A stretch of DNA of 64,000 nucleotides from Penicillus capitatus (Eukaryota; Plantae; Chlorophyta), in the NCBI GenBank assembly GCA_965649825.1, contig OZ287704.1, forward strand, positions 914,301 through 978,300, written 5' to 3'. Numbering within the stretch: the first letter of the stretch is position 1; the number at the start of each line of letters is the position of its first letter. Shown one piece after another: positions 1 through 64,000 of the stretch. Position numbers and translations under genes: made by a program. The notes beneath the pieces were generated by a model. That model was not told the DNA's origin and ran no database searches. It worked only from the letters and a program-made list of their open reading frames with translations.

Positions 1-957
1 GAGATCCACTGAAAAGCACAACCGATTGGCACGCTGTGTTGCCCAAGGATATGTCTTTTCCTGAAGATATCATCAAATCGACACGTCCTGGTCCAGAGAC
101 AGAGTCATACATGATAAGCATGCGCCACCAGTTCGGTTGCACAGCAGAGCAAGGCACTGTGAAAATGCGAATTGCGCAGTCGCTGCATCACTGTCTTACG
201 CATAACGGAAACAATGGGCGACTCCGTATCCTTTATGTCGCCTTCGATCAGTCTCTGTAAAATCCCATGAAGCAATCTGTCATTGTATCCCAACCATCCA
301 CTTGGGTCACACTCCCATATGTTATCCATTCATCACCTGTAGTAAAGGTATAGGGCTATTTTGGCTTCTTTTCCTTCAAAAAGTCGTTGCACGAATCCCT
401 TGGCGTGATTCACAACCGGCACCTCCACCACCGATGTGTCACATCATCTCCACCGCCCGTCCACGAATCTCACCGTCAGGTCTTCGTTTCGATTGGATCC
501 TCTCAGAATGGCAAAGAGTGCGTGTGGCGATTCCTTGTCCTGATGCGTATCTCTTCAGATTCTCCGTTTCTCGCCGCCTTGTCTTACCATGGAAGAATGC
601 AAAGCGTGGAGCCAGGTTTGCAATGGGCGCATTTCCAAAGGTCTCGTCGTCGATGTCGTCCATCAGTCGCGCTTTATCGAGTGTGACGAAATGACAAGGA
701 AGCGATGTTGGTTCAAAAACGGACGAAGTTCGACATATGGGTTGAGATTGTACGACGTGCTGCGACGGTACGTAGCCTTCGAAGGAATCTGGTTGGATTT
801 CTATCGCTTCGTCTATTTTGGTCGTCGCTGTTTCCGCAGTGCGAGTCGCCGAGCGTAGAACGCGTCCTCGTCTGTTTCGCTTTTTGAGCGACGTCGGCCA
901 TCCGTTCTTTGTACATAGACATTCACATCGTCGGCAAGTGTTCGCGACGTCGTACAT
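1..957 (-). CDS. Retinoblastoma-related (RB_A pocket domain) protein, 5' part; continues beyond left edge
   Basis: Manual splicing gives ...LQTWLHALHSSM|DKESPHALFAILRGSNRNEDLT|VPVVNHAKGFVQRLFEGKEAKIALYLYYR|LLHGILQRL...LRNSHFHSALLCCATELVAHAYH|EKTYPW, which follows RB_A motifs in order (W-L; P-S-x-x-L; LYYRVL; FHxxLLAC-x-x-E-x-V; FPW). Start codon uncertain. Confidence 0.65.
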
Positions 958-1309
958 AGGTCGTTCTCATGTCTTCCTCGTTCTTTACTATCTTCGAAAG
1001 CGACTTGTCCCTTTCTCTGACCGGAGTCCAGAAAAACTTACGAACATCCTGGAAGCCAGAAGCGCAGCAGAGTGCTTTGGCGGCATCCACACAACAGCCG
1101 TCATCGAACAGCGGCAACAAATCGCAAATGTACGAACGCGATTCGATGATGGAGACTCAATATGAAAGAAGGTGTGTTTCTAGCTCCGGTCAGTTGCAAC
1201 AGATTGAGGATGTTGATTGGAAAAGCGGGACGTCTTTACATGATGTGCCACGAACAACGAAAAGAGGACGCGTCGCTGTAGGGTTTCTTTCTCCAGGCAT
1301 CTTTGTTGA

Positions 1310-4300
1310 ATGAGGGTTTCATTAGTGGCTGTTGTTTTTTATACTTCTGCTTTCTAGTGCGTCGCTTGGGCGGGCGCAGCGTGAGAAGTCAAAACGCAAA
1401 ACCCTACAGACGGATATCGACGCACTCCTGGCGCTTAAAGATGCCCTACAGCTGCAAGAGGTATTGCTGGAATGGAATGATACCTCAGATCCATGCGATG
1501 ATGGATGGAAATATGTCATATGCGATTGCGATGGGTTTCCGGACGGCCTTCAAAATGAGCGATCGCATTGCGAGAACTATACGGCAACCGATCAGGATAG
1601 AATTGTATATTTGGAACTCAGAGAAGGCAGTGCACGAGAGAATTATACAAGCTTGCCTGACGCCCTTGGAAATCTCACAGAACTCAGATGGCTTGCCATA
1701 GACTCATTCCTGCTCAATGGTAGCCTTCCGGAAACCTTTGCAAATTTGACGCAGCTGAGATACCTATCGCTGGCTGAGAACACACTAACAGGTGAACTTC
1801 CGGACTTCCTTGCAGACCTGGAATACCTCAAGACACTGAAGCTCCATGCCAACAACTTCACCGGCGAAATACCTAAACGCTGGTGCAAGACAGACTGGGG
1901 ACTCTTCAATCCAGATACCAATGAGACCACCTTTACGATTCACGAAAACCCATTTCTATGTGGTAAACGACCAATGCCATTCTCGTCGTTGCACACACCA
2001 TCTCACACTTTTTTTGTAGGAAAGATTCCCAAGTGTGCTGCCAAGCAGTTGACGAGCATTGTTAACACCTGGCTTTATAATGACGATTTCGAAGCGCTGA
2101 AGAATGAAGGACACAGAGGGGACTGCGATTCAGAAGAACCTGTCTGCAATTCGGACATGGATGGATGCAGGATCCGCACTCCAGAATATTGGACGAATCC
2201 GGAGAACATTAACTTCAATTTTATAAAATTCGAAGATCCAGAAAGTGGCATCGATCATTATGAGTTTAGCATCGGCAGGAATGCAACAACGACTAATGAT
2301 ACTTATGATCTGTCCGATATATTGCCCATGCCAGAAGAAAGCACAGACTCATCCAATCCGTCGGTAGACAAACGCATGCATTCTTTATGGACAGTCGATT
2401 TTGATGTTTTTTTTTGTAATGGACAGAGGAACGAGATCGGTGAGGATTCCGTGATTAAAGTTCAGTTCAACTCGACCGAGTGGGACAAAGGATTTGTTGA
2501 GGGGCAAACATACATCGTTATCCTCAGGGCCTTCAATGGAGCAGGGCCTCCGCTCAATGCGACGATAAACAGCACACAAGTGATCGTGGATTTCTCGCCC
2601 CCAGTGTTCGAAAAAGTCTTCAACACGTACGTATGTCTATCACGTGATATGTGTCCAAGACTGGAGGATTGACGATTTGCAAATGCATCTGTAGACTTGA
2701 AGGGAGGACGGTACCCAATATGGAGTATGGATCGCCAATTGGAGCATCCTGGGACGTTGTCATTGACCCGCATACTAATGTCTGTAGACATACTTGACAA
2801 GCCTCGCATGCATTTGTGCGATTTTTAGGTGACCCATCTTTCTATTGCACTCGAGAGACGAGCGGCTCAAGAAGCGAATGGCACAGTGGAACACTTTGAA
2901 TTTGTCGAAAAACGTGACATCTCAGCAAACGCGACCAACGCGACGTTTGAAAAGACGGATGTGCGAGTACGGTGCGGATGTCGAAGATCTGCGGGGACGA
3001 CTGTGTGTTGGCAGGAAGGGGGTATATACCGTTTCAATCTGACAGCAACCAATGAAGCAGGACTCGTTGCATACCGAGTTTCATCCGCATTTCTTGTCAA
3101 CAAGTCAAAAGGGTGGTGCGTCCTTTCTCCAGCCCATGCATGCAACGTTGATAACAGATGCCGTTTTCTGCAGGACTCTCATCGGTATACACCCGGGCTT
3201 GTTTCTGGGGATCATTCTTCCGGTTATTGTGACAGTGATTGCCGTTATCTGCTACATTGCCATTCGCCGATTTTTCAGTTCTAACACTCTCGACCTTCAT
3301 CTGTACATGAAGGAATACGTCCATGAGCTCATGGGGATGACAGATGACGAGTTGTATGCAGCTCCGACTTCACAAGAAAACGACGAAAATCTTGCCCTTG
3401 TTGTGACAGGCACCCCGATTCCTTTCTTACAAACCATTATGCACAATGACTCTTTTTCAGATATCGAAGACTCTACAGCTCAGTCTGAGCGAAGCGATCA
3501 GTTGTTCAAGGAACTGATAAGCACGCACAATCAAGTACTGTCTTCCTTGCTATCAGCACGCGCTGGGATGATGCATTAGATTGTCGACGATCTGTCACGC
3601 AAGTTTGGAGGGTGTGAAGTTTGCCAGGAAGGAGATTCATTCACCATTGCTTTCCCTTCCATTACCAAAGCTGTCAATTTTGCATTGACTGCACAAGAAG
3701 AGTAAGATCCCTCCCTCTGAGTCAAACGCTGTTTGCATTGAGTGCACAGACTCTTGCGTCATCCCTGGAGGAAAGAGATACTTCGCTTGCCTGGCTGCCA
3801 TCCTGTGAAAACCGCCAATGGAACTGTCACTCTGTCAGGCGTACGCGTCAGAATGGGAATCCATTGGGCATCGATTCATGGCGTTTGCATGAAAAATCAC
3901 AGACTCTTTGACGCGAATTTGATCAAAGGTCCCGTCGTGGACCTCACAAAAGCAATTGCCGATGCAGGTTTGTTGCTCGCTTGAGAAGAGAACACACGGT
4001 AGGGAACATGCTGTCGATGAAGGTCATGGAGGTCAGGTTTTGTTAACACAGGCTGCTTGGATGCAGCTGTATCCGGTCATCTGTCTTTGTAAGTTTCCGA
4101 CGGTTTATCATCTGGGGTTGTACAGAAAAACTGGGAGCGAACACACATCTGAACTGCATCTCATTTATTCCATTACAGAATGGTTGGGAACAGGCATCGT
4201 GCGGAATCCTGTAAATTTGCGAAAATTTGAGCAGGTCATCATTCTTTCTCGTCATGCTTTGTCACTTTTTTTGTCTCATTCTTTTGCTTGATAGGTGATT

Positions 4301-6308
4301 AAGGGTTCGGGTTTCAACAGTATCCCTTGTCCAATAGGAGATTCCGACGCCACCTTGGCATTTGTTGCTACTCGATTGGTCACTGCTGGGGACAATCGTC
4401 TTCCTGTGGAGTTGGCAGAGAATCTGTACAGTATCATCGCATCGCAAGCACAATTGTTCCAGGGCTATGTCGTTTCGATTGATAAAAGAAGGGTACCATC
4501 CTCTCTGCGAGCCACGCAGACATTAAGTCCAGAGTGGCATTTTTGCAGGCGCGCTTTTTGGTTGTGTTTACCAAGTCCATTGATGCTGTTCGTTTCACAC
4601 AAGTGTGTCAGCTGAAGCTCGTTTTATGCAAATGGCCAGCTGAAACATCAAAGTTTTTTGGGGAAGAAGTTTTCACGCATTCTCGTCCGCCGATTCCACT
4701 CTTCAACGGCCCTCGAATAGCGATGGCGATACATACCACTGATGCCTTTATGCTGAACGGATTCAGTGGGAATCTGTCCAATGGAAATGCCTCCGGACAG
4801 ATTACGGGTGCCGGTATCACACTTGTCTGCGATCTCGTAGAATTCTGTGATGGTGGACAAGTGGTTCTAACCGAGAAAACATGGCAGAGAACACAACACA
4901 GTCTTCCGGGCCGTCGTAAGATCATCAATCTTGGAAGGCATATTGTCAGCACAAGCAATGCTTCATCAATGCTGTTGATTGAAATGACACCCTATATGCT
5001 GTCCGCTAGACAGTTTAAGCCGTTTGATGCTCTCGAGCAGACGGAAATGGGGTATCACAATGCACCGCCGATCAATCGACCGTTTACTGCTGCTTTTGTC
5101 GCTGTTAATAAGCCACGACAAGTTGTTATGGCCGAAAGAGAATGTGGATCTGATCAAAGTCAGGCTGCTCTGGATGCGAAGCCCGAAGCATTGATTGTCT
5201 ACGAACAGGCACTGGAACTTTATGCTGATCTCCTTCGACGGAGTTTGAAAATGTTCGAGGGATACGAGAGCAAGCAATTGAGCCCGGGAAGATTCTTTAT
5301 CGTCTTCTCGGGATTCAAGGATGCCATTCTATGGGCCTGTTATTTTCAATCAGAAATGCTCGAGCTTCCATGGCCAGAGAAACTGCTGGATATGGACGAA
5401 TGCAGTACACAGCACTGTCCCTTCACACATCGAGTGCTGCGAAGAGGATTGGGGCTGAGAGTTGGAATGGCCAATGGCCGTGCAGCATTCAAGGCTCCAA
5501 CCAAAACAGGCCAAGCTGATTACTACGGCGTCGTCACAAACTTAGCATCTCGTGTATTGTACATTGCCGCTCCAGGTCAAATCCTCATTCAACCAGGAGA
5601 TGGATTCTCGGATCTCCCGGTACGATGGATCAAACTGGATAAATTCTCTGGAGAGGAAGTAGGCATCCTCTCTTTCCCAGATAGCAAGGATGGCGTATCC
5701 ATGCAAGAACTGGCAGTCGAAATCGTACACGTCGGAAGCTTCTTGGCAAAAGGCATTACAGAACTGACAACAGTGTATCAGGTGGTGGGACGTTTCTTCA
5801 TTGAGAGGCGGATGTAGGATCACATTCTCATTGTTCTCTTTAGGCACAAGTATCATCTCTAGCTGTCCGCCAAATGTCAAAGATTAATGATAGCTTAACA
5901 GACGGCTCCACTCTGAGTCACAGACCTATTCGAAACCCATTCCTCTCGTCCAGGCTGTTTGGATGGGTCAAAGATGTCATGTGGCAGCTGCAGTATTCCC
6001 TCTCTGATTGGTCCATCAGAAAAAATCGCCACCACATGTCTCCTTCCTTTTCAGCGATCGCCTCATTCATGACTCGAGAGTTGTGTGTGTCTGTTAGGTT
6101 TTCTCCCTCATATCTGCATTCGATGAGTGACCAAAATGGATTGATGAGTCGAATGTCTGGTTGCGCTGCTCTGGAATTTGGCGCATCTTCTCGACAGAAC
6201 AAAGATCTCTCCAGTCAGACATACGAAATGTCTCACTTGCGCCGCGGTATCTACGCACCTTCAGGTTCAGGACTGGGGGGCTTGACTCCGGCAGATGATC
6301 AAGTGTAA
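1310..6308 (+). CDS. Receptor-like LRR / Fn3-like / TM / triple class III nucleotidyl cyclase protein, paralog 1 (multi-exon)
   Basis: Hydrophobic leader, LRR N-cap (DPCDDGWKYVIC), LRRs (LGNLTELRWLAIDSFLLNGSLP), DPESGI and NGAG Fn3-like motifs, TM (LFLGIILPVIVTVIAVICYIAI, about 3200-3265), then three cyclase-like units (VVT|DIEDST, EGDSFTIAF, VRVRMGIH, GGQVLL; GPRIAMAIH; ADYYGVVTNLASRV). ATG at 1310 is out of frame by one T in the T6 run at 1335-1340. Confidence 0.85.
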
Positions 6309-6573
6309 TGGACAAGTTTCGCAGTTGCTCTTAGAGTGTGATGTGACAGCGCCAATCCAATTCTGCCTCAAGTGATTCGTTCGCCGTTACTTAGCGTTCG
6401 ACGTCCACGACTCGTAGAATCACTCACCATCACGTACGTTCGTTTCTTCGTTCACGCTCAAAGTAATGTCACTTCTGTTGATAGTATCGACTTCAGCGCC
6501 CTTTTCATTTGCGTATAGACCTTGTTCTACTGCACGTGCGCCTTTGTTTTTGGTGTGCAGCTGCGTTGGGGTT

Positions 6574-9500
6574 ATGCCTGACCTAAACAGGCAGCTTCTT
6601 GCGTCACTTCAGCGACGCCGACGTTACAGACGACACCACTTTCCGGTAATTCCCTCCCCTTTCCATTCATTCCCTGCGTCATACCCAGCACTACTCATCT
6701 TATTGTTTTTCGGGACAGGTGTTCGAGTTTCCTTGCATTCTTTTGTTGTTTCTTGGTATTTCCAGCGTTATGTCTCAATCTGAACTTAGTGGGGAGGACG
6801 AGCCCGTGCCCACTTACCAAAAAGACAAGACAGCACTGTTGAACATCAAAGCGGCGTTGCAGGAGAGTCTCGTAGGCAATCGATCGATCCTCGAGAATTG
6901 GACAGAAGATTCGGACCCATGCATAAACGGCTGGAGTCTTGTTTTCTGCGATTGCCTGACAGCGCGTCCTGTTCTCCCTGCCATCACCAACAACTCAGAC
7001 AGCACGTTCTGTACGAATTATACAGAACCAGACGGCACACGGCGTGTTGTTGCCCTATATTTCAGAGGAGGGACGGTAACGGAGGAAAAGTATTCGGGAA
7101 ATCTCACCAGTGTCATTGGAGATCTTGACCGTCTGAGTTACCTTGATCTAAGACAGAATGCATTTGTGGGAGACATTCCAGATTCCTTCTCAAGTCTCGT
7201 CCACCTGAAGTTCCTCTCTATGGCGGAAAATCAACTGACCGGAACGATTCCAGCATACTTCAAAAGATTTAGGCAGCTTGTGCGGCTGGAACTCAATGAC
7301 AATGATTTTAGTGGACCCCTTCCTGAGATTGCATGTGGAAGAGGACATCGTGGAGATGAAGATCCTCAGCTGTATAGAATCGTGGTCTCTGGAAACGCTG
7401 GACTCTGTGGCGATGTGCCAAGCTGTATGCAAAGAAAAGTCGTTAATGTGAATGGCACGGCGCTTAAGCATCCCGAATACGATTTCAATCAGGCGACCAG
7501 CGGAGTCTGTGATGTGACACCACCTGTTTGCGAGAGACACGAAGGATGTCAAGTCTCGATACCCGAATACTGGACGAATCCAAACAATATCAGTTTTACG
7601 TTCACGCCCTTCACCGATCCAGAGTCTGATATTAAAGGATATGATTTTCAGCTGAGGCAAGTGGCTGGTGTAAACGTAGAACCCTTCAATCTCTCCACTG
7701 CCGTTGTTATCAATATTTCAGACAGCCAACTCGACATCAAAAACACGACGGAGGAGAGGAAAGTGGGAGGGCAGACGATGAATCTTGTGGTCTACCTTGT
7801 GTCGATCAATGAGGCCAACATCACTGGGAGTCTGCAAGCCGGTGTGGAGTACAGTGTGAGTGTCATAGCCACCAACAACGCTGGACCTCCTCTCCAATAC
7901 AACATCACCAAGGAGCGTGTGAAATATGACCCTACAGAACCGGAGAAGACTGATTTTTTCAACACGTTGGCTGGTCCCTCTCTGCTCGACCATTGAATTT
8001 CGCGCCTTCTAGGCCCAATAAGACGAATAGTGACAAACAAGACGATAATGGATTGCTTGGGGTGTCGTGGAACGAAACCTTAAGGGATGTAGAGTCGGGT
8101 ATCAAGAGCATTCGATTGGCCGTATGCACACACACGCTACCAGAAGAAGACTGCGATGGTGTCTACACCGTGAATGTGACGATACTGGGAGAAGGGGAGA
8201 ACACCACCACTGTTGAAAAGATACGTCAGGAAAACGCCATTGCAGAGGAGACTGAAGGGGGGAATATTACTGTGGAGGACACAAGAACTCACTGGATTAT
8301 TAAGAAAGAAGATGCAAAACTTACGGTGTTTTTGACCTCATCACCACGCGTGCAGCATTTTGTTTGACAGGTGGGTCGAAGCTATAGGTATAAACTGGAG
8401 GTCACAAATGGAGCTGGTCTGCAGAGAGTACTCGAATCGACGGAGTTCGAATTGACTCATCGTGGTTCCAAGTTGTCTTTCTTTTGGCATCTCTGTGCTG
8501 ATGTAACACCTCTCTCTGTCTGCAGCTTTGTGGAGAAACTCCGCTACGTTGTCATCGCTGCTGCTGTATTTGTCTTCGGCGCAATCACTACAGCTGCACT
8601 TGTCTATTTCACATCCAAGATCCGAAAGAGAACGCAATTTAATGCAGATGAACATCTCAAGGCTTTTATGTACCATGTCATGGATTCCTCGGAGGAAGAT
8701 GTCAGCACCTCTTCAGTGCCTATCAATGATCAACAGGAGTTGGCATTCGTCATTACAGGTTACTTCTGAGCATATCATGTGGGTATCTGATAAACCTTTA
8801 TGCTTTGGTAGATGAGGAAGCATCCACCGAACAATCGCGAGTGAACGAATCGGCGTTCAAAGAGTTGAGGGACATTCACGACATGGTCGGTGTCCCATTG
8901 GCCAAACCATCTGCTGGAGAATGCGTTTGCTATGGTGTTTAGATTATTCGTGATACGTATGAAGAGTATCTCGGCTATGAGATTATCACAGAAGGCGATT
9001 CTTTTCAGCTGGCATTCAGCACTGTCTCTAATGCCATCCGCTTCTGTGTTGAAGTGCAGCACAAGTTTCTGGAGTTTCGATGGAGTCCAGATATCCTCCG
9101 TCTGCCCAGCTGCAATGTCGTGAAGGATGACCGCGGAAAAGACATCATTTTCCGAGGTCCTCGTGTACGCATGGCTGTGCATTGGGCCAAAAAGGAGCTG
9201 GTGACCAACCGAGTGCATTCCTTCACCAAGCATCGAATATTCGAGGGGCCAGCTTTTGAGACGGCCAAGGAATTGTGCGATGCAGCATTCGGTGGACAAA
9301 TTTTGATGAGCCATGAAGCATGGGTGCATTTCGGAAACGATTTTTCCACAGCCGGCTTTCCAACGATCGAACTCCTGGGATCCTATCAAATGCTTAGATG
9401 GCCAGAAGCAATGTTCATCTACAACATAACACAACGTGTGGGCAAGAAACTGAACCGATCCTTTCCTTACCTGCGAGACTTGCAATGCGTCGTAAGCTCC

Positions 9501-12059
9501 ATCCATCTGCACGAGAGGACATCGCGGGACAGCACTGAGAGATCTCGTATGGCAGGTTTCAAGAGAGAAGAGCGTGAACATTATTGCCCCACCAAAACCA
9601 GACAACAAAGGCGCATTGACATTCGCAGCACTGAAACTGCAAACCATGACAGATGACCCTGAAAGCCCAGTGATTGAAATAACATTCGATATCATTGCCT
9701 GTCATGCGCAGCATTTTCTGGGACATATCTTCCGAATAGATCGAAACGAAGTAGGATCCGTTCTGTATACACAAAGAAGGCTGAATCGAATGATTGGTGA
9801 TCGTGGTGATGCAGAAAGAGGTCCTTGTCTCATTTGGCGCTACTATTGATGCCGTGCGTTTTGCCTACGTCATTCAGATGGCATTGGTCTTACATTCATG
9901 GCCTGTCGAAGTGACGGCCGTGTGTGGCCCCACAATCCCTGGTCCAGAGCAGATCCCTCTTTTCCACGGACCACGTGTTTCTATCGGAATTCATCAGACT
10001 CAGAGCTTCGGAATCAGTCTCAGTTCCAGCAAAACAGATCCAGGTAGCCAAGTAACAGACTATGCAGGCCACGGTATTTCATTTGCTCGCCGATTGGCTG
10101 CCGTGGCACATGGTGGGCAGATCATCTTGTCAGGTCGTACGTGGACAACAGTACAGAATTCACTTTCCTATCGTTCACAGGTCTTCTCCTTTTTCTCCTA
10201 TCAAACGACAGCGATGATGTGCTGAGACATGTGTGTGTGTTCTGTCTGTCTAGACATTGAATCTCGGCAAACATATACTGGATGATGAGTATAACCATCC
10301 CGTTTGGTTGTTCGAGCTGTTGCCGGTAGATCTGAAAGACCGGAATTTTCCGATTGTCAAGACCAAGGATCAAATTGAATCGGGGTACAGAGATTCCCCA
10401 TCCATTGACGATAACATTGCCATCGTCTTTGCAAAAGTGGATAAGCCACGGGTAAGATACAGGCACGATGGATGATCTCTCGGATCCATCTCTGTGTGGC
10501 ATTGGCAGCTCATTCGGCGCTTCGAAGAGCGAAAAGATGTTGCAGATGTGTCTGAACAGGAGATGCACGATGCGCTGTCGGTGTATTATCAGTCTGTTAG
10601 TATTTTCTCGACAATTGTGCGCAAGCGGTTGAAGAGCTACAACGGTTATGAGTGCAAAGAACCAGAAATGGGAAAATTCACGCTTGCATTTGCTGAGCTG
10701 AAGAACGCCATTCTGTGGGCATGTCATGTACATTCAGAAATGCTGGCACTGGATTGGCCGATGAAGCTGTTGACATTGGAAGAATGCCAAGCCGTCCTGC
10801 GTCTTGGCAGAGTGGTTCATAGAGGATTGAGGGTCAAGATTGGCATGGCCTATGGTAAAGTCTTCGATAAACGTCCCATCAACACAGGACGCGCCGATTA
10901 CTTTGGAGCCATACCGAATCTGGCAGCTCGGGTTTCATCTCTGGCACGACCGGGGCAAGTTCTCATCCATTCCAGCACAAACTTCGACAAGAGAGATATT
11001 GTGTGGATGAGCAACGATGCAGGACTTATGCTCTATGATGAACCATTGGAACCAGCAATCGATGGAGCGTCCGAAGTAGCTGTGGAAATATCCAAGTTGG
11101 GAATGTTCCTGCTTCGGAGCTTCAACGAACTCAAAATGCTTTATCAAGTATCACGACGCACCACCCATTCTTCCCTTCTGCCATGTCTGATGGCGCCATC
11201 TGTGTGGGATTTTAGGCACAGCCTGCGTCTGTAGCCACACCAGAACGCTTCGGCAGTACAGATGTGGCAAGTATGTACAGTACAGATACGCATCATCGTG
11301 TACCGAATACCATGTCAAGATTCTTCAATCACTTGCGATTCAAGAACATCTTGACAAGACATATTCCGGAACCATCCTCTTTTCTAAGCATCACCAGTTA
11401 CCCACATGGTTTTGGTGGAACCGCCTCTCATTCGCAACCTGGAGTGTTTCGTCCTGTGAGCCCACCTCTCTTTCCGTCTGGTCTTCCACCTGGAGAGATG
11501 GCTGCAATGGGAAGTGGCAAGAACGGAGAAACCATACATCTGGAAACGATACGTTCACAACAGACGGATGGCCATGGAGATAATCAATCAGGCAGTGACC
11601 TGGAGAATCTCATCAAACTCTCTCCTCGTTCGCCCATTAACCTCAACGGTTCCCATAACGCCGCATCATCAACGCACAGTACCCATGGATCCAGTTCGTA
11701 TGTTACACAACCATTGCTCCCTGCCGGAGAAAGACAGTCTGAGATCTCACCACAGATAACGAAAATGGATTCCTTGAATTCAGATGACTGCATCGTGTCC
11801 TTTGGAACAAACGAATCTGCTTACAAAGTCATTCCCCCTGCTCAATCACTAGGAACAAGCGACGATGACACAACACCAGCTGATTATGGAAATCGACTGG
11901 CAACACTGTACTCAAATGTTACAGGTAAGGACATACATCTTTTGTTGTCATCACACATGTATTCTCTGTCTGATGTTGGGTCGTGTAGGAGCAAACAGCA
12001 CTGCACAGGAATTCTCGTTTGTTAAAAATCAGAAACCCGACGCATCGGATGCAAATTGA
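6574..12059 (+). CDS. Receptor-like LRR / Fn3-like / TM / triple class III nucleotidyl cyclase protein, paralog 2 (multi-exon)
   Basis: Same architecture as paralog 1: DPCINGWSLVFC, LRRs, DPESDI and DVESGI motifs, TM (YVVIAAAVFVFGAITTAALVYF), cyclase units (VIT|DEEAST, EGDSFQLAF, GPRVRMAVH; GPRVSIGIH; ADYFGAIPNLAARV), Ser-rich tail. ATG 6574 joins 6719 through a phase-0 intron; stop 12057-12059 follows the intron starting gtaagg at about 11926. Confidence 0.85.
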
Positions 12060-12531
12060 CGATGATGGAGATTGCTATTTGTTTCTTAGACGCACGCAAT
12101 CCGTCACATTTGTGAACCCTCGAAATCATGATGTATGTGTCTTTTCTGTTTCTGCATACAAACTGAGAGTGCTGGTCGATTTCGTAAATGGCTCTTCTGT
12201 TGCGAAAGAACGTGCACCACTAAGCTCACTGGATTTGCCATGTCAAGATTCTCGACAACTCTTTCCAGACACCTGTGTAGAGCATACATATATTATCAGT
12301 CTGAAGCACGATTGCATGGAATCCCTCTCGATTCCCAGGGGCGGTTCCTTCGGCAGGACAATGATGATGACTATTGTTTGTCCTTACATGCAAGATGTTG
12401 CTGAACATGCAGTTTGCTTATAGCAGTTATACATACGCGTCTTCTCAAACTCAGTTGTGTAACCAACTATTCCTTTGACATGCACGCACTTACTGATGGA
12501 CACGTCATCACCATCACTGTCAGTCAGTCAG

Positions 12532-15500
12532 TCAGTTTCCAATGTGGAGCTCAACCGAATCCAATTGCTGATCTCCTTTCATGATGGCGACCTGACTGGA
12601 TAACTGCCACGATAATTTGAACGACAGATCCGCGTCTCTGTCCGATTCTCTGGAAAGGGGAATGGTGGAATGGATCTAGACAATGAATGACACGATGCAT
12701 CGCAAGACGGACAAGGCAATGCTCACCTGGTGGATCTTGACGGGTTCCAGTGGGGCACGAGATCTGGAAGAGAGTTTCTGCTGCCAAGACATGCGCAGAT
12801 CCCATACGCAAAGTGCACAAACATCAGGACACAGGGCAGCAATCACATCACCATCTTTACGGAAACTCAAAGCGCCGATGCGTAAATCTTGGGCAAGCTA
12901 GACAAGTCACACACACATACATCGATGTGTTACGATGAGGTGGATAGATGGCGGTACTTGTGTTGAAGTCCATTGACCGGCGAGCTCGTAGAAAACATGA
13001 CCCAGAGAGAGCGATCTCTTTTTGACACCAGTATTCAGATGATAGACCGCAATGACTTCTTGACGATCGCGGGCGTTTTCGGAGATTTGTGTTCCTGTTG
13101 TTTGAATATGCGGAAAACCGACGGCGATGGTGCCACTCTCGCGATGGATGTCCACTAGTGGATAGCAGGAACTCATCTCTTTAAGCAATGCCAGAATGGA
13201 CTAAACAGAGGAAGGGTAAAGGAATAAGAGACGATGTATGTATGGCTGTACTGTCATGGCCAGTTTTCTAGAGGCTTGATCAGAAGGATCCAATGCTTTC
13301 ATGAGCGCCGCCACAAGCAAAGGCAGTTCATGCACAATAATCTGCATTCCATCCCTGCGATGCAGCAGGGACCCGATGCTCTGCACAGCCGCCGTCAGGG
13401 AGAACGGAACAGCACAGGTCGACGGAAATCTGATCGGCACACATCGAAATCGATGATGGCATCACTCAGTCGAAATCGATCAACACCTTTTGAGAAGACT
13501 GTGGAGAATGAGTGGAAAATCGAGGCTGCCTATGGAGGCAATGAGGGAGATGAGGGCATCTTTGTACGAGGACACATCTTCAGTACTGCACGCCTCAGCG
13601 CGGTTTCCTTGATTTGTTGTCGCATGTGGAAGAGGCACCGTGCTATACGCCTTGCCAGTGATCGATTTGCTTTGACCAAAGGTCGTCTTCAAGTTACTAA
13701 AGCTCTGGAAATGCCCACTCATTCCGCGCTCCAGAAATCCTGAAGCCACAAAACGCAAATGCCCCGGAGCAAGATCCAAAACCGACCCACCTCTGAAACT
13801 CGATCCGCCAGTACTGCCATCGATGGCAGAGCGTGGAGACAGTCCTTTCATGTCGGCCATGGAACGCACTTTGGAGAATGGATTCTTTGGACTGCGATCT
13901 GGTCCACTCATGGGACTGAGCATTGCCGATTTGCTTTTGTGTCCCAACATCCCCAGCTGATCACATGTGTCGAAGATCCTTCTGAGAAACTGTGTTGGAT
14001 CGAGGATGGAGGTAAACCATCCAGAGGATTCGATCCCCGTAAGTCCATCTGCCAAAATCTGAGCAGCTAATCTGGGAGCCCCAGTGGCTCGGATAGGCGA
14101 AGTGGACAACGCCGCCAGACAGGGCACCACCGAAGAGAGCATCTCTATCGGTGCTAATCGGCAATGCACACAGCAGATGGCTCCGCTGACCAGTATCTAA
14201 CAGAAACATGCGCAATTAGCTCTGTTAATAACATGGACGCACGCATCTAACCTCATGTTGATGTTTCATCAGGCGTTCTGGATCTATCGGTGACGGATCC
14301 GTTGCGAGTCTCTGTGCCGTACGGATCTCTTTGATGCCGATGAGATGGCTTTCGGCTTTCTCTTCCAACAGCCCTTGTGCAATGAGGTTCAGATCGGTGA
14401 TCGATGCCAACAGAACGCGAGATGTTTCCCTCAGGACGGCTATCGAATCATCCCAGAGATCGACGATGCGTCGAAGAGTGGGATGACAGCTGTCCATAAT
14501 GATCTGAGGGAACTGAATGGCATACAGTGTTGCCAGTATGCTACAAGCACTGCACACCACTTCGTTCATAGATTCGTGCATCAGCTGCTTCGATGCTGCC
14601 ACCATAAAAACGAGATAATCGGCAACAAAGTCGCCGTTGGAGAGCCACAAGTGTCCGACCACAGGCTCTTCCTTAACGTGGCAGGGAAAATTGAGCGTCA
14701 TAGCGTTGGAGGCTCCGTAGACAATGGCCTGCGTTAGACTGTAGCCTCGACCTGTCCTTGGAAGAGGACCGCGACGCATGGAAGGACTCTCTGCTGTCGG
14801 ATCCGCCAATACAGCCGCCTTCATCATCTGATGAACTGCCAAATCTGCCTTGTCATCAACTCCCCAGACATGTAGCGTCGCCAAGCTCATTGCCAGACGC
14901 ATTGTCCATGTCTCTAACTCTCCTTCGACTTTGGCCGCTTCGGCATTGTCAGCAGAAACAGACATCCACTCTGTAGAGCACCATAAAAACGTCGTCGCTG
15001 AGCTTTTGAAGTGTCTGCTGACCTGTGAATTCGAGTTCCATCAGCGAAACATCTGGAGTAGGTCCAGGCTGTAAAGAAAAATCCTTGGAAGAAGTGCGTA
15101 TTGCGGATACGGATGAAAAATAAGAGATCGGTGTGTGAGGATCGCTTTCTTCTGAAGCTTGCGCTTTGGCACGGCGCTCTTCGATGCCTTCTGTGAACAG
15201 TCGTGCCATCTCTGTGGCCTGTTCTCCCAGAAAGATTCTGTCTTGGCGAGCGTGATACAGATCCCATACAATCAAAACCGCCTTCTGCGTATCGGGATGG
15301 ACCAAACACGAAAGAAATCCTCTGCACACGACGTTCAGATGTCGGTACAGGTGAAAGATGGCTGACCTTATTCCATCCCATTCTATCTGCAATGAGGTTT
15401 GCAGCGGATTCCCTGCACAGACGCGAACGATTTTTCTATGCTCGATGGACACCAGGGCAATGACGCCATCGTTGCCTACTGTCGCAACACAGGATGCCCA

Positions 15501-17566
15501 CGGCACCACACTCTGCTGCGGTGGGCATTCGATCTGTCGGATGGAATCTGGAAACATAAATCGCGTAGAAACGGACGAGAATAAAGAAAACAGGCAACCT
15601 GTGTGTGGATGCAACATAAAAAGAGACTCGCCAAGATGTCCGTCTTCCAAACTCCAGAACCCAATGGAACCGTCCTTTGCTCCAGTGACAAGGATAGGGA
15701 GGTCAGATCGATCGTCTCCGTGTTCCGAATGAACGGGAGACGTGTTTGGAGGTGCACTGGATGCACGGGTAAACAGAATCTCTCGACAAATGGTGACAGC
15801 TGTTTTGTGTCCGATCGACACAGCTAACGACGGAAAACACCCAGCCGATATCGGATCATGCGGAGCAGGGTACATTCCGAGAGAATAGTATTCAATGTTT
15901 CCATTCGATAGACCTTGGATCATCAGATACGGAACAGCAGTGGTTGTGACCCCCGTCACCAAATGCATGCACGTGACATGAGCACGCAACGAAGGACAGA
16001 TGGCTGTCTCCTCAGTCGCCATCTTTTGATCTTCGTCCTCGACGGACGGCGGATACCATATGTCGCAGATCTTGCCCGAGGCGACAGATCTCAGGTTTGC
16101 GGACTCGGATGTCGTCGATGCGATAAGCTCGGAGAGGACGATCTCGTCGACGGCATTCGACGCATCGTGGTGTGGCACCGACAGACGGTGGATCTCGGCA
16201 ATGGCATGGTCATCTCTCCAGGAATGCACGGCAACGAGTGTTCGGTTTCTCTGCTTGGAGATGTCCACCTGATATCTACCATCTTCGTAGAGCGAGGCGA
16301 CTTGTATTGTCCCTCCCTCGGTCCAGATCAGGATATGGTTGCTGAGATCTGCTGGACGATCTGTCGACATGCCGTGCAATATTCTACCGCCGCCAATGGA
16401 TCCACACACGGCGTCGACGACGGGTTCTTCTTTGGTGTATTCAGATGGAGACGTGGCTTCTGTTAAAAGGGGACCGTGCACTGAGGGTTCCTTCAGGGAA
16501 GCCGTTTGTAGAGGCGTGTGACATGCCAGGACCATAAAGTTGCACGGAAGAGTGATCTCCATTCCTTCTAAGACTTCATACTCCAGAACACACCACATGG
16601 AAACACTCGTCAACAGCAGCAATCGCTTCGACATGCAGAAAGAGGCAGATGTTAGTGGCAAGGCCAGATCCAGGCAGATCTGATTGTTCAACACATGTCC
16701 TGCCAGATCTTCTGCCGTCTTCTGTGATCCATCCATGGACCAAAGAAGCAGTTGAGCATTGGATTGTATTCCCATCACTAAAGTGGAGACGGCACTCGAT
16801 TCGGATCCACAGGCGACCATGTCCATCAAACGTGTGTCGTCTCCGGCTGCATCTGACACGAATCACATCGGCATTTGTGCGGCTTTAAGGGAAGTCGTTG
16901 CATACATGATCGGATCAAAGGAATCTGAACGGGATTCTTCAAAACTCTGTTGATTTCGAGCGTTTCTGTTTCGATGCCGACCAAATCCACACGACATCGA
17001 CCCGTCTCCTCTTCTGTTCGCCGAACGGCGATCAACACCTCCTGATCTTCCTGATTCAAAATCCTGTTTCGAAAGAAAGGCTTGTGGAAGAGAAGAACGC
17101 AGGACGTGAAGCAGAACGGGTCCCAGTGGTGTCTCTAAGGCTGATTGATTTTTGGTGTTCAGGCACACTCCTGTCGTTGCGTCCCAACAGCAGAGCTGTC
17201 CCGTCACATCACAACTGAACAAGATTCCTTCCTTCACTTGCCCTGCACCCAACACACGTCACGCACGTCACATCACATCACATATACCGTAAGAAGCCTG
17301 CCTACCTTTGGGAGAGTACAGAAGGGCGGAGATGGATGAGGAATGCGAACAGAGATAAAGCACGGGTCGAAGTTGACCTTCTCGATGTAGGGTCCATCTG
17401 AATGGCACAGTTCAGAAAGCAAACGATCGGAACAGACACATCTCCACTGTATAATCGTCCCGTCTCGTCCACCCGTCCACACAGGCGTCCCTTCCGCCGT
17501 CGCCGCGACAGCGGTGATGTCCTGCCGAATGGGGTGCGCCGGCCACACGGCATGATAGCGCTTCAT
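12532..17566 (-). CDS. WD40-repeat protein, WDR7/rabconnectin-3beta-like (multi-exon)
   Basis: N-terminus HAVWPAHPIRQDITAVAATAEGTPVWTGGRDGTIIQW; several WD repeats (ILVTGAKDGSIGFWSL, VATVGNDGVIALVS); C-terminal YPLVDIHRESGTIAVG...AVYHLNTG, typical of WDR7-like proteins. Confidence 0.75.
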
Positions 17567-17945
17567 TTTGGAAGAATTGAATCTTTACTGCAAACGCACA
17601 CATTCTCAGTTCTTAACGGAAAATCAAGGCACTTCTTCACACAAAACATGCAGAACAGCTAAGCACTCTACATGATAAAAATCTCGGTTTGTTGTCGGTC
17701 GCTGCATAGTCCCAGTTATCGTCATATAAATGCTGCCAGTAACACAGAACAAATGGCATGCAGACTTATTCCAATAGCAGATCCCGTGTACCCCCGTTGC
17801 TTATTTGTCTTTCCATGCACAAGACAGACTTTCATGACGTTCTTTCTCATTCCACTACTAATGAGTCTTTCTCATGTTTGACTGTTGGTGAGATTGAGAT
17901 AAAATATAGAGCTGTATCGTATCCACACACTTAAACTTGAGGCCC

Positions 17946-19394
17946 TCATTGCGTTTGTTCTGCTTCGTTGATTTCGTGGCAGATTTCTTCCAATCTGGAC
18001 ACGATGTACGAGAAATCTGGGCGAGTCTCTGGAGCTCTCTGGAGACATTCGTGCATCACTTCAGCCCACACATCATGACAGCCATGTGGTCGATCCAGTC
18101 GCAGGCTTCCTTGCATAATGCCTTCCAGCAGATCTCTTGGAGAGAGCTCTCGATAGGGCATTTCGCCCATCTCCCAGATTTCCCACAGCACCACGCCAAA
18201 AGAATAGACATCCACCTTCTCATTCACGAGGTCTGTGATGTTGCCCTGGCTTCCCACGCGTTCAATACTCGGAAAGAGCTCGGGTGCCATCCATGGAAGT
18301 GTGCCTCGCATATTACCACTGACAAACGTCTTAATCTTTGCCTTTGATAATCCCACATCTCCAATCTTCACGATAGGGTTGTCCAGGTCACGCAAGTCAC
18401 ACAACAAGTTCTCACACTTCAAATCGAAATGAATCACGTTTCGATTGTGCAGAAACTCCATTCCTCGCGCAGCACGTAAAGCCACAGCGACTCTGAGCTT
18501 CTGTGTGTCCGATGGACCTCCTTTCAGCTGCATCAGCTTGTTCTTCAGGGATAAATGCGGCAGATATTCAACAACAAGACCTGGACTAGGGCCATTGTTC
18601 AGCATCCCATAGAAGGATACGACACAGGGATGGCGAAGACAGGCCAACGTACTGGCCTCTTGACATGCCATATCCATGCTTTCTCTGTCAGTTAATGTAT
18701 GCCATTCCTTAACTGCCACTTCGACGCCTCTCCAAAGCGACAGCTTAACAGAAGCAAACTGACCGCGACCAAGTTCATATTTCATGGAAAGTTCATCGTA
18801 GAAAATAAACGGCGTCGAAGGCAAGGAATACGTCATCACCGGTGATGGAGTGGAACTCTCAGTCATCGGAGACTCCATCAACGAAGACATACCCATAGAT
18901 CCCATCTGTAACTGCAATGCCGGACGCGGAGGCATAGCCGTTACTGGCGGTAAATGCTCATTCGTTTCCGATTCCACTTTTCTCGCATGAGGTCTCGTGG
19001 TGCTCCTCACCGAGCCAATTGAACGATTGACAATGGTGGCCGGTCTAGTGAATTCTGGCAGCAGAGCAGCCCTCTCCATCATGGAGCTATCCATTCTATC
19101 AAGCGTCCTCTGATCTGTACTTGTACTCATGTTGTCTCCAGATGAGGCTGTACTAGCAGATTGAATTCTACTTCCAATCTCTGGAAAGGATGTTGTAGAC
19201 TGGTCTTCGGTTTTACGTAGTGTTGGGAAGCGTATCTGGGACATTTCGCTAATCATGGAACCCAGATTTTTGGCTTTCTCGTCGAGTAGGAAGCCCAACA
19301 CCTTCCCGAAGTGAACGCGGACGTTCTGTACTTCTTCCTCCTCACTCGTGTCTTCCTCGCGGGCAGAAACGCCCGCATGACACCCACCGCCCAT
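17946..19394 (-). CDS. Raf-like (TKL/MAP3K) protein kinase, intronless
   Basis: Complete kinase motifs GRGQFASV, VAVK, HFDLKCEN, DVG, MRGTLPWMAPE, DVYSFGVVLWE; likely start MGGGCHAG at 19394. Confidence 0.9.
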   Translation of the reverse strand: MGGGCHAGVSAREEDTSEEEEVQNVRVHFGKVLGFLLDEKAKNLGSMISEMSQIRFPTLRKTEDQSTTSFPEIGSRIQSASTASSGDNMSTSTDQRTLDRMDSSMMERAALLPEFTRPATIVNRSIGSVRSTTRPHARKVESETNEHLPPVTAMPPRPALQLQMGSMGMSSLMESPMTESSTPSPVMTYSLPSTPFIFYDELSMKYELGRGQFASVKLSLWRGVEVAVKEWHTLTDRESMDMACQEASTLACLRHPCVVSFYGMLNNGPSPGLVVEYLPHLSLKNKLMQLKGGPSDTQKLRVAVALRAARGMEFLHNRNVIHFDLKCENLLCDLRDLDNPIVKIGDVGLSKAKIKTFVSGNMRGTLPWMAPELFPSIERVGSQGNITDLVNEKVDVYSFGVVLWEIWEMGEMPYRELSPRDLLEGIMQGSLRLDRPHGCHDVWAEVMHECLQRAPETRPDFSYIVSRLEEICHEINEAEQTQ

Positions 19395-19584
19395 TACCCT
19401 TAAAAAAAAGCTAAGCGTCGGACGCGGCCATCTCTTATGCTTTTTTGAATCAACCGACCGTTCACTCGCGCGACAGTCGCTCTTGTGTCGACCCATTTGC
19501 AACACAGCACGCTTGATGCCACACAATTCTGAAGGTAAATGCAAAATCGAATCGCACGTCTATCATCCATCCGTTCCTCTAACG

Positions 19585-22500
19585 ATGGAATCCGTTGGGA
19601 AAGCGTCGGAATGCGTGGAACATGCACTCGGAGAAGTGCTTGCGGCTCGGAGTGTCGCCATTACCAATTCTGAGAACGTCCCTGGGGTTGGCCCACCTGA
19701 CCTCTGCTGGATTCAGCGCACAGCCAGAGGCATCTTCAGCGTGAAGAAACCAAAAATGCAAGGATATTATCACTGGGTTGTGGGACTACCTGTCACCTCC
19801 AGTGCCTCCATCGCAGCTTACTTTGCCAGACTTACCTCGACAAAAAAGAAAGTGCGTAGACACTATGTACAATGCACGACGAGCCAGCTAGCTGCATCTG
19901 AGTGTGCGTGCAGGTGGGATACTATCATGGCATGGGGGTGGGACGGGAATTTTCTATTGGGCGTGGCATCTACTGTTGTTATGATCCATTCTCAGATTTG
20001 GACATTTGGGTCGAGATAGCTGTACCTGGAAGTGCGATTTCGAGAGGACTCGATCGTCAAGGATACCTGTAAATGCAAAAGGACAGACGACAGCATGCTT
20101 TGGTTTCGTTGGTGGGTATTTAGGCATGATGTGACAGCTGAAATGTGGAGAGGAGCGTACGTTGGCTGCTTTCTTCGCTCTCAGCTGTACGATGCATCTG
20201 TGACATTGCACTGCAGTCGAGCTTTTCAGCACATGGCCTTCTTCAGAGACCAGGAAGACGAGACAGAACTGCTGCAGCATGTCGAGAGCCTCTATCAGTC
20301 TGGCAAAGCTCAAAGCGCCCAGCAGAGACTCCATTGGGACAAAGGACAAGGCACAGAACCGCATCACATGGACGTCGTTTGCACATCCCTTCTTGTTCAT
20401 TTCAAGAAAAGACGAAGATGGCAAAAGGTGAGGACGCATTGCAGAGAGGGGTCAAAGACAAAATGCATGCCTTGTGGCTGTTTGATGTTCAGGCCCTTCG
20501 ATTCTTTACGGCACTGGAGGAATGCTTTCCTTCGAGTGTTGTGTACCAGGCAGAGGTGTACCGGGAATTGGACAATTCAATAGGTGCTGCGAATTTGCTC
20601 AAGTCAGCTCTTTTGCGCAAGAAGAGAGAAGACCATCCCATGCTGGTCCTGGCATGCGGCTATATCTACTTAGAGGATCGCCAATATACCAAAGCAATCA
20701 GAATTGCTGAATCGGTGTTGGATATTGATCCACAGGTGCGGCAAGCCGTTTTCTACAGAAAAGCCTAAGCGAGTGTGGTTGGTTAGATTCGGCCTGGTTG
20801 GCTGCTGTTGAGTCGTGCGCTGTCGTATGAGGGACAAACGGAAAAGTGTCTTCGTGCGTTGCATCTCATGCCATCGCCGCTGATTCCCTCCAACAGAAAC
20901 GCATTGCTCTTTCGTGTCCTTCCATCACGTCCAAAATCCATCACTCGACGTCAGGACGGATACGATCCCGAGGTCTGCGCCGCCACTACGATGCTCGATT
21001 CTGTCTGATCGATCCATGGTGTGTAGACAGCGGAGCTAAACATGGTGTTTCAGGAATCACAAAAAACGGGGGTATTGACCGGCACTCTTCCTGGGGAAAT
21101 TCTCGCGCCGCGTTGTCAAGCGCATGGTGCTGACTGGGGTTTCATTTCATGCACGCAGTGTGTCATGCGTGCTGCTTACGATATCTTATTGAAGACCGTT
21201 CATTCTATCGGATGGGAACAATTCTGCAAAATCCGCGCCGCTGTCTTCATGCTTCCAAGTCATCTCTCCTCCAACTGACCCTCGTCTTATGCTATGGTTC
21301 AGGCGAGGAGGAAGGAATCGGATCAGAAAGGGGGGAATGGTGCCCGGTAAGGGTGGAACTCACTGTGCATAAAGATCTTCCTGCGACAGCGAGCCAATCC
21401 GTCACACTTTCATTTGTACTGAAAGAGAGTACACCGTGGGAGAAACCACGACGCAGAACTTCGTACTATGCTCGCAGTATGTCAGCAGGGGCATCGAACA
21501 CCGCCTTGGAAGCAGACAGTTCGCTGGCTGATCGATCGCATGCAAGTCAAGTGGCTACGAAAGTCTTGTCTAGGGGACTCGGAGCTGTAACCAAGAGAAT
21601 CTTGAGACAGCCCTCGACAGAGTCCGCCGTGTTAAGGGATGATGCAGAACAGACACTCTCTCCTACATCTGAAACATTGTCAGATGCATTTTCCAATTCT
21701 TCCAGAACAGAGGGACAGAATAAGGTCCCTGCCGACTCCGAAGCAGAGCCTGATACACCACTCTCTCCCTATCCCTCGACCCCCTTTGCAGAACGCCCCG
21801 TCTTCAAAGTAGGAGGAGATACGCCTGTACGTCAACGCAAAGTTGTGGAAGTCGTCACGACAGCAGAGTTGCTATCGGGAGAGGAGGAGGTGCCTGATGC
21901 GCCTGAAAATGCTCTACCGAAGCAGTGTCCCCCTTACGGAGTGCCTACAGGAAGACAAGGTCCTCCGAGCAGTACGTCCTTTAGTCAGGATCGATGGCAA
22001 GTGAAGATCGTTTCGATGGGCATCAAGGACCGTGTGAAGTATTTCGATCAGATGGCCAAAGAGAAGATGGCCAAACAGAGTTTAGCCGGTTCCGATTCGC
22101 AGTATGATCACGAGGCATGTGTCGTCAACATGCGTCCGAGACGATCACGTTACCTGTTCTCGCATACCATCATGGAGAGATTGATCCATGACATTACAAG
22201 TGCTGAATCCATCGCTGGAGTGACCGTCAACTCGGATGAAGGTGGATCTGGTGATGCCGATGAGGGGGAGCTTGATAGCAGTGAAGGTACAGAGATGGGT
22301 GTACCCTCGACGACTGACTGGTCATCCTTTGCGTTGAATGATGCTGCTTGTGTGCCCCGAATGTCTGACAGAAGGCAGAGCTCGTACATGAGCCTGTTCG
22401 ATGGTAATCTGAGTGGGTCCTTCTTGGACGTTGCGGCACACGGGCCTCATCGAGATATCGATAAAGATAACCCATGCGAATGTGCAGAGTGGCTGGATGA

Positions 22501-23092
22501 GTTGATTCTGGCTCTTTGGGAGGACTTGGCTGTCTATACCGATTTCAAGGCCCTGGATAGAAAGCTAAAATCGAAGAACAGACAAACACATGCCGAGCAG
22601 ATTCTGGGGACGATCGAATGGAATGCGGACACGACAGATGATGAGGATTTGGCTCGAACACCGACAGCAGGACCTGTGCTCCCAGACAGCCGTCCCGTCG
22701 ATTGGATGCGACGTGGCATGCTTTGTGAGCGTCTAGGGAAGGCAGCAGATGCCGAGCAAGCATACAGAGTCTGTATTTTCTTGAGCTTTAATCTGACATC
22801 GTTGTTGGCCCTGGCGCGGATCTATGCCGAATGGGGGTACTCTAAAGGAGCCGTCCTCTTGTTGAATAGACTGGCTCAGTTTCATCACAAGAAGCGCAGT
22901 TCGCACAGGAGGAGTCTGTATGTTGTTGACAGTCTGGTGAAGAACATGAGTCTTTTGATGAGTTCTGTTGGAAACAAAGAGATCCGTTCCGCGTCTGAAA
23001 CCAGCCATCCCTTACTCTCCCATGCGCTAGAGGATGTTCTTAAATGGAACATGCAATCTGGCTCTCCAAGAATGAACAACCCCTCACAGTAA
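19585..23092 (+). CDS. ChAPs family protein (Chs5-Arf1-binding; Bch1/Bud7/Chs6-like TPR cargo adaptor), multi-exon
   Basis: GPPDLCW, YHWVVGLPVTSSASIAAY, GIYCCYDPFSDLDIWVEIAVPG, and C-terminal WLDELILALWEDLAVY and DWMRRGMLCERLG resemble conserved ChAPs blocks as I recall them. Confidence 0.75.
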
Positions 23093-23310
23093 ATGCATCT
23101 CATTGGTATCAACTCCAGATCACTTTTCTATTGTCTTGTTGTTTTTTTGCTTTGGGAGTGTTTAATCGTGGTCACGGACTCTAAACCATTGCTTTATAAT
23201 AAAAAGGGTATTACAAGAATTATCAACGCACCAGACAAAAGGATTCCAGCGCTTTTCTGCCCCAAACAAAAATTCTGATCAATCACACAGGTGGTAACCA
23301 CGTTAATGAA

Positions 23311-24789
23311 TCAGTTGAGTGCCGAGTTTGGAAGAATGCTCATCGGACATGAAGGTGCCGTTGTGGGGCAGAACTCAGAAAAAGAGGAATTAAGAAAAGA
23401 AATCGACTCCGAGCCCATCAAATTGAAAAGCATCTCCACAGGATCTCCTTCTTCATTATTAGCCCGACGATGCTCAACGCCGCCTCTTGGCGACATCTCT
23501 GAACGTCTCCTTCTCGTGCGCCTTCCCGGAGATTTCTTTTCTGTTTTGTTGCCAAGGGCCGAAGTCCAGATATTCTCTTGAACAAGAAGCACATCCTTTA
23601 GGAAGGCTTCAGTAAATGCTGCATTGAGGATGATGTCGTCGGCCTTATCATGCACAGCCGCCATCTCTGTGCACGTCTCTTTTGAAGACGTTTCTTTGCT
23701 GACGGTTTCCAACGCGTATGGACACAGTTTATTGGTCGATGAAGAAAAGTGATCATCAAGTTGTGAGGCGGATGATAGAGGTATGCTGTTCAGTGCTGAT
23801 GATGAAGAGGTAAGTATGGATTCCTGTTGTTGTTGTTGATGTTGTTCGCAAGTCTTCGCCTCAAAACTGCTATTCTGCATTATTACTGGCACAGTTTCTG
23901 GACTCTGCGCATTCGGTAAGGACATGCCAGCCATGGCTTTACTTTTAGACAACAGCTGACTCTCTGAAAGGCGACTCTGTGGCACAGCAACGGCGCTTCT
24001 GGGCAACGCTTCCTCTTCTGAAGCAATGGGGATGTTCACATCAATGGTGCTGCTTCCTTCTGAGGAACTGTACACGATGTTGTTGTGTACCGTTTCCGGC
24101 CAACTACGCGGAAGTGACATTTCTTTCTCCTTTGGTCCCCATTGACGCAGTCTGGCGTCCAGACCCTCAATCAATTCCTCCATTCTCTGAATCTGTTGTC
24201 GGTTTTCATTCACGATCTTGCCCAATGCTGTTTGTTCGTTCGTTTCCGACAATCCTCGACTCTTTTTCAGCATTTCTTCCATCAGAACAGGAATCTGCTC
24301 ATACCGTTGTTCCATTCCGACTAAAAGAGTATTGGAGAATTGAAGCTGCTGCTCCATGCTTGTCTGTTTCTCCATCACCTCTTTCATTCCTTCCTCCATG
24401 TTCGTCATGTAAAATGGACTCTCCGATGATGTTCCTCTCGAACGTCTCTTCAATCGGCGAACGACGTCGCTTCGGTAGTCGTGAAATTTCCCCACGACTC
24501 TCTGTAGCTTACAAAATCCTTCGGCGCGTTGCCAAACGGATTTCAGCGTTTCGAGATGCGATGCCGGCAACGAAGAAATCACATCTCCGAGAACGGTGTC
24601 GAGTGATGGCAGTGGGGCTGCTTCCTCATCGATATCTTGCGCAACTTTGCTAACGGCTTTGTAGAAACGGTCATACGAGTGTAAGAGCTTTTCTTCCGGC
24701 GTCGCGGAGGAAACGTCGTCGGGGAGAACGAAGCACACGGAGTCGTTATCGTCTTCTGTATGCTTGGTCGCGATATGCGCAACGTCCAT
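23311..24789 (-). CDS. Hypothetical intronless protein (about 490 aa) with a predicted coiled coil and Ser/Gln-rich tail
   Basis: Open frame of 511 codons with protein-like composition; likely ATG at 24789 (MDVAHIATK); no recognised motif. Confidence 0.6.
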   Translation of the reverse strand: MDVAHIATKHTEDDNDSVCFVLPDDVSSATPEEKLLHSYDRFYKAVSKVAQDIDEEAAPLPSLDTVLGDVISSLPASHLETLKSVWQRAEGFCKLQRVVGKFHDYRSDVVRRLKRRSRGTSSESPFYMTNMEEGMKEVMEKQTSMEQQLQFSNTLLVGMEQRYEQIPVLMEEMLKKSRGLSETNEQTALGKIVNENRQQIQRMEELIEGLDARLRQWGPKEKEMSLPRSWPETVHNNIVYSSSEGSSTIDVNIPIASEEEALPRSAVAVPQSRLSESQLLSKSKAMAGMSLPNAQSPETVPVIMQNSSFEAKTCEQHQQQQQESILTSSSSALNSIPLSSASQLDDHFSSSTNKLCPYALETVSKETSSKETCTEMAAVHDKADDIILNAAFTEAFLKDVLLVQENIWTSALGNKTEKKSPGRRTRRRRSEMSPRGGVEHRRANNEEGDPVEMLFNLMGSESISFLNSSFSEFCPTTAPSCPMSILPNSALN

Positions 24790-24911
24790 CGTGTTTGTCG
24801 GCGAATGCGTGAAGAAACGTTGACGGCAGAGATGAAAGGGGTTCAACTAGACGTCTGTTGGTACGTTCGGTCTGGCGATGTGCGTATGGCGTTGAATGGT
24901 CACCGGCAATT

Positions 24912-25733
<822 letters not shown>

Positions 25734-26296
25734 CTGGCGGAGATTTCTAAGAAGAGGACACAAACGCAGAGCACCTTCCTAGCAACGGGCCAGGCACTCG
25801 AAGGGCTGATAAGACAAATGACAGCGCAAAACGTTTCTGCAGATGAGCCTCGGAAATGATCATTTGCATCGTCCTGTCAGATTGTTGAGACTTTGTCCGA
25901 GGGAAACCATGTCGCCTTTCTGGCAAAACACTGACAAAGTGCGTTCGCTGTCTCTCAACACATCTGTATTTGAACAATGACCTTCTGTGTGTCATCGTGC
26001 AGCACTATCCTGCGAAACGTCTGTTGACAATGACGCAGCTTCGCGCAGTAGGAGCCTGGGGTGCTGTTGCCGGTATTGCTGCCATTTATATGATCCAAGT
26101 CCGAACCTCTTTTGCATAGACGAGCACCTGTAGACGTTTCGTTGTGTCTTGTAGCCATGGGATTATTTCAGATCTCTCATCGAACCTCCGGCACAGAAAA
26201 ACTAGAAATCCACTCTTTTTGTGTGAGATTCCGGTTTTTAATGCGGTTTTACATAAAGATGGTTAACAAACACGCATTCCATGCACAGCAGTCTCT

Positions 26297-26603
26297 TCAC
26301 TGTGCCCTCTGATTTGGACCCAAACGCCGACCCGGACCCACCACTGCAACATGGGGTGTCGGAAAAGCAGCAACGGAGATGGATGTCGAGATGTGCACGT
26401 ACCAACATTGAAACGTCGATTGTACTTCATACGGCGTAAGGCACGTCCTCTCGGGAGTTTCTTCTTATCTTGCTTCTCGACTTTCGGCGTGGCGTTTCGC
26501 ACTTTACCAGCGCGCGACAGCGATCCGTGGACCTTACCTAGAAGTATCCATCCATCCACTACTCCCTGCCACTTTGACATAAACGCTTTGTTGGCTTACC
26601 CAT
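26297..26603 (-). CDS. RPS30: 40S ribosomal protein S30 (eS30), 3 exons, no ubiquitin-like leader
   Basis: MG|[42 protein letters not shown]; canonical gtaagc and gtacgt donors. Confidence 0.97.
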
Positions 26604-26826
26604 TCTCTAGAGCAGATACGGCGGCGCAACAGCGAAACGTCGAATGTGCGTTTGTCGTAGTGTCATTTTTCGAATGACGGGCATCAGAGATGATAAGTGT
26701 GTGCGTGCGTGCCTTTGTTTGGGCGTGATTTTCAAGCGAGTACGACGACAGTTCCTTTACGGCATTGTTTTCATAGGACGTTGAGTCGATTTATAATCAC
26801 TTGTGTAAGTTCTGTTTTGAGTGAAT

Positions 26827-27647
26827 ATGGCCTGTCATCCGGATACTGGAGCCACTTCATATCGTAACACCACCCAGCGTAATGACGCTCTCCGTTCCAT
26901 ACCTTTCTTTTATTGTGCTTCCGTGCGTCTGATATTGAGTTCTGTAGCGGGACCTCAGAGCCAGATACGCTGCGGAGGGTGCAATATTCTGCTGCTGTAT
27001 CCTCAAGGCGCTTCGAATGTGCGATGCTCGCAGTGCGGTCACATCTCACCCGTCTCTATCGCAGGAGGTAGGCAAGAAGGAGAAATGATCATCAGACCAA
27101 ATAACGACGTGCGCATTAGGGCCGGACAGTGCCCAGTTGGTCTGCAGCAATTGCCGCATGTTGCTTGTTTATCCTCGAGGCGCTGGTACCGTACAATGCT
27201 CCATATGCCAAACACTGAACCCTGCTAATCAAGTTATCTCACACTTTAATGAGATGCATTTTGATCTGTCTGTGGTTTTGGGTGACAGGCCAATCAGGTT
27301 GCACACATTGTGTGCGAAGGATGTCACATCACTCTGATGTACGCCTACGGCGCGCAATCGGTGAAATGTGCCGTGTGCAACCACGTAACGAATGTGCCAC
27401 CGAGTCAGCTGCGGCTTCAAGCACAGACGTCATGTCCTACGCCGCAAGAGACTCAATTATCAAACGCTCCGCCATCACATAGAATGACTGTCATTGTGGA
27501 GAACCCACCGTCCTTGGACGACGATGGCAATGAGGTACCCATCCTCCTTCCGATCTACTAATGACTGGCTGACACACGTGCTTATGCACTCTTCCTATTC
27601 AGGTCCAAAATCTGGCTGTCGGTGTCAAGGCAGAAGCGGACGGCTAA
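26827..27647 (+). CDS. LSD1: LSD1/LOL-type zinc-finger protein (three C4 fingers)
   Basis: Three CxxC...LxYxxGAxxVxCxxC fingers, each on its own exon; C-terminal [16 protein letters not shown]|VQNLAVGV motif. Confidence 0.92.
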
Positions 27648-27907
27648 AAGAGTGCTATTTCCTAACAGACAACGACACAGCAACAATAAGAACTTTGTTT
27701 TCGGCGCATGTGTTATTATTCGTGCGGGGTGCCAATAATGAAGACAGGTCATGTAAATTCTCAGATTGGCATTTTAAATGCTCTCGTACGATCGCAATAG
27801 AATGGCGCTTGTTCACCGAGAAGAATTGCATTCGAAAAGGGTCCGCGCATCTCAAGTGCACGCTGCTCATTGACAGTACCCCTCTCTCTTCTGCGGTCCA
27901 TGTGGCA

Positions 27908-28861
27908 ATGTCGAACCCCGACACTGACCCGGCCACTATAGAAGACGTAACCTCAGAGTCTCTGAAGGTGAAAACAAGGCGAATGCTTCGCCTAACGGAT
28001 GAAGCTCCTCTTTCAGGATCGCATAGCCGCTTTGGCCGAAGGGCTCTCTTATTACACTCGCCTTCCGGAAGATGCTGGATGTCGACTGAAAGTGAGACAG
28101 TTCTCAGAGAAAGAAAGACTATCATATCTATTTCTCAGACCACTGCGTGCATGAAATCTTGGTATGACCTCGAAGGTGTGATTAAGATGACGATGGAGTA
28201 CATTCGGGAAGGGGTCGTCCGACAACCCGTCCCCCTTAAAGACTGTATCAAAAACAGCAAGTCAATGCTGGAAGAGGTGTCGTCATTCTGCCGAGATAGC
28301 GTCTTCCTGCAACAGCAGAACGCCTTTTAGATTTCTTTCCGTGTCAAAGTCTACGATGCGGCGATGCAGTGCCACGAAGCCACGTTTCAGGTGTTTCGGA
28401 CCGTATCGGATTTGGAGAAGTACCACGCACGTGTACACCTCCACAAGGCGACCACGACTCTGGATGCTGTTCTCTCTCTCGCGCCAGGACGGTTCAGAGC
28501 GGCAAAACGTGATCTGCTACATGCCCAAGCCGCTCTCCAGCAGTTTGATGCCTCCTGGAAAGAAGATCTCATCCAACGCCTATCACACCGGCCTCCGTGG
28601 ATCCCTGATGAATTCTCGCGTCAGTGTTCCCACTGTCAGAAGCCATTTACCATGATGCGTGGCAAACATCACTGCCGCGCATGTGGACTCGTTTTCTGCG
28701 ATGCCTGTACTTTTATTCTGCCATCGTTACCAAAACTGGTGCACTTTACATCGCAGCGTGTCTGCGTGAAATGTGAGAAACTCCATGCGCCATCGGCAGT
28801 TAGAAATCTCCATCAGCTGCAACACTTCTTACGAACCGTCTTTCCAGATCTTGTTTACTAG
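27908..28861 (+). CDS. FYVE zinc-finger protein
   Basis: WIPDEFSRQCSHC...RGKHHCRACGLVFCDAC...RVCVKC, containing the WxxD, (R/K)HHCR and RVC signatures. Confidence 0.85.
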
Positions 28862-28875
28862 GAGTAGAGAACAGC

Positions 28876-28880
28876 TGTAA
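28876..28880 (+). promoter_or_regulatory. TGTAA, chlorophyte-type polyadenylation signal of the FYVE gene (putative)
   Basis: TGTAA 15 nt after the stop. The same motif also lies at or after the stops of LRR-cyclase 1 (6304-6308), LPA3 (about 30141), RPS30 and UPL6 (minus strand). Confidence 0.5.
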
Positions 28881-28893
28881 CGTCGATAAGAAC

Positions 28894-30104
28894 ATGGTGT
28901 TATCATCATCCTGTGCATCTTCTCCCGGTATCCGTTTATGCCATTCGACTCCCCGTCTTCTCTCACAGAGGAGCAGGCAGATCGCGAGACGGCGGCGGGC
29001 GATTGTTTGTGCGCGAAGGGAGAGGTCCGAGGAGGAACGCATCGCCGGCAGGTCGACGTATTCTCCAGATTCTTTCGATGACATCGTGGAAGACGCTTGT
29101 GCGTCTTTGATTCGCGCGATCGAAGATGGAGAGAAGCGAGTGGAGGTAGAGTTTCCGCCACTTCCCTCTTCTGTAAGCGGTAACGTCATCCAGAGGATGT
29201 CATCACTTCCCGACACGGTGATCGTGCCTAGGCTACAAAGGCTCTTCGGACGATTTCATCGATGCCAACGCACAACTCGCTGTTAAGGCAGCAAAGATCG
29301 TGAGTACAGTGGCGATCGGATTTTGTTTGCATGGAAAACGCCTGTTATAGTTGACACAGAAGGGGCAGCGTGTCTCTCTGCTTTTCGCCGATGCGGCGGA
29401 AAGCGATCGGTCGCGTTCCAGATTCAGCTACGTTCTGGATGCCGATGATGGTTTATCGTTTGGCTACACCGGGAAAGGAATCCTGAAAACATTCACGACA
29501 TTGCTGGGAAGCAGCAGTGCATCCGATGGGCAAGATGTCGACAGGGTGGATGTCTTTATCGTCTTGAATCACAGTGCCATTGAATTGCCGAGTATGAAAG
29601 CATACGTGGAAGAGGTCGTCGCCGATCGGCCTCTCGTTCTGTGGAACTTGGAATTGGAAACGCTGAGAGGGGATCTAGGACTGCTGGGATTTCCATCCAA
29701 GAATCTACACTACGAGTTTCTATCTCAGTTCAAATCTGTTTTCTTTCTGCGTCTGCGAGATTATTCTAAGACCATCACGACAGCTCCTTTTTTGGTCAAC
29801 TACAGCGGAGCTCTCTTCAGAGAGTATCCAGGTCCTTGGCAAGTATGACTGTTCGAAGTTGAAGTCGGTATTGACGAGTGGATGGAAGGTTATGCTAAAG
29901 ACGGATGACGGAAACTACGTCTGCGTCGCTGAAGACCGTGTGCGTTATTCACTGTTTGATGTCAAAGAAGAGCTCATGTCTGCTGTTGGACTGAACACAG
30001 AAGAGGAGGGTTCAGCCATGAGTTTTCTCAGAAAGGGATACAAGCGAGCAACGTGGTGGGAAGAGGACCTTGATAAAGAGAAATCCAAAAACTGGAGAAC
30101 ATAG
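28894..30104 (+). CDS. LPA3: LOW PSII ACCUMULATION 3 / DUF1995 protein, plastid-targeted
   Basis: Arg/Ser-rich transit-like N-terminus; RVEVEFPPLP, GYKGSSDDFIDANAQLA, LWNLELETLRGDLGLLGFP, FLRLRDYSKT, YSGALFREYPGPWQV. Confidence 0.9.
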
Positions 30105-30305
30105 CGAGGCTTGTACGCACTTTACAGGACTGCCTTGGATTGTAAGGCATTTCTGCACACTCGATCCAAAAGGGAAAGGATGGAAACAATGCGTTCCAAC
30201 AGGACCATCGACCACGCAGAGATTCGTCTGCACTCGATCGACAGATGCGCTTTCGAACGAGAGAGGTTTCGGCACCAGAGCTGTCTTGTCATTCTGTGTG
30301 GTCGA

Positions 30306-30996
30306 ATGATGCAAAGAACGCCATGGGGACTCGAGTACTCAGTGCACGGTATACTCTCGTTTTTAGATTCGTTCAGCACTTGTTGAGGAACGACTCTTTA
30401 GAATGCCCACCACGACTCTCCAGAGAACTGAAAGTTGTCTTTCCGAAGATGGATGTACGGAGTATACGCGTTATTCCAACGTGCCAGAATGCGCAGATCG
30501 ATCTGACAAACTGGGGCGACGAAGTGGAAGCAGAAAAGAGCGCCTTGCTTCAGAAAGCACGCTTCTCTTCTATAGACTCCGATCTCTTGCTAAACGTCGT
30601 TTTCAGTTCTGCAGCTGGGCAGAAGAGCTCTGCAGGCGACTGATCGCAGTCGGTTACTGGGCAGACTATATTGATCCCTGTTCTGGGCTGCCGGTAACAC
30701 CCTTTCCATCGGCAGACTCGGAGGTTCACACACTTAGATGATGGACAAGACCTGCACTCGGCCTTATAATGAAGTAGAAGGGTTTTCGCTTCTGCTTGGG
30801 TACAAACAGTTCGATGCCGGTGCCTGTAAGGTGAGAGAAAGAACGGTGGGTGATCCATATGCAGAGGAAGAAAAGTGTATAGGTCATCGCACACCCAGAC
30901 TGGGGCGTAAATGTTTATCCAGCCACTCTATTTTCGACTGCTCCACGTTCTGTCATTCTTGATCAGGTGCAGCAAATGGAACCTGAGAATTCTTGA
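30306..30996 (+). CDS. MMADHC: Cobalamin-trafficking protein CblD (MMADHC-like)
   Basis: EYSVH|ECPPRLSRELKVVFP, IPTCQNAQIDL, GYWADYIDPCSGLP, AGACK|VIAHPDWGVNVYPATLF. Start may lie upstream (ATG 30180). Confidence 0.85.
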
Positions 30997-31710
30997 GGGG
31001 ACAAGGCGATAGGCAGCAGCTTCAGAGCGTTCAGTGCTGTGCTCTGGGTTTTGCTGCTTGGATGCCGTCACTGCAACCATCGCCTGAGTCTCAGGTGCGC
31101 TGCGGGATTTCGGTGAAAAGTGAAAGCCGATCTTCTTTTGGAGAGGCGATCCAAAAAACGTGTAAACAGAATAGAAATTCTCCTTTTGGATGACAAGAGC
31201 ACGTGGCTTCTTCATGTGACATCCGAACAGCGGAAAAAGTACTGGATGGATAGGCGCAGAGGTCTGTATCAGGCCTCTCTTGTTTTGCTCAAAGCATCGG
31301 CAGTTGTTGCACTTACCTATTCTGAATGACAATGGATCGCCAACATTGGAGTTCGTTCATAGCCATATCATTCATCGTTCTACATACCAAGCATCTAACT
31401 GGTAGGAAGGGCCCTGTGATTGACACCGATACGATAGGTTCCAGGAATATCTTCCCCCTTTCATAATTCCATTCGTGTGATTTCGAGCATGTTTAGAAGG
31501 CAGTGGTTGGTTCTTGTATTAAAGGTCTGTTTCTTGTTTACTACCCAAAGTCAGAACAAAATCACTCAATGGGGCAGAAGTGTTGTTGCCTAATGGGATC
31601 CCCAAATCCCCTACCGATCTCTTCTTGGTTTTTTTCTCAAAAGAATAGAAACAATGGATCTGGTGATCGGAGGATCTTGATATTGAAAACACCAGACTTG
31701 GAGTAGTGCG

Positions 31711-33039
31711 TTTATACGCTTTTACGGTTACGACATACATGGACTGTCAGCATCTCTGCATACCGGATCAAAGAAAAGCAGGGATTCTCCAGCTTGCAGA
31801 CGAAGGACCACGAGTCTTTGAGCATTCCTTGTTCCATACAAAGCTTTCAGAGTTAGCAGACAGCACCGACCAACAGTCTTTCACACTGACACTGACGTTT
31901 TCTTGGTCGTTTAGCAAATCGATCGCTTTGAACCAATCTCGGACATCATTCTGTTTCAGAGCAAACATAAAACAGCACAGAGCCTTGACAGAAGACGGAA
32001 ATCCATACATCTTTGAATCCAGAGCACAATGCTCCTGCAAAAGAGTATCCAGCATCGAGAGGCTGATCAATCGCTTACCGCTAGAAAGAATGTGTCTGCT
32101 ATGACTCTCTCGCCTAAAGATACATTTCTGGTCAAGTTTGTCAGGTAGAAGAAGAGAAAGATGAAAGTGAAGAGTGTCGGCACGTGCGTGTCCCAATCCA
32201 GTAACTGCAGTAGAGTCATCTCCCAAGGCACAAGCGTCTCTGACTAGAATCGATATTTCCAGTCAAAAGCGGCTAAGGGAAAAACCTCACCGGGAATCCG
32301 AGGACGTCGTCGGGAATGGAGCAGACCTAGAAGGACACATGACTCACGGATAACGCCATCATATGAACGGCGGTTGCTTTCGACCTCTTCCACTTTCCAT
32401 GCTAAGCGCACACAAGCCCCAACTGCCGCTTTGTACATCAGCGCATCGGTCTCGAGCTACAGATGCTGTCCAGGGAGGTGGTCAAAATGAGAGTGAGATC
32501 ACACTTCTGTCAGTGTAAAGAATCGGATCAAGTAGTCCGCAGCTAAGTATCGGGTTTGTTTGCACATTGCACATTCCCGGAAGTCATGGAACACAGATTC
32601 CAGTGCCTCCTTACGCAGTTGGCGTTTCTGCTCGTCCGGTGCTTCATTGAACACCTTGTCTGGCTGCCACATTCCTTTCTCCGCCAGACATTCGTTTCTA
32701 TCGAACACGATCGACATCTTGGCTCTCCGATGTATGTCTCTTGCAGCACCGGATCATTTCTTTGATCTGTCGTTGATCGAGGGTCGGGTTTTCGGGAGCA
32801 ATCTCCACGCGATGTGGTACGCGATGGAAGACGTATGGCTGTCTCGGTGTCGTGCTCTGTTTCAGGATCAGAGCATTGAGCAAGGAAGACTTGCGTTCCG
32901 TCTCTTTGTCTATGACTCGGCCTCGTAACGCCGGGAAGAAACGAGATTTCACGGAGCTGCGTTTTCGCAAGGCCACCGTCGTCTCCGTCTCAGCAGAGCC
33001 TTCCTCTTGCCCCGACGCTATCTCCTGCAGCGACAGCAA
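31711..33039 (-). CDS. Cyclin-fold protein (divergent, D/A-type-like), multi-exon; 5' end unresolved
   Basis: TRYLAADYLIRFF, VGACVRLAWKVEE, EVFPLAAFDWK (cyclin N box) and ALDSKMYGFPSSVKALCC (cyclin C fold). Confidence 0.6.
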
Positions 33040-33294
33040 GGCTGAGAGAGCGCCAAGCGACGGTGGAGTGCGACGAGCTGTGCGCAGGGAAGACGAAAAG
33101 AAGCCATGCGTGATCGGTTTCGCATCGAGCCAGAATTTTCGCCTCTCTTCATCTCAGACGCTTCACATTCAACGCGTCAACGTTCCGGAAAGAATTGTTA
33201 ATGTGGACAGAATTTGCATTTTTGCAACGTTCTTATGGTGCAGCCCATCCGTCGCTCGACAGCGATCCATCACTGTCTACGGTGGGTGGTGCAC

Positions 33295-36085
33295 TTAGGT
33301 GGCACAAGCTTCCTTTTCTGCCCGTTCAGCCACAGGCGGAACCGTCTCAACCACCTCCTCTTGCACAACCACTGCGTCTCGCTTCAGGGAAAGCATAGAT
33401 GGGTGCTTTTGTGCGAAGACTTCATAGACGTCGGCCTTCACCGCTGGTTTCTTCAATGGCTTGGCTGGGTATTGCAGGACGATCTTCTCAAGCTCTTTGC
33501 CTGACAGTTCTTTCTTCTCTAAGAGCATCTTGGATCCTGCCTCCAGTGCATTGGAATAGCTGGTGATGATGTCTAGGCTTTGTTGGTAGGTTTCCCACAG
33601 GATTGCGTAACACTCTGTCAATATCCTGCGCAACATCGTCGTGCGTTGAAGAGGAAGAAGAAGGATCAGACTTGTGCATCGTGGAATCGCAACATTGAAA
33701 CATGCCGCCTTGCAGTCCTTTGCCGAACACGTTCTCGTCAATGTTGTCCACCGTCACCTCAAAGTGGCGCTGAGTGCTTCCTGTGCCGGGTGTGATGGGT
33801 GCGTAGGAGGTGAGACCCAATTCTGATAGACCATAATTTGTGACGATCTTCTCTGCCAAACGAAAAGCGCGACCCAGATCTTTGGCGCCGTAGGATGAGG
33901 GTTCGCCATAGAAATGCTCTTCTGCTGCTCTGCCGGCCAAGATCACACATATGCGTTCCAACATCCGTGCTCGTGTCGTCATGGTGTAGTCTTCATCCGG
34001 GCCACGGAAGAAGACCGTTCGGGTGAACTCATGCCCACGAGCGATGATTGACAGCTTCTCAACAGCTTCCAAGCGCCCAGTGCGATCACGCAGGACCATC
34101 GCGACAATGCCTCGACCCATTTCGTGTACAGCAAAGCGTCGACCCGCTTTCAACGCTGCAGGCTGTACAGGAAGAAGGATACCATGAAGCACTCTGTCCA
34201 CGGCATTGTACACATCTTCTGACGTGATTTCATGTCCATCACGTCGAAGAGTTACCAGAGCAGACTCATTCAACACATTCTCCAGTTCAGCCCCTGCCAA
34301 TCCAGGCAGATCTCTCGCCAGCTGTAGCAAATCCACATCATTGGCAAGTTTATACTTCTTTGCATGAAGCTCCAGGATTTCGTGCCGGCTGTTTGTGTCC
34401 GGCAGGACGACCTGTATCTTTCTATCAAATCTGCCAGGTCTTTGGAGTGCAGGATCAAGAAGATCAGCTCGGTTTGTTGCGCCGATGAAGACAACGCCCG
34501 ATTCGGAAGAGAAGCCGTCCATCTCTGTCAGCAATTGATTCAGTGTCTGCTCCCGCTCTTCATTGGTCATGACACCAGCGTCAGCTCTTTTGATTCCAAC
34601 AGCATCGATTTCGTCGACGAAGATGATACAGGCCTGTTCTTGAGAACGAGCTCTCTTGAAAAGATCGCGCACTCGGGCAGCACCGACGCCGACAATAGCT
34701 TCGACAAATTCACTCCCACTCATTTGATAGAACGGCACGCCTGCCTCTCCAGCAATGGCCTTCGCAATCAGCGTCTTTCCCGTTCCTGGAGGACCTTCGA
34801 GTAAAACTCCCTTGGGTGGCTTTGCACGAACAGCTTGATACTTGTTAGGCTCTTTGAGAAACTGCAGCAAAGCATAAAATGTGCAAAACGGGAGATGACG
34901 ATTACCTCGACAAGTTGCTTAAGATCTTCGAGAATGCTATCCAGTCCTGCGATATCTTCAAAGAAGACGCCCGTTCGGCCATCTTTCCGTGCTCGTCCCT
35001 TTGACTGTGCAAACTCCATGGCCTGGACTTGGTCTGCAGGCATCTGCTTTCTCGGCTTGAAGACACCGACCATCAGACAGATGGCCAAGAACGTTAAAGC
35101 AAATATAATCATTGCCACTCTTGGAGCTATATGCCAGAAACCGTGTAAACTGGGCTCCTTCCGCGTCATTTGGAAAGAGATATCAATGAGCCCAGTAGCA
35201 GGCGACGTCAATCTCGAAGCTTCACTCTTTTTCAGGTAACCTCGATCCGCATACACCTCCTCCAGCTCCGTATCAGGCATCTTTCTCTGAAACGCTAACC
35301 CTAATCGCTCAAAGAGCTACATTCATGACCTCTGCTCTCTCTTCGGCGACAGCGATGGATGGGACCATACCTGCAGGTAGCCATAATTGTATGGACGCCC
35401 AATGTTCGATGCTCGATAGATCTGCGGAATGTCCACCAGGTCATGACGCGGAAACACATAATCTTCTTCGTAGGTATCTTCTCCAGGATTATTCAGTTCG
35501 CACCAAACAGGTTCTTTGCCTTTCTCCTGGACCACTGCTCTATAGCCAGAGAAACTTGGCCGGAACAGACGGCCGCGATCTTCAAAGAACAAGATCTTCC
35601 ATTCCGTTGAGTTTGGATTGAAGAGTGGCGATCTCCAGTTTCGCTCCTCTACTCCTTTGTACAGTTGCATAAACGGTATTTGCTTCATTTTACGCCAACA
35701 CGGCTCCTTCGCCTCCATTCCTTCACCCAAACTCTCCAGACGTGCAAAGGCAATTTTCTCACGCGTCGTGCGACCCACTGCTTCTTTCTTGACGGCGACA
35801 TGATACTGTTTCAGATCTTCGAACGAGGGACCTCTTGTGCAGATGCGCTGAACGTCGTTCGCTGAGAATTTAGGGTTTGGCCGAACAGTTTCCGTTTTCT
35901 TTTGTGCCTCCTGTTGCGTCACATCGTCAGTCATGTGCACGCGTCAAGAGCTATCATCGTCACGCACCGCATTGACTGAAATGAGGCGTCGCCTCGGCTT
36001 CCTTCCCCGTCCGAAGGCCACCGTCTTCCATGGAAATGCACTGAGAGAGGTCGAAGTACCCATTACCTGTCGAGTGAGAGACGAC
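33295..36085 (-). CDS. Plastid FtsH-like AAA+ ATPase lacking the HExxH protease motif (FtsHi type)
   Basis: Transit-like N-terminus, TM segment, Walker A GPPGTGKT, Walker B FVDEID, SRH ATNRADLLDPALQRPGRFDR; the M41 region has HEMGR (34112-34126) instead of HExxH. Confidence 0.9.
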
Positions 36086-36296
36086 ATTCCATGTCGAGGA
36101 TAGCAAAACGAGCACTGCAGTGAATAGCACGTCACAGAAAACACAGTCGATGCGTCAAGGTCGCTGCTGGGAGATCGATTGGTGATGTGCCATCTTTGGA
36201 GATGATCGACCTCGTTTATCTAAGCCAAACGTCGCATCACTCTCAGCGATTTGTGATTGTGAGAGTTTCGAACCAGTCCGGCCACTCACGACGCCG

Positions 36297-39250
36297 ATGT
36301 CAGTCCCTCGCGCAGCCAGTGCAGTGAGCGACGTTGCTATTCAGTACGCCAAGAATTTGAGCTGTTGGTTTCGTGACTATATCACGGCGATTAAACATGG
36401 ACGTCTACATCCCTTTACACCGCTGGAACGCAAAACACGCGAAGCGACACGCAATGAGCCTTGGTATTTGAGCCGCTTCTCGTCAGCTCGTATTGAAGAA
36501 GTGTGGCGAAGGGGACCAACGGGTTGTCAGCTCAACGAGCTCACGGAAGCTTCTCTAGAAGCGAATAACTGCTCCGTCATTTATGTCTCACCTCTCGCAT
36601 CTCTGTCTGTGCTGCATATTGGTGATTCTATCTAGGCTGTCTTGGTATTTCGTTTGCACTACCCGTCAGAAAAGTGGAGAAATGTGTACAAGGTTAGTGA
36701 GCCACTGTTGTGACCTAGGATGCCGCTCATACTGGATATTTATCCATCTGTAGGCGTTACAGGTTTTGGAATTTATTTTAAGACGAGGAGGAGAAGAAGG
36801 TGTGAGACAAGCAAAGGAAGAGTTCCCTGACCTGCTGAAGGAACTGGAGTCATTCTCGTACATTGGAACGGACGGTCGCGATTACGGAGTCAATGTACGT
36901 GTAAGGCAAGCTTATGTTCAGAGAATCTTCTCATTCATGTATGATGGATGCCGTATTCTAGAGCGGCAGCTGTGGCGAAGCTGTTGGACGACGATGGAGC
37001 ACTCCAAGAAGAACGGCAGAAGCATCAGAGAACGAGTCGTAAACTCAAAGGCTATACACGTGCAGAGATGCAGGAAGCATCGACTGTGGACGATGTGGCT
37101 CGATCTAATAGTTGGGTGTGGTTCTCACACATTTCTCCTCCTTGCATCCTTCATGGCTGACCAGGGCGGACGAGAGCTTGTCAGAAGCGATCCGAGCGAT
37201 AACGGACGGCCGTCTCCCAATGGAGTGCTCAATCGGGGTGCTGGTGAAATGAAAGGCGTCTCTCTGGAAGACAATAAAAAATTCTTAGCAGAGTTGAAAA
37301 GCATTCTTTCACGGCCGGAAAATAAAATCTGTGCGGATTGCAAAGAGCAGATGCCGACATGGGCAAGTATCAACTGTGGAGTATTCATCTGTCTAAAGTG
37401 TTCCGGCATTCATCGAGGCCTCGGCGTGCACGTCTCCAAAGTCTGCTTGGCCAGAGCATAATAACAGATCTGACTGATGCTCTTTCTGTGCACCTGCAGG
37501 TGCGGTCTTGCACGCTCGATACATGGCTGCCAGAACAAGTTCAGTTTCTCTCAATGACAGGCAACGCTGTTGCCAATACCTACTGGGAGGTGAGGACTCT
37601 ATACAAGCAGACAATGATGATAAAATGTCCCTCTCTGATTCCTTGCGATGACAATGCCATGCTAATCTGAGCCTTGTCTGATGAAAGAAGCCTCTACATT
37701 TTTGTGTCTTGTTCTAGGCACAGCTGCGGCCACATCAGCGACCGACATCGGACGCAGGCCTTGCTGGGTTCATTCGCGAAAAGTATGCAGATCGACGTTT
37801 TGCATCTGGAACCTGGCCACCCAATGTCGACAAGCCAACGTCTGAAGCGCATGCGCCTGTTGCGGAGGAAGAGAATCGACTGCCGAGCGCACCGTCAGGT
37901 TCTGTTCTTCAGATAGGTCCACCGAAAGCAGCAGAAAATTCCCGACCACCAAACGATCTCCTTAGATTCGAGGATGAGGCATTTGCCTTTAAGGTACCCC
38001 CAGTCGATGCTTGTCTCGATGTCTTTACCGCTATATCGATGCACAGAACGAGGCGGGTCCGGAAATAGATCAAGGCGGTATGGGATCATCTGAAATGGCA
38101 TTAGTGGCAGAAGAGGCAGCGCAGGATCCGGCACGAGAGAGGACACTTGGCTTTGAAAACAGCGCTCTGTTTGAGCAGCGATCGACTTTTCTTCGTATGC
38201 AGTCTCGGTTGAATTCAATGAAGAGTGAGCAGACACCTCCACCTGCAGTACAACACCCTCCTGAAAGCTCTTCTCCCTCTCACCATGTCCGGGCGCCCAG
38301 GTATTGCCTCTCTTCCATACAAGCGAGAACATTTCGTGTCCCTACAGGAGTGAGCGAAATGGTTCAGAAGACGTCATTCAAACAACCCTTTTGGATTTTG
38401 ATGATCTGGAGAGTCTCTCCGAAACGATGTCGATGGCAAGTGCCAGACTCGTATTTCCTGGATTCCTACCCAAGCAACCATCTGCCAGTAGTAGCAAACC
38501 ACCACCTGGAAAACCGACGACACCAGAGAGAATGCGATCGGCGATGGCATCGAAGGAAATCCATTCGACCGTCTCGACGGCCACACCAAGGCCACAGCAA
38601 TCCGGAAGACCAGAACGCTCACCAGTAGTGGATCTACTAGATGCTCCTTTGACTCTTTCGCCGCCGATTGGCATCGAGGCAATGAATCAACAGGATGATC
38701 CCTTTAGCTTTATGTCGTCCGTGGAGCCTCTTCTCGTTCAGCAGAACACAGAGAGAGAACGCATGAGGTCGACTCAAGTACAAAACCAAGCACTTGGACC
38801 ATGGACACAGTCCGAAGCATTCCCCGCAGCCGTACCTGTACATCAGCCGCATGCATCCCTTTCGTCCCCACCCCAGTCACAGACCCAGTTGCATGCAGCG
38901 TCGCAGTCTTCTGTTTTCTTTCGACCGCCAACGGCACAAGTGTCGCATGCACATGCTCGATCAGAAGGAACCGCATCTCATCCAGTGACCGATGGCTTCA
39001 CCATCACACCTGTACGGTCTAAACAGTCCTTCTCGTCACGATCAAAGGATCGAGGTGGTCTTCCAATGAATCAGCAGACAGTGTCGACACCGAAGCCCTC
39101 TGTCTTGAGTGATTCAGAACTGACGAGCATTCATGAATTATCGCGGCTGGATCAACTCTTTGTTCAGCAGATCGAGGACTTTCTGCATTTCGGTTACCGG
39201 TCTGTTTCGCATCAAAATCCTCCATGTCTGTGACTAGCATCGAAAAATAA
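36297..39250 (+). CDS. ENTH (epsin-like) domain fused to an ArfGAP domain, with a Pro/Ser/Gln-rich tail
   Basis: ENTH: KTREATRNEPW|G, KWRNVYK|ALQVLEFIL, FSYIGTDGRDYGVNVR. ArfGAP: NKICADC...WASINCGVFICLKCSGIHRGLGVHVSK|VRSCTLD. 3' end approximate (39233-39250). Confidence 0.85.
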
Positions 39251-39491
39251 CCTACTGATTCCGGCAATGAAAATTGGATTGAGCCTTGGTACATTTGCTT
39301 CTATGTGCTAGAGGACAGGAGATTCTTCTCCCTGCTGGGTGAACATGATCATGACGAGACGGTTGGAGCTGTCACATATCCGCGTCAGCCGTCCTTGGCA
39401 CGTCCGATTTCTTTCCCTTTGAAACAACAATCTCGGCGAACGCACGCGTTTTCGAAATCTGAAGCGAGGAGAAAGAGCGATCGTGGATATT

Positions 39492-42400
39492 ATGAGTGTA
39501 TCACCGACCAGCAGTGAGCGAATTCTGGTATACGTTCTTCTGTGGATGGTCCTTTTCCGATCGGCGAACGCACACCTGACGGCTTTTGCATGCAAACGTG
39601 AGCTCGTTGTTTGTCTAACGCCTTGCATTGCACATCTTGTAGGGGATACAAGCCAAGATGATAGCCAAGCCGAGGCGACATGCACTGCTTCTTCTCTTCA
39701 ACAAGGCCGAGATTTTTCTCATTTGGGAACAAAAATCGTCGATGGGAGCACCTTCCTGACGGAGACAGATGCAGAATGCTGTCAGCAATGCCAAAAAACG
39801 CCAGGTAATAAGGAAAGACAACTATGCGATACAAGGCCGGTGTGCAATGAAGGGTGCAGATCTTGGACACATCTCGTAGAGTCGGGAGGCGAAGGAAAAC
39901 CAAAGGGTGGATGTTGGTTGACCACTTCAAAAAACATCGATGCCGCTCCATTGCTTGACGCTGCCCATTCAGGGTTCGTCAACGCCAGTGGTGAATCCTG
40001 CTTTTTCATGAACTTTTGGAGGGGATTCTCTTATATTTGAGCGTTACAGGGAAGGCGGACTTTACATGCCATGAGTTCCCGAATATTAAATTTGCGGACA
40101 TCTCTTACAATAATGATCAACTTTTTGCCGTCCAGTCGGAATCAGAGTGCTGCAATCATTGCTCTGAAGAAGCCCCATGTACAACCAACACTTTCAGTTG
40201 AGCAATCGGAGGTTGTGTTGCTTAAGTGTGTCACGGATCGATGATTGACGAAAGAGATATGCTCTGTCGGCTGTATGCCCGCATAGAACACCACCAACGA
40301 CCGATTTGTTTAACCTGCAAAAGTCAGACAATTCCTGACATCGAAAGTAAAAGCATGGGTATGGTCGTGTCGATATGCCAAAGAGCTGTCTGTTTAGAAA
40401 TTAAGCCTTCTGAGGCGGTTCAACAAATCATTGACACCTCTTGCGCCTCAAGAGTGACAACAAAAAAAGGTTTATTGATCAAAGGCTCGACTCTGGTTCC
40501 ATCTAAAGCGTTACCTAAAACTGATTCAAACGAGTGCTGCAATCTATGTGCCATGGCTCGAGGTCGATGAACAAGCACAATGTGCAAAATGCAATGCAGT
40601 GTGGAGTTCATAGAGTGCAAGTCATGGAGCTTCGTGGAGTTTTCGGCAGAGTGCAAGCTCTTTGGACACATTCCCGTATCCTTTGTCGAAGGAGAATCGA
40701 AAGACATATCTGGCATTGTCGCTCCAAAAGGTTGACACATATGCGTAACATTAAGACGAATGCCATTGCTTTAGTGTGCGGAGATCCTCAGTTCAGAGTA
40801 AGAAGAGCCGTCCGTTTCACACTCGACTCAAAATTGGAGAGCATTAATCAAGCAGAGGCAAATGTTTTCCCGTCTTCCGATGTCAATGAGTGCGGTCTCC
40901 GTTGCGAAGAGATCCCGGGTAGACATTGCCCGAGGTCTCTCGTCGAACAACAAATTTTCCTTTGTAGAATGTAGAGCGTGGACCTTTGATGCCGAATCTA
41001 GTAACTGTTCGGCATTTAATCAGCCTGCATTCAACGTCCAGCGCTGTGAGAATTGCTCCTCAGCTCTTAACCAACCTAGATATGCCACACCCGAAGACAA
41101 TGAACTGCTCAAGGTCGTTTTTGCACGCTGTTTGGGGAGGACAAGTGAAAAGATGTAGGATATCGAGAAAAGAATCGCTAAGATAGCGGATACGTCCGAT
41201 TCTGCTTCACCGTCTGAATCTGAAGATTCCAAACAGGACGACGGCGACGATAAAGATTCCGGTTTTCTGGGTATTCTCTTGGGCATTCTGGGATGCATCG
41301 TCCTCATTCTCATCTGTTTGCCAATCTTATTCCAATACAAACAATACAGGAGGAATCGGACAATCAAGGCCGAAAGGGAGAAGATTTTTAGTTCCCAGAA
41401 CCTAACTCAGGGGTGCTTGCTTCTATTTTTGAGCCATTCTAACTACGTAATGAACTTCTAGGTTAGATCCCTTGCAGTACGTCGACGAACCTACTGGAGA
41501 GTCATCGGCGGTTAACCAAAACGCCATTCGGGGCGATCCTTTTGCTTATGCTAGGTTAGAGAAGCAAGAGGATCTTTTTGGACGTGGATCTAGCAGCCAT
41601 ATGCAACCCGAAGAAGACAGTCTCATTCAACCCGAAGGCAGTCGTCTCATTCAACCCGCACCAGCAACGGAGCTCACAGCCGATCAATTTCAGAATCTGC
41701 ACGAACTGATCGACGCCAGCAAAGTCAAGAGTGGTTTCTTCGAATTCCGTTCCAGCTCTTCGATCAAAATTCGGGAGTCCGTGCTGGACAGTGTTCTGCA
41801 GTTGGAGCCTGGGAAGGTGGTAGCAAGTACGTTTGCCTGTCACATCACGAAATGCCTTTTGGTTTGTACGTGCAACAGATAAGTACGAGATCGAGGCAGG
41901 GACGAAGATTGGACAGAATAACGCCATTGTGCCAGCGAGGGTCAAATTCGGCAAAGGGACTCCAGTCGTTTTCAAGTTCTTCAAGAGTAAACAGGAATTT
42001 GAACGCGAGTCATCCTTCTATGAAAAAACAGTCTCGTCCAACTTCCTCCCAGATGTGCAGCCCGTTCTCATCTACCACCACCACCATCATATGTCCTGTC
42101 GTTCTAGGTGTTGGACATCTATGATGAGGCAAACGCTGCTGCAGTGGGCTTGCCCTCGCTGTGTGGACTGGTTCTGGAACGGGGAGATCATTCACTGGAG
42201 GACTGGTTGGCGAAGCAAACACGCAACATGGATCTGATGGATCAGCGCAATATACTGTACAAGATCTCCCGTGGTGTACAGTTTCTGCATGACAGTTGGG
42301 TGGTTCATCGAGATTTGAAGCCGGGAAATATTGTGATCTTCACGTCGAATCTCTTCACCCTGAAGCTTATCGATCTGGGATCTGCCTGTCGCCGAGGAGA

Positions 42401-43584
42401 TCCAGCGCCGATTGAGTACACACTGCGATATGCCCCGCCCGAAATCGTCACTGCCCACAAGAACCGGGATCCGACCATCATCGCACATCCGTCGGCGGAC
42501 ATGTGGTCATTGGGTCTCATTTTCTGGGAGGTTTTGGTCGGTGAGCCGTTGTTTGGAACCAAGTATACAGAAGAAGAGGTGCGTTAGATCTGTTCCTATA
42601 CGCCTGACCGGCGAGATATGTCTCTGTTTTTGCGTTTAGGTGATGGCGATGTTGAGTGGCATACAACCGTTACCCTTTGAGCAGTATCCTCAGATGTGGG
42701 GACAGATTTCGCATCGATCGGCGCGGCGAATGGTGCGATCGCTTCTGGAGCGACATCCTGATGCTCGATGGCCCATTCAAAAGGTCATCGGCAATGCGTT
42801 CTTTTCGTTGGGACAGGACACCGTGGCCGAAGCTGAACAGATCGAGGCTTTTGGCAGCAAACTTCAAGAAATTGCCGAAGGCGTTTCGTACATCAAACAA
42901 GGCATCACAGCACTGCAAGAAATCTCCGTCGAAAATCTCAAACTCACTGCCTCGCAAGCACTCATTGCGTGCATCAGCTTCCATGAAATCGATCCTTCAG
43001 AGCTGGAGCAGCGGGTCATTAGCGGAGACGACATTGCTCGACGTTATCAAAATCGTCAGCTGCAGTGCGTCGAAGCTCCGTTGGAGCCGAACTACAATCT
43101 CTTTGTTCAGAGTGGCGATGAGCCAACGACGCTCCTGCGCATTGACCGTCAGCATCTGGTCCGAATCAGTCTCATGACTGCAGGAGATGTCAAAACCGAA
43201 TTGCCGATATCTGAGATTGTGTGGATCAAATTCTGGCCGACAGAACTGGAGCCAGATGGACAGGAGTCCAAATTCTATCCCATCCTCTACGAAGGGCACT
43301 ACACGGAGGGTGTTGCTTATTGGAACACCACGCTTCATCGTGATCTCTCCCTCAAACTCCAGGGAAAGACGTCTGTTGACGTGTCAATCGGGTTTCGCTT
43401 GAAGGGAGCGCAGGAGATCATGTTGATCCAGAAGACCATACTGATACGCATGCATCCAGAGAGAGCGCAATTTCGTACAGTGAAGGCATACAATCGAACG
43501 AAAGCTTTCTACAATAATCTGCCTCAGTGGGCAAAGGCCTACATTCATGGGAGTATTGTTATTGCCAAGCTGGCCTTAGGCTGA
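39492..43584 (+). CDS. Receptor-like Ser/Thr kinase with about four PAN/Apple ectodomains, TM, kinase and C-terminal extension
   Basis: Signal peptide; repeated (D/S/N)ECCxxC...C-x-(S/A)-W-(T/S)...C units; TM FLGILLGILGCIVLILICLPILF; kinase VVFKFF, HRDLKPGN, LIDLG, YTLRYAPPE, DMWSLG. Confidence 0.85.
41601..41663 (+). repeat. About 2.5 copies of a 24-nt coding tandem repeat (MQPEEDSL/IQPEGSRL/IQPAP)
   Basis: atgcaacccgaagaagacagtctc attcaacccgaaggcagtcgtctc attcaacccgcacca. Confidence 0.8.
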
Positions 43585-43806
43585 TAGAGGACGTCACAGA
43601 AGGCAGCCATATGTCTAAGTGGCAGACAAAAGAATGGTATTTTAAGGCGAACCCATCAATATACCTGTAACGGCAATGGACTTCAAAAATGAAAGCCCGG
43701 ATGTCAAACAAACCAGAAATAATATCGTAACAAGCGGCCATGTACAAAAAGAGTGACCTCAACAATGACCGCTTTCTTGTGTAAGAGCATGCTTGCTTGC
43801 TGCGCT

Positions 43807-44665
43807 TCAGGGCGTCTCGGCGTCAGATGATGATCCAAACTGCCCGGCATCGCCCAGTTCTCTCAGATTCTCTAATTGTGTTTTCTTTTCGTCAAGGAGA
43901 GTCAGCAATCTCTCCGTCTGTTGATTGACGAAGGCTGTCTCGCGGCGAAACAGTTCGTCCAGTTCGCCATCGTCCTCCTGTCCCGGACTGTCGCGGGTGA
44001 CTGGAGTCTCGGCCCGTCTCTCGACATTCATCTGCGGCAGACTGCAGCGAGGACATGTGTTCTCTAGCCAATCGAATGCTTACGAGAATCCGGCAACCTG
44101 TAGCTTCCGCTCAGCTTCATTGCGTTCCGTCTCGTCTGCCTCCGACAGTTCCTCGTTATCAAAAACCTCCCACACTTTCTCCTCCAGTCCCCTCGGGTCA
44201 CCAAGGTAGGGATAGACGTCCTGAGTAAACCAGCCAACCCCCAATGCACATCTCATAGATCTGAAGAATGCATGATAGCATTACCGTCAGCATATCGTCC
44301 AGTACTTCACGCGCCTCTTGAGCCAATTCTTTGGCCAGACGGTACTTCAGAATGGACACTTCCATGCCTCTCTTTATCGCTTCTAAATCTGATGTCTTCC
44401 AATCCTTGCAATCCTGCGCGATGTAACGCAGGTGATATATCTGCGCAGTCCGTCGCTCTTGTTCACCGCACAGTAGCGCACTGGACGACGGTACTTTGTC
44501 TTGGAGCATCTTCTTTCGCTGCTCGAGGTATTTCTTAAATGCCGGTGTCAACAGCAGACGATGGTAACGCCGTTCGCCTTCGAGTTTCTAAATATGGTCT
44601 GTCTCAAATGGTCACCAAGGCACATGGATTACTTCTCTGCGCTCGAGCAGGCGTGTACTCGACAT
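43807..44665 (-). CDS. Hypothetical coiled-coil protein, multi-exon
   Basis: Chain of ORFs joinable by GT-AG introns (MSSTRLLERRE|KLEGERRYHRLLLTPAFKKYLEQRKK ... LDELFRRETAFVNQQTERLLTLLDEKKTQLENL). Confidence 0.5.
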
Positions 44666-44792
44666 GTTTTTGACGATGGACCGTCAACGGGTACGGATCA
44701 AAGGTGGTTCAGAAACACATCTGCCAATTGCGACACAGTACATCAGCTTCTTGCAAATACGTTCACAATGCATCTTTTAGCGTTCGAGTGAC

Positions 44793-46684
44793 TCAGCGTG
44801 TTAAAACGTGGCGTTTCTTATGGATGTCGTGCCCGGACACGGCTGAAGTTGACAGTCGACTGCGACGGTAGCGCATATGGACCACATCTGCCATCTCGTT
44901 CAGCACCTGCGTCGCACATTATCCAGGGAAAGGGAAGAATTGAACGGACCTCGAGTCCATAGTCGAGATCCTCATCGGTATGGGAGGCCGAAATACAGAT
45001 GCGTGCTCGAGCTGTTGTCAATGTCGTTGCCGGAAATCCAACGACGACGACGGCCACATTTCGCTCAAAACACTCTCTGGATAGCAGTGGCACCTTGGCC
45101 GGGGCGTAGAGCATGATCGGCTGCAAAAGGTGTCTGAATTGGTGGAGATGATGGGATGGATGGCTGCTTACGATTACGGGTGAATCCCAATCGCCCAGTG
45201 TTGTTAGACCCATTTCCATAAGCTTCTGTCGAAAGTAATTGGCATTCCGATGCAACGTCCTTATCTTCTCAATTCCTCGCTGCGTTCCATCCTCTCCTCT
45301 CAACAATCTGTCGCACACCACGGAGAGATTGCTGGTAACGTATGTGCGCTGATCACTTGAAGGCGCTCAAGATCTGTTCGACGGCCGGAGGCGACATCGA
45401 TGCGGCATAGTGCTGCGTTGGACATCTCCTTTTCAAGTAATGGATGATGTGACTTGAGCCGCCGATGTAGCCGCCACATGACCCGAAGGATTTGGTGAAG
45501 GTGCCCATCATGATGTCGACATTGCGGGGATCGACACCCAGTTGTTCACAGATGCCCTTTCCCGATTTGCCGAGAGCGCCGATACTGTGCGCCTCATCGA
45601 GATACAGATACGCCTTGTATTTCTTCTTGAGCTCCATGATCTCCTTCAGGCGACACATTTCGCCCTCCATACTGTAAATGCCCTCGACAATGATCAAAAT
45701 CTAAAGAATCCGTGATGGAGTGTCATCTGAGCGTATGTCTACATGGGGAGACCTTCTTCCATGGACGGTGTGTTCGTGGTTGTCCCTCAGCGATCTTTGC
45801 TCTCATGACATCTTCCAAGTGTCGCACATCGTTGTGACGAAAGACGTGCACTTTGGCACCCGATCCGCGAACGCCAGTCACAATGGAAGAGTGATTTAGG
45901 GCATCGCTCATAACCAGACAGCCCTTGCCAACGAGGGCCGGGATCACGAAAGAATTGACAGCAAAGCCCATTCCGTATGTCATGGCACTCTCGACGCCAA
46001 TAAACTCGGCCACCATCTCCTCCAGCTCACGATGGATCTTAAGCGTTCCTAATGAAGCACACATTCCTTCAGTAAACACACACGTGTTAAGCACCCACCT
46101 GTCTGCGATCGTGAACTGCATGTTCCCCATCCCCAACGATCGAGGGTGTCCAACACCCGAGGCGTACAGTAAGCATCCGACGACGCGAATCCGAGATAGT
46201 TGTAAGATCCCAGATTTAAACAGGGTCGTGAAGCGCCTGTCAATTCCAACGTCCTGCATAAAGACATAGCGACGCTGCAAAGGTTGGCAGGTGTCTTCCA
46301 CTCGATCTCACTGTTCGCCACGCGCAGCTCTTCTTTCGAGCACGTTGATCCATGACGTGGGGGCACTGTTTATTGGGCGATTCCAGAGATCCTGTTGTCA
46401 GTACAGCATCCGCAACGATATAGTGAGGAGGTGACAACTGACATGCATACGCAGATAGACGCGCCGGACATAGAAATCTTCATAGTCTTGCTTAATCGGT
46501 GCATATCCCTGCAGAATCACACAACCACCGGTGGGCTCTTTCTCGTGTATCGGACCGGTTGTGCATGGAGACGTGAGAAATGATTGCGGAAGAAGTCGCG
46601 GATGTGTCCAAGGAGGAATAGAAACATCCAACTGAGGTAAGTGAACAAACCGACCAGCACTGGCGGACGCTCGTCTTCCATCAT
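44793..46684 (-). CDS. LCB2: Serine palmitoyltransferase subunit LCB2
   Basis: [58 protein letters not shown]-lysine motif GTFTKSFG. Confidence 0.95.
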
Positions 46685-46746
46685 GAGACGCGAAAGCAAA
46701 ATGACAAGGATGGATAGTCGTCATACGGTCATTCTCAACGGCGACG

Positions 46747-49163
46747 ATGGAAACGAATGGCGTCGCCGGTTCGTCGCGAAAGGACACGGAAGTGCGCCTT
46801 CCTCGAACGACTCGAGTCAAAGACAAGCGACCAGCGGAACGTCAAATCACAGCAGAGCAGATTCTGCGCACGGCCAAGGAACTGCAATTGGAGGATGACG
46901 TCAAACCGCCTCGTCAGATCATTACTGCACCGGGAGAGCTGCGCACGTATAAACTCCGCAAAAGACGTGAATTCGAAGACCTCATTCGGCGCGTTGGGCG
47001 CTTTAATGTGAGCTGTTGGTTCAAGTAAGATCATACATTGTGTGAGATAAGAGATAGAGTGAGAAGCGTGATGCGGTGCTGCTTAGGTATGCTCAATGGG
47101 AAGAAGCACAACGCGATTTTCGTCGTGCTCGGTCGGTCTGGGAACGATGCCTGGATGTGACCTACACAAATGTCTCCGTCTGGTTGAGATATGCTGAAAT
47201 GGAGATGCGGAATCGCTTCATCAATCATGCACGGAATGTATGGGATCGTGCCGTGAGTCTCCTGCCAAGAGTGGATCAGCTATGGTACAAGTACATTCAT
47301 ATGGAAGAGATGCTGGGCAATGTGGCGGGTGCCCGACAAGTCTTCGATCGATGGATGGCTTTTGAGCCAGACCACGAAGGATGGAATGCCTACATTCGTT
47401 TCGAACTGCGTTATGAGGAGGTGGAGAAAGCGCGGGATGTCTTTGAGCGTTACGTCCAGATTCTGCCAGAGGTGAAGTCCTGGGTCCTCTATGCCAAATT
47501 CGAGATGAAGCATGGAGAAGTGTCCCGTGCCAGACAGTGCTACGAACGTGCGATCGAAGCGCTCGGAGAGGATGGCGAAACGGAAGAGCTCTTCTTGCGG
47601 TTTGCAGAATTTGAAGAAATGGTGAAGGAATATGATCGAGCTCGTGTGATTTACCAGTTGCTGGCTCTCAGTCTGATCTTGTCTAACAACTGAATGCTCT
47701 TAGGTTTGCTCTGGATCGACTGCCCAAATCTCAAATTGAACGAGTGTACCAGAAGTTTCTCGCCTTTGAGAGGAAACACGGAGCCAAAGACAGCATCGAG
47801 AATGCAGTTTTCAGCAAGAGACGTGTAACTTACGAAGATCAAGTCAAGACCAATCCTTTGAACTACGACGCCTGGTTTGATTACATTCGTTTGGAGCTCA
47901 GCGCCGGTGGGGGCAGATCTGTGCGAGAATGATAGAGTCATTGTTTTTTTTGCCAGGCGATGTTGAGAAGATTCGGGATGTGTTTGAGAGAGCGGTGTCG
48001 CATGTGCCGCCGGGAAATGAAAAACGGTTCTGGAAGCGCTATATCTACATATGGATCAATTACGCTCTGTTCGAGGAGCTCGAGACGAAAGACGTGGAAC
48101 GAACACGCGCTGTCTATCGTGCCTGCCTGGATCTGATCCCCCATCAGCACTTTACGTTTGCCAAGATCTGGATATTGGCGGCGTATTTCGAAATTCGTCA
48201 ACATCAACTGGACGCGGCGAGAAAGCTCTTGGGCATGGCGATCGGCATGGCACCGAAGGAAAAGATTTTCAAGACGTACATCGACGTGGAGCTCATGCTC
48301 GGCAACATCGATCGGTAGCTACTGCTCCCGTGTGAGAGACGGTTGGCGGCATTCCAGAGTTGTCTGTGTGTAGATGTCGAACGTTGTATGGAAAACTTCT
48401 GGAATGGAATCCATCCAACTGCAACGCCTGGTGTCGTTTCACAGAACTGGAACGATCCTTGCAAGAAGACGATCGTGCCCGAGCCATATTCGAACTGGCG
48501 ATTTCGCAGCCACTTCTGGACATGCCAGAGCTTCTGTGGAAATCCTACATCGATTTCGAAATCGAAAACGGTGAGATCTCCATCTGCTTTGCCCGATACA
48601 ATGTGGCACTGTCTGCAGGTAATCGACATCGGACACGCGTTCTCTATGAACGGTTGCTGGATCGAACAAACCATGTGAAAGTCTGGATGAGTTTCGCGCA
48701 GTTTGAAGCAACGACATTCCCCGATGCCGAAGACGATGATGAAGAGGCGGAATCTGATGCCGAGCGACTCAAACGCGCGCGTTCCATCTATCGCCGCGGA
48801 TTCTGTTCCATTCGTGAGACGCAGCCCGATGCCAAAGATGAAGCCGTTCTGCTTCTGGGCGCCTGGAAGAAATTCGAAGAAGAAACAGAATTATCCCCGT
48901 ATACCTCACACCGCATCTCACTCTTTCTGATCCGTGAATTTGTGGTTCTCAGTTCTGAGGAGGAACGGGAGAAGGCAGTGGCAGATGTCGCGAAGAAATT
49001 CCCCAAGAAGGTCAAAAAGAAGCGGGCCATCTACACAGACGAAGGCATTGAGGCTGGCATGGAGGAATACTATGACTACATCTTTGCCGACGAAGCAGGG
49101 GCAGCTCCCAATCTCAAATTACTCGAAATGGCGCAGAAATGGAAGAAACGTAAAACGGAGTAG
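46747..49163 (+). CDS. CRNKL1: Crooked-neck / CLF1 / SYF3 HAT-repeat splicing factor
   Basis: [17 protein letters not shown], many HAT repeats ([38 protein letters not shown]), C-terminal EEYYDYIF...[12 protein letters not shown]. Confidence 0.97.
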
Positions 49164-49584
49164 ATGAGAGATTCCACGACGATTCTGTCGACGATGCGAG
49201 ACCGAACGAACATACTCTCTCACGGTCGTACGTACGCACATCTATCTATCTGCGTACATTGTGCCAGAATCCGATGAAACGGCATCTGCACGACGTTTCT
49301 GCCATTCCTCCGTCCGTAACTCTATCGAAACGGCGCGACGCCATCGCTCCCTCTCAAACAGGACACGTGGCTTTCGACATCGTTCCCCGCCGACGACGCA
49401 TCTCAAGAAACTCAGGTGACCGATACATTCATTTCCTCTCGGCTGCGTCTTTGCGTCGTTTGGGCGTCTCTTCGCGACCCCGCCGCTTTTAAATTGACTT
49501 TCGTGCAAATGGCGATTGGCGTGTAGGTTTTCGTTTTGTCAAGCGTCTAGCGCGTTTATTGAGTGACGTGACGTGTGTTGCGCC

Positions 49585-51374
49585 ATGTCGTCGATCAAGA
49601 AACGCAGTCCACGACGTTCGACGCCACGCGGTCGGATCACCAAAGTTCCATGTCCATCCAAGACGCCACGCCGCCGTCCTTACTGGATGCGAAGCGATCC
49701 GTGTCCCAGTCCCATCATGACGCGTATCTTCCGAGTCACCCCAGCGAAGCGTCGTCCCCTCTATCCTCACACCATCCACGCCGATCGTCTCATCCCTTTC
49801 CGACCCGACAACACACTCGACGCCGCAAACCGACGTCAAGAGGCGCTCGACACGCTGCGCGAAATCTCGGACTCCAAGAAAGTGCGATCCGACGTTGCCT
49901 CTACTGGCGGCGGTCTATGCTGGTATGGATTCAGGGAGATAGTGTAACCACTTACTACACCACAGCCTTGCAAGGAGAGATTCTGAATGCGCCACTGCGT
50001 GTGAAGGTCGACAGAGAACGAGCCGTTCTTCAGGCGTTACCCGATCGTCTGTTTCTGCATTTCTCTCGACCTATGAATCAACCGACCCATTCTGACCAGC
50101 AACTCGCGACGCATCCACTTCAACGCGGAAAACTGAGCAGAGCTCTCGATAGGCACGGCGAGTTCTCAGCATCCGAACGCGTCATTGCCAAAGCGCCTTA
50201 CAAAGTACAGTCCGTCCACGCACGACACATGCCGCCCTCAAATGGCTTCGCTTTAGATTTTGGACGCTCCTGACTTGAAAGATGACTTCTATTACAATTT
50301 ATTAGACTGGTCTTCCAAGAACGTATTAGCTGTGGGATTGGGATGTGCTGTATATTTATGGACAGCCACAACTGGACATGTCGAAGACGTGAATGCCGAA
50401 GATCGAGCACGTGGAGAAGTGAGCTCCGTGGCGTGGAGTCAAGGCGCCTCTGCTTTGGCAGTGGGCAGTCGAATCGGAACCCTTCAGCTCTGGGATCCTC
50501 ATACAAAGCAACGTATTATCACTTTCCTTGAACAGGCCAATCGCGTCGGCAGTCTCAGTTGGAATTTGAATAAACTGGCAAGTGGCTGTCGAAATGGAAA
50601 TATCCAGTACTTTGATCATCGATGCCGCAATGCCGTCCGTGTGATCAGTGGACATCGATCTGAAGTCTGTGGCCTCAAAGTACGTACGGCCACCGTACAC
50701 ATAGTTGAGATCGACGTGTTGGATCGTGTGCTCAGTGGTCGAGTGATAACCTCCACTTGGCTTCGGGAGGAAACGACAACCGTGTGAATATCTGGGACAT
50801 TCGCAGAACGGAGAGGCCAATATGGCAGATCACAGAACACACGGCCGCTGTCAAGGCCATCTCTTGGTCACCGCACAACAACAAGCACTTTGTTACCGGC
50901 GGCGGACTGAAGGACGTCCACATCAAGTACGCCCTTAGCGAGAGCGTCCGTGCACGAATATGACGGAATGCCTTATGTACAGAATGTGGAATCTCAATAC
51001 GATGGAGCGTGACATGGATGTCAATGCTTATGCTCAGGTTTGCGGTCTGCATTGGTCTCAGAATGCCAATGAGATTGTGAGCACACATGGATACAATAGC
51101 AACTGTATACAACTCTGGAAGGCGCCAACCATGGAATGCCTCGGAACGTTTCCAGGTCATGCCACCCGTGTGGTCTATCTCGCCGCTTCACCGGATGGGC
51201 AATCCATCGCGACAGGATCAGGTTATGACACGTCACTCGAGTGGCACACGTGTGAGTTGTGTATGGGGTGTAGGTGATGAGAGTGTCCGTTTCTTTAAAG
51301 TCTTTCCTCCCGTCAGTCGTCAGAGAGACATCCGAAGGGCTCAACGAGACAGAGTCAATCTATCTGTGCGCTAG
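49585..51374 (+). CDS. APC/C co-activator, CDH1/FZR/CCS52-like WD40 protein (divergent)
   Basis: C-box DRLIPFR, RVIAKAPYK|VLDAPDLKDDFYYNLLDWS, GHRSEVCGLK, ASGGNDN, HTAAVKAISWSPH, C-terminal VR tail. Confidence 0.9.
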
Positions 51375-51669
51375 AGACTATGTCTCCTGTACATATTGGT
51401 ACTAATGACAAGACATTTCATGATTTGAGAAACACCTGCAAACATGAAATCTTGTTCGCGAAAAAGCAGGCATCTGTGACGCAGCTCCTGCAGAATGATC
51501 ATATTCTGATGGCGTCGACATCTGCCATGTGTCAATCGCAGGGAGTCGCGGGGATGGCTGAGATGCGCCGTCGATCTAGGGCTGCGCAATCGACGTCACC
51601 GTGTGGCGACGCTTTTGATAAGACGTGAACGAGACAAGCATGGCAAACGACGATATCACGTCACTTCAA

Positions 51670-52800
51670 ATGACGCCGCTCTTGTCGACTTTCGGCAGCC
51701 GTCGTTGCAGCAGCGTTCGCTGCTCAAGTCCGTGGCACTTAGCCAGGGCCTCGTCCCTTCGATTCTTCCGTCAGTTCCGCTCCTCAAATCGTCCAGTCAT
51801 GAGCCTCGACCAACACATTCTCACTAAAACCGACGAGGAGAAGGAGGTCCTGTTCGTATCCGACCTGCGTTTGTGATGGATCTCCTGCTCCGATAGAAAA
51901 ATTTGATGGATCAAGTGCATCGTGCTCGATATGATTTCATGTTAGACTATCTGCGCTTTCCTCCTCTTCAAACACGTGTCGCCGGTGTCTCATTCGAAGA
52001 CCGCCAAGTTAGATTGTGTGACTTCTCACTCTTTTGTAGTCGTTTCTCTTTATAGTCTATATTGGAGGAGGTGATGTCTGGCGATGCCGTGATTTTGGAG
52101 AGGGAGCCGCACAATACGCATGATCCTGAGGCAGTGAGGGTTCTGTTACTCGATGGTCGGCACCTGGGCTACATCCCACGAGATCTGACGTCGAATTTTG
52201 GCGAGTTGACAACAGTGGGCCGTGTGAAGTCTGTGGGAATAGGTGAGGGTGGCTACTATGGAGCACAGATCGCTGTTCAGCCTCAACTACCGGCCTTGCT
52301 ACCGGCTTTCTTTCCTCATTCTCTCTCCCTTTTTGCCTATCCGTTTGATGGATATCGAGAGGAGCAGTTGGACAAAATCGTGCAGTTTTTGAAGACCAAA
52401 GAAAACAAGACCTGTGCTGTGACGGGAAGGGAGGGGCCCCTTTGTCCATATCTCTTTTGGAGAGTCCATTTGAATCGAAAACAATACGAACTCAGCGGGA
52501 TCCGTTTGATCCACGCCGATCTCGCCCCGGTCGGACAAATGCAGAACGCCGAGGATGAAAATCTCATGCAACTCTTGGCTGCTGTCAATGGGTACTGGTC
52601 TCACACTTCAGACAAAAGTGTGACATCTGGTTCGGTGTAGATGGACAAGAGAAGAGGCAGAAATGTACGTGCAGGGCTGCTTGGAGAGAAGAGACGCTGA
52701 TGACAGCGGCGAATGGATTGCCCGTTCTGTGGGTCTGCGTAATCTGCTGAACGATTTAAGTCTTCCTTTGCCACCTGCAATGAAAATTAAATCTGCGTAG
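51670..52800 (+). CDS. HIRAN-domain protein with putative organellar transit peptide and degenerate HNH-like C-terminus
   Basis: TRVAGVSFEDRQ|...LEREPHNTHDPEAVRV...LGYIPR (HIRAN); upstream Arg/Ser-rich exon; last exon WTREEAEMY...PAMKIKSA* after a GT-AG intron. Confidence 0.8.
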
Positions 52801-52894
52801 AGACACACGGCAGAAAATTGTGTCGTGTGTCTTTTTCATGGCATCTTTTCTTGTGCCCTTGTCAAGACAGATATCCGCATCTCGTGGATCTGTT

Positions 52895-53501
52895 TTATTT
52901 TCCGTGGAGAGCTTCAGTGTCCTGCTCTGTGACAGACGGCAGGGCAATTTTCATGCGCCGGTTAGAGACGAGGGGCTGTGTTCCCTTTCTTTTTTTGTTC
53001 CCCTGTTGACAAGTCATCCTTGTATCCACTTAAACAGTTACTTTCTGTTGTGTCTTTATCAAAGGGCAGACAGGACTTAAAACAAGAGTGAGGATTTCCT
53101 CGTGTAGAAAAATATCAGAGAAAATCATGTCATCTCTCCTGATTGTCTTCAGGCTGCTGTCTAAGAGGGGCGATATTGTGCTGTGCTTCCTTTCAGGAGC
53201 AACGAGCCAAGTATCGACAGAGACGGTGATATTCTCGCGAGCGATTCCCTTAGACGTGTCTCTAAAACTCATCCCACGATCAAAGGACCTCCTCACCTTT
53301 ACAGAATGGCCATCGGCGGCTTTTCACGTGACGTGTATACAGAGAAAGCTCTTGCAGAGTCGTTTCAGCGAAGATCCTGCTATGTATCATCGATACTCTC
53401 GGTAGGGTGAGACATGACGTGCGAAAACAGCGTTTGGTGTCAGGTGACGCCTTCCTTGCCCGACCGAACACTGTCGATGGATTCGATGCCCTGGCTGTCA
53501 T
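52895..53501 (-). CDS. Possible small multi-exon gene of unknown function
   Basis: ORF pieces 53280-53501 and 53030-53296 plus a last exon, with good donors (gtgagg, gtaact); I could not make the frames and start fully consistent. Confidence 0.25.
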
Positions 53502-53670
53502 TGACGAGTCGTCGCCATTCTTCCTTGCCTGAATTTATCGCATATCGTAGGGGGGCCAGAAGAACGGCAGCGGTCGCTGAACGTCGCACTCCGACATTGA
53601 GAAATGGACGACACAATATAGAATGCGTGATCAGATGACGTCACCTTGACGTTCTTATGAAGATGAAACC

Positions 53671-54010
53671 TGTTGGGAATCGAATGTAAGAGTGGTTCAG
53701 ACGATAGTCGAGTCCTTGCGCGTTGAGACGACGGAAACGCAATCAGATTTGGTGTGATATGAATAGGAGTTATTACAAGGTGAATTGTCGACCTTATATA
53801 CCCAGGGTGGTTATGGACTTCCTAACCTTACGTCCTAACAGCTGCGAACTCCTAGTGCATGCAGCATAACCATACCCCTTACGTTATGGGGAAGTTAGGT
53901 CGGGAGCCGACATCCGTCGCGACCGATGGTCGGCGCGCCTGGATGGTTATGTGACGGCTCCACCGCTTCCGGTGGTTACACAGATGACAGTTAGAGGTTC
54001 ATTTCCTACA
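53671..54010 (-). repeat. 3' LTR (340 bp)
   Basis: tgttgggaat...atttcctaca; identical by eye to 58575-58914; imperfect terminal inverted repeat (8/10). Confidence 0.98.
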
Positions 54011-54014
54011 GTGA

Positions 54015-54027
54015 CTCCTCCTCACTT
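54015..54027 (-). other. Polypurine tract (AAGTGAGGAGGAG on the minus strand)
   Basis: Purine-rich tract 4 nt before the 3' LTR in element orientation. Confidence 0.75.
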
Positions 54028-54117
54028 AACACGTCACGTCCCGACGTTTAAGTGACACAGAATGAACAAAACACACACACAGGTAAAGGGTAGAACCATT
54101 TGAGCGTTATGAAGACT

Positions 54118-57100
54118 TTATTGGGGAGCGATCCACGGCTTCACGCAGAACTGCGGTACTCTCTTCATACGGCCATCGACCAGAACTCTGCAAGCTCCTT
54201 GGTTACCCCACCACGTCACGACACCTTTCTCGAACGCCGTTTCAAGTTTCCCGTGGTCTTCAAGTCGATAGACGCGGACCTCTTCCCCAGGCTTGATGCG
54301 TGGAAGCGCGGTTTCCGCGGTCCATGACTCGCGGATCTTCTTCGCGGAGTCACGAAAACGCTCGCGACAAAGCGCAAGATCGGTCAGACGGTCTGCAAGG
54401 GCGGTCTGCAAGGGCTCTGCATCCCCTTTGCTCTCGCCGGCTAACAGATTCACTTCAGTGCGGCTTTTCGGCACGACCCCTGTGAGAAGTTCGAGTGGCG
54501 ACAGGAACTTGCCTCGTCGTGCGTTCACAGCAAACGTCGCAGCCGGGAGGTTCTCGTCCCAGCTTCTCGGGTTCTGGCACTTCCTCAGGCGGTCAAGGAC
54601 GAGGCGCTGTACGTTCTCGACTTTGCCATGGCTGCGGGGGTATCGTGGCGTCGACCATCGATGCTCGATCCTGAGATTCTTCACCGTCTCGCTAAAAACA
54701 CCCTGGAACTCCGTCCCGTTGTCCGTCAGGATTCTCTGCGGCACGCCCCAAGCGCAAACGACTTTATTGATAAAGAACTTGAGGGTCTTTGCAGCTCCCA
54801 AGGACGTCAATGCATCTGTTATTACGAATCCTGTGAAGCAGTCGATCGCCGTGACGAATCCTACTGCCTTCCTCGGCGTCGCCGGCAAGCCGACAACCGT
54901 GTCCAACTCGACCAGCTCCCATGGTTCTTCGATGGCAATGGGGATAGTGCTACGGATGGGGGGCTTGGAACCGAACAACTGGCAGGTTTGGCAGGTCTTT
55001 ACGAGGTCTTGTACTTGCTTGCGCATCTTCGGAAACCAGTACCGGTGTCTGACGCGCTGCAGAGTTATTTCAGCGGAGAAGTGTCCGAGGCAATGTTCCT
55101 CGGAGATCACCGCGCGGACTTGGTTCGGCAGCAGACAAAGCTTGCGCCGTCCATCTAAGTCTTCAAAGAAAAGATTGCGCTCACCCCATCGAAATCGACT
55201 GTCCGGTTCGTTGACCGAGGGGAGGATCTCCGCGTACTCGCGGCAGGCTTGGAAAGCGGCAGCAACGTCTTCGGCAACGAGCGCTGGACATTCATCGCAT
55301 TCCTCTTCTTTATTGACTGGTCGAGGTTCCGAATCTTCATCGACCAGGCGACTCAGTCCATCAGCGTTGCGGTGTCTTTCTCCGGGCCTCGTCACAAAAT
55401 GGACGTCGTACTCGGACAAGATGAGCTTCCAACGGGCAATACGACCCGTCAGGTCTGTTTTGCGCAGCATATGTGACAATGCTGCATGGTCGGTTCGAGC
55501 GACCACCTTGCGTCCTAAGACATAGACGCGAAATTTTTTGAGTCCGGCAACCAATGCCAATCCTTCTCGCTCGGTGGCTGAGTATCGTGTCTCAGCATCC
55601 TTTAGGAGTCTGGAGTAGAAGTAGATCGGACGCTCTTCCCCGTCTTGCTCCTGTGACAAAACGGCCCCGATTCCGTAAGCGCTGGCATCCGTGTCGACGA
55701 GAAATGGCAGGTCTTCGTTGACTGCCGCCAAAACCGCTCCGTCGACAAGGAGCTTCTTCAACTCCTCCAGTGCCTTTTGGGCGTCGGGAGTCCACAAGAA
55801 GTCTCGTCGTGTCGAAAGGAGGCTTGACATTGGCGCACTTACGCCCGAAAAGTTCTTCAGGAAGCGGCGATAATAGGAGAACATGCCGTAAAGAGATTGC
55901 AGTTGTTTTCTGTCCGTCGGCGAGGGCATCCTTGAGATTTTCTCAACTTTGGCTTCATCCATTCTCATCCCTTCTGGGCACAGCCGGTGGCCAAGGAAGT
56001 CGACTTCTCGGTAGCCAATAAAGCACTTCTTCGGCTTCAACCTGAGTCCTCCGTCGCGACAACGCGTGAACACACGTCGCAAGTCTTCCACGATACCAGC
56101 TTCATTCTGGTGCGCGCAGCAGACGTCGTCAATAAAGACGCCGACTCGGTCCAGTCCGCCATAGACCTGTTCGACCAAACGAGAGTAGGCAGCCGGACCG
56201 TTTGTTACTCCAAAGGGGAGGACAAGCCAGCAGTAGACACCGAAGCTTGTGGCGAAGGCCGTCTTTAATACGGATTCAGGATGCAGACCAAGGGAATAAT
56301 ATCCGCTGAACCCGTCGAGGGCCGAGTACCACGCGTGACCCATGACGCGGTCCAACAGGTCGTCCGCCCGTGGCAGCACGAACTTGTCTGGAATGGTGGC
56401 GTCGTTGAGGCGCTGGTACGCACAACAGAATCGAAAGGTACCATCTTCCTTCGGCGCGATGGTGATTGGCGAAAGCCAACGATCCTTGCGTTTTGGGCAG
56501 CCATATTTTCTCGCGGCCTCTTCCCACGGGATGATTAGCTGGGCTTCAAGCAGCTCGTCGATTTGTGCCTTGACGAACTCAGTTTCTTTTGGCGCCAGGC
56601 GTCGTGTCCGGCCACAGCGCTTCGCGACTTCTCCTTGACGCAACTCGATTTCAAATTGCATGAGCGGTGTTCTGACCATGTCTTGAAAGGTCAGGGCAAA
56701 ACAGTCTTCGTTTTCCATAATTAACGAGCGGACATTTGAAATCACCTCAGGCTTCAAATCAGGGCTTATGTGAATGTCATCAAACACTTGGTCACTCAGG
56801 GCCATGAAACACTCTTCCTCCGAGTCATCATCACTGCAGAGGGCGCGCATTTGCTCGAGCAACTCCTCCAGATCCGCCTCCATGTCAGATTCGCTCTGAG
56901 CTTCGGACACGTCGTCTGCGACCGGTTCCGGTTGAATGAAGATCTTCCGTCCCTTGGGAAGAACCGTTATGCGCTTTGCGAGGCCAATGGTGTAGGTGCC
57001 GTCTTCGAAATTGGCTCGGGCGCGAACGGCGCGCAGCCAATCCATGCCCAACAAAACGTCATAAGAGTTCCTGGCGTTCAGGACGTTGAACGCCTGTTGC

Positions 57101-58521
57101 ACGGCAACACCTCCGACGTCGGCCCGTACTTCTTCCGTGCGACCCAATGGCTTCTGCATGGTCCCATCTGCCAGGAGGAGGTTACCTCGGCTTGGTGTTG
57201 CAAAGCGAATGCGTTCGCGCTTTGCGAAGTTACTGTCGAGGATAGACTGAGTCGAGCCGGGGTCAATAATTACTTTGTTAGCAAACCGACAGGCGACAAA
57301 CACCTTGCAACGGTTCTCTTCCGGTTTCCCTTGTCGAGCAAGGGCCACTTGTTGCTCTGGTTCTGGTACTTGTCTTGGGGCGACTTCGGGCTCCATTTCT
57401 ACGTCGACTTGTGGTAGCGCAGAAGCCGAGGGTTGGTTTGCACTGGCCTTCTGCTTCCTTGGCTTTGGCGTGAAACCGAACGCATCTCTCAGCGCCAGTA
57501 TCACCTGCGAGTACACTTCGCGCTTGCTGCGTCCTTTCAGGAAACGCAGAGGAATGGCCCATGCTTGCGCAGCATAGTCCGCCCATTCACGGTCAAGTTC
57601 AGGTTTCTTGCGCGGCTTTCGCGCTTTCTTTCCTGGCGCGCCTCGGCGCCGTTTGCTGGGTTGGTTTTCTTCTTCGTCCGCCATCCTGGCGGCAGTCTCG
57701 CTGTCTTCGTCTTCAGACATCGACTCCACGAAGCGGGAAGCATTCGCTTCTGCGCGTCTTGCGCGTCGCTTCTCCTGCTTTTTCGCAAGCAGGCTTGTGA
57801 GTCCGGTTATGAGTTGGCGAAGTTCTTCGTCTTCTGAATCATCCGCTGCCGGTTCCTCAGCAACGACGGTTGTCGTTTTTCGCCCTGACTTCGCAAGGCG
57901 ACGGGCTCCATGCTCCCTGAGGACCGTCTGGCGGTTTGTGTTTTCTGGTCTGGGTTCTGGTTCGTCTTCTTCTTCGTCGGTCTCCTCGTACCCTCGGACA
58001 TTCTTGCGCGCCTCCGTTGCGTACTTGGCATAGCGAACGGCATACTCAAAAGTCGGCGCGTTGTTGCTTGCAGCGAGCCGAGTGAACGCGTACTCTGCTG
58101 CGCGGTCATTTTGGAGGCCCCTCAGCCAGTACTTGTAGTAATCGTCCGGGTCGACGGCAGGCTGAGCTCTAGAACACATCAAGGCGAAGCGCTCAGCGTA
58201 CGCGACCAAGGATTCTCGTCGCTTCTGGAAGATGTGTCTGAGCTGGTCTCTGGCGCGGTCAGGGTCCTGGTCGCGAACAAAACGGTCAGTCAACAGTTGA
58301 CTCCATTCAGCCCAATCGATATCCAGATGGGCGTCGGCGTCATGGTGCAGTTCCGCCCAATCCGCAGCTGGTCCGTCAAGCAACGCGACTGCAATTTCGG
58401 CTCGCGTTCCGGGCTGGTCCTCTATTTGCTGCAGGCGGAAGAGCGAGGTCATCTTGCTGACCCATCTCCTAGGGTCAGTGCGTCCATCGTAACGCGGAAA
58501 AGAGATCGACTCAATGCGCAT
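54118..58521 (-). CDS. Gag-Pol polyprotein (1467 aa, one frame)
   Basis: Gag (FPRYDG..DPRRW), protease IIDPGS, RT (DGTFRFCCAYQRLN, LPFGVTNGPA, FIDD), RNase H (DTDASAYGIG, EGLALV, TDH, ADGLSR), integrase HHCC plus D,D(35)E (LDTV, TDNG, KVENV). No CCHC knuckle or chromodomain seen. Confidence 0.98.
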   Translation of the reverse strand: MRIESISFPRYDGRTDPRRWVSKMTSLFRLQQIEDQPGTRAEIAVALLDGPAADWAELHHDADAHLDIDWAEWSQLLTDRFVRDQDPDRARDQLRHIFQKRRESLVAYAERFALMCSRAQPAVDPDDYYKYWLRGLQNDRAAEYAFTRLAASNNAPTFEYAVRYAKYATEARKNVRGYEETDEEEDEPEPRPENTNRQTVLREHGARRLAKSGRKTTTVVAEEPAADDSEDEELRQLITGLTSLLAKKQEKRRARRAEANASRFVESMSEDEDSETAARMADEEENQPSKRRRGAPGKKARKPRKKPELDREWADYAAQAWAIPLRFLKGRSKREVYSQVILALRDAFGFTPKPRKQKASANQPSASALPQVDVEMEPEVAPRQVPEPEQQVALARQGKPEENRCKVFVACRFANKVIIDPGSTQSILDSNFAKRERIRFATPSRGNLLLADGTMQKPLGRTEEVRADVGGVAVQQAFNVLNARNSYDVLLGMDWLRAVRARANFEDGTYTIGLAKRITVLPKGRKIFIQPEPVADDVSEAQSESDMEADLEELLEQMRALCSDDDSEEECFMALSDQVFDDIHISPDLKPEVISNVRSLIMENEDCFALTFQDMVRTPLMQFEIELRQGEVAKRCGRTRRLAPKETEFVKAQIDELLEAQLIIPWEEAARKYGCPKRKDRWLSPITIAPKEDGTFRFCCAYQRLNDATIPDKFVLPRADDLLDRVMGHAWYSALDGFSGYYSLGLHPESVLKTAFATSFGVYCWLVLPFGVTNGPAAYSRLVEQVYGGLDRVGVFIDDVCCAHQNEAGIVEDLRRVFTRCRDGGLRLKPKKCFIGYREVDFLGHRLCPEGMRMDEAKVEKISRMPSPTDRKQLQSLYGMFSYYRRFLKNFSGVSAPMSSLLSTRRDFLWTPDAQKALEELKKLLVDGAVLAAVNEDLPFLVDTDASAYGIGAVLSQEQDGEERPIYFYSRLLKDAETRYSATEREGLALVAGLKKFRVYVLGRKVVARTDHAALSHMLRKTDLTGRIARWKLILSEYDVHFVTRPGERHRNADGLSRLVDEDSEPRPVNKEEECDECPALVAEDVAAAFQACREYAEILPSVNEPDSRFRWGERNLFFEDLDGRRKLCLLPNQVRAVISEEHCLGHFSAEITLQRVRHRYWFPKMRKQVQDLVKTCQTCQLFGSKPPIRSTIPIAIEEPWELVELDTVVGLPATPRKAVGFVTAIDCFTGFVITDALTSLGAAKTLKFFINKVVCAWGVPQRILTDNGTEFQGVFSETVKNLRIEHRWSTPRYPRSHGKVENVQRLVLDRLRKCQNPRSWDENLPAATFAVNARRGKFLSPLELLTGVVPKSRTEVNLLAGESKGDAEPLQTALADRLTDLALCRERFRDSAKKIRESWTAETALPRIKPGEEVRVYRLEDHGKLETAFEKGVVTWWGNQGACRVLVDGRMKRVPQFCVKPWIAPQ

Positions 58522-58556
58522 GGCTTGTCAGAGACGATAGAAAACGCTCGACAGTG

Positions 58557-58572
58557 CCCCGGAGGTCCACCA
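58557..58572 (-). other. Primer-binding site, complementary to a tRNA 3' end CCCCGGAGGTCCACCA (tRNA-Ala-like)
   Basis: TGGTGGACCTCCGGGG starts 2 nt inside the 5' LTR boundary; the implied tRNA ends U70-C71-C72-A73-CCA. Confidence 0.75.
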
Positions 58573-58574
58573 GA

Positions 58575-58914
58575 TGTTGGGAATCGAATGTAAGAGTGGT
58601 TCAGACGATAGTCGAGTCCTTGCGCGTTGAGACGACGGAAACGCAATCAGATTTGGTGTGATATGAATAGGAGTTATTACAAGGTGAATTGTCGACCTTA
58701 TATACCCAGGGTGGTTATGGACTTCCTAACCTTACGTCCTAACAGCTGCGAACTCCTAGTGCATGCAGCATAACCATACCCCTTACGTTATGGGGAAGTT
58801 AGGTCGGGAGCCGACATCCGTCGCGACCGATGGTCGGCGCGCCTGGATGGTTATGTGACGGCTCCACCGCTTCCGGTGGTTACACAGATGACAGTTAGAG
58901 GTTCATTTCCTACA
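58575..58914 (-). repeat. 5' LTR (340 bp)
   Basis: Copy of 53671-54010; contains palindromic TATATA at 58699-58704. Confidence 0.98.
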
Positions 58915-59674
58915 AAACCGGTAGCGACAAAGGGAGGAGGTACCACTCGCAACGGGCAGGCCATTTGGCCGTGCACTCGGACGTGGACTGTTCACGCACG
59001 TACACGGACATCGTGTTGGCGACGTGGGTCAGCCTTAGGGACAGTGATGTGTTGAGTACGAGTGCATCGTGTCAGGAAATCGACGCGTTTGCTGCGGCAA
59101 TGTCACAGACGGAGCGGAAACAACGGTGAGTATCCTATCCCCCGTCCAGAGAATAATGATCCAATGAGACAGAGTTTTCCGGGAAAGGGTGGTCTGCGAT
59201 ATGAGAAGCTTTTGTTGGGCATTGCCGATTCGAACCCATACTTATCGGAAGGGTCACGTCAGGCAAAGATCCCCTCTGATGGTTCTGAATGGACGAGACG
59301 TGCTCCTTCAGGCCCTGACGACAATCGCCAAATTGGCAACGAATTATCAAAGTAAATTGACCATCGTGGTGATCGATGAAGCAAGCAAAGAGAAAGAGGA
59401 TGTTCGATTCGATACCATGACCAAGTCACAATCTCACTCTTCTGTCACATCACACCTGAGATCACGTTGCAGGGAACTGCACAGTATGGGATGTACAGAT
59501 TTCAGTGTCTTCACCAAGGATCGTTCTCAGCAGCCATCTGTTACCTTGGGCGACGTAGCTGACGAAATTGAAGCAGACTTGATGGTGTTGAGTTCCGATG
59601 CTGTGCATGAGAAGAGTGTCGATGCCAATCTCTTGGCAGAGTTCATGCCGTGTCCTGTTTTGATTTTGCCCTGA
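58888..59674 (+). CDS. Universal-stress-protein-like (adenine nucleotide alpha hydrolase fold) plastid protein; original start apparently separated by the retrotransposon
   Basis: LLLGIADSNPYLSEGSRQ|ALTTIAKLA..KLTIVVIDE..LGDVADEIEADLMVLSSDAVHEKSVDANLLAEFMPCPVLILP*, resembling a conserved plant plastid USP-like family; upstream transit-like exons; GC-AG intron at 59263-59311. Confidence 0.85.
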
Positions 59675-59757
59675 ATTTTGAGACAGAGGTCGTCACACTT
59701 GCTTTTTTCGTTACAGTTGCGTACAGGAGCCCCATGGTTAACGAATGAGCATTTCTG

Positions 59758-62700
59758 TTAGCTCAAATGAAATCCAGTTTTGGAGGAGATAGCGTAGAGA
59801 AGCTTTTGTTTCATGGCCTCCTTTGAGGCATAGGGTGGCAACTTCAGTAAATTCACACATGTGGCGCTCGTTGGCAATCTCCCCGTTGCATGATCGTTCA
59901 AGACATTCCCTGCCATTTGGATGCACATCCTCGGCTGCAACTGCTCGAATCCAAGGAGGGGTGCCCGCGAGCATCCGGTGACAAACTTGAGGAAATGTCT
60001 CTGCTCTTCAGCAGTGAGACCTTCAAGAATTTCCCAGAAAGAAATGATGACAGGGTGCTCTTCGTGATAGCCTCCGGCATAATGGGCAAAGCGTCTCATA
60101 TTGGATATGTCCAATCCTTGAGAAGAGCCCGAAATCAGCATTCTTAGCTCCATGGCATTAAACATCTGCACCCATTCTCGGTGAATCACATCGAAAAAGC
60201 CACAGAGAAAGGCATTGGACGTGGCGCTGACTTCCCTATTGAGTCGGTAATCGGCAAAACGGTGGGTGTAGTTCACGACATTCTGCTGCGTGACCAGGGT
60301 CTGAGCTCCATTTGGCTGCAATTCAATCTCTGCGTTTTGACCGTAGACGTTGTCTGTGATGGTGAAATGTAGACCCAGGGCATCCAGATTCTCCTGGCGC
60401 CGAAGCTGCATGAGATTCGTATAGACATCGAGGTCCAAACTTGGCAAGTCATGCAAATCACACAACTGTCCTCGGAACTTCTTCAGAAAGAAATGTGCAA
60501 AGGGCAGCTCCAGAAGAATGCCATCGTACACCGCCTTCCCTATGAACAGCCTTTGTCAATCGTCGGATGTGACAGCAGATAACAGTACCCATCATGCGTC
60601 CCAGGAAATTGATGATCTGCAATGCTCTGGGCTGAAGAACGACGGCAGACGGATTGGGATAGAGCTCTTGCTGTTCAGTTGCGGCAAAGAATCCATAGTC
60701 TGAGTCGAAGCCCTTCTTGGCAAGCTCCTCAATGAAATCCTTGAACAGACCGCCGCCATCCACGCCGGCTTCCACCATCCCATGCTCATCCACGAATTCA
60801 ACCCGCAACCGGCCTTTTAGATCTGCCCCTTTCAGATTCCCCAGTGCCTCGAAGCCGTCTTCCAGGAGTAGCAGACGACGGACGTTTGCATGGACAGGTG
60901 GAGCAGAAAAGCCCATGTTGGCTGACTGGAATCGTTTTTTGTCTGCATCGATGTGGGATTGAAAGATCCTTGCTCGGTCTCGAAAAGGGATCAGGCAGGA
61001 GGCGTGGTTGAGCAGCACGGGAGCACGGTGATTCACGGCCGGCATTTCTTCGTCCTCATCTGGATGGATGGGCTGAGACGACGCTTCCTTCACAAACTGA
61101 CTCAATTGTGCACTCTGGATTTGGAAATGCTCGGATGGAACCAAGTCCCATCGAGTTAAGTTATCGTGCAATTGCACCAGCAATCTTCCGCAGATTCTGG
61201 GAAACTGTGACATCATTGTCGAATGCAACGTGTGACTGTCGGTCGTGGAAGGCCCAGGTGTTCGGATCCATCCCACACACCACATGCATTTCTTCAAAAC
61301 GGTGATGAGTCCTTTCTCGGGGCACATTGGATCATATATCTCTTGTAGCGTTAACGGAATCTGTTGCTGAGTAATGTCTTCTTTGGTGGCGACGCTGAGA
61401 AAGGCGCTGTAGATTTGACAGATGACTAAGATAGGTGCCAAGAGACTGTCGACGAGGGGCGGTTCTGGAAAAGCCAGCCTCGATACAGTCCATGACCTTT
61501 GGATACACTGACGCCATAATCGCTCAATCAGTCTGGCAGAAAGGGCGAAGGACAGAATCATTCCATTCAGTTGATTGGCATTCTTTGCTGTACAGATCAT
61601 GAAATACAGCAACTCGCAGAAAGACGATGCTGTCTGCCCGTCCAATTCTCCATCGGAGAAGAGCGCCTCTGTCAAAGATCGGATCAAAAACTGGTCTTGA
61701 CTCCCGTGCAGTTTCTCAACAGCTCCTTGCAGATGGACTGACGGTCGGAACCGCGGAAATACGTGCTGCGAAGCAGAAAGCCATTCATCACTGGCCATTT
61801 CGTTTTCATCATCATGCTCTACGACGTGGAGGTCTTGTTGAATCACCCAAATCATGAAGCGACTCATCCACACGGCCAGAGAACGCAACTGAGCAGGACT
61901 GTTCTCCAGTCTACGAGACAGAGATTTCGGCAGGAGGTCAAGGAGATTGACGAAAACTGTCAAACAGGACTGGTTAAAATCGCCAGTCGCCATGTCTATT
62001 CTGGTCGCAACAGCTGCCGGATTCTGGATGGACAGAATCTGCTCGATAAAAGGCAGAAAATGCAGTAATATGGGTTGCGCTTGAGGGATAAGCGACGGAC
62101 AGAAGGATGACAGAGACGGCAAAGCCAATAATCGAAAGGCGCCCAAAGCCGATATCCATCTCCCCTGTGCCACGCGTGCGACAAGATCCAACGTCGTTGT
62201 CACCATTCGCTCCAACAGTGTTCCTTGTATGGAGCTGCAGAGTTTTGCATCAAGCGCCCTTTGCAATACTCGAGCGAGTATCGAGAGGATGGCCCTCCGC
62301 ATGAGATGCTCTGCCAAGCTCAATCTCCTGCCGTCACTGCTCTCGAGAGATTGATTTCTCCCGTGGGTACACAGCACCGTCATCATGAACCATACGATGC
62401 TTCCTCCGTCATTCGACTCTCTTGAGGCGGCATCTCCCGGAGGTCGCAGTAGACACGGGAAATCAATTAGACGATGTTCTAAGATCCGAAAACCCTTCTC
62501 TACGGCCATTGCTATTAAATCCAAAAACCCGTCCCGGAAGCTTCTTCTGATTTCTTCCGCTGTCGGAACAACCCTAGTCACAACGGAAAGGCTATGAGCA
62601 TCGGATGTTACGTTCGTTCTGGACGATGGAGATCAAGACATGACACACGACGGCGAAGCAAGAAATGTCATCGGATGATCCCACGTCGATGAAGAAGACG

Positions 62701-63038
62701 ATTCTCGAAACGTGATTCCATGTGAAGCTCCCTCGATGAAAACCCTCTCCTCTGCTGCCAAATTCTTCATACCATTGTCGACGGAGTTCGTTCCGGAAAT
62801 TGCGACGGAATAGCCGCGACCGATATGCATTCTACGTAGTGCTTTGCGTCTTTTTCTGCCTTCTGTCCGAAACGCATACCTGAATCTTTATGGCTGAGGC
62901 ATTCTCCAACTGTAGCCTTCTTCGCGTTTCTCTCTCGCGTTTGAGACGCGCTAGTGTCTCTTCGCGTGATGCTTCTTTCCGACTGCGTCCGCCCAAATGG
63001 ACGGGTCGTTTCGATCGGTGGTCACCGGGAAACATCAT
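59758..63038 (-). CDS. UPL6: HECT E3 ubiquitin ligase, UPL6/UBE3C-like
   Basis: MMFPGDHRSKRPVHLGGRSRKE plus IQ motif; HECT EAGVDGGGLFKDF, FLKFVTGCSRAPLLGF, catalytic RLPTSATCVNLLKLP. Confidence 0.93.
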
Positions 63039-63407
63039 GGTGGTTGTAATGAAGACGAAGCTCCGTGCGTTCGTGCTGTATTTTGCTTCTCATTTACAGA
63101 CTATGTACGTCATGCAGCGAATGACCAGCCAATGATTATTGCAAACACCAGAAGCAAAAAACAAAACGGATTACCTTCGAGGGCAACAGAACATTTGATC
63201 TTCTTGTTCTTTATCTCTCTTACGATTATCATTTCAGAGATCCATTTCTTAGGAATTCGCTCGAGATGAGTCTCGTCTTGTAGATAAGAGATCGATGGAT
63301 TCACCGGCAATCTCCTATACCGAAAGTTTCTTTACTGTTACTTCTCACTGGAGCAGCGAGACCATGTCGTTAAGCCTGTGAATAGATCTTAGTCTACTCT
63401 TTGGCAT

Positions 63408-63950
63408 TCACGGAGACGATAACGTGTCTCCGATGTTCAATGTGCTCGTATGCAGATTCAGATGGAGGGACCGTGCTGCTAAGTTGAATGACAAGGACAC
63501 AGTGGAGCATCCCGAGGCATGCTGCTGTGCCTCCTCGGACAGGTCATTTTTTTCATCTAATCGTTTTCTACGTCCCATCACGATGAACATTAGAACGACG
63601 ACGCCATTTGAAAGCGAACATACACACGTTTTGTCGAGTCCGTTCTCCGTCTCTGTCACCGATTCGCACCGATCGTTCGTTACGTCAAATTCGCGATGAC
63701 GTTCGGAAGTAGCGGAGGACGCGAGTACTTCTACGACAACGAAACGATGCATCTCTTGGAGGATTTGCGCGGTTTCTATGGTGGGCGCGATTATTCGCAC
63801 ACATGCACCAAAGCGCTGAGACTTTTCAGTCTCCATCTCCAGCCCGTCGTCGACGTTTTCCTCCAGAAGGACTTGGGCGACTCCCGAACTTTTGTCGTCA
63901 AAGCGAAACCGTGGACAGAGAAGGATTTCGTATCGTTGCTTCCAAAACAC
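63408..63950 (-). CDS. Possible hypothetical protein (may extend beyond the right edge)
   Basis: 180-codon ORF with a plausible in-frame intron; no motif recognised. Confidence 0.3.
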   Translation of the reverse strand: MFWKQRYEILLCPRFRFDDKSSGVAQVLLEENVDDGLEMETEKSQRFGACVRIIAPTIETAQILQEMHRFVVVEVLASSATSERHREFDVTNDRCESVTETENGLDKTCVCSLSNGVVVLMFIVMGRRKRLDEKNDLSEEAQQHASGCSTVSLSFNLAARSLHLNLHTSTLNIGDTLSSP

Positions 63951-64000
63951 GTTCGTTCGTTTACGAATGGCGATTGGCGATTGGCCGAGTACTTTAAACG

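Follow-up and report, generated by a model that had tools for sequence, protein, structure and literature searches.

The trypanosomatid receptor adenylate cyclases (GRESAG4.1/4.3 and ESAG4; structures 1FX2 and 1FX4) are type I single-pass proteins in which a large ectodomain is joined to an 'FTDIExST'-type class III cyclase in the cytosol. Two adjacent genes, G1 and G2, in a 64,000-nucleotide stretch of chlorophyte DNA (the window) encode proteins that share these features, and the trypanosomatid cyclases are their best PDB match in both sequence and structure. However, the ectodomain of the trypanosome enzymes is periplasmic-binding-protein-like and their single catalytic domain acts as an obligate homodimer, whereas the algal pair has plant-type LRRs and Fn3 modules outside and, on each chain, three cyclase units, the catalytic residues being divided between the first and the third. 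Fungal Cyr1/Cdc35 resembles G1 and G2 in carrying LRRs and a class III cyclase on one polypeptide. The LRRs of Cyr1 are cytosolic and are accompanied by Ras-association and PP2C domains and one cyclase domain, with no TM helix or ectodomain; a Pfam scan of G1 and G2 found neither Ras-association nor PP2C domains.

In mammalian AC1-9 and soluble adenylate cyclase, as in the algal proteins, the metal-binding Asp pair lies on one domain and the Lys, Asp, Asn and Arg on the other. Like the mammalian C1-C2 pseudo-heterodimers, G1 and G2 appear, judged from residues, to have one active and one degenerate site, the C1-C2 geometry being predicted here. Mammalian cyclases lack an ectodomain, span the membrane with 12 TM helices or not at all, and have two cyclase domains, while the algal proteins have a third, dead domain between the complementary pair. 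Animal receptor guanylate cyclases (NPR-A, GC-C) and the receptor cyclases of Acanthamoeba, which has 67 such genes (PMC4053784), are also single-pass proteins with an ectodomain-controlled cytosolic class III cyclase, but they use ANF-receptor-type or other ectodomains and place a kinase or kinase-homology domain beside a single cyclase domain. The animal enzymes are guanylate-specific, whereas G1 and G2 have ATP-type residues, three units and no kinase-like domain. The pair resembles plant LRR receptor kinases and RLPs (such as SERK/BAK1, FLS2, GSO1, PGIP) in its signal peptide and single TM helix, and in an LRR domain built of plant-specific repeats of 24 residues with an LRRNT_2 cap and a Cys-rich C-terminal cap; its repeat number is about that of short SERK-type ectodomains. 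Unlike the plant receptors, G1 and G2 have two Fn3 modules between the LRRs and the membrane, and the Pfam scan found no kinase domain in them. Their output domain is a true class III cyclase, in contrast to the short 'cyclase centres' proposed, and disputed, inside plant kinase domains (e.g. PMC1867859).

Gene models and protein architecture

G1 and G2 are collinear and are old tandem paralogues over their whole protein length (Table 1). Together they contain 27 tiny introns (45-73 nt) with GT/GC-AG borders, five of which are in-frame and stop-free, so that a plain ORF reading gains spurious residues; one of the five, the GC-AG intron 3410-3460 of G1, interrupts the codon of a catalytic Asp. 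The G1 model was curated by a splice-graph search, by indels that are not multiples of three relative to the orthologous locus L001, and by alignment to its paralogue and to L003. When transferred to L001, the model meets no in-frame stop and its exonic indels are multiples of 3, and with all 27 introns removed the reading frame continues without a stop in both the window and L001. The earlier note had set the limits of the pair at 1310 and 12059. The latter is exactly the G2 stop codon, but the ATG at 1310 was rejected, being out of frame and followed by an in-frame stop that is conserved in L001. G1 likely starts at the ATG at 1146, with a short first exon spliced over 1278-1325. This is the least certain element of the model, and all 7 of the 7 substitutions between this exon and L001 are non-synonymous. 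The acceptor of the G1 signal segment, ATTAG/TGG, recurs in L003, whose first exon has 17 codons.

Table 1. Features of the G1-G2 pair (positions in the window)
Feature	Position	Strand	Details
G1 CDS	1146..6308	+	16 exons, 1444 aa
G1 exons 1-8	1146-1277, 1326-1962, 2020-2363, 2427-2626, 2695-2779, 2829-2966, 3015-3115, 3174-3409	+	
G1 exons 9-16	3461-3534, 3580-3701, 3750-3967, 4023-4234, 4295-4492, 4549-5781, 5844-6037, 6098-6308	+	
G1 signal-type hydrophobic segment	1266..1376	+	aa 41-61, GRVAWLLFFILLLSSASLGRA; intron 1278-1325 inside; hydropathy scan
G1 LRRNT_2 (1407-1526), ~4-5 plant-type LRRs, Cys-rich C-terminal cap	1407..2036	+	Pfam; contains intron 1963-2019
G1 two Fn3-like modules	2148..3113	+	aa 300-432, 433-545; family profile A6, Pfam fn3
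G1 TM helix	3187..3267	+	aa 551-577, then RRFF; hydropathy peak 2.88, sole internal hydrophobic segment
G1 cyclase unit 1 (C1-like)	3370..4225	+	aa 612-830; Pfam Guanylate_cyc aa 614-775
G1 unit 1 residues	D625 (codon 3409 and 3461-3462), D668 (from 3634), R724 (from 3850)	+	residue table
G1 cyclase unit 2	4343..5031	+	aa 850-1060; homologous to units 1/3, zero catalytic residues; hhalign, residue table
G1 cyclase unit 3 (C2-like)	5074..5846	+	aa 1075-1311; second Pfam Guanylate_cyc stretch
G1 unit 3 residues	K1141 (from 5272), D1223 (5518), N1230 (5539), R1234 (5551)	+	residue table
G1 tail	5847..6305	+	133 aa; start homologous to that of G2 (AQVSSLAV aligns with AQPASVAT)
G2 CDS	6574..12059	+	13 exons, 1588 aa
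G2 exons 1-7	6574-6645, 6719-7965, 8013-8325, 8371-8471, 8526-8758, 8812-8885, 8943-9491	+	
G2 exons 8-13	9556-9750, 9815-10180, 10254-10451, 10509-11147, 11216-11924, 11989-12059	+	
G2 signal-type segment	6640..6775	+	aa 23-43; basic N-terminus before (MPDLNRQLLASLQRRRRYRRHHFP); intron 6646-6718 inside; hydropathy scan
G2 LRRNT_2 (6821-6952), ~4-5 plant-type LRRs, C-terminal cap	6821..7432	+	Pfam; phmmer vs PDB
G2 two Fn3-like modules	7544..8466	+	aa 300-440, 441-576; family profile, Pfam fn3
G2 TM helix	8545..8613	+	aa 585-607, then KIRKR; hydropathy scan
G2 cyclase unit 1	8734..9482	+	aa 648-860; D656, D699, R756; residue table, hhalign, AlphaFold2
G2 cyclase unit 2 (degenerate)	9598..10337	+	aa 878-1078; residue table, hhalign
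G2 cyclase unit 3	10401..11239	+	aa 1100-1337; K1166, D1246, N1253, R1257; Pfam Guanylate_cyc aa 1220-1273
G2 tail	11240..12056	+	~250 aa, Ser/Pro-rich

From the N-terminus, both proteins run through a signal-type segment, the LRRNT_2 cap, some 4-5 plant-type LRRs and two Fn3 modules to a single TM helix, behind which come three class III cyclase units and a tail. The earlier note had described this architecture apart from the tail, and it was confirmed in both genes after intron removal by Pfam, PDB profile searches and hydropathy, and by AlphaFold2 for the cytosolic part of G2. Pfam recognized LRRNT_2 at 35.2 bits in G1 and 32.7 bits in G2 (cutoff 20.7) and LRR_8/LRR_1 in both ectodomains, with LRR_14 in addition in G1. 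In a phmmer search of the PDB, the G2 ectodomain exon matched the LRR-receptor ectodomains of GSO1, FLS2, PEPR1 and BAK1, as well as PGIP, with E-values down to 9e-75. The membrane-adjoining family profile A6 matched Fn3 domains of titin, contactin and myomesin in the PDB (E 6e-24 to 1e-4), and 11 of 12 family members had a Pfam fn3 match. The hydropathy scan shows two hydrophobic segments per protein and no more, the N-terminal one and the TM helix, which in both is directly followed by basic residues, and the density of N-x-S/T sequons is 4-6 times higher in the part predicted to lie outside than inside. G1 and G2 are best explained as type I membrane receptors of a chlorophyte, each with a short LRR domain held outside on a two-Fn3 stalk. 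At the other end, the G1 tail has unusually high nucleotide conservation with L001, and the G2 tail, probably disordered, is conserved in P0022 and P0023 right to the C-terminus.

Cyclase units and the predicted active site

Pfam, hhalign, AlphaFold2 and Foldseek agree with the earlier count of three consecutive cyclase-fold units, though with one predicted active site. Pfam Guanylate_cyc scores were modest (37.0 and 32.7 bits for the two genes; cutoff 21.9), and profile-profile alignment showed the units to be mutually homologous (units 1 and 2, 99.9%, E 5e-32; units 1 and 3, 99.8%; units 2 and 3, 99.1%). About 45 linker residues separate the TM helix from the cyclase module. For the cytosolic part of G2, AlphaFold2 gave a compact model from an alignment of 48 sequences (pLDDT 95.3, pTM 0.91), which contains three beta-alpha-beta-beta-alpha-beta units. 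Every top Foldseek match in the PDB was a class III cyclase catalytic domain (target-normalised TM-score 0.77-0.87), with the T. brucei adenylate cyclases 1FX2 and 1FX4 at the head (0.77) and mycobacterial Rv1900c and Ma1120 domains among them (0.84-0.87). For the two-domain cyclases (soluble AC, AC9), one domain was superposed at a TM-score of about 0.3, a comparison in which a sequential aligner would need to skip unit 2. In a PDB sequence search, one T. brucei catalytic domain was matched in two parts, one half by the N-terminal half of unit 1 and the other by the C-terminal half of unit 3.

A residue table of 22 family members separates the units. In unit 1, the first Asp is present in 21 of the 21 members that are ungapped at this position (the remaining one has a gap), and the second Asp and the Arg in 22/22 each; unit 3 retains Asp and Arg in 22/22 each, Asn in 21/22 and Lys in 20/22. 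The metal-Asp positions of unit 3 are occupied by Lys or Arg instead, the Arg of its 'RxG' strand is not conserved across the 22 members, and none of the catalytic residues is conserved in their unit 2. By alignment, then, unit 1 carries the putative metal-binding Asp pair and phosphate-binding Arg, and unit 3 the putative adenine-specifying Lys/Asp and transition-state Asn/Arg, a split that corresponds to the C1/C2 division of mammalian adenylate cyclases. The three units are predicted to form one composite active site rather than three. The Lys-Asp pair of unit 3 predicts ATP as the substrate, and the cytosolic modules of both proteins are predicted to make cAMP.

The reading that we favor, at a probability of about 0.55, is a pair of type I LRR/Fn3 receptors in which units 1 and 3 of the same chain would pair head-to-tail into a single ATP-specific site, as in mammalian C1/C2, and unit 2 would be a pseudo-cyclase with a structural or regulatory role, holding or gating this pair. 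By altering how the cytosolic module is arranged or oligomerised, ligand on the LRR/Fn3 ectodomain may set the rate of cAMP synthesis, a coupling suggested by the architecture. It is also conceivable, with a smaller but real chance, that the site forms in trans between unit 1 of one chain and unit 3 of another, with ligand-driven dimerisation as the switch and unit 2 as a spacer or homodimerisation domain. The complementary residue pattern is compatible with cis and trans alike, dimerisation is the usual control of single-pass receptors, and the T. brucei receptor cyclases, which are the nearest relatives of known structure, are active solely as dimers. However, the compactness of the single-chain model suggests that the three units pack together within one chain.

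Relatives, selection and substrate

The tandem pair is also kept in L001 and L003, which represent two other genomes, and relatives occur across Chlorophyta, in at least five chlorophyte classes; the same cyclase module is also found behind other ectodomains. All named relatives of the family are Chlorophyta. The same is true of the named relatives of a neighboring FtsH-like gene, and both agree with the green algal host proposed from the DNA. Relatives are listed in databases as 'unnamed protein product', 'hypothetical protein' or, automatically, 'adenylate cyclase', and our literature search on the LRR receptor-cyclase architecture found no characterisation, in line with the earlier note. 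Compared with L001, units 1 and 3 have dN/dS values of 0.04-0.10, unit 2 has 0.21 (G1) and 0.09 (G2), the ectodomain 0.18-0.49 and the G2 tail 0.14, all of which point to purifying selection on the coding parts.

This conservation bears on the idea that the units bind nucleotide or partners and make no cyclic nucleotide, the signal passing through a scaffold or the C-terminal tail, which we regard as unlikely. Unit 2 is plainly dead, the Pfam scores are low, and the structural matches include 6YII, a protein that resembles class III cyclases and binds ATP but lacks cyclase function. Nevertheless, seven invariant or near-invariant catalytic positions over units 1 and 3, maintained across the 22 members, together with the low dN/dS of these units, are hard to account for without catalysis.

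A receptor guanylate cyclase, or one of mixed specificity, is improbable. The Pfam family spans both activities, and green algae have numerous guanylate cyclases. At the purine-specifying positions guanylate cyclases typically have Glu with Cys, Ser or Gly, whereas unit 3 has the adenylate-cyclase pair (K1166 and D1246 in G2). Specificity residues at times fail to predict substrate, and the Ma1120 structures among the matches include specificity-swap mutants (PMC4215837).

The earlier note's assignment of LRR and cyclase parts to one gene is borne out by the relatives. L004 is a 3.7 kb contig from JGI, either cDNA or genomic DNA free of introns, and has no poly-A tail. Its single uninterrupted ORF (P0022), 53-63% identical to G2, covers the second Fn3 module, the TM helix, the three cyclase units and the tail, and supports 11 of 12 G2 splice junctions, every one from 7966 on. 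MMETSP mRNA assemblies of Tetraselmis astigmatica and Pyramimonas have LRR and Guanylate_cyc within one ORF, and these, with an Ostreobium gene model, give single proteins that align to almost the whole of G1 and G2. Prokaryote-style gene calls do cut the locus into many ORFs on related contigs, but an LRR/Fn3 receptor-like protein followed by a separate soluble or membrane-anchored cyclase gene is scarcely credible given these transcripts, the stop-free frame and a TM helix that both halves require.

G1 and G2 probably bind different ligands. The earlier note had argued this from divergence of the ectodomains, a weak argument, since these (31-34% identity between G1 and G2) are little more diverged than the cyclase units (34-41%). 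Its interpretation overall is supported: the pair represents a surface receptor with a plant-like LRR domain outside and a three-part cyclase inside, predicted to make cAMP.

Gene models and orthologous loci

The plus strand of window positions 1–13000 (GC about 48%) is split into many ORF fragments, the pattern of an intron-bearing eukaryotic gene, and Pfam searches of the raw fragments placed LRRNT_2 and LRRs at the opening of two regions, with Guanylate_cyc matching weakly towards the end of both. To resolve the genes within these regions, we used a splice-graph search scored by codon usage and by the substitution pattern relative to an orthologous locus, L001, and then curated each junction by eye. 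L001 was reached by a protein search with one fragment; the contig that carries it, 1.6 Mb long, comes from an ENA metagenome assembly. L001 is collinear with window positions 581–13995 at 87% nucleotide identity and contains both genes. A second locus, L003, from a more distant genome, also carries the tandem pair (30–57% protein identity), with kinase and ChAPs-like neighbours downstream. Curation was guided by the rules that any indel relative to L001 with a length not divisible by three must be intronic and that most intron positions are common to both paralogues, and by the frame-change points read from L003. Models built from codon usage alone were noisy, and conservation-guided curation was used instead.

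The resulting genes, G1 and G2, are collinear and 33% identical, and together contain 27 introns of 45–73 nt each. When projected onto L001, both models keep frame and have no in-frame stops. The tandem pair of receptor-cyclases that the earlier note had placed at 1310–12059 is confirmed, with its coordinates corrected and the start of G1 now put, as the likely one, at 1146. Five of the introns are in frame and free of stops, and were detected only through frame-breaking indels in L001 combined with paralogue and orthologue alignment. One of these five is a GC-AG intron in both the window and L001, with GT-AG at the same phase-1 site in L003; it splits the codon of G1 D625, the first metal-binding Asp, and splicing it out restores the cyclase motif VVTDIEDST. 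The five stop-free introns and the GC-AG intron make such genes easy to mis-model, and it is likely that the automatic annotation of the source genome carries many spurious insertions. Three G2 introns have no counterpart in G1, where one exon of 1233 nt covers the corresponding region, so intron gain or loss followed the duplication. A conserved TGCAT intron motif was also considered, and was dropped because only 6 of the 27 introns have it.

Features of the Penicillus capitatus window, in window positions
Feature	Position	Strand	Remark
G1	1146–6308	+	1444 aa; spliced model
G1 first exon	1146–1277	+	
G1 stop-free in-frame intron	1278–1325	+	invisible to plain ORF reading
G1 stop-free in-frame intron	1963–2019	+	invisible to plain ORF reading
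G1 stop-free in-frame intron	2364–2426	+	invisible to plain ORF reading
G1 stop-free in-frame intron	3410–3460	+	invisible to plain ORF reading; GC-AG
G1 exon spanning three G2 introns	4549–5781	+	
G1 stop-free in-frame intron	6038–6097	+	invisible to plain ORF reading
G1 tail and G1–G2 intergenic region	5800–6450		
G2	6574–12059	+	1588 aa; spliced model
G2 first exon	6574–6645	+	24 codons
G2 extra intron	9751–9814	+	
G2 extra intron	10181–10253	+	
G2 extra intron	10452–10508	+	
Protein kinase gene	17946–19544	−	
FtsH-like AAA/M41 protease gene	33488–34870	−	
Retroelement ORF	54118–58521	−	1467 aa

The ATG at 1310, from which the earlier note had begun the pair, runs into an in-frame stop in both species and had to be abandoned as a start. 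A sequencing frameshift in the T-run after this ATG was rejected, because L001 has identical bases and no indel there; an upstream first exon accounts for the reading frame at 1310. In G2 such an exon gives Met and a basic N-terminus, and in L003 the first exon has 17 codons and the same acceptor as G1. An in-frame TGA precedes ATG 1146 in L001, and all seven of the substitutions in the G1 exon relative to L001 are non-synonymous (dS about 0). The N-terminal extension of G1 may evolve without constraint; alternatively, part of the exon may be untranslated, with translation beginning elsewhere. The G1 start is the weakest point of the models.

The earlier note's claim that the LRR and cyclase parts belong to one gene is supported by transcripts of relatives and by an uninterrupted ORF. 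MMETSP mRNA assemblies contain LRR or LRRNT_2 together with Guanylate_cyc in one ORF, of 1641–1665 aa in Tetraselmis astigmatica and of 1426 and 1486 aa in Pyramimonas. L004, a JGI contig of 3714 nt, has a single ORF, open from its first base, that runs from the second Fn3 module across the TM helix and the three cyclase units into the tail; it is 53% identical to spliced G2 (BLASTP, 1079 shared residues), 62–63% identical over the cytosolic part, and agrees with each G2 junction from 7966 onwards. This contig is likely of cDNA origin, and a poly-A tail is absent from it.

No further copies of G1 or G2 were found elsewhere in the window, and tRNA and Rfam scans of the window returned no RNA genes. 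Across the tail of G1 and the G1–G2 intergenic region, the window is 95–100% identical to L001, with about 100 nt unchanged near 6105–6206, and synonymous divergence is 0.09, compared to 0.25–0.48 elsewhere; this points to extra constraint at the nucleotide level, for example from a G2 promoter, a UTR element or an antisense RNA. The kinase nearest to the pair is a separate gene downstream of G2 (PK_Tyr_Ser-Thr, E 3e-53), whose position after the receptors is conserved in L001 (17394–20636) and L003 (17057–20681), with a ChAPs-like gene beyond it in both. The best named relatives of the FtsH-like protein are all green algae at 55–64% identity (Micromonas 56%; Chlorella, Pyramimonas and Asterochloris 60–63%). 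Low GC, tiny introns and a transposon had raised the idea that the window lies on a Mamiellales 'big outlier chromosome'; we rejected it, since the FtsH-like protein is not closer to Micromonas than to these other algae and the receptors have their nearest named homologue in Ostreobium. A fungal or oomycete origin, raised by the tiny introns and a ChAPs-like neighbour, was rejected because the best hits are all from Chlorophyta. The retroelement ORF encodes a complete Ty3/gypsy-type complement, with gag, aspartyl protease, reverse transcriptase, RNase H and integrase, and is probably part of a recently active LTR retrotransposon.

A predicted composite active site in the cyclase module

Several lines of evidence uphold the claim of three cyclase-fold units in each protein. 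Guanylate_cyc (PF00211) matched the spliced proteins at 37.0 bits in G1 and 32.7 bits in G2 (cutoff 21.9), and profile-profile comparison showed the three units to be mutually homologous (99.1–99.9%). From 7 sequences, AlphaFold2 modelled the module poorly (pLDDT 66, pTM 0.41); from 48, with relatives supplied by a HMMER scan of 1.8 billion representative proteins, the model reached pLDDT 95.3 and pTM 0.91 over 685 residues of the cytosolic part. The predicted fold is beta-alpha-beta-beta-alpha-beta, and the top Foldseek matches in the PDB are all catalytic domains of class III cyclases, with TM-scores of 0.77 for T. brucei GRESAG4.1/4.3 and 0.84–0.87 for the mycobacterial Rv1900c and Ma1120 domains. 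Sequential Foldseek alignment to two-domain cyclases superposed one domain only (TM-score about 0.3).

To determine which units retain catalytic residues, we compared the canonical positions across 22 members of the family. Unit 1 keeps both metal-binding Asp (D1 in 21 of 21 non-gapped members, D2 in 22 of 22) and the phosphate-binding Arg of the RxG strand (22 of 22), and has lost the purine-specifying Lys and Asp and the transition-state Asn and Arg. Unit 3 keeps the purine-specifying pair (Lys in 20/22, Asp in 22/22) and the transition-state residues (Asn 21/22, Arg 22/22), with both metal-binding Asp positions lost and occupied by Lys or Arg in most members. Unit 2 has lost all catalytic residues and keeps, in most members, only the RxG-strand Arg. 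Accordingly, the metal-binding Asp residues are found in unit 1 only (D656 and D699 in G2, D625 and D668 in G1), and the purine-specifying pair and transition-state Asn and Arg in unit 3 only (K1166, D1246, N1253 and R1257 in G2). Because units 1 and 3 are complementary in these residues, one composite active site is predicted between them, and the residue pattern implies that it would lie at the unit 1–unit 3 interface. In sequence comparison, a single T. brucei catalytic domain is covered by two separate parts of the module, one of its halves matching the N-terminal half of unit 1 and the other the C-terminal half of unit 3. The Lys-Asp pair in unit 3 predicts ATP as the substrate. Beyond what the earlier note had described, the three units would therefore form a single predicted ATP-specific active site together with a conserved dead domain.

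This organization can be compared with that of cyclases already characterized. The C1 and C2 domains of mammalian adenylate cyclases, membrane and soluble, show the catalytic-residue split seen in units 1 and 3, divided likewise over two domains of one chain. However, the mammalian enzymes have two cyclase domains and either two six-helix TM bundles or none, while G1 and G2 combine three units with a large ectodomain and only one TM helix, and the sequences closest to their module are of the trypanosome type rather than mammalian class IIIa/b. Trypanosomatid receptor adenylate cyclases, in turn, have a single homodimerising catalytic domain and a periplasmic-binding-protein-like ectodomain, in contrast to three units per chain, none with a full residue set, behind LRRs and Fn3. 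More distant proteins from diplonemids (Diplonema, Namystynia) and an oomycete (Lagenidium), 1700–2500 aa long (P0042, P0044 and P0043), have 4–7 separate stretches matching the profile, indicating that trypanosome-type multi-cyclase chains exist outside green algae.

Ectodomain, topology and selection

The earlier note's reading of the N-terminal part, with a signal peptide, an LRR cap and LRRs, two Fn3 modules and one TM helix, held in every element, the signal segment by hydropathy. LRRNT_2 (35.2 bits in G1, 32.7 in G2, cutoff 20.7), LRR families (LRR_8 and LRR_1) and Guanylate_cyc all exceeded Pfam thresholds on the spliced proteins, and the best PDB matches of the G2 ectodomain were plant LRR-receptor-kinase ectodomains and PGIP. 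The LRRs number only about 4–5 in each protein, like short SERK-type ectodomains. A profile of the stretch between LRR cap and membrane, built from 12 family members, matched Fn3 domains of titin, contactin and myomesin, and Pfam fn3 was found in 11 of the 12. By hydropathy, each protein has a single hydrophobic segment at its N-terminus and a single TM helix, with basic residues after the latter, and glycosylation sequons are 4–6 times denser on the N-terminal side. From these sequence features, both proteins are predicted to have a signal-type N-terminus, a single TM helix and the N-terminus outside. Fungal Cyr1 differs in having cytosolic LRRs with Ras-association and PP2C domains; G1 and G2 had no RA or PP2C match, and their LRRs follow a signal sequence and precede the TM helix. 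LRR-RLKs carry a cytosolic kinase domain, and neither Pkinase nor PK_Tyr_Ser-Thr matched G1 or G2.

To quantify the evolutionary pressures on each part, we calculated dN/dS relative to L001, which was 0.04–0.10 for units 1 and 3, 0.09–0.21 for unit 2, 0.18–0.32 for the LRR part and 0.27–0.49 for the Fn3 part. All parts are therefore maintained, the dead unit 2 included, and the ectodomain is the fastest-evolving. Between G1 and G2, the ectodomains are 31–34% identical, little below the cyclase units at 34–41%, and the earlier note's argument from ectodomain divergence to different ligands is therefore a weak one.

Family distribution and implications

Below E = 1e-30, the HMMER scan returned 376 representative clusters; of the top matches, 8 clusters of 1332–1641 aa have the cytosolic module from residue ~460–550, as in G1 and G2. 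Guanylate_cyc is present in 25 of the best 26 members and LRRNT_2 in 8; others have Receptor-L, ANF-receptor, fn3, or Laminin_G_3 and NHL ahead of the three units. ANF_receptor occurs in two members of the wider family and is absent from G1 and G2. The module also stands behind Receptor-L, Laminin_G_3 with NHL repeats, ANF-receptor or longer LRR arrays in the related proteins P0059, P0124, P0080 and others. It looks like a common output module of several types of algal surface receptor across Chlorophyta. Named members span five chlorophyte classes: Ulvophyceae (Ostreobium quekettii, CAD7695706.1), Chlorodendrophyceae (Tetraselmis astigmatica, MMETSP transcript), Pyramimonadophyceae (Pyramimonas, MMETSP transcripts), Chlorophyceae (Gonium pectorale, KXZ50125.1) and Chloropicophyceae (Chloropicon primus, QDZ18491.1, automatically named 'adenylate cyclase'). 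Among named homologues, the Ostreobium protein, an 'unnamed protein product', is nearest to the receptors; it aligns with G1 and G2 over ~80–90% of their length, at 32–35% identity.

Receptor cyclases of other designs are known, such as those encoded by 67 genes in Acanthamoeba (PMC4053784), and cyclases go unmentioned in a 2026 survey of the receptor kinases of chlorophytes. Full-text searches of part of the literature turned up no work describing algal cyclases with an LRR ectodomain or with a module of three cyclase domains; the earlier note, which knew of no characterized protein with this architecture, stands to that extent, as an absence of evidence. We rate G1 and G2 as members of the receptor-type class III cyclases, a kind already known, and their three-unit LRR/Fn3 variant as new.

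Land-plant LRR receptors signal via kinases, and cyclic-nucleotide synthesis at plant receptors is disputed. Here, a plant-type LRR ectodomain has been fused, in the green lineage, to a class III cyclase with intact catalytic residues and under strong purifying selection. It is conceivable, with a probability that we would put at roughly one in three, that these proteins belong to a class of receptor adenylate cyclases, regulated by ligands and found throughout the green algae, that would be the counterpart of land-plant receptor kinases. In this class, plant-type LRR ectodomains, or Receptor-L, lectin/NHL or ANF-type ones in relatives, would feed a three-domain module of undescribed topology, with an active unit 1–unit 3 pair bridged and controlled by the dead unit 2. 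The split active site predicts mutations that would kill activity, and raises the question of what role the conserved dead cyclase domain plays. Relatives in Gonium, Chloropicon, Tetraselmis, Pyramimonas and Ostreobium make the family accessible in cultured algae. The family is a reasonable place to seek the contact-activated adenylate cyclase of algal mating. If the proposal is true, its receptors would be candidates for the enzyme that surface contact or pheromone activates in green-algal mating, which has long been known biochemically and, to our knowledge, has never been identified as a gene.

What the first reader, a model, noticed from the sequence alone, without database searches (positions are those of the whole stretch)
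3391..5790. Catalytic residues split between cyclase domains 1 and 3, with a dead middle domain, conserved in both paralogs
Seen: domain 1 keeps both metal-binding Asp (T-DIEDST and EGDSF; paralog 2 T-DEEAST and EGDSF) but lacks the Asn/Arg pair (VDLTKAI; FETAKEL). Domain 3 lacks both Asp but keeps the Lys (GYESKQ; GYECKE), the Asp of ADY(Y/F)G and NxxxR (NLASR; NLAAR). Domain 2 has none. Known: this complementarity is how mammalian C1/C2 pseudo-heterodimeric adenylyl cyclases form one active site, and Lys/Asp specify ATP. Inference: an intramolecular D1-D3 adenylyl cyclase, with D2 as a spacer or allosteric pseudo-domain. The identical pattern in two diverged paralogs argues for selection.
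Basis: partly seen in the sequence, partly recalled or inferred. Interest (0 to 1): 0.85.

Follow-up and report, generated by a model that had tools for sequence, protein, structure and literature searches.

The report
Three-domain receptor adenylyl cyclase gene pair
Two neighbouring green-alga genes encode cell-surface receptor proteins with three cyclase domains in a row, where the first and third each hold one half of a cAMP-making site and the middle one is catalytically dead but conserved; this layout is common in green algae and no paper I could find describes it.

Summary
After removing short introns (45-73 nt), both paralogs encode a leucine-rich-repeat (LRR) ectodomain, one membrane helix, three class III cyclase homology domains (CHDs: D1, D2, D3) and a tail. 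D1 keeps both metal-binding Asp and none of the other catalytic residues. D3 lacks both Asp but keeps Lys and Asp (adenine), Asn and Arg, and a gamma-phosphate Lys/Arg. D2 lacks both metal Asp, the Lys and the Asn.

The pattern holds across 35-36 three-CHD proteins: D1 Asp2 35/35, D3 Arg 33/34, D2 Asp2 1/36. The window is from a chlorophyte. Named relatives include 'Adenylate cyclase [Tetrabaena socialis]'.

Two-CHD relatives (Tetraselmis, Mesostigma) have only a D1-type and a D3-type domain. D2 is a D1-derived extra copy under purifying selection (dN/dS 0.10-0.19), so it is not a mere spacer.

A composite D1/D3 site making cAMP is well supported. The claim that the pairing is intramolecular is not. 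AlphaFold2 models did not place adjacent domains, or D1 and D3 in a D2-deleted construct, in the canonical C1:C2 pose. Pairing within one chain or between chains stays open.

Verdict: a new variant of the known pseudo-heterodimer principle, moderately interesting.

The parts
1326..3183 (+). Paralog 1 (P1) ectodomain. Hydrophobic signal-like segment from 1326, LRRNT_2 at about 1407-1526, LRRs at about 1608-1892, then Cys-rich and FN3-like modules. The internal intron model is not resolved. A possible 5' exon has an ATG at 1128-1149 and ends at 1276, followed by an intron at 1277-1325.
   Evidence: Pfam LRRNT_2 E=3.9e-9, LRR_8 and LRR_1. The 5' exon is inferred by reading the sequence. My spliced aligner over-splices in this region.
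3196..3264 (+). P1 transmembrane helix (GLFLGIILPVIVTVIAVICYIAI), followed by RRFF and a juxtamembrane segment of about 40 aa.
   Evidence: Read directly from the translation.
3391..4177 (+). P1 D1, a C1-like CHD. Exons 3184-3409, 3461-3534, 3580-3701, 3750-3967 and 4023-4234. Metal Asp1 at 3409+3461-3462 and Asp2 at 3634-3636. No Lys, purine Asp, Asn or Arg.
   Evidence: splice model; Pfam; Ma1120 1.2e-10, GRESAG4.1 1e-9.
3410..3460 (+). First cytoplasmic intron of P1. It has a GC-AG boundary, is 51 nt long, is in frame and has no stop codon. If retained it would insert 17 aa directly before metal Asp1.
   Evidence: The GC donor and the length are conserved in ortholog L001. The homologous intron is GT-AG in P2, L002 and L003.
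4352..4989 (+). P1 D2, a catalytically dead CHD derived from D1. Exons 4295-4492 and 4549 onward. The Asp1 position is A (4367-4369), the Asp2 position is A (4549-4551), the Asn position is T and the Arg position is D.
   Evidence: hhalign D2 against D1 99.6%, E=1e-24. D2 profile against 1fx2 E=9.9e-7. AF2 fold. dN/dS 0.19..
5083..5781 (+). P1 D3, a C2-like CHD within exon 4549-5781. Lys 5272-5274, purine Asp 5518-5520, Asn 5539-5541, Arg 5551-5553, gamma-phosphate Lys 5749-5751. The metal positions are A (5101-5103) and G (5287-5289).
5844..6308 (+). P1 C-terminal tail exon after intron 5782-5843 (CAG|GTGGTG … TTTAG|GCA). The earlier apparent stop at 5815-5817 lies inside this intron.
   Evidence: The homologous junction in P2 is confirmed by the collinear alignment to P0246.
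6574..8514 (+). Paralog 2 (P2) 5' exon (ATG at 6574, ending 6645, MPDLNRQLLASLQRRRRYRRHHFP), intron 6646-6718, then the ectodomain with LRRNT_2, LRRs and a weak fn3 match.
   Evidence: LRR_1 6.3e-9, LRRNT_2 5e-8, fn3 0.0088.
8545..8610 (+). P2 transmembrane helix (YVVIAAAVFVFGAITTAALVYF).
   Evidence: Translation. It aligns to the TM of P0246.
8740..9431 (+). P2 D1. Asp1 at 8758+8812-8813 and Asp2 at 8997-8999. The Asn position is E (9258-9260) and the Arg position is E (9270-9272). Introns at 8759-8811 and 8886-8942.
9613..10322 (+). P2 D2, dead. It lacks both metal Asp, the Lys and the Asn, but keeps a purine-position Asp and an Arg. Introns at 9492-9555, 9751-9814 and 10181-10253.
   Evidence: (dN/dS 0.095).
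10416..11147 (+). P2 D3. Lys 10656-10658, Asp 10896-10898, Asn 10917-10919, Arg 10929-10931, gamma-phosphate Arg 11115-11117. The metal positions are K (10434-10436) and G (10671-10673). Intron at 10452-10508.
11216..12025 (+). P2 C-terminal Ser/Pro-rich tail exon after intron 11148-11215.
   Evidence: It aligns to the P0246 tail as far as '…LASLYSN'.

Best explanation
P1 and P2 are tandem paralogs in a chlorophyte green alga. Each encodes a single-pass, LRR-ectodomain receptor-type class III adenylyl cyclase with three cyclase homology domains (CHDs) of the trypanosome-GRESAG4-like subtype.

No single domain can catalyse the reaction alone. D1 supplies the two Mg/Mn-binding Asp and the phosphate-binding loop, which is the role of mammalian C1. 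D3 supplies the adenine-selecting Lys and Asp, the ribose and transition-state Asn and Arg, and the gamma-phosphate Lys/Arg, which is the role of mammalian C2.

One competent ATP-to-cAMP site therefore forms only where a D1 meets a D3 head to tail. The pseudo-symmetric second pocket of that pair is degenerate.

D2 is an extra, D1-derived CHD that has lost the catalytic residues but is kept by selection as a folded domain. It most probably has a structural or regulatory role, such as dimerisation or an alternative partner.

Shown: the gene structure, the domain identities, the residue placements, family-wide conservation, the ancestry of D2 and purifying selection. Inferred: catalysis, the product, the D1/D3 interface and control by the ectodomain. 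Unresolved: whether D1 and D3 of the same chain pair (cis) or those of two chains in a receptor dimer pair (trans).
For: - Gene model: short GT-AG introns give one open frame in both paralogs. An independent spliced alignment reproduces them. P2 aligns collinearly with the 1549-aa protein P0246 with no gaps at any exon junction.
- CHD identity: Pfam PF00211 scores above its cut-off. D1 hits Ma1120 and GRESAG4. The D3 profile hits 1fx2 at 1.4e-19 and the D2 profile at 9.9e-7.
- Fold: the AF2 model shows three CHD folds (pLDDT 81.6). Foldseek top hits are 1fx2/1fx4 and Ma1120, with target-normalised TM 0.69-0.86.
- Complementarity: see the residue table and the census of 35-36 three-CHD proteins.
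  - D1: Asp1 31/32, Asp2 35/35, Asn 2/35, Arg 1/35.
  - D3: Asp1 0/34, Asp2 0/36, Lys 30/36, Asp 33/35, Asn 31/34, Arg 33/34, Lys/Arg 25/30.
  - D2: Asp1 1/30, Asp2 1/36, Asn 1/36.
- Ancestry: two-CHD relatives have a first CHD that best matches D1 and a second that best matches D3 (for example P0019: 122.8 bits against D3, 74.6 against D1 and 59.9 against D2). D2 is closest to D1 (hhalign 1e-24 against 2e-11 for D3).
- Selection: dN/dS between the window and ortholog L001 is D1 0.10/0.044, D2 0.19/0.095 and D3 0.10/0.075 at dS 0.25-0.46.
- The C1 and C2 division of labour is established knowledge and is summarised in PMC6027212.
Against: - There is no biochemical evidence.
- AF2 did not produce a canonical C1:C2-like pose. 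This holds for the adjacent pair aligned to sAC/AC9 in the full model (target TM 0.29, rmsd about 22 A) and for D1-D3 in the D2-deleted construct (TM 0.26-0.31, pTM 0.55).
- Those models rest on shallow alignments of 12-19 sequences. My deletion left only a short linker, which may itself prevent cis pairing.
- Conservation in D3 is not perfect among close relatives. L002a has Asn to Ser, L005a has Lys to Ser, and L003a has lost Lys, Asp, Asn and Arg while keeping the D1 Asp pair.
- P1's first intron has a GC donor and could be retained in frame. That would displace strand beta-1 from Asp1.
Confidence: 0.7

Rival explanations
1. One reading: D1 and D3 of the same chain fold back onto each other as an intramolecular pseudo-heterodimer, with D2 looped out. 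This is a sub-case of the best explanation.
For: All well-studied proteins that carry complementary CHDs in one chain pair them in cis (mammalian membrane cyclases and soluble AC; established knowledge, PMC6027212). D2, at about 230 aa, would give ample length for D1 and D3 to meet. The full-length AF2 model has pTM 0.63, which suggests some confident inter-domain packing.
Against: The D2-deleted AF2 model did not put D1 and D3 in the C1:C2 pose. The tools do not expose model coordinates or inter-domain error estimates, so the full model could not be inspected. Two-CHD relatives join the D1-type and D3-type domains by only about 35 aa, much shorter than the roughly 68-aa linker of soluble AC (from memory). 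That may favour trans pairing.
Confidence: 0.35
2. Trans pairing. In a receptor dimer, D1 of one chain pairs with D3 of the other, giving two active sites per dimer, while D2 pairs with D2'. Ligand-driven dimerisation through the LRR ectodomain would switch the enzyme on, as proposed for receptor guanylyl cyclases and trypanosomal cyclases.
For: The receptor-like topology with a single membrane helix. The short, partly structured inter-domain linkers. AF2's failure to pair D1 and D3 in cis. The dimerisation-based activation proposed for the closest solved relatives (PMC6027212). It also gives D2 an obvious partner, since lone CHDs normally dimerise.
Against: No direct evidence. No multimer prediction was possible with these tools.
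Confidence: 0.3
3. A pseudo-enzyme. The three CHDs no longer make a cyclic nucleotide and act as a nucleotide-binding or scaffolding module downstream of the LRR receptor.
For: Some relatives have lost D3 residues (L003a fully, L002a and L005a in part). D2 shows that dead CHDs are maintained in this family. AF2 gave no canonical dimer.
Against: The full complementary set is kept almost invariantly over a deep family, for example D1 Asp2 35/35 and D3 Arg 33/34. It is also kept in both window paralogs, under strong purifying selection. Metal-ligand Asp pairs have no known reason to persist without catalysis.
Confidence: 0.1
4. Guanylyl or promiscuous cyclase. The composite site forms, but the product is cGMP or another cyclic nucleotide.
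For: Two-CHD relatives carry Glu at the Lys position and Ala or Asp at the purine Asp position, so specificity has shifted within the wider family.
Against: P1 and P2 have the Lys/Asp pair typical of adenylyl cyclases, not the Glu/Cys-type pair of guanylyl cyclases.
Confidence: 0.05
5. Gene-model artefact. The three domains belong to separate genes, or the splice model is wrong.
For: No transcript data were available for the window. The prokaryote-style gene calls in the databases split the locus into fragments.
Against: The splice sites are consistent and the intron positions are conserved across four species. Annotated and representative proteins of 900-1650 aa carry D1-D2-D3 in one chain. 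P0246 is collinear across every junction.
Confidence: 0.02

Closest known systems
Mammalian membrane adenylyl cyclases (C1/C2 pseudo-heterodimer)
   Same: The catalytic residues are divided between two homologous CHDs in one chain. The metal Asp pair sits on one (C1 = D1). Lys/Asp, Asn/Arg and the gamma-phosphate Lys sit on the other (C2 = D3). This gives one active pocket and one degenerate pocket.
   Different: The mammalian enzymes have two six-helix membrane bundles and G-protein control. Here there is one membrane helix, an LRR ectodomain and a third, dead CHD between the two halves. The CHD subtype also differs, being trypanosome-like with an alpha3-beta4 insertion. The canonical pose was not reproduced by AF2 here.
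Soluble adenylyl cyclase ADCY10 (tandem C1-C2 in one soluble chain)
   Same: Tandem complementary CHDs without an intervening membrane domain.
   Different: It has only two CHDs and a longer linker, and it belongs to a different CHD subclass (purine-position Thr, bicarbonate site; from memory). Foldseek aligns both of its domains to the models, but they do not superpose as a rigid pair (TM about 0.26-0.30).
Trypanosoma brucei receptor-type adenylyl cyclases (GRESAG4.1/4.3, PDB 1fx2/1fx4)
   Same: The best Foldseek match by E-value for the models, and the best sequence match for the D2 and D3 profiles. The overall design is shared: a large ectodomain, one membrane helix and a cytoplasmic CHD. 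The insertion in the alpha3-beta4 loop, the site of the trypanosomal delta-subdomain (PMC6027212), is also shared.
   Different: Trypanosomal enzymes have one CHD carrying all catalytic residues and act as homodimers. Their ectodomain is of the periplasmic-binding-protein type, not LRR.
Two-CHD green-lineage relatives (Tetraselmis P0019/P0021, Mesostigma P0022-P0024, Tetradesmus P0031)
   Same: The same family. The first CHD is of D1 type with the Asp pair. The second is of D3 type with Asn, Arg and the gamma-phosphate Lys.
   Different: They have no D2. The Lys position is Glu. The ectodomains differ.
'Adenylate cyclase [Tetrabaena socialis]' (P0007) and unnamed full-length representatives (P0246, P0248, P0250-P0253 and others)
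   Same: True family members, with D1-D2-D3 in the same order and the same residue pattern.
   Different: They are 30-45% identical to the window proteins. They carry only an automatic name. No paper describing the three-domain layout was found.

Membership tests
Class III nucleotidyl cyclase (cyclase homology domain, PF00211) | Sequence match to the family profile above the curated cut-off | tested here: met
   Spliced P1 scores 39.6 bits and P2 35.9 bits against the cut-off of 21.9. D2 is detected only by profile methods: 1fx2 E=9.9e-7 and hhalign to D1 E=1e-24.
Class III nucleotidyl cyclase (cyclase homology domain, PF00211) | The beta-alpha-beta-beta-alpha-beta CHD fold | tested here: met
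   The AF2 model shows three such units. Foldseek to 1fx2/1fx4 and Ma1120 gives probability 1.00 and target-normalised TM 0.69-0.86.
Class III nucleotidyl cyclase (cyclase homology domain, PF00211) | A complete catalytic set across a dimer: two metal Asp, substrate-selecting Lys/Asp, Asn/Arg | tested here: met
   The set is complete only for D1 and D3 taken together. No single domain has it.
Class III nucleotidyl cyclase (cyclase homology domain, PF00211) | Cyclic nucleotide synthesis | not testable with these tools
   This needs an enzyme assay.
Pseudo-heterodimeric (C1/C2-type) cyclases | Complementary loss of catalytic residues in two CHDs of one chain | tested here: met
   Residue table and census.
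Pseudo-heterodimeric (C1/C2-type) cyclases | Head-to-tail pairing of the two complementary CHDs within one chain | tested here: inconclusive
   The AF2 full model and the D2-deleted model do not superpose on sAC or AC9 two-domain chains (TM 0.26-0.31, rmsd about 22 A). The alignments were shallow, and no coordinates or multimer run were available.
Trypanosomatid-type receptor adenylyl cyclase CHD | An insertion in the alpha3-beta4 loop, and closest similarity to GRESAG4 | tested here: met
   The D2 and D3 profiles align through the '…DW…' insertion of 1fx2. 1fx2 and 1fx4 are the top Foldseek hits by E-value. The location of the delta-subdomain is taken from PMC6027212.
Trypanosomatid-type receptor adenylyl cyclase CHD | A single CHD carrying all catalytic residues and acting as a homodimer | tested here: not met
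   There are three CHDs, and none is self-sufficient.
Plant/algal LRR receptor-like ectodomain | An LRRNT_2 cap followed by LRRs, outside a single membrane helix | tested here: met
   LRRNT_2 3.9e-9 and 5e-8, plus LRR_8 and LRR_1. The membrane helix is read from the translation.

The most novel reading that the evidence does not exclude
D2 is a built-in decoy partner. As a D1-derived CHD without metal ligands, it could occupy D3's dimer face (or D1's) in the resting receptor, forming a dead pseudo-dimer. Ligand binding to the LRR ectodomain would swap partners so that D1 meets D3. That would be a three-domain, partner-exchange switch not known for any cyclase.

A second layer is possible in P1. 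The conserved in-frame GC-AG intron just before the first metal Asp could be retained, producing an inactive isoform.
Probability: 0.12. Interest if true: 0.8.

Novelty: new variant of a known kind. Interest (0 to 1): 0.55.

Why it matters
Class III cyclases are the main source of cAMP and cGMP in eukaryotes. The accepted picture has one CHD acting as a homodimer, or two CHDs acting as a pseudo-heterodimer. This family adds a stable third state: three CHDs with a conserved, selected, catalytically dead domain between the two working halves.

At least 22 representative proteins clustered at 50% identity show this layout, and the named relatives are green algae. That raises a concrete question about what a dead CHD is for, whether dimerisation, autoinhibition or allosteric ligand binding.

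The family also gives green algae a set of surface-receptor adenylyl cyclases with plant-like LRR ectodomains. Algal cAMP signalling is well documented, for example in Chlamydomonas mating. Yet the cyclases responsible were still described as 'as yet unidentified' in 2021 (bioRxiv 10.1101/2021.09.03.458889). I did not test any link between this family and that process.

Tried and rejected
- Direct Pfam and PDB searches of unspliced ORF translations gave only a weak D3 hit. The locus had to be spliced first.
- An HSP-chaining splice finder failed on in-frame introns. I replaced it with a dynamic-programming spliced aligner.
- That aligner over-splices where similarity is low, so I give no exon model for the ectodomains.
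- Rfam and tRNA scans of the window found nothing useful for identifying the organism.
- Taxon identification through a conserved FtsH-like ORF places the window among chlorophytes, with no named relative above about 64% identity. No species can be named.
- Foldseek cannot bridge D2, so the full-length model could not test D1:D3 contact. The D2-deleted construct was a workaround, and its negative result is ambiguous.
- Literature searches for three-CHD cyclases, green-algal LRR cyclases and Chlamydomonas cyclase architecture found no description of this layout. The library searched is incomplete.
- The alternative alignment that would put an Asn of P1 D1 ('FDANL') on the catalytic Asn (second weak segment) was rejected. 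It needs a 6-residue gap, and that Asn is not conserved in P2 or other members.

Full report
WHAT THE LOCUS IS

The window is eukaryotic. ORFs at the finding are broken across frames. They join into one frame through short introns of 45-73 nt with GT-AG boundaries, apart from one GC-AG. No tRNA or Rfam family is present.

There are two tandem genes on the + strand: P1 at about 1326-6308 and P2 at 6574-12025. Both have the same plan:
- a signal-like hydrophobic start;
- an LRRNT_2 cap plus LRRs (Pfam E 4e-9 to 5e-8);
- Cys-rich and FN3-like modules;
- one transmembrane helix;
- three cyclase-like domains;
- a tail encoded by one more exon, after an intron that follows '…VYQ'.

I wrote a dynamic-programming spliced aligner. 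Using P2 as the query, it reproduced every hand-placed P1 intron.

The model has independent support. P0246, a 1549-aa protein from another organism found in the representative library, aligns collinearly with my P2 model. Identity is 45% over 1020 residues, including the tail, with no gap at any exon junction.

WHICH ORGANISM

Homologs of the cyclase region that carry names are green algae: Tetrabaena socialis, Astrephomene, Monoraphidium, Tetradesmus, Tetraselmis and Mesostigma.

A conserved FtsH-like ORF in the window (33488-34870, minus strand) has its best named matches in green algae at 55-64% identity, including Haematococcus, Chlorella ohadii and Pyramimonas.

The window is therefore from a chlorophyte with no close named relative in these collections. 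A 92%-identical ortholog pair lies on a 600-kb ENA metagenome contig (L001). More distant copies lie on three other contigs (L002, L003/L004 and L005).

CHECKING THE OBSERVATION

The spliced proteins pass Pfam's Guanylate_cyc cut-off. The three domains were placed as follows:
- D1 alone hits Mycobacterium avium Ma1120 (1.2e-10) and T. brucei GRESAG4.1 (1e-9). 'TDIEDST' and 'EGDSF' align on 'TDIEEST' and 'QGDGF', the two metal-Asp motifs.
- A D3 profile hits GRESAG4.1 at 1.4e-19. Lys aligns on Lys. The Asp of VGDSF aligns on Gly. D, N and R of 'ADY.G..NLA.R' align on 'YDYYGRTPNMAAR'.
- A D2 profile hits the same structure at 9.9e-7. The Asn and Arg positions are replaced.

A joint alignment of all domains includes canonical single-CHD bacterial cyclases that carry all seven residues. 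It gives the following table:
- D1 has Asp1 and Asp2 only.
- D3 has Lys, purine Asp, Asn, Arg and the gamma-phosphate Lys/Arg only.
- D2 of P1 has none.
- D2 of P2 keeps a purine-position Asp and an Arg, but no metal Asp, Lys or Asn.

IS IT MORE THAN CHANCE

I spliced the same region out of L001, L002, L003 and L005 and aligned the results (A1). A profile search then found the wider family. An exhaustive HMM search of 1.84 billion representatives returned 1193 proteins at E ≤ 1e-30.

All 22 full-length representatives I examined have D1-D2-D3 in that order, often behind an ectodomain of about 500 aa.

Census over 35-36 three-CHD proteins:
- D1: Asp1 31/32, Asp2 35/35, Asn 2/35, Arg 1/35.
- D3: Asp1 0/34, Asp2 0/36, Lys 30/36, purine Asp 33/35, Asn 31/34, Arg 33/34, Lys/Arg 25/30.
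- D2: Asp1 1/30, Asp2 1/36, Asn 1/36.

The complementarity is a deep, conserved family feature and not a coincidence of two paralogs.

WHERE D2 CAME FROM AND WHETHER IT MATTERS

Profile-profile comparison gives these results:
- D2 against D1: 99.6% probability, E=1e-24, over 214 columns.
- D2 against D3: E=2e-11.
- D1 against D3: E=5.5e-19.

D2 is therefore a full CHD that is closest to D1.

Relatives with only two CHDs (Tetraselmis, Mesostigma, Tetradesmus) have a first domain that best matches the D1 model and a second that best matches the D3 model. The Asp pair sits on the first domain, and Asn, Arg and Lys sit on the second.

The simplest history is an ancestral D1+D3 tandem into which a D1 copy was inserted and then lost its catalytic residues.

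D2 is not decaying. Between the window and L001, dN/dS is 0.19 (P1) and 0.095 (P2) at dS of about 0.25-0.3. This is close to the values for D1 (0.10, 0.044) and D3 (0.10, 0.075). AF2 gives D2 some of the highest confidence in the chain.

HOW IT MOST LIKELY WORKS

By the established mechanism of class III cyclases (summarised in PMC6027212), an active site needs the metal Asp pair from one CHD. It needs the purine, ribose and phosphate residues from the partner CHD of a head-to-tail dimer.

Here only a D1/D3 interface can supply both halves. Lys plus Asp predicts ATP.

The word 'intramolecular' is not supported. Two AF2 results bear on it:
- The model of the whole three-domain region (pLDDT 81.6, pTM 0.63) matches single CHDs well. 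Two-domain chains (soluble AC, AC9 soluble part) align over about 510 columns but superpose poorly (target TM 0.29, rmsd about 22 A). The adjacent pair that was aligned is therefore not in the canonical pose.
- Foldseek cannot skip D2, so I modelled a D2-deleted construct (pLDDT 76.5, pTM 0.55). Both of its domains align to AC9 and sAC but again do not superpose (TM 0.26-0.31, rmsd about 22 A).

This is a negative result with caveats. The alignments were shallow at 12-19 sequences. The linker in my construct was short. I had no access to coordinates or PAE, and no multimer run was possible.

It leaves two equally viable geometries. One is cis pairing with D2 looped out. The other is trans pairing in a receptor dimer (D1:D3', D3:D1', D2:D2'). 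The trans geometry would fit the dimerisation-based activation proposed for the closest solved relatives.

COUNTER-EVIDENCE TO KEEP IN VIEW

Among close relatives the D3 set is not inviolate. L002a has Asn to Ser. L005a has Lys to Ser. The single-copy L003a has lost all four residues while keeping D1's Asp pair. Some lineage-specific copies may be inactive.

In P1 the first cytoplasmic intron (3410-3460) has a GC donor, is 51 nt long, is in frame and has no stop codon. Its length and GC donor are conserved in L001. Five of its seven substitutions would be synonymous if it were read as codons.

The D1 model prefers the spliced form by 15.7 bits. The homologous intron is an ordinary GT-AG in P2, L002 and L003. 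I therefore treat it as an intron that may sometimes be retained. With only seven substitutions the signal is weak.

COMPARISON WITH WHAT IS KNOWN

The family works like mammalian C1/C2 cyclases and soluble AC in how the active site is divided. It resembles trypanosomal receptor cyclases in CHD subtype and receptor topology.

It is not a member of the trypanosomal type, which has one self-sufficient CHD. It is not a standard two-CHD enzyme either.

Proteins of this family are already in public databases under automatic names such as 'Adenylate cyclase [Tetrabaena socialis]'. Four literature searches found no description of a three-CHD cyclase or of this green-algal LRR-cyclase family. The library is incomplete, so this is absence of evidence only.

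The representative search also turned up other, unrelated proteins with four to eight CHD-like stretches. Multi-CHD chains as such are therefore not unique.

VERDICT

- Observation: confirmed.
- Interpretation: partly supported. A composite D1/D3 adenylyl cyclase site is supported. Intramolecular pairing is unproven. D2 is more than a spacer.
- Novelty: a new variant of a known kind.
- Interest: 0.55.

Noticed in passing
window 3410-3460 (and L001 8936-8986): The first cytoplasmic intron of P1 is GC-AG, 51 nt, in frame and free of stop codons. Its GC donor and length are conserved in the 92%-identical ortholog. Five of its seven substitutions would be synonymous if it were translated. If retained it would insert 17 aa directly before metal Asp1. 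It may be an alternatively retained intron.
   Followed up: partly
L001, L002, L005 (pair); L003 8700-11210 (single copy): The P1-type/P2-type tandem gene pair is conserved in three other contigs, so the duplication is old. L003, from a JGI metagenome contig labelled BBAY70, has a single copy. Its D3 has lost Lys, Asp, Asn and Arg while its D1 keeps both Asp.
   Followed up: partly
window 54118-58521 (-): An uninterrupted 1467-aa gag-pol ORF of an LTR-retrotransposon type. It has gag, aspartyl protease, reverse transcriptase, RNase H and integrase domains, and looks intact. It sits in the most GC-rich part of the window (0.55-0.56).
   Followed up: partly
window 17946-19544 (-), 33488-34870 (-), 36766-37461 (+), 48360-49163 (+), 59758-62581 (-): The neighbouring genes look like ordinary eukaryotic housekeeping or signalling genes: a Ser/Thr-Tyr-type protein kinase, an FtsH-like AAA protease, an ArfGAP, a HAT-repeat splicing factor and a HECT ubiquitin ligase. 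The FtsH homolog of the L002 organism appears to lie on the same 127.9-kb contig as its cyclase pair (same longest-contig length), which hints at conserved synteny.
   Followed up: no
proteins P0256, P0260, P0262, P0266, P0272: The representative library holds other proteins with four to eight cyclase-like stretches in one chain. Some have several apparently complete CHDs in tandem. P0256 repeats a multi-helix membrane block plus a D1-like CHD four times. These are different families of unknown origin.
   Followed up: no
window 1128-1325 and 6574-6718: Neither paralog has an in-frame ATG directly before its signal-like hydrophobic segment. P2 has a clean 72-nt first exon (ATG at 6574) with an Arg-rich start and a 73-nt intron. 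For P1 the equivalent exon is uncertain; candidate ATGs are at 1128, 1146 and 1149, with a donor at 1277.
   Followed up: partly

Follow-up and report, generated by a model that had tools for sequence, protein, structure and literature searches.

A Ty3/gypsy-type LTR retrotransposon lies antisense in the first codons of a conserved nuclear gene, predicted to encode a USP-fold protein, within the 64,000-nucleotide stretch of DNA analysed here (the window). The insertion is very recent and still polymorphic. We put at about 0.8 the probability of the whole reading set out below, in which this recent antisense insertion has most likely produced a null or strong hypomorph and the ATG that the LTR places in frame with the host coding sequence is fortuitous.

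The initial annotation had placed a retrotransposon in the opening codons of a host gene, and the LTRs, the target duplication (TSD) and the empty alleles agree that the insertion is there and that the gene is real and conserved. The element does lie within the proposed interval 53657-59130, but those limits were wrong: it is intact, measures 5,244 bp and runs from 53671 to 58914. The open reading frame, primer-binding site (PBS) and polypurine tract (PPT) place it on the minus strand, antisense to the plus-strand host gene, an orientation fixed by the conservation of PBS and PPT in five copies and overlooked in that annotation. The element and its borders comprise:

53666-53670, no strand: left TSD copy, AAACC, present once in empty alleles
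53671-54010, minus strand: 3′ LTR, 340 bp, oriented by ORF, PBS and PPT
54011-54027, minus strand: PPT, sense AAGTGAGGAGGAGTCAC, abutting the 3′ LTR and kept in 5 of 5 copies examined
54118-58521, minus strand: single, intact gag-pol ORF of 1,467 aa, with Pfam domains in Ty3/gypsy order
58557-58572, minus strand: PBS, sense TGGTGGACCTCCGGGG, kept in 5 of 5 copies examined
58575-58914, minus strand: 5′ LTR, adjoining the host gene body, assigned by LTR identity and PBS/PPT orientation
58696-58704, minus strand: LTR TATA box, TATATAAGG in element sense (LTR positions 211-219); the plus strand reads CCTTATATA
58888-58914, plus strand: antisense ORF start in the LTR, ATG ACA GTT AGA GGT TCA TTT CCT ACA, by translation
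58915-58919, no strand: right TSD copy, AAACC, matching the left copy

The two 340-bp LTRs are identical at 340/340 positions (100%) and end in TG...CA, the plus strand reading TGTTGG...CCTACA; a 30-nt LTR probe is expected to give 0.00 chance matches. The 5-bp TSD is perfect on both sides. The PBS begins 2 nt after the 5′ LTR, and scans for its primer tRNA in the window and eight loci gave no tRNA genes. The gag-pol ORF has no internal stop and encodes, in order, gag (Pfam match at residues 43-137), aspartic protease (416-497), RT (RVT_1, 690-847, with the motif FIDDV), RNase H (RT_RNaseH, 910-1038) and an integrase with a zinc-binding domain (Integrase_H2C2, 1134-1183) and core (rve, 1199-1295). 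Unlike in Ty1/copia, the integrase is thus last in pol (PR-RT-RNase H-IN). Domain order, TG...CA LTRs, 5-bp TSD, PBS and PPT are all shared with green-algal Ty3/gypsy elements (Metaviridae). The element differs from Ty3/gypsy relatives in having no detected chromodomain past the integrase: the 1,467-aa protein gave no Chromo match at E ≤ 0.001, the feature that would have marked a chromovirus.

Removal of the element and one TSD yields ATGAAGATGAAACCGGTAGCGACA, which translates as MKMKPVATKGG..., reproducing the empty site that the initial annotation had reconstructed. A natural empty allele was also found. Locus L003, a near-identical haplotype, reads CTTATGAAAATGAAACCGGTAGTGACAAAG at this site; its flanks are 99.6-99.8% identical to those of the filled allele and meet at a single AAACC, with collinearity over 9.6 kb on one flank and 5.1 kb on the other. 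Fragmented gene calls had hinted at a lesion of a HECT gene in this empty allele, a possibility rejected when the proteins proved identical. L002 and L004, from a sister taxon about 88% identical, are likewise empty, each with AAACC once.

Comparison of these loci gave a nuclear gene of five exons, with an intact gene model at all four loci compared:

53620-53656, plus strand: promoter-proximal/5′UTR block with a palindrome, TGACGTCA, at 53636-53643, conserved with the sister taxon in a four-way alignment
53657-53670, plus strand: orphaned first 14 nt of the CDS, ATG AAG ATG AAA CC, from alignment with L002, L003 and L004
58920-59023, plus strand: remainder of exon 1, a transit-peptide-like leader, with conserved frame and conserved donor GTGGGT
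59076-59125, plus strand: exon 2, NRRVCCGNVTDGAETT, resembling the leader of orthologue P0003, RIRRLHCSKTEETG
59173-59262, plus strand: exon 3, SFPGKGGLRYEKLLLGIADSNPYLSEGSRQ, from orthologue alignment, its junctions confirmed by the intron-less contig L010
59312-59424, plus strand: exon 4, preceded by a conserved 49-nt GC-AG intron, from orthologues and L010
59473-59674, plus strand: exon 5 with the stop codon, ending ...VDANLLAEFMPCPVLILP, from orthologue comparison

Upstream of the 53620-53656 block, the intergenic DNA can be aligned only in part with the sister taxon. The remainder of exon 1 differs from L002 and L004 by one in-frame 3-nt indel, and in L009, a more distant relative, exon 1 ends HWRRR. 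As for the introns, the initial annotation had correctly called 59024-59075 (52 nt, phase 1), but the intron it ended at 59167 extends over 59126-59172 (47 nt), and two more, 59263-59311 and 59425-59472, had been missed. GT-AG choices for the third intron were rejected, as only the GC-AG pair yields the orthologous ...EGSRQAL... junction, in agreement with L010.

The initial annotation had asked whether the native start might lie downstream of 58920. L002, L003 and L004 all retain ATG 53663, the only conserved ATG, whereas ATG 53657 is confined to this species (L003 has ATGAAAATGAAACC; L002 and L004 have GTAAAAATGAAACC). Conservation thus assigns the native start to ATG 53663, upstream of the insertion, which places the insertion in codon 3, after CDS nucleotide 8 (ATG AAA CC/G, within ATG AAG ATG AAA CC/G GTA...; the slash marks the junction). 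A downstream start at ATG 59100 (MSQTERKQ...) was considered and rejected. The sister taxon reads GTG in place of this ATG and has a TAA in frame, and P0003 and L010 both agree with the alternative frame of exon 2.

Assembly can go astray at identical repeats, and a full copy 100% identical to the element (L001) exists at another locus in a related assembly, so the element might have been misplaced into this locus during assembly. We find this scarcely credible. The perfect 5-bp TSD stands exactly where the empty alleles hold a single AAACC, and therefore indicates integrase-mediated insertion and not a mis-join; both flanks, moreover, are collinear with L003 over the 9.6 and 5.1 kb given above.

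The element is an autonomous member of an active transposon family. Six near-identical variants of its polyprotein were found, and each of the further copies examined (L001, L005, L006 and L007) carries a 5-bp TSD and a pair of LTRs that differ by 0-2 mismatches. One of these copies, L005, interrupts an open frame of 416 codons, for which Pfam gave no match. Elsewhere in the window, no solo LTRs or diverged copies of the element were found. Three observations mark the insertion as very young: the two LTRs do not differ, an exact copy is present at another locus, and the empty allele shows 99.7% identity. Together, the filled, natural empty and outgroup sites document a genic insertion polymorphism arising from an active LTR retrotransposon family in a green alga, placed no more finely than in the Chlorophyta, and the insertion can serve as a marker that transposition is still going on.

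In the mechanism that we propose, an autonomous Ty3/gypsy-type element integrated antisense in codon 3, duplicating AAACC. The native ATG and the conserved block next to the promoter now stand 5.25 kb from the rest of the gene. In the filled allele, the frame from 53657 translates as MKMKPVGNRM and stops inside the LTR; transcripts from the host promoter would encode just this peptide and then run antisense into the element. Because promoter and ATG are separated from the gene body and such transcripts would encode only MKMKPVGNRM, the filled allele is likely to be a null or strong hypomorph. Expression from it is most likely lost, and it is most likely a segregating null or hypomorphic allele beside an intact one. 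Some low-level rescue may occur, since nothing in the gene body past the insertion is damaged and translation from the LTR ATG would yield a protein close to normal.

One route to rescue would be a host-promoter transcript that spans the element, from which the element is spliced out as one huge intron or else skipped, to leave a near-native mRNA. Upstream, the host promoter and its ATG are undamaged, and a GT is available at the left junction (CC/TGTTGG), but no AG is found at the right junction or close to it (…TTTCCTACA/AAACC), and the locus has no precedent for a 5.2-kb intron, its own introns being only 47-52 nt long. The first stop follows 10 codons past the ATG. On the plus strand, TGTAA, the usual chlorophyte poly(A) signal, occurs 15 nt inside the LTR. 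Such read-through is very improbable.

The initial annotation had instead proposed that LTR-derived sequences take over as promoter and start of the gene. Part of its evidence was reproduced. ATG 58888, on the plus strand, reads MTVRGSFPT and continues as KPVATKGG... in frame with the host CDS and without a stop, and the spliced product would be identical to the native one except for MTVRGSFPT in place of MKM. The palindromic TATATA described as lying about 185 nt upstream is at 58699, 184 nt before the ATG. The promoter claim itself is unsupported: since the gene-side LTR is the 5′ LTR of an antisense element, the LTR promoter, with its sense TATA TATATAAGG, points away from the gene. Exaptation, even in an early stage as had been suggested, likewise finds no support in a young, polymorphic insertion that is missing from the sister taxon and displays no sign of selection. 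Retention by selection would be expected of an exapted element; here the site is empty in a 99.7%-identical haplotype and at both sister-taxon loci, and the LTRs show 0 differences. Nor does an LTR promoter face the host gene, element and gene being on opposite strands, minus and plus respectively.

The gene could still be driven from the LTR if the U3 end of the 5′ LTR held a cryptic antisense promoter, with plus-strand transcripts that use ATG 58888, are spliced normally and yield a functional plastid USP-like protein. Besides the open, in-frame ATG and the otherwise native product, this idea can draw on the palindromic form of TATATA and on the added residues, which like the native leader contain no acidic residues and are rich in hydroxylated ones. 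Antisense or LTR-initiated chimeric transcripts are, in addition, documented for other systems in PMC4908685, PMC6102241 and PMC4023170. We nevertheless consider it unlikely. The TATA fits the consensus better in the sense direction (TATATAAGG), and a transcript that started about 30 nt past it would retain all five ATGs found between TATATA and ATG 58888, including a uORF (58830-58898) that overlaps ATG 58888, itself in a weak context with C at −3. The ATG is also absent from related copies, the equivalent codon being CTG in the sister copy L007 and missing from L006. An exact-product look-up of the 55-aa unspliced ORF that starts at ATG 58888 (58888-59055) found no record in the protein collection, and selection has had no time to act on so young an insertion. 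Were this rescue real, peptides from the allele would begin MTVRGSFPTKPV, and LTR-initiated transcription here would show exaptation at its very first step, which is seldom seen. In a narrower version, transcription would start cryptically close to the end of the LTR, at about 58854-58887 and past all upstream AUGs, giving a spliced mRNA for a plastid-targeted MTVRGSFPT... protein. This we regard as quite unlikely, though it would amount to an observed ‘day-zero' example in which the gene struck by a transposon is rescued by that same insertion.

An in-frame ATG is, in any case, readily met with. One of six combinations of LTR end and frame supplies one, so that it is not improbable by chance and would be expected in about 1 in 6 insertions of this element; reading upstream from random window positions, a fraction of 0.42 meets an ATG before a stop. 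Judged from these comparisons, the LTR ATG is most likely a sequence coincidence, not an adaptation. The example corrects a reading that is tempting but overdrawn: an ATG of this kind at the end of a transposon counts for nothing unless orientation, conservation or transcripts support it.

A null or strongly hypomorphic allele beside an intact one has close parallels. Active LTR retrotransposons that cause insertional null alleles include Ty1 in yeast, Tos17 in rice and TOC1 in Chlamydomonas. As in those cases, a CDS has been hit by an autonomous element, with LTRs that do not differ and a 5-bp TSD, so that promoter and start are cut off, and the insertion is polymorphic, with an intact allele present; the insertion described here differs in lying unusually near the start codon (codon 3). 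Only an antisense promoter could allow an element in this orientation to drive the gene. The IAP at the agouti A-vy allele is an example of such a retroelement promoter. Others occur in human and mouse L1, as described in PMC4908685 and PMC3985663; the present family, by contrast, has no known or detectable antisense promoter, and its antisense leader is loaded with upstream AUGs. Transcription initiated in LTRs is treated in PMC6102241 (mouse oocyte LTR-initiated transcription units) and PMC4023170 (the Pu.2 LTR chimeric transcript). As there, host exons follow directly on the LTR, from which a first exon and an ATG could in principle come. In those systems, however, transcription from the LTR has been demonstrated, and the LTRs tend to be old and are in many cases fixed, whereas this LTR is antisense, brand new and polymorphic.

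The product predicted for the host gene has a USP fold, preceded by a leader of about 55 residues resembling a plastid transit peptide. Every orthologue compared (from Bryopsis, Tetradesmus and others) has an N-terminal leader, of 45-75 aa. Scores against the Pfam family PF00582 were 17-20 bits, below the gathering cut-off of 24, and 5 of 9 orthologues matched it weakly; by inspection the motif G-x2-G-x9-G-[ST], which marks the ATP-binding subclass of USPs, is absent from the C-terminal region (...MVLSSDAVHEKSVDANLLAEFMPCPVLILP). When PDB sequences were searched with a profile made from the aligned orthologues, the sole match was a spurious one to a designed protein, and a fold search was therefore needed. 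The fold was examined on orthologue P0003 (61% identical); its AF2 model shows a disordered leader followed by the alpha/beta USP fold with a domain pLDDT above 90. With this model, the top 34 Foldseek matches in the PDB were all USPs (E down to 1.4e-07, TM up to 0.77). The closest named relatives, from Bryopsis, Dunaliella and Haematococcus, are only 49-57% identical.

The gene is divided by a complete LTR retrotransposon with perfect target-site duplications.

Retrotransposon and its insertion site
53671-58914, minus strand: complete LTR retrotransposon, 5,244 bp
53671-54010 and 58575-58914: LTR pair, 340 bp each, identical at 340/340 positions, ends TG...CA
53666-53670 and 58915-58919: perfect 5-bp target-site duplication (TSD) AAACC, on both element flanks
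54118-58521, minus strand: uninterrupted single ORF of 1,467 aa, between the LTRs
2 nt past the 5' LTR, sense in minus orientation: TGG-initiated primer-binding site TGGTGGACCTCCGGGG
Directly ahead of the 3' LTR, element sense: purine tract AAGTGAGGAGGAGTCAC

The initial annotation had recognized a retrotransposon with LTR and TSD; its bounds (53657-59130) are revised here to 53671-58914. A 30-nt LTR probe gave exactly two matches in the window versus 0.00 expected. The Pfam domains of the ORF run gag, aspartic protease, reverse transcriptase, RNase H, integrase zinc domain and integrase core, an order that identifies the element as Ty3/gypsy type; no chromodomain was found in this ORF by Pfam. 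Primer-binding site and purine tract are kept in all family members examined and, since both lie with the ORF in minus-strand sense, the element is antisense to the host gene. Its G+C content (0.55-0.56 across window 54001-58000) exceeds that of the host DNA around it (0.46-0.53).

Three syntenic loci were reached by exact-product look-up. One (L003; ENA ERZ25074695, contig ctg340197) matches window 44030-53673 at 99.6% identity and 58915-64000 at 99.8%, and there both flanking segments join at one single AAACC, reading ...CTTATGAAAATGAAACCGGTAGTGACAAAG...; judged by its sequence, this locus is an empty-site allele that occurs naturally in the same species. The other two (L002 and L004, ERZ26696514), ~88% identical to the window and belonging to a sister taxon, are also empty. 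In the sister taxon, GTA replaces the window's first ATG (53657) and the second (53663) is kept. These comparisons identify ATG 53663 as the native start and place the integration directly behind nucleotide 8 of the CDS, within codon 3, as the proposed insertion into the first codons had it; the start kept in the empty loci lies upstream of the element, not downstream of 58920. ATG 59100 was also considered as native start and rejected, because the sister taxon has GTG there, followed by an in-frame TAA.

The gene model, derived with orthologues as guide, has five exons and a product of 190 aa.

Exons and introns of the host gene
53657/53663-53670 joined to 58920-59023, + strand: exon 1
59024-59075: intron 1, 52 nt
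59076-59125, + strand: exon 2
59126-59172: intron 2, 47 nt
59173-59262, + strand: exon 3
59263-59311: intron 3, 49 nt, GC-AG (donor GCAAAG)
59312-59424, + strand: exon 4
59425-59472: intron 4, 48 nt
59473-59674, + strand: exon 5

All four introns are only 47-52 nt long. Intron 1 agrees with one of the two placements proposed initially, intron 2 ends at 59172 instead of 59167, and introns 3 and 4 are additions. The model is open throughout in 4/4 loci; exon 1 differs between window and sister taxon by an in-frame 3-nt indel, every splice site is preserved, and the GC-AG intron 3 is kept in L003, L002 and L004. Introns 2-4 are missing from L010 (SRR28002515), a Logan contig of a relative with 66% identity, which is continuous across the predicted junctions; either this contig was assembled from RNA, out of overlapping convergent transcripts, or the relative has lost the introns.

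Homologues of the downstream ORF were confined to green algae in homology searches (Bryopsis sp., 49% identity; Tetradesmus obliquus, 46%; the EukProt orthologue P0003, 61%). In the alignment, every full-length orthologue begins with 45-75 residues of poorly conserved N-terminal leader, followed by a conserved core from ...L-x-Y-D/E-K-L-L-L-x-I-x-D-S-N-P-Y-L-S-x-G-S-R-Q-A... to ...VDANLLAEF-x-x-CP-V-L-L-x-P. Matches to Pfam Usp reach only 17-20 bits, under the cut-off of 24. The AlphaFold model of P0003 has 50 disordered residues followed by a confident alpha/beta domain, whose top 34 PDB matches are all universal stress proteins. The label 'USP-like', given earlier to these conserved exons, is therefore correct at fold level, the fold of the host protein being predicted through its orthologue P0003.

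A full copy at an unrelated locus (L001; ENA ERZ25074695 ctg340425, 2608-7851), with its own TSD AGAAC, is 100% identical to the window element over 5,244 bp. The 90% cluster of the polyprotein holds at least six near-identical members, all from assembly ERZ25074695. Together these imply current or very recent transposition. The four copies fetched besides the window element (L001, L005, L006 and L007) each have their own 5-bp TSD and 0-2 mismatches between LTRs. One of them (L005; ENA ERZ25074695 ctg339490, 2608-7850) divides a 416-codon open frame, restored on removing the element and one TSD (ACCGC). This frame resembles a multi-pass membrane protein gene and had no match in Pfam. On sequence evidence, the family is active now or was very recently, and does insert into genes.

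The initial annotation had proposed that the LTR exchanged the host promoter and start for its own, as possible early exaptation. An ATG at 58888 does stand in frame, encoding MTVRGSFPT and running into KPVATKGG... without a stop, and the composition of the leader that it opens is retained, acidic residues being absent ahead of position 57. It is the 5' LTR of the element that adjoins the gene body, with a TATA box (TATATAAGG) on the element sense strand at LTR positions 211-219, where the U3 promoter is expected; this promoter is predicted to point to lower coordinates, away from the host gene. If + strand transcription began ~30 nt past TATATA, the leader would contain ATGs at 58763, 58790, 58830, 58847 and 58853; the uORF 58830-58898 overlaps ATG 58888, which itself has C at -3. 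The antisense ATG is CTG in one family copy (L007) and absent in another (L006). When each LTR end is read in each phase, one of the six cases meets an ATG ahead of any stop, and so does a fraction of 0.42 of random window positions. Identical LTRs, the identical sister copy, an empty allele 99.7% identical and the empty sister taxon make the insertion so young that selection has had no time to act and has left no trace. Given orientation, upstream ATGs, lack of conservation, chance and age, we argue that the in-frame ATG is a coincidence. A host-promoter transcript of the filled allele would encode MKMKPVGNRM and then stop, and 15 nt inside the LTR it would reach TGTAA, which in chlorophytes usually serves as poly(A) signal. 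LTR-initiated rescue of the gene has a low probability; we read the feature instead, at a probability of about 0.8, as a recent loss-of-function insertion of an ordinary sort, still segregating and caused by an active Ty3/gypsy element. The initial sequence observation thus stands with a refined gene model, and its interpretation is only partly supported. The phenomenon is of a well-known kind; only the family to which the element belongs, and this one allele of a green alga, are new.

For neighbouring genes, the closest named relatives of this alga are Dunaliella and Haematococcus (54-57% identical).

Neighbouring genes
59758-62581, minus strand: UPL6-like HECT E3 ubiquitin ligase gene, convergent neighbour
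About 52074-52640, + strand: HIRAN-domain gene, upstream

The HECT and USP-like stop codons lie ~84 nt apart, which leaves room only for very short or overlapping 3' UTRs. L010 also holds the convergent HECT gene, and synteny of the pair is kept in L002-L004, L008 and L010. A perfect TGACGTCA palindrome (CRE/bZIP-type site; 53636-53643) precedes the first ATG by 14 nt. It sits in sequence that the sister taxon conserves, and probably serves the USP-like gene as a core regulatory element. In the 3' LTR (53671-54010), the sense promoter faces outward, towards the orphaned USP promoter and the 3' end of the HIRAN-domain gene; putative read-out antisense transcription of that gene would be a more conventional side effect to seek.
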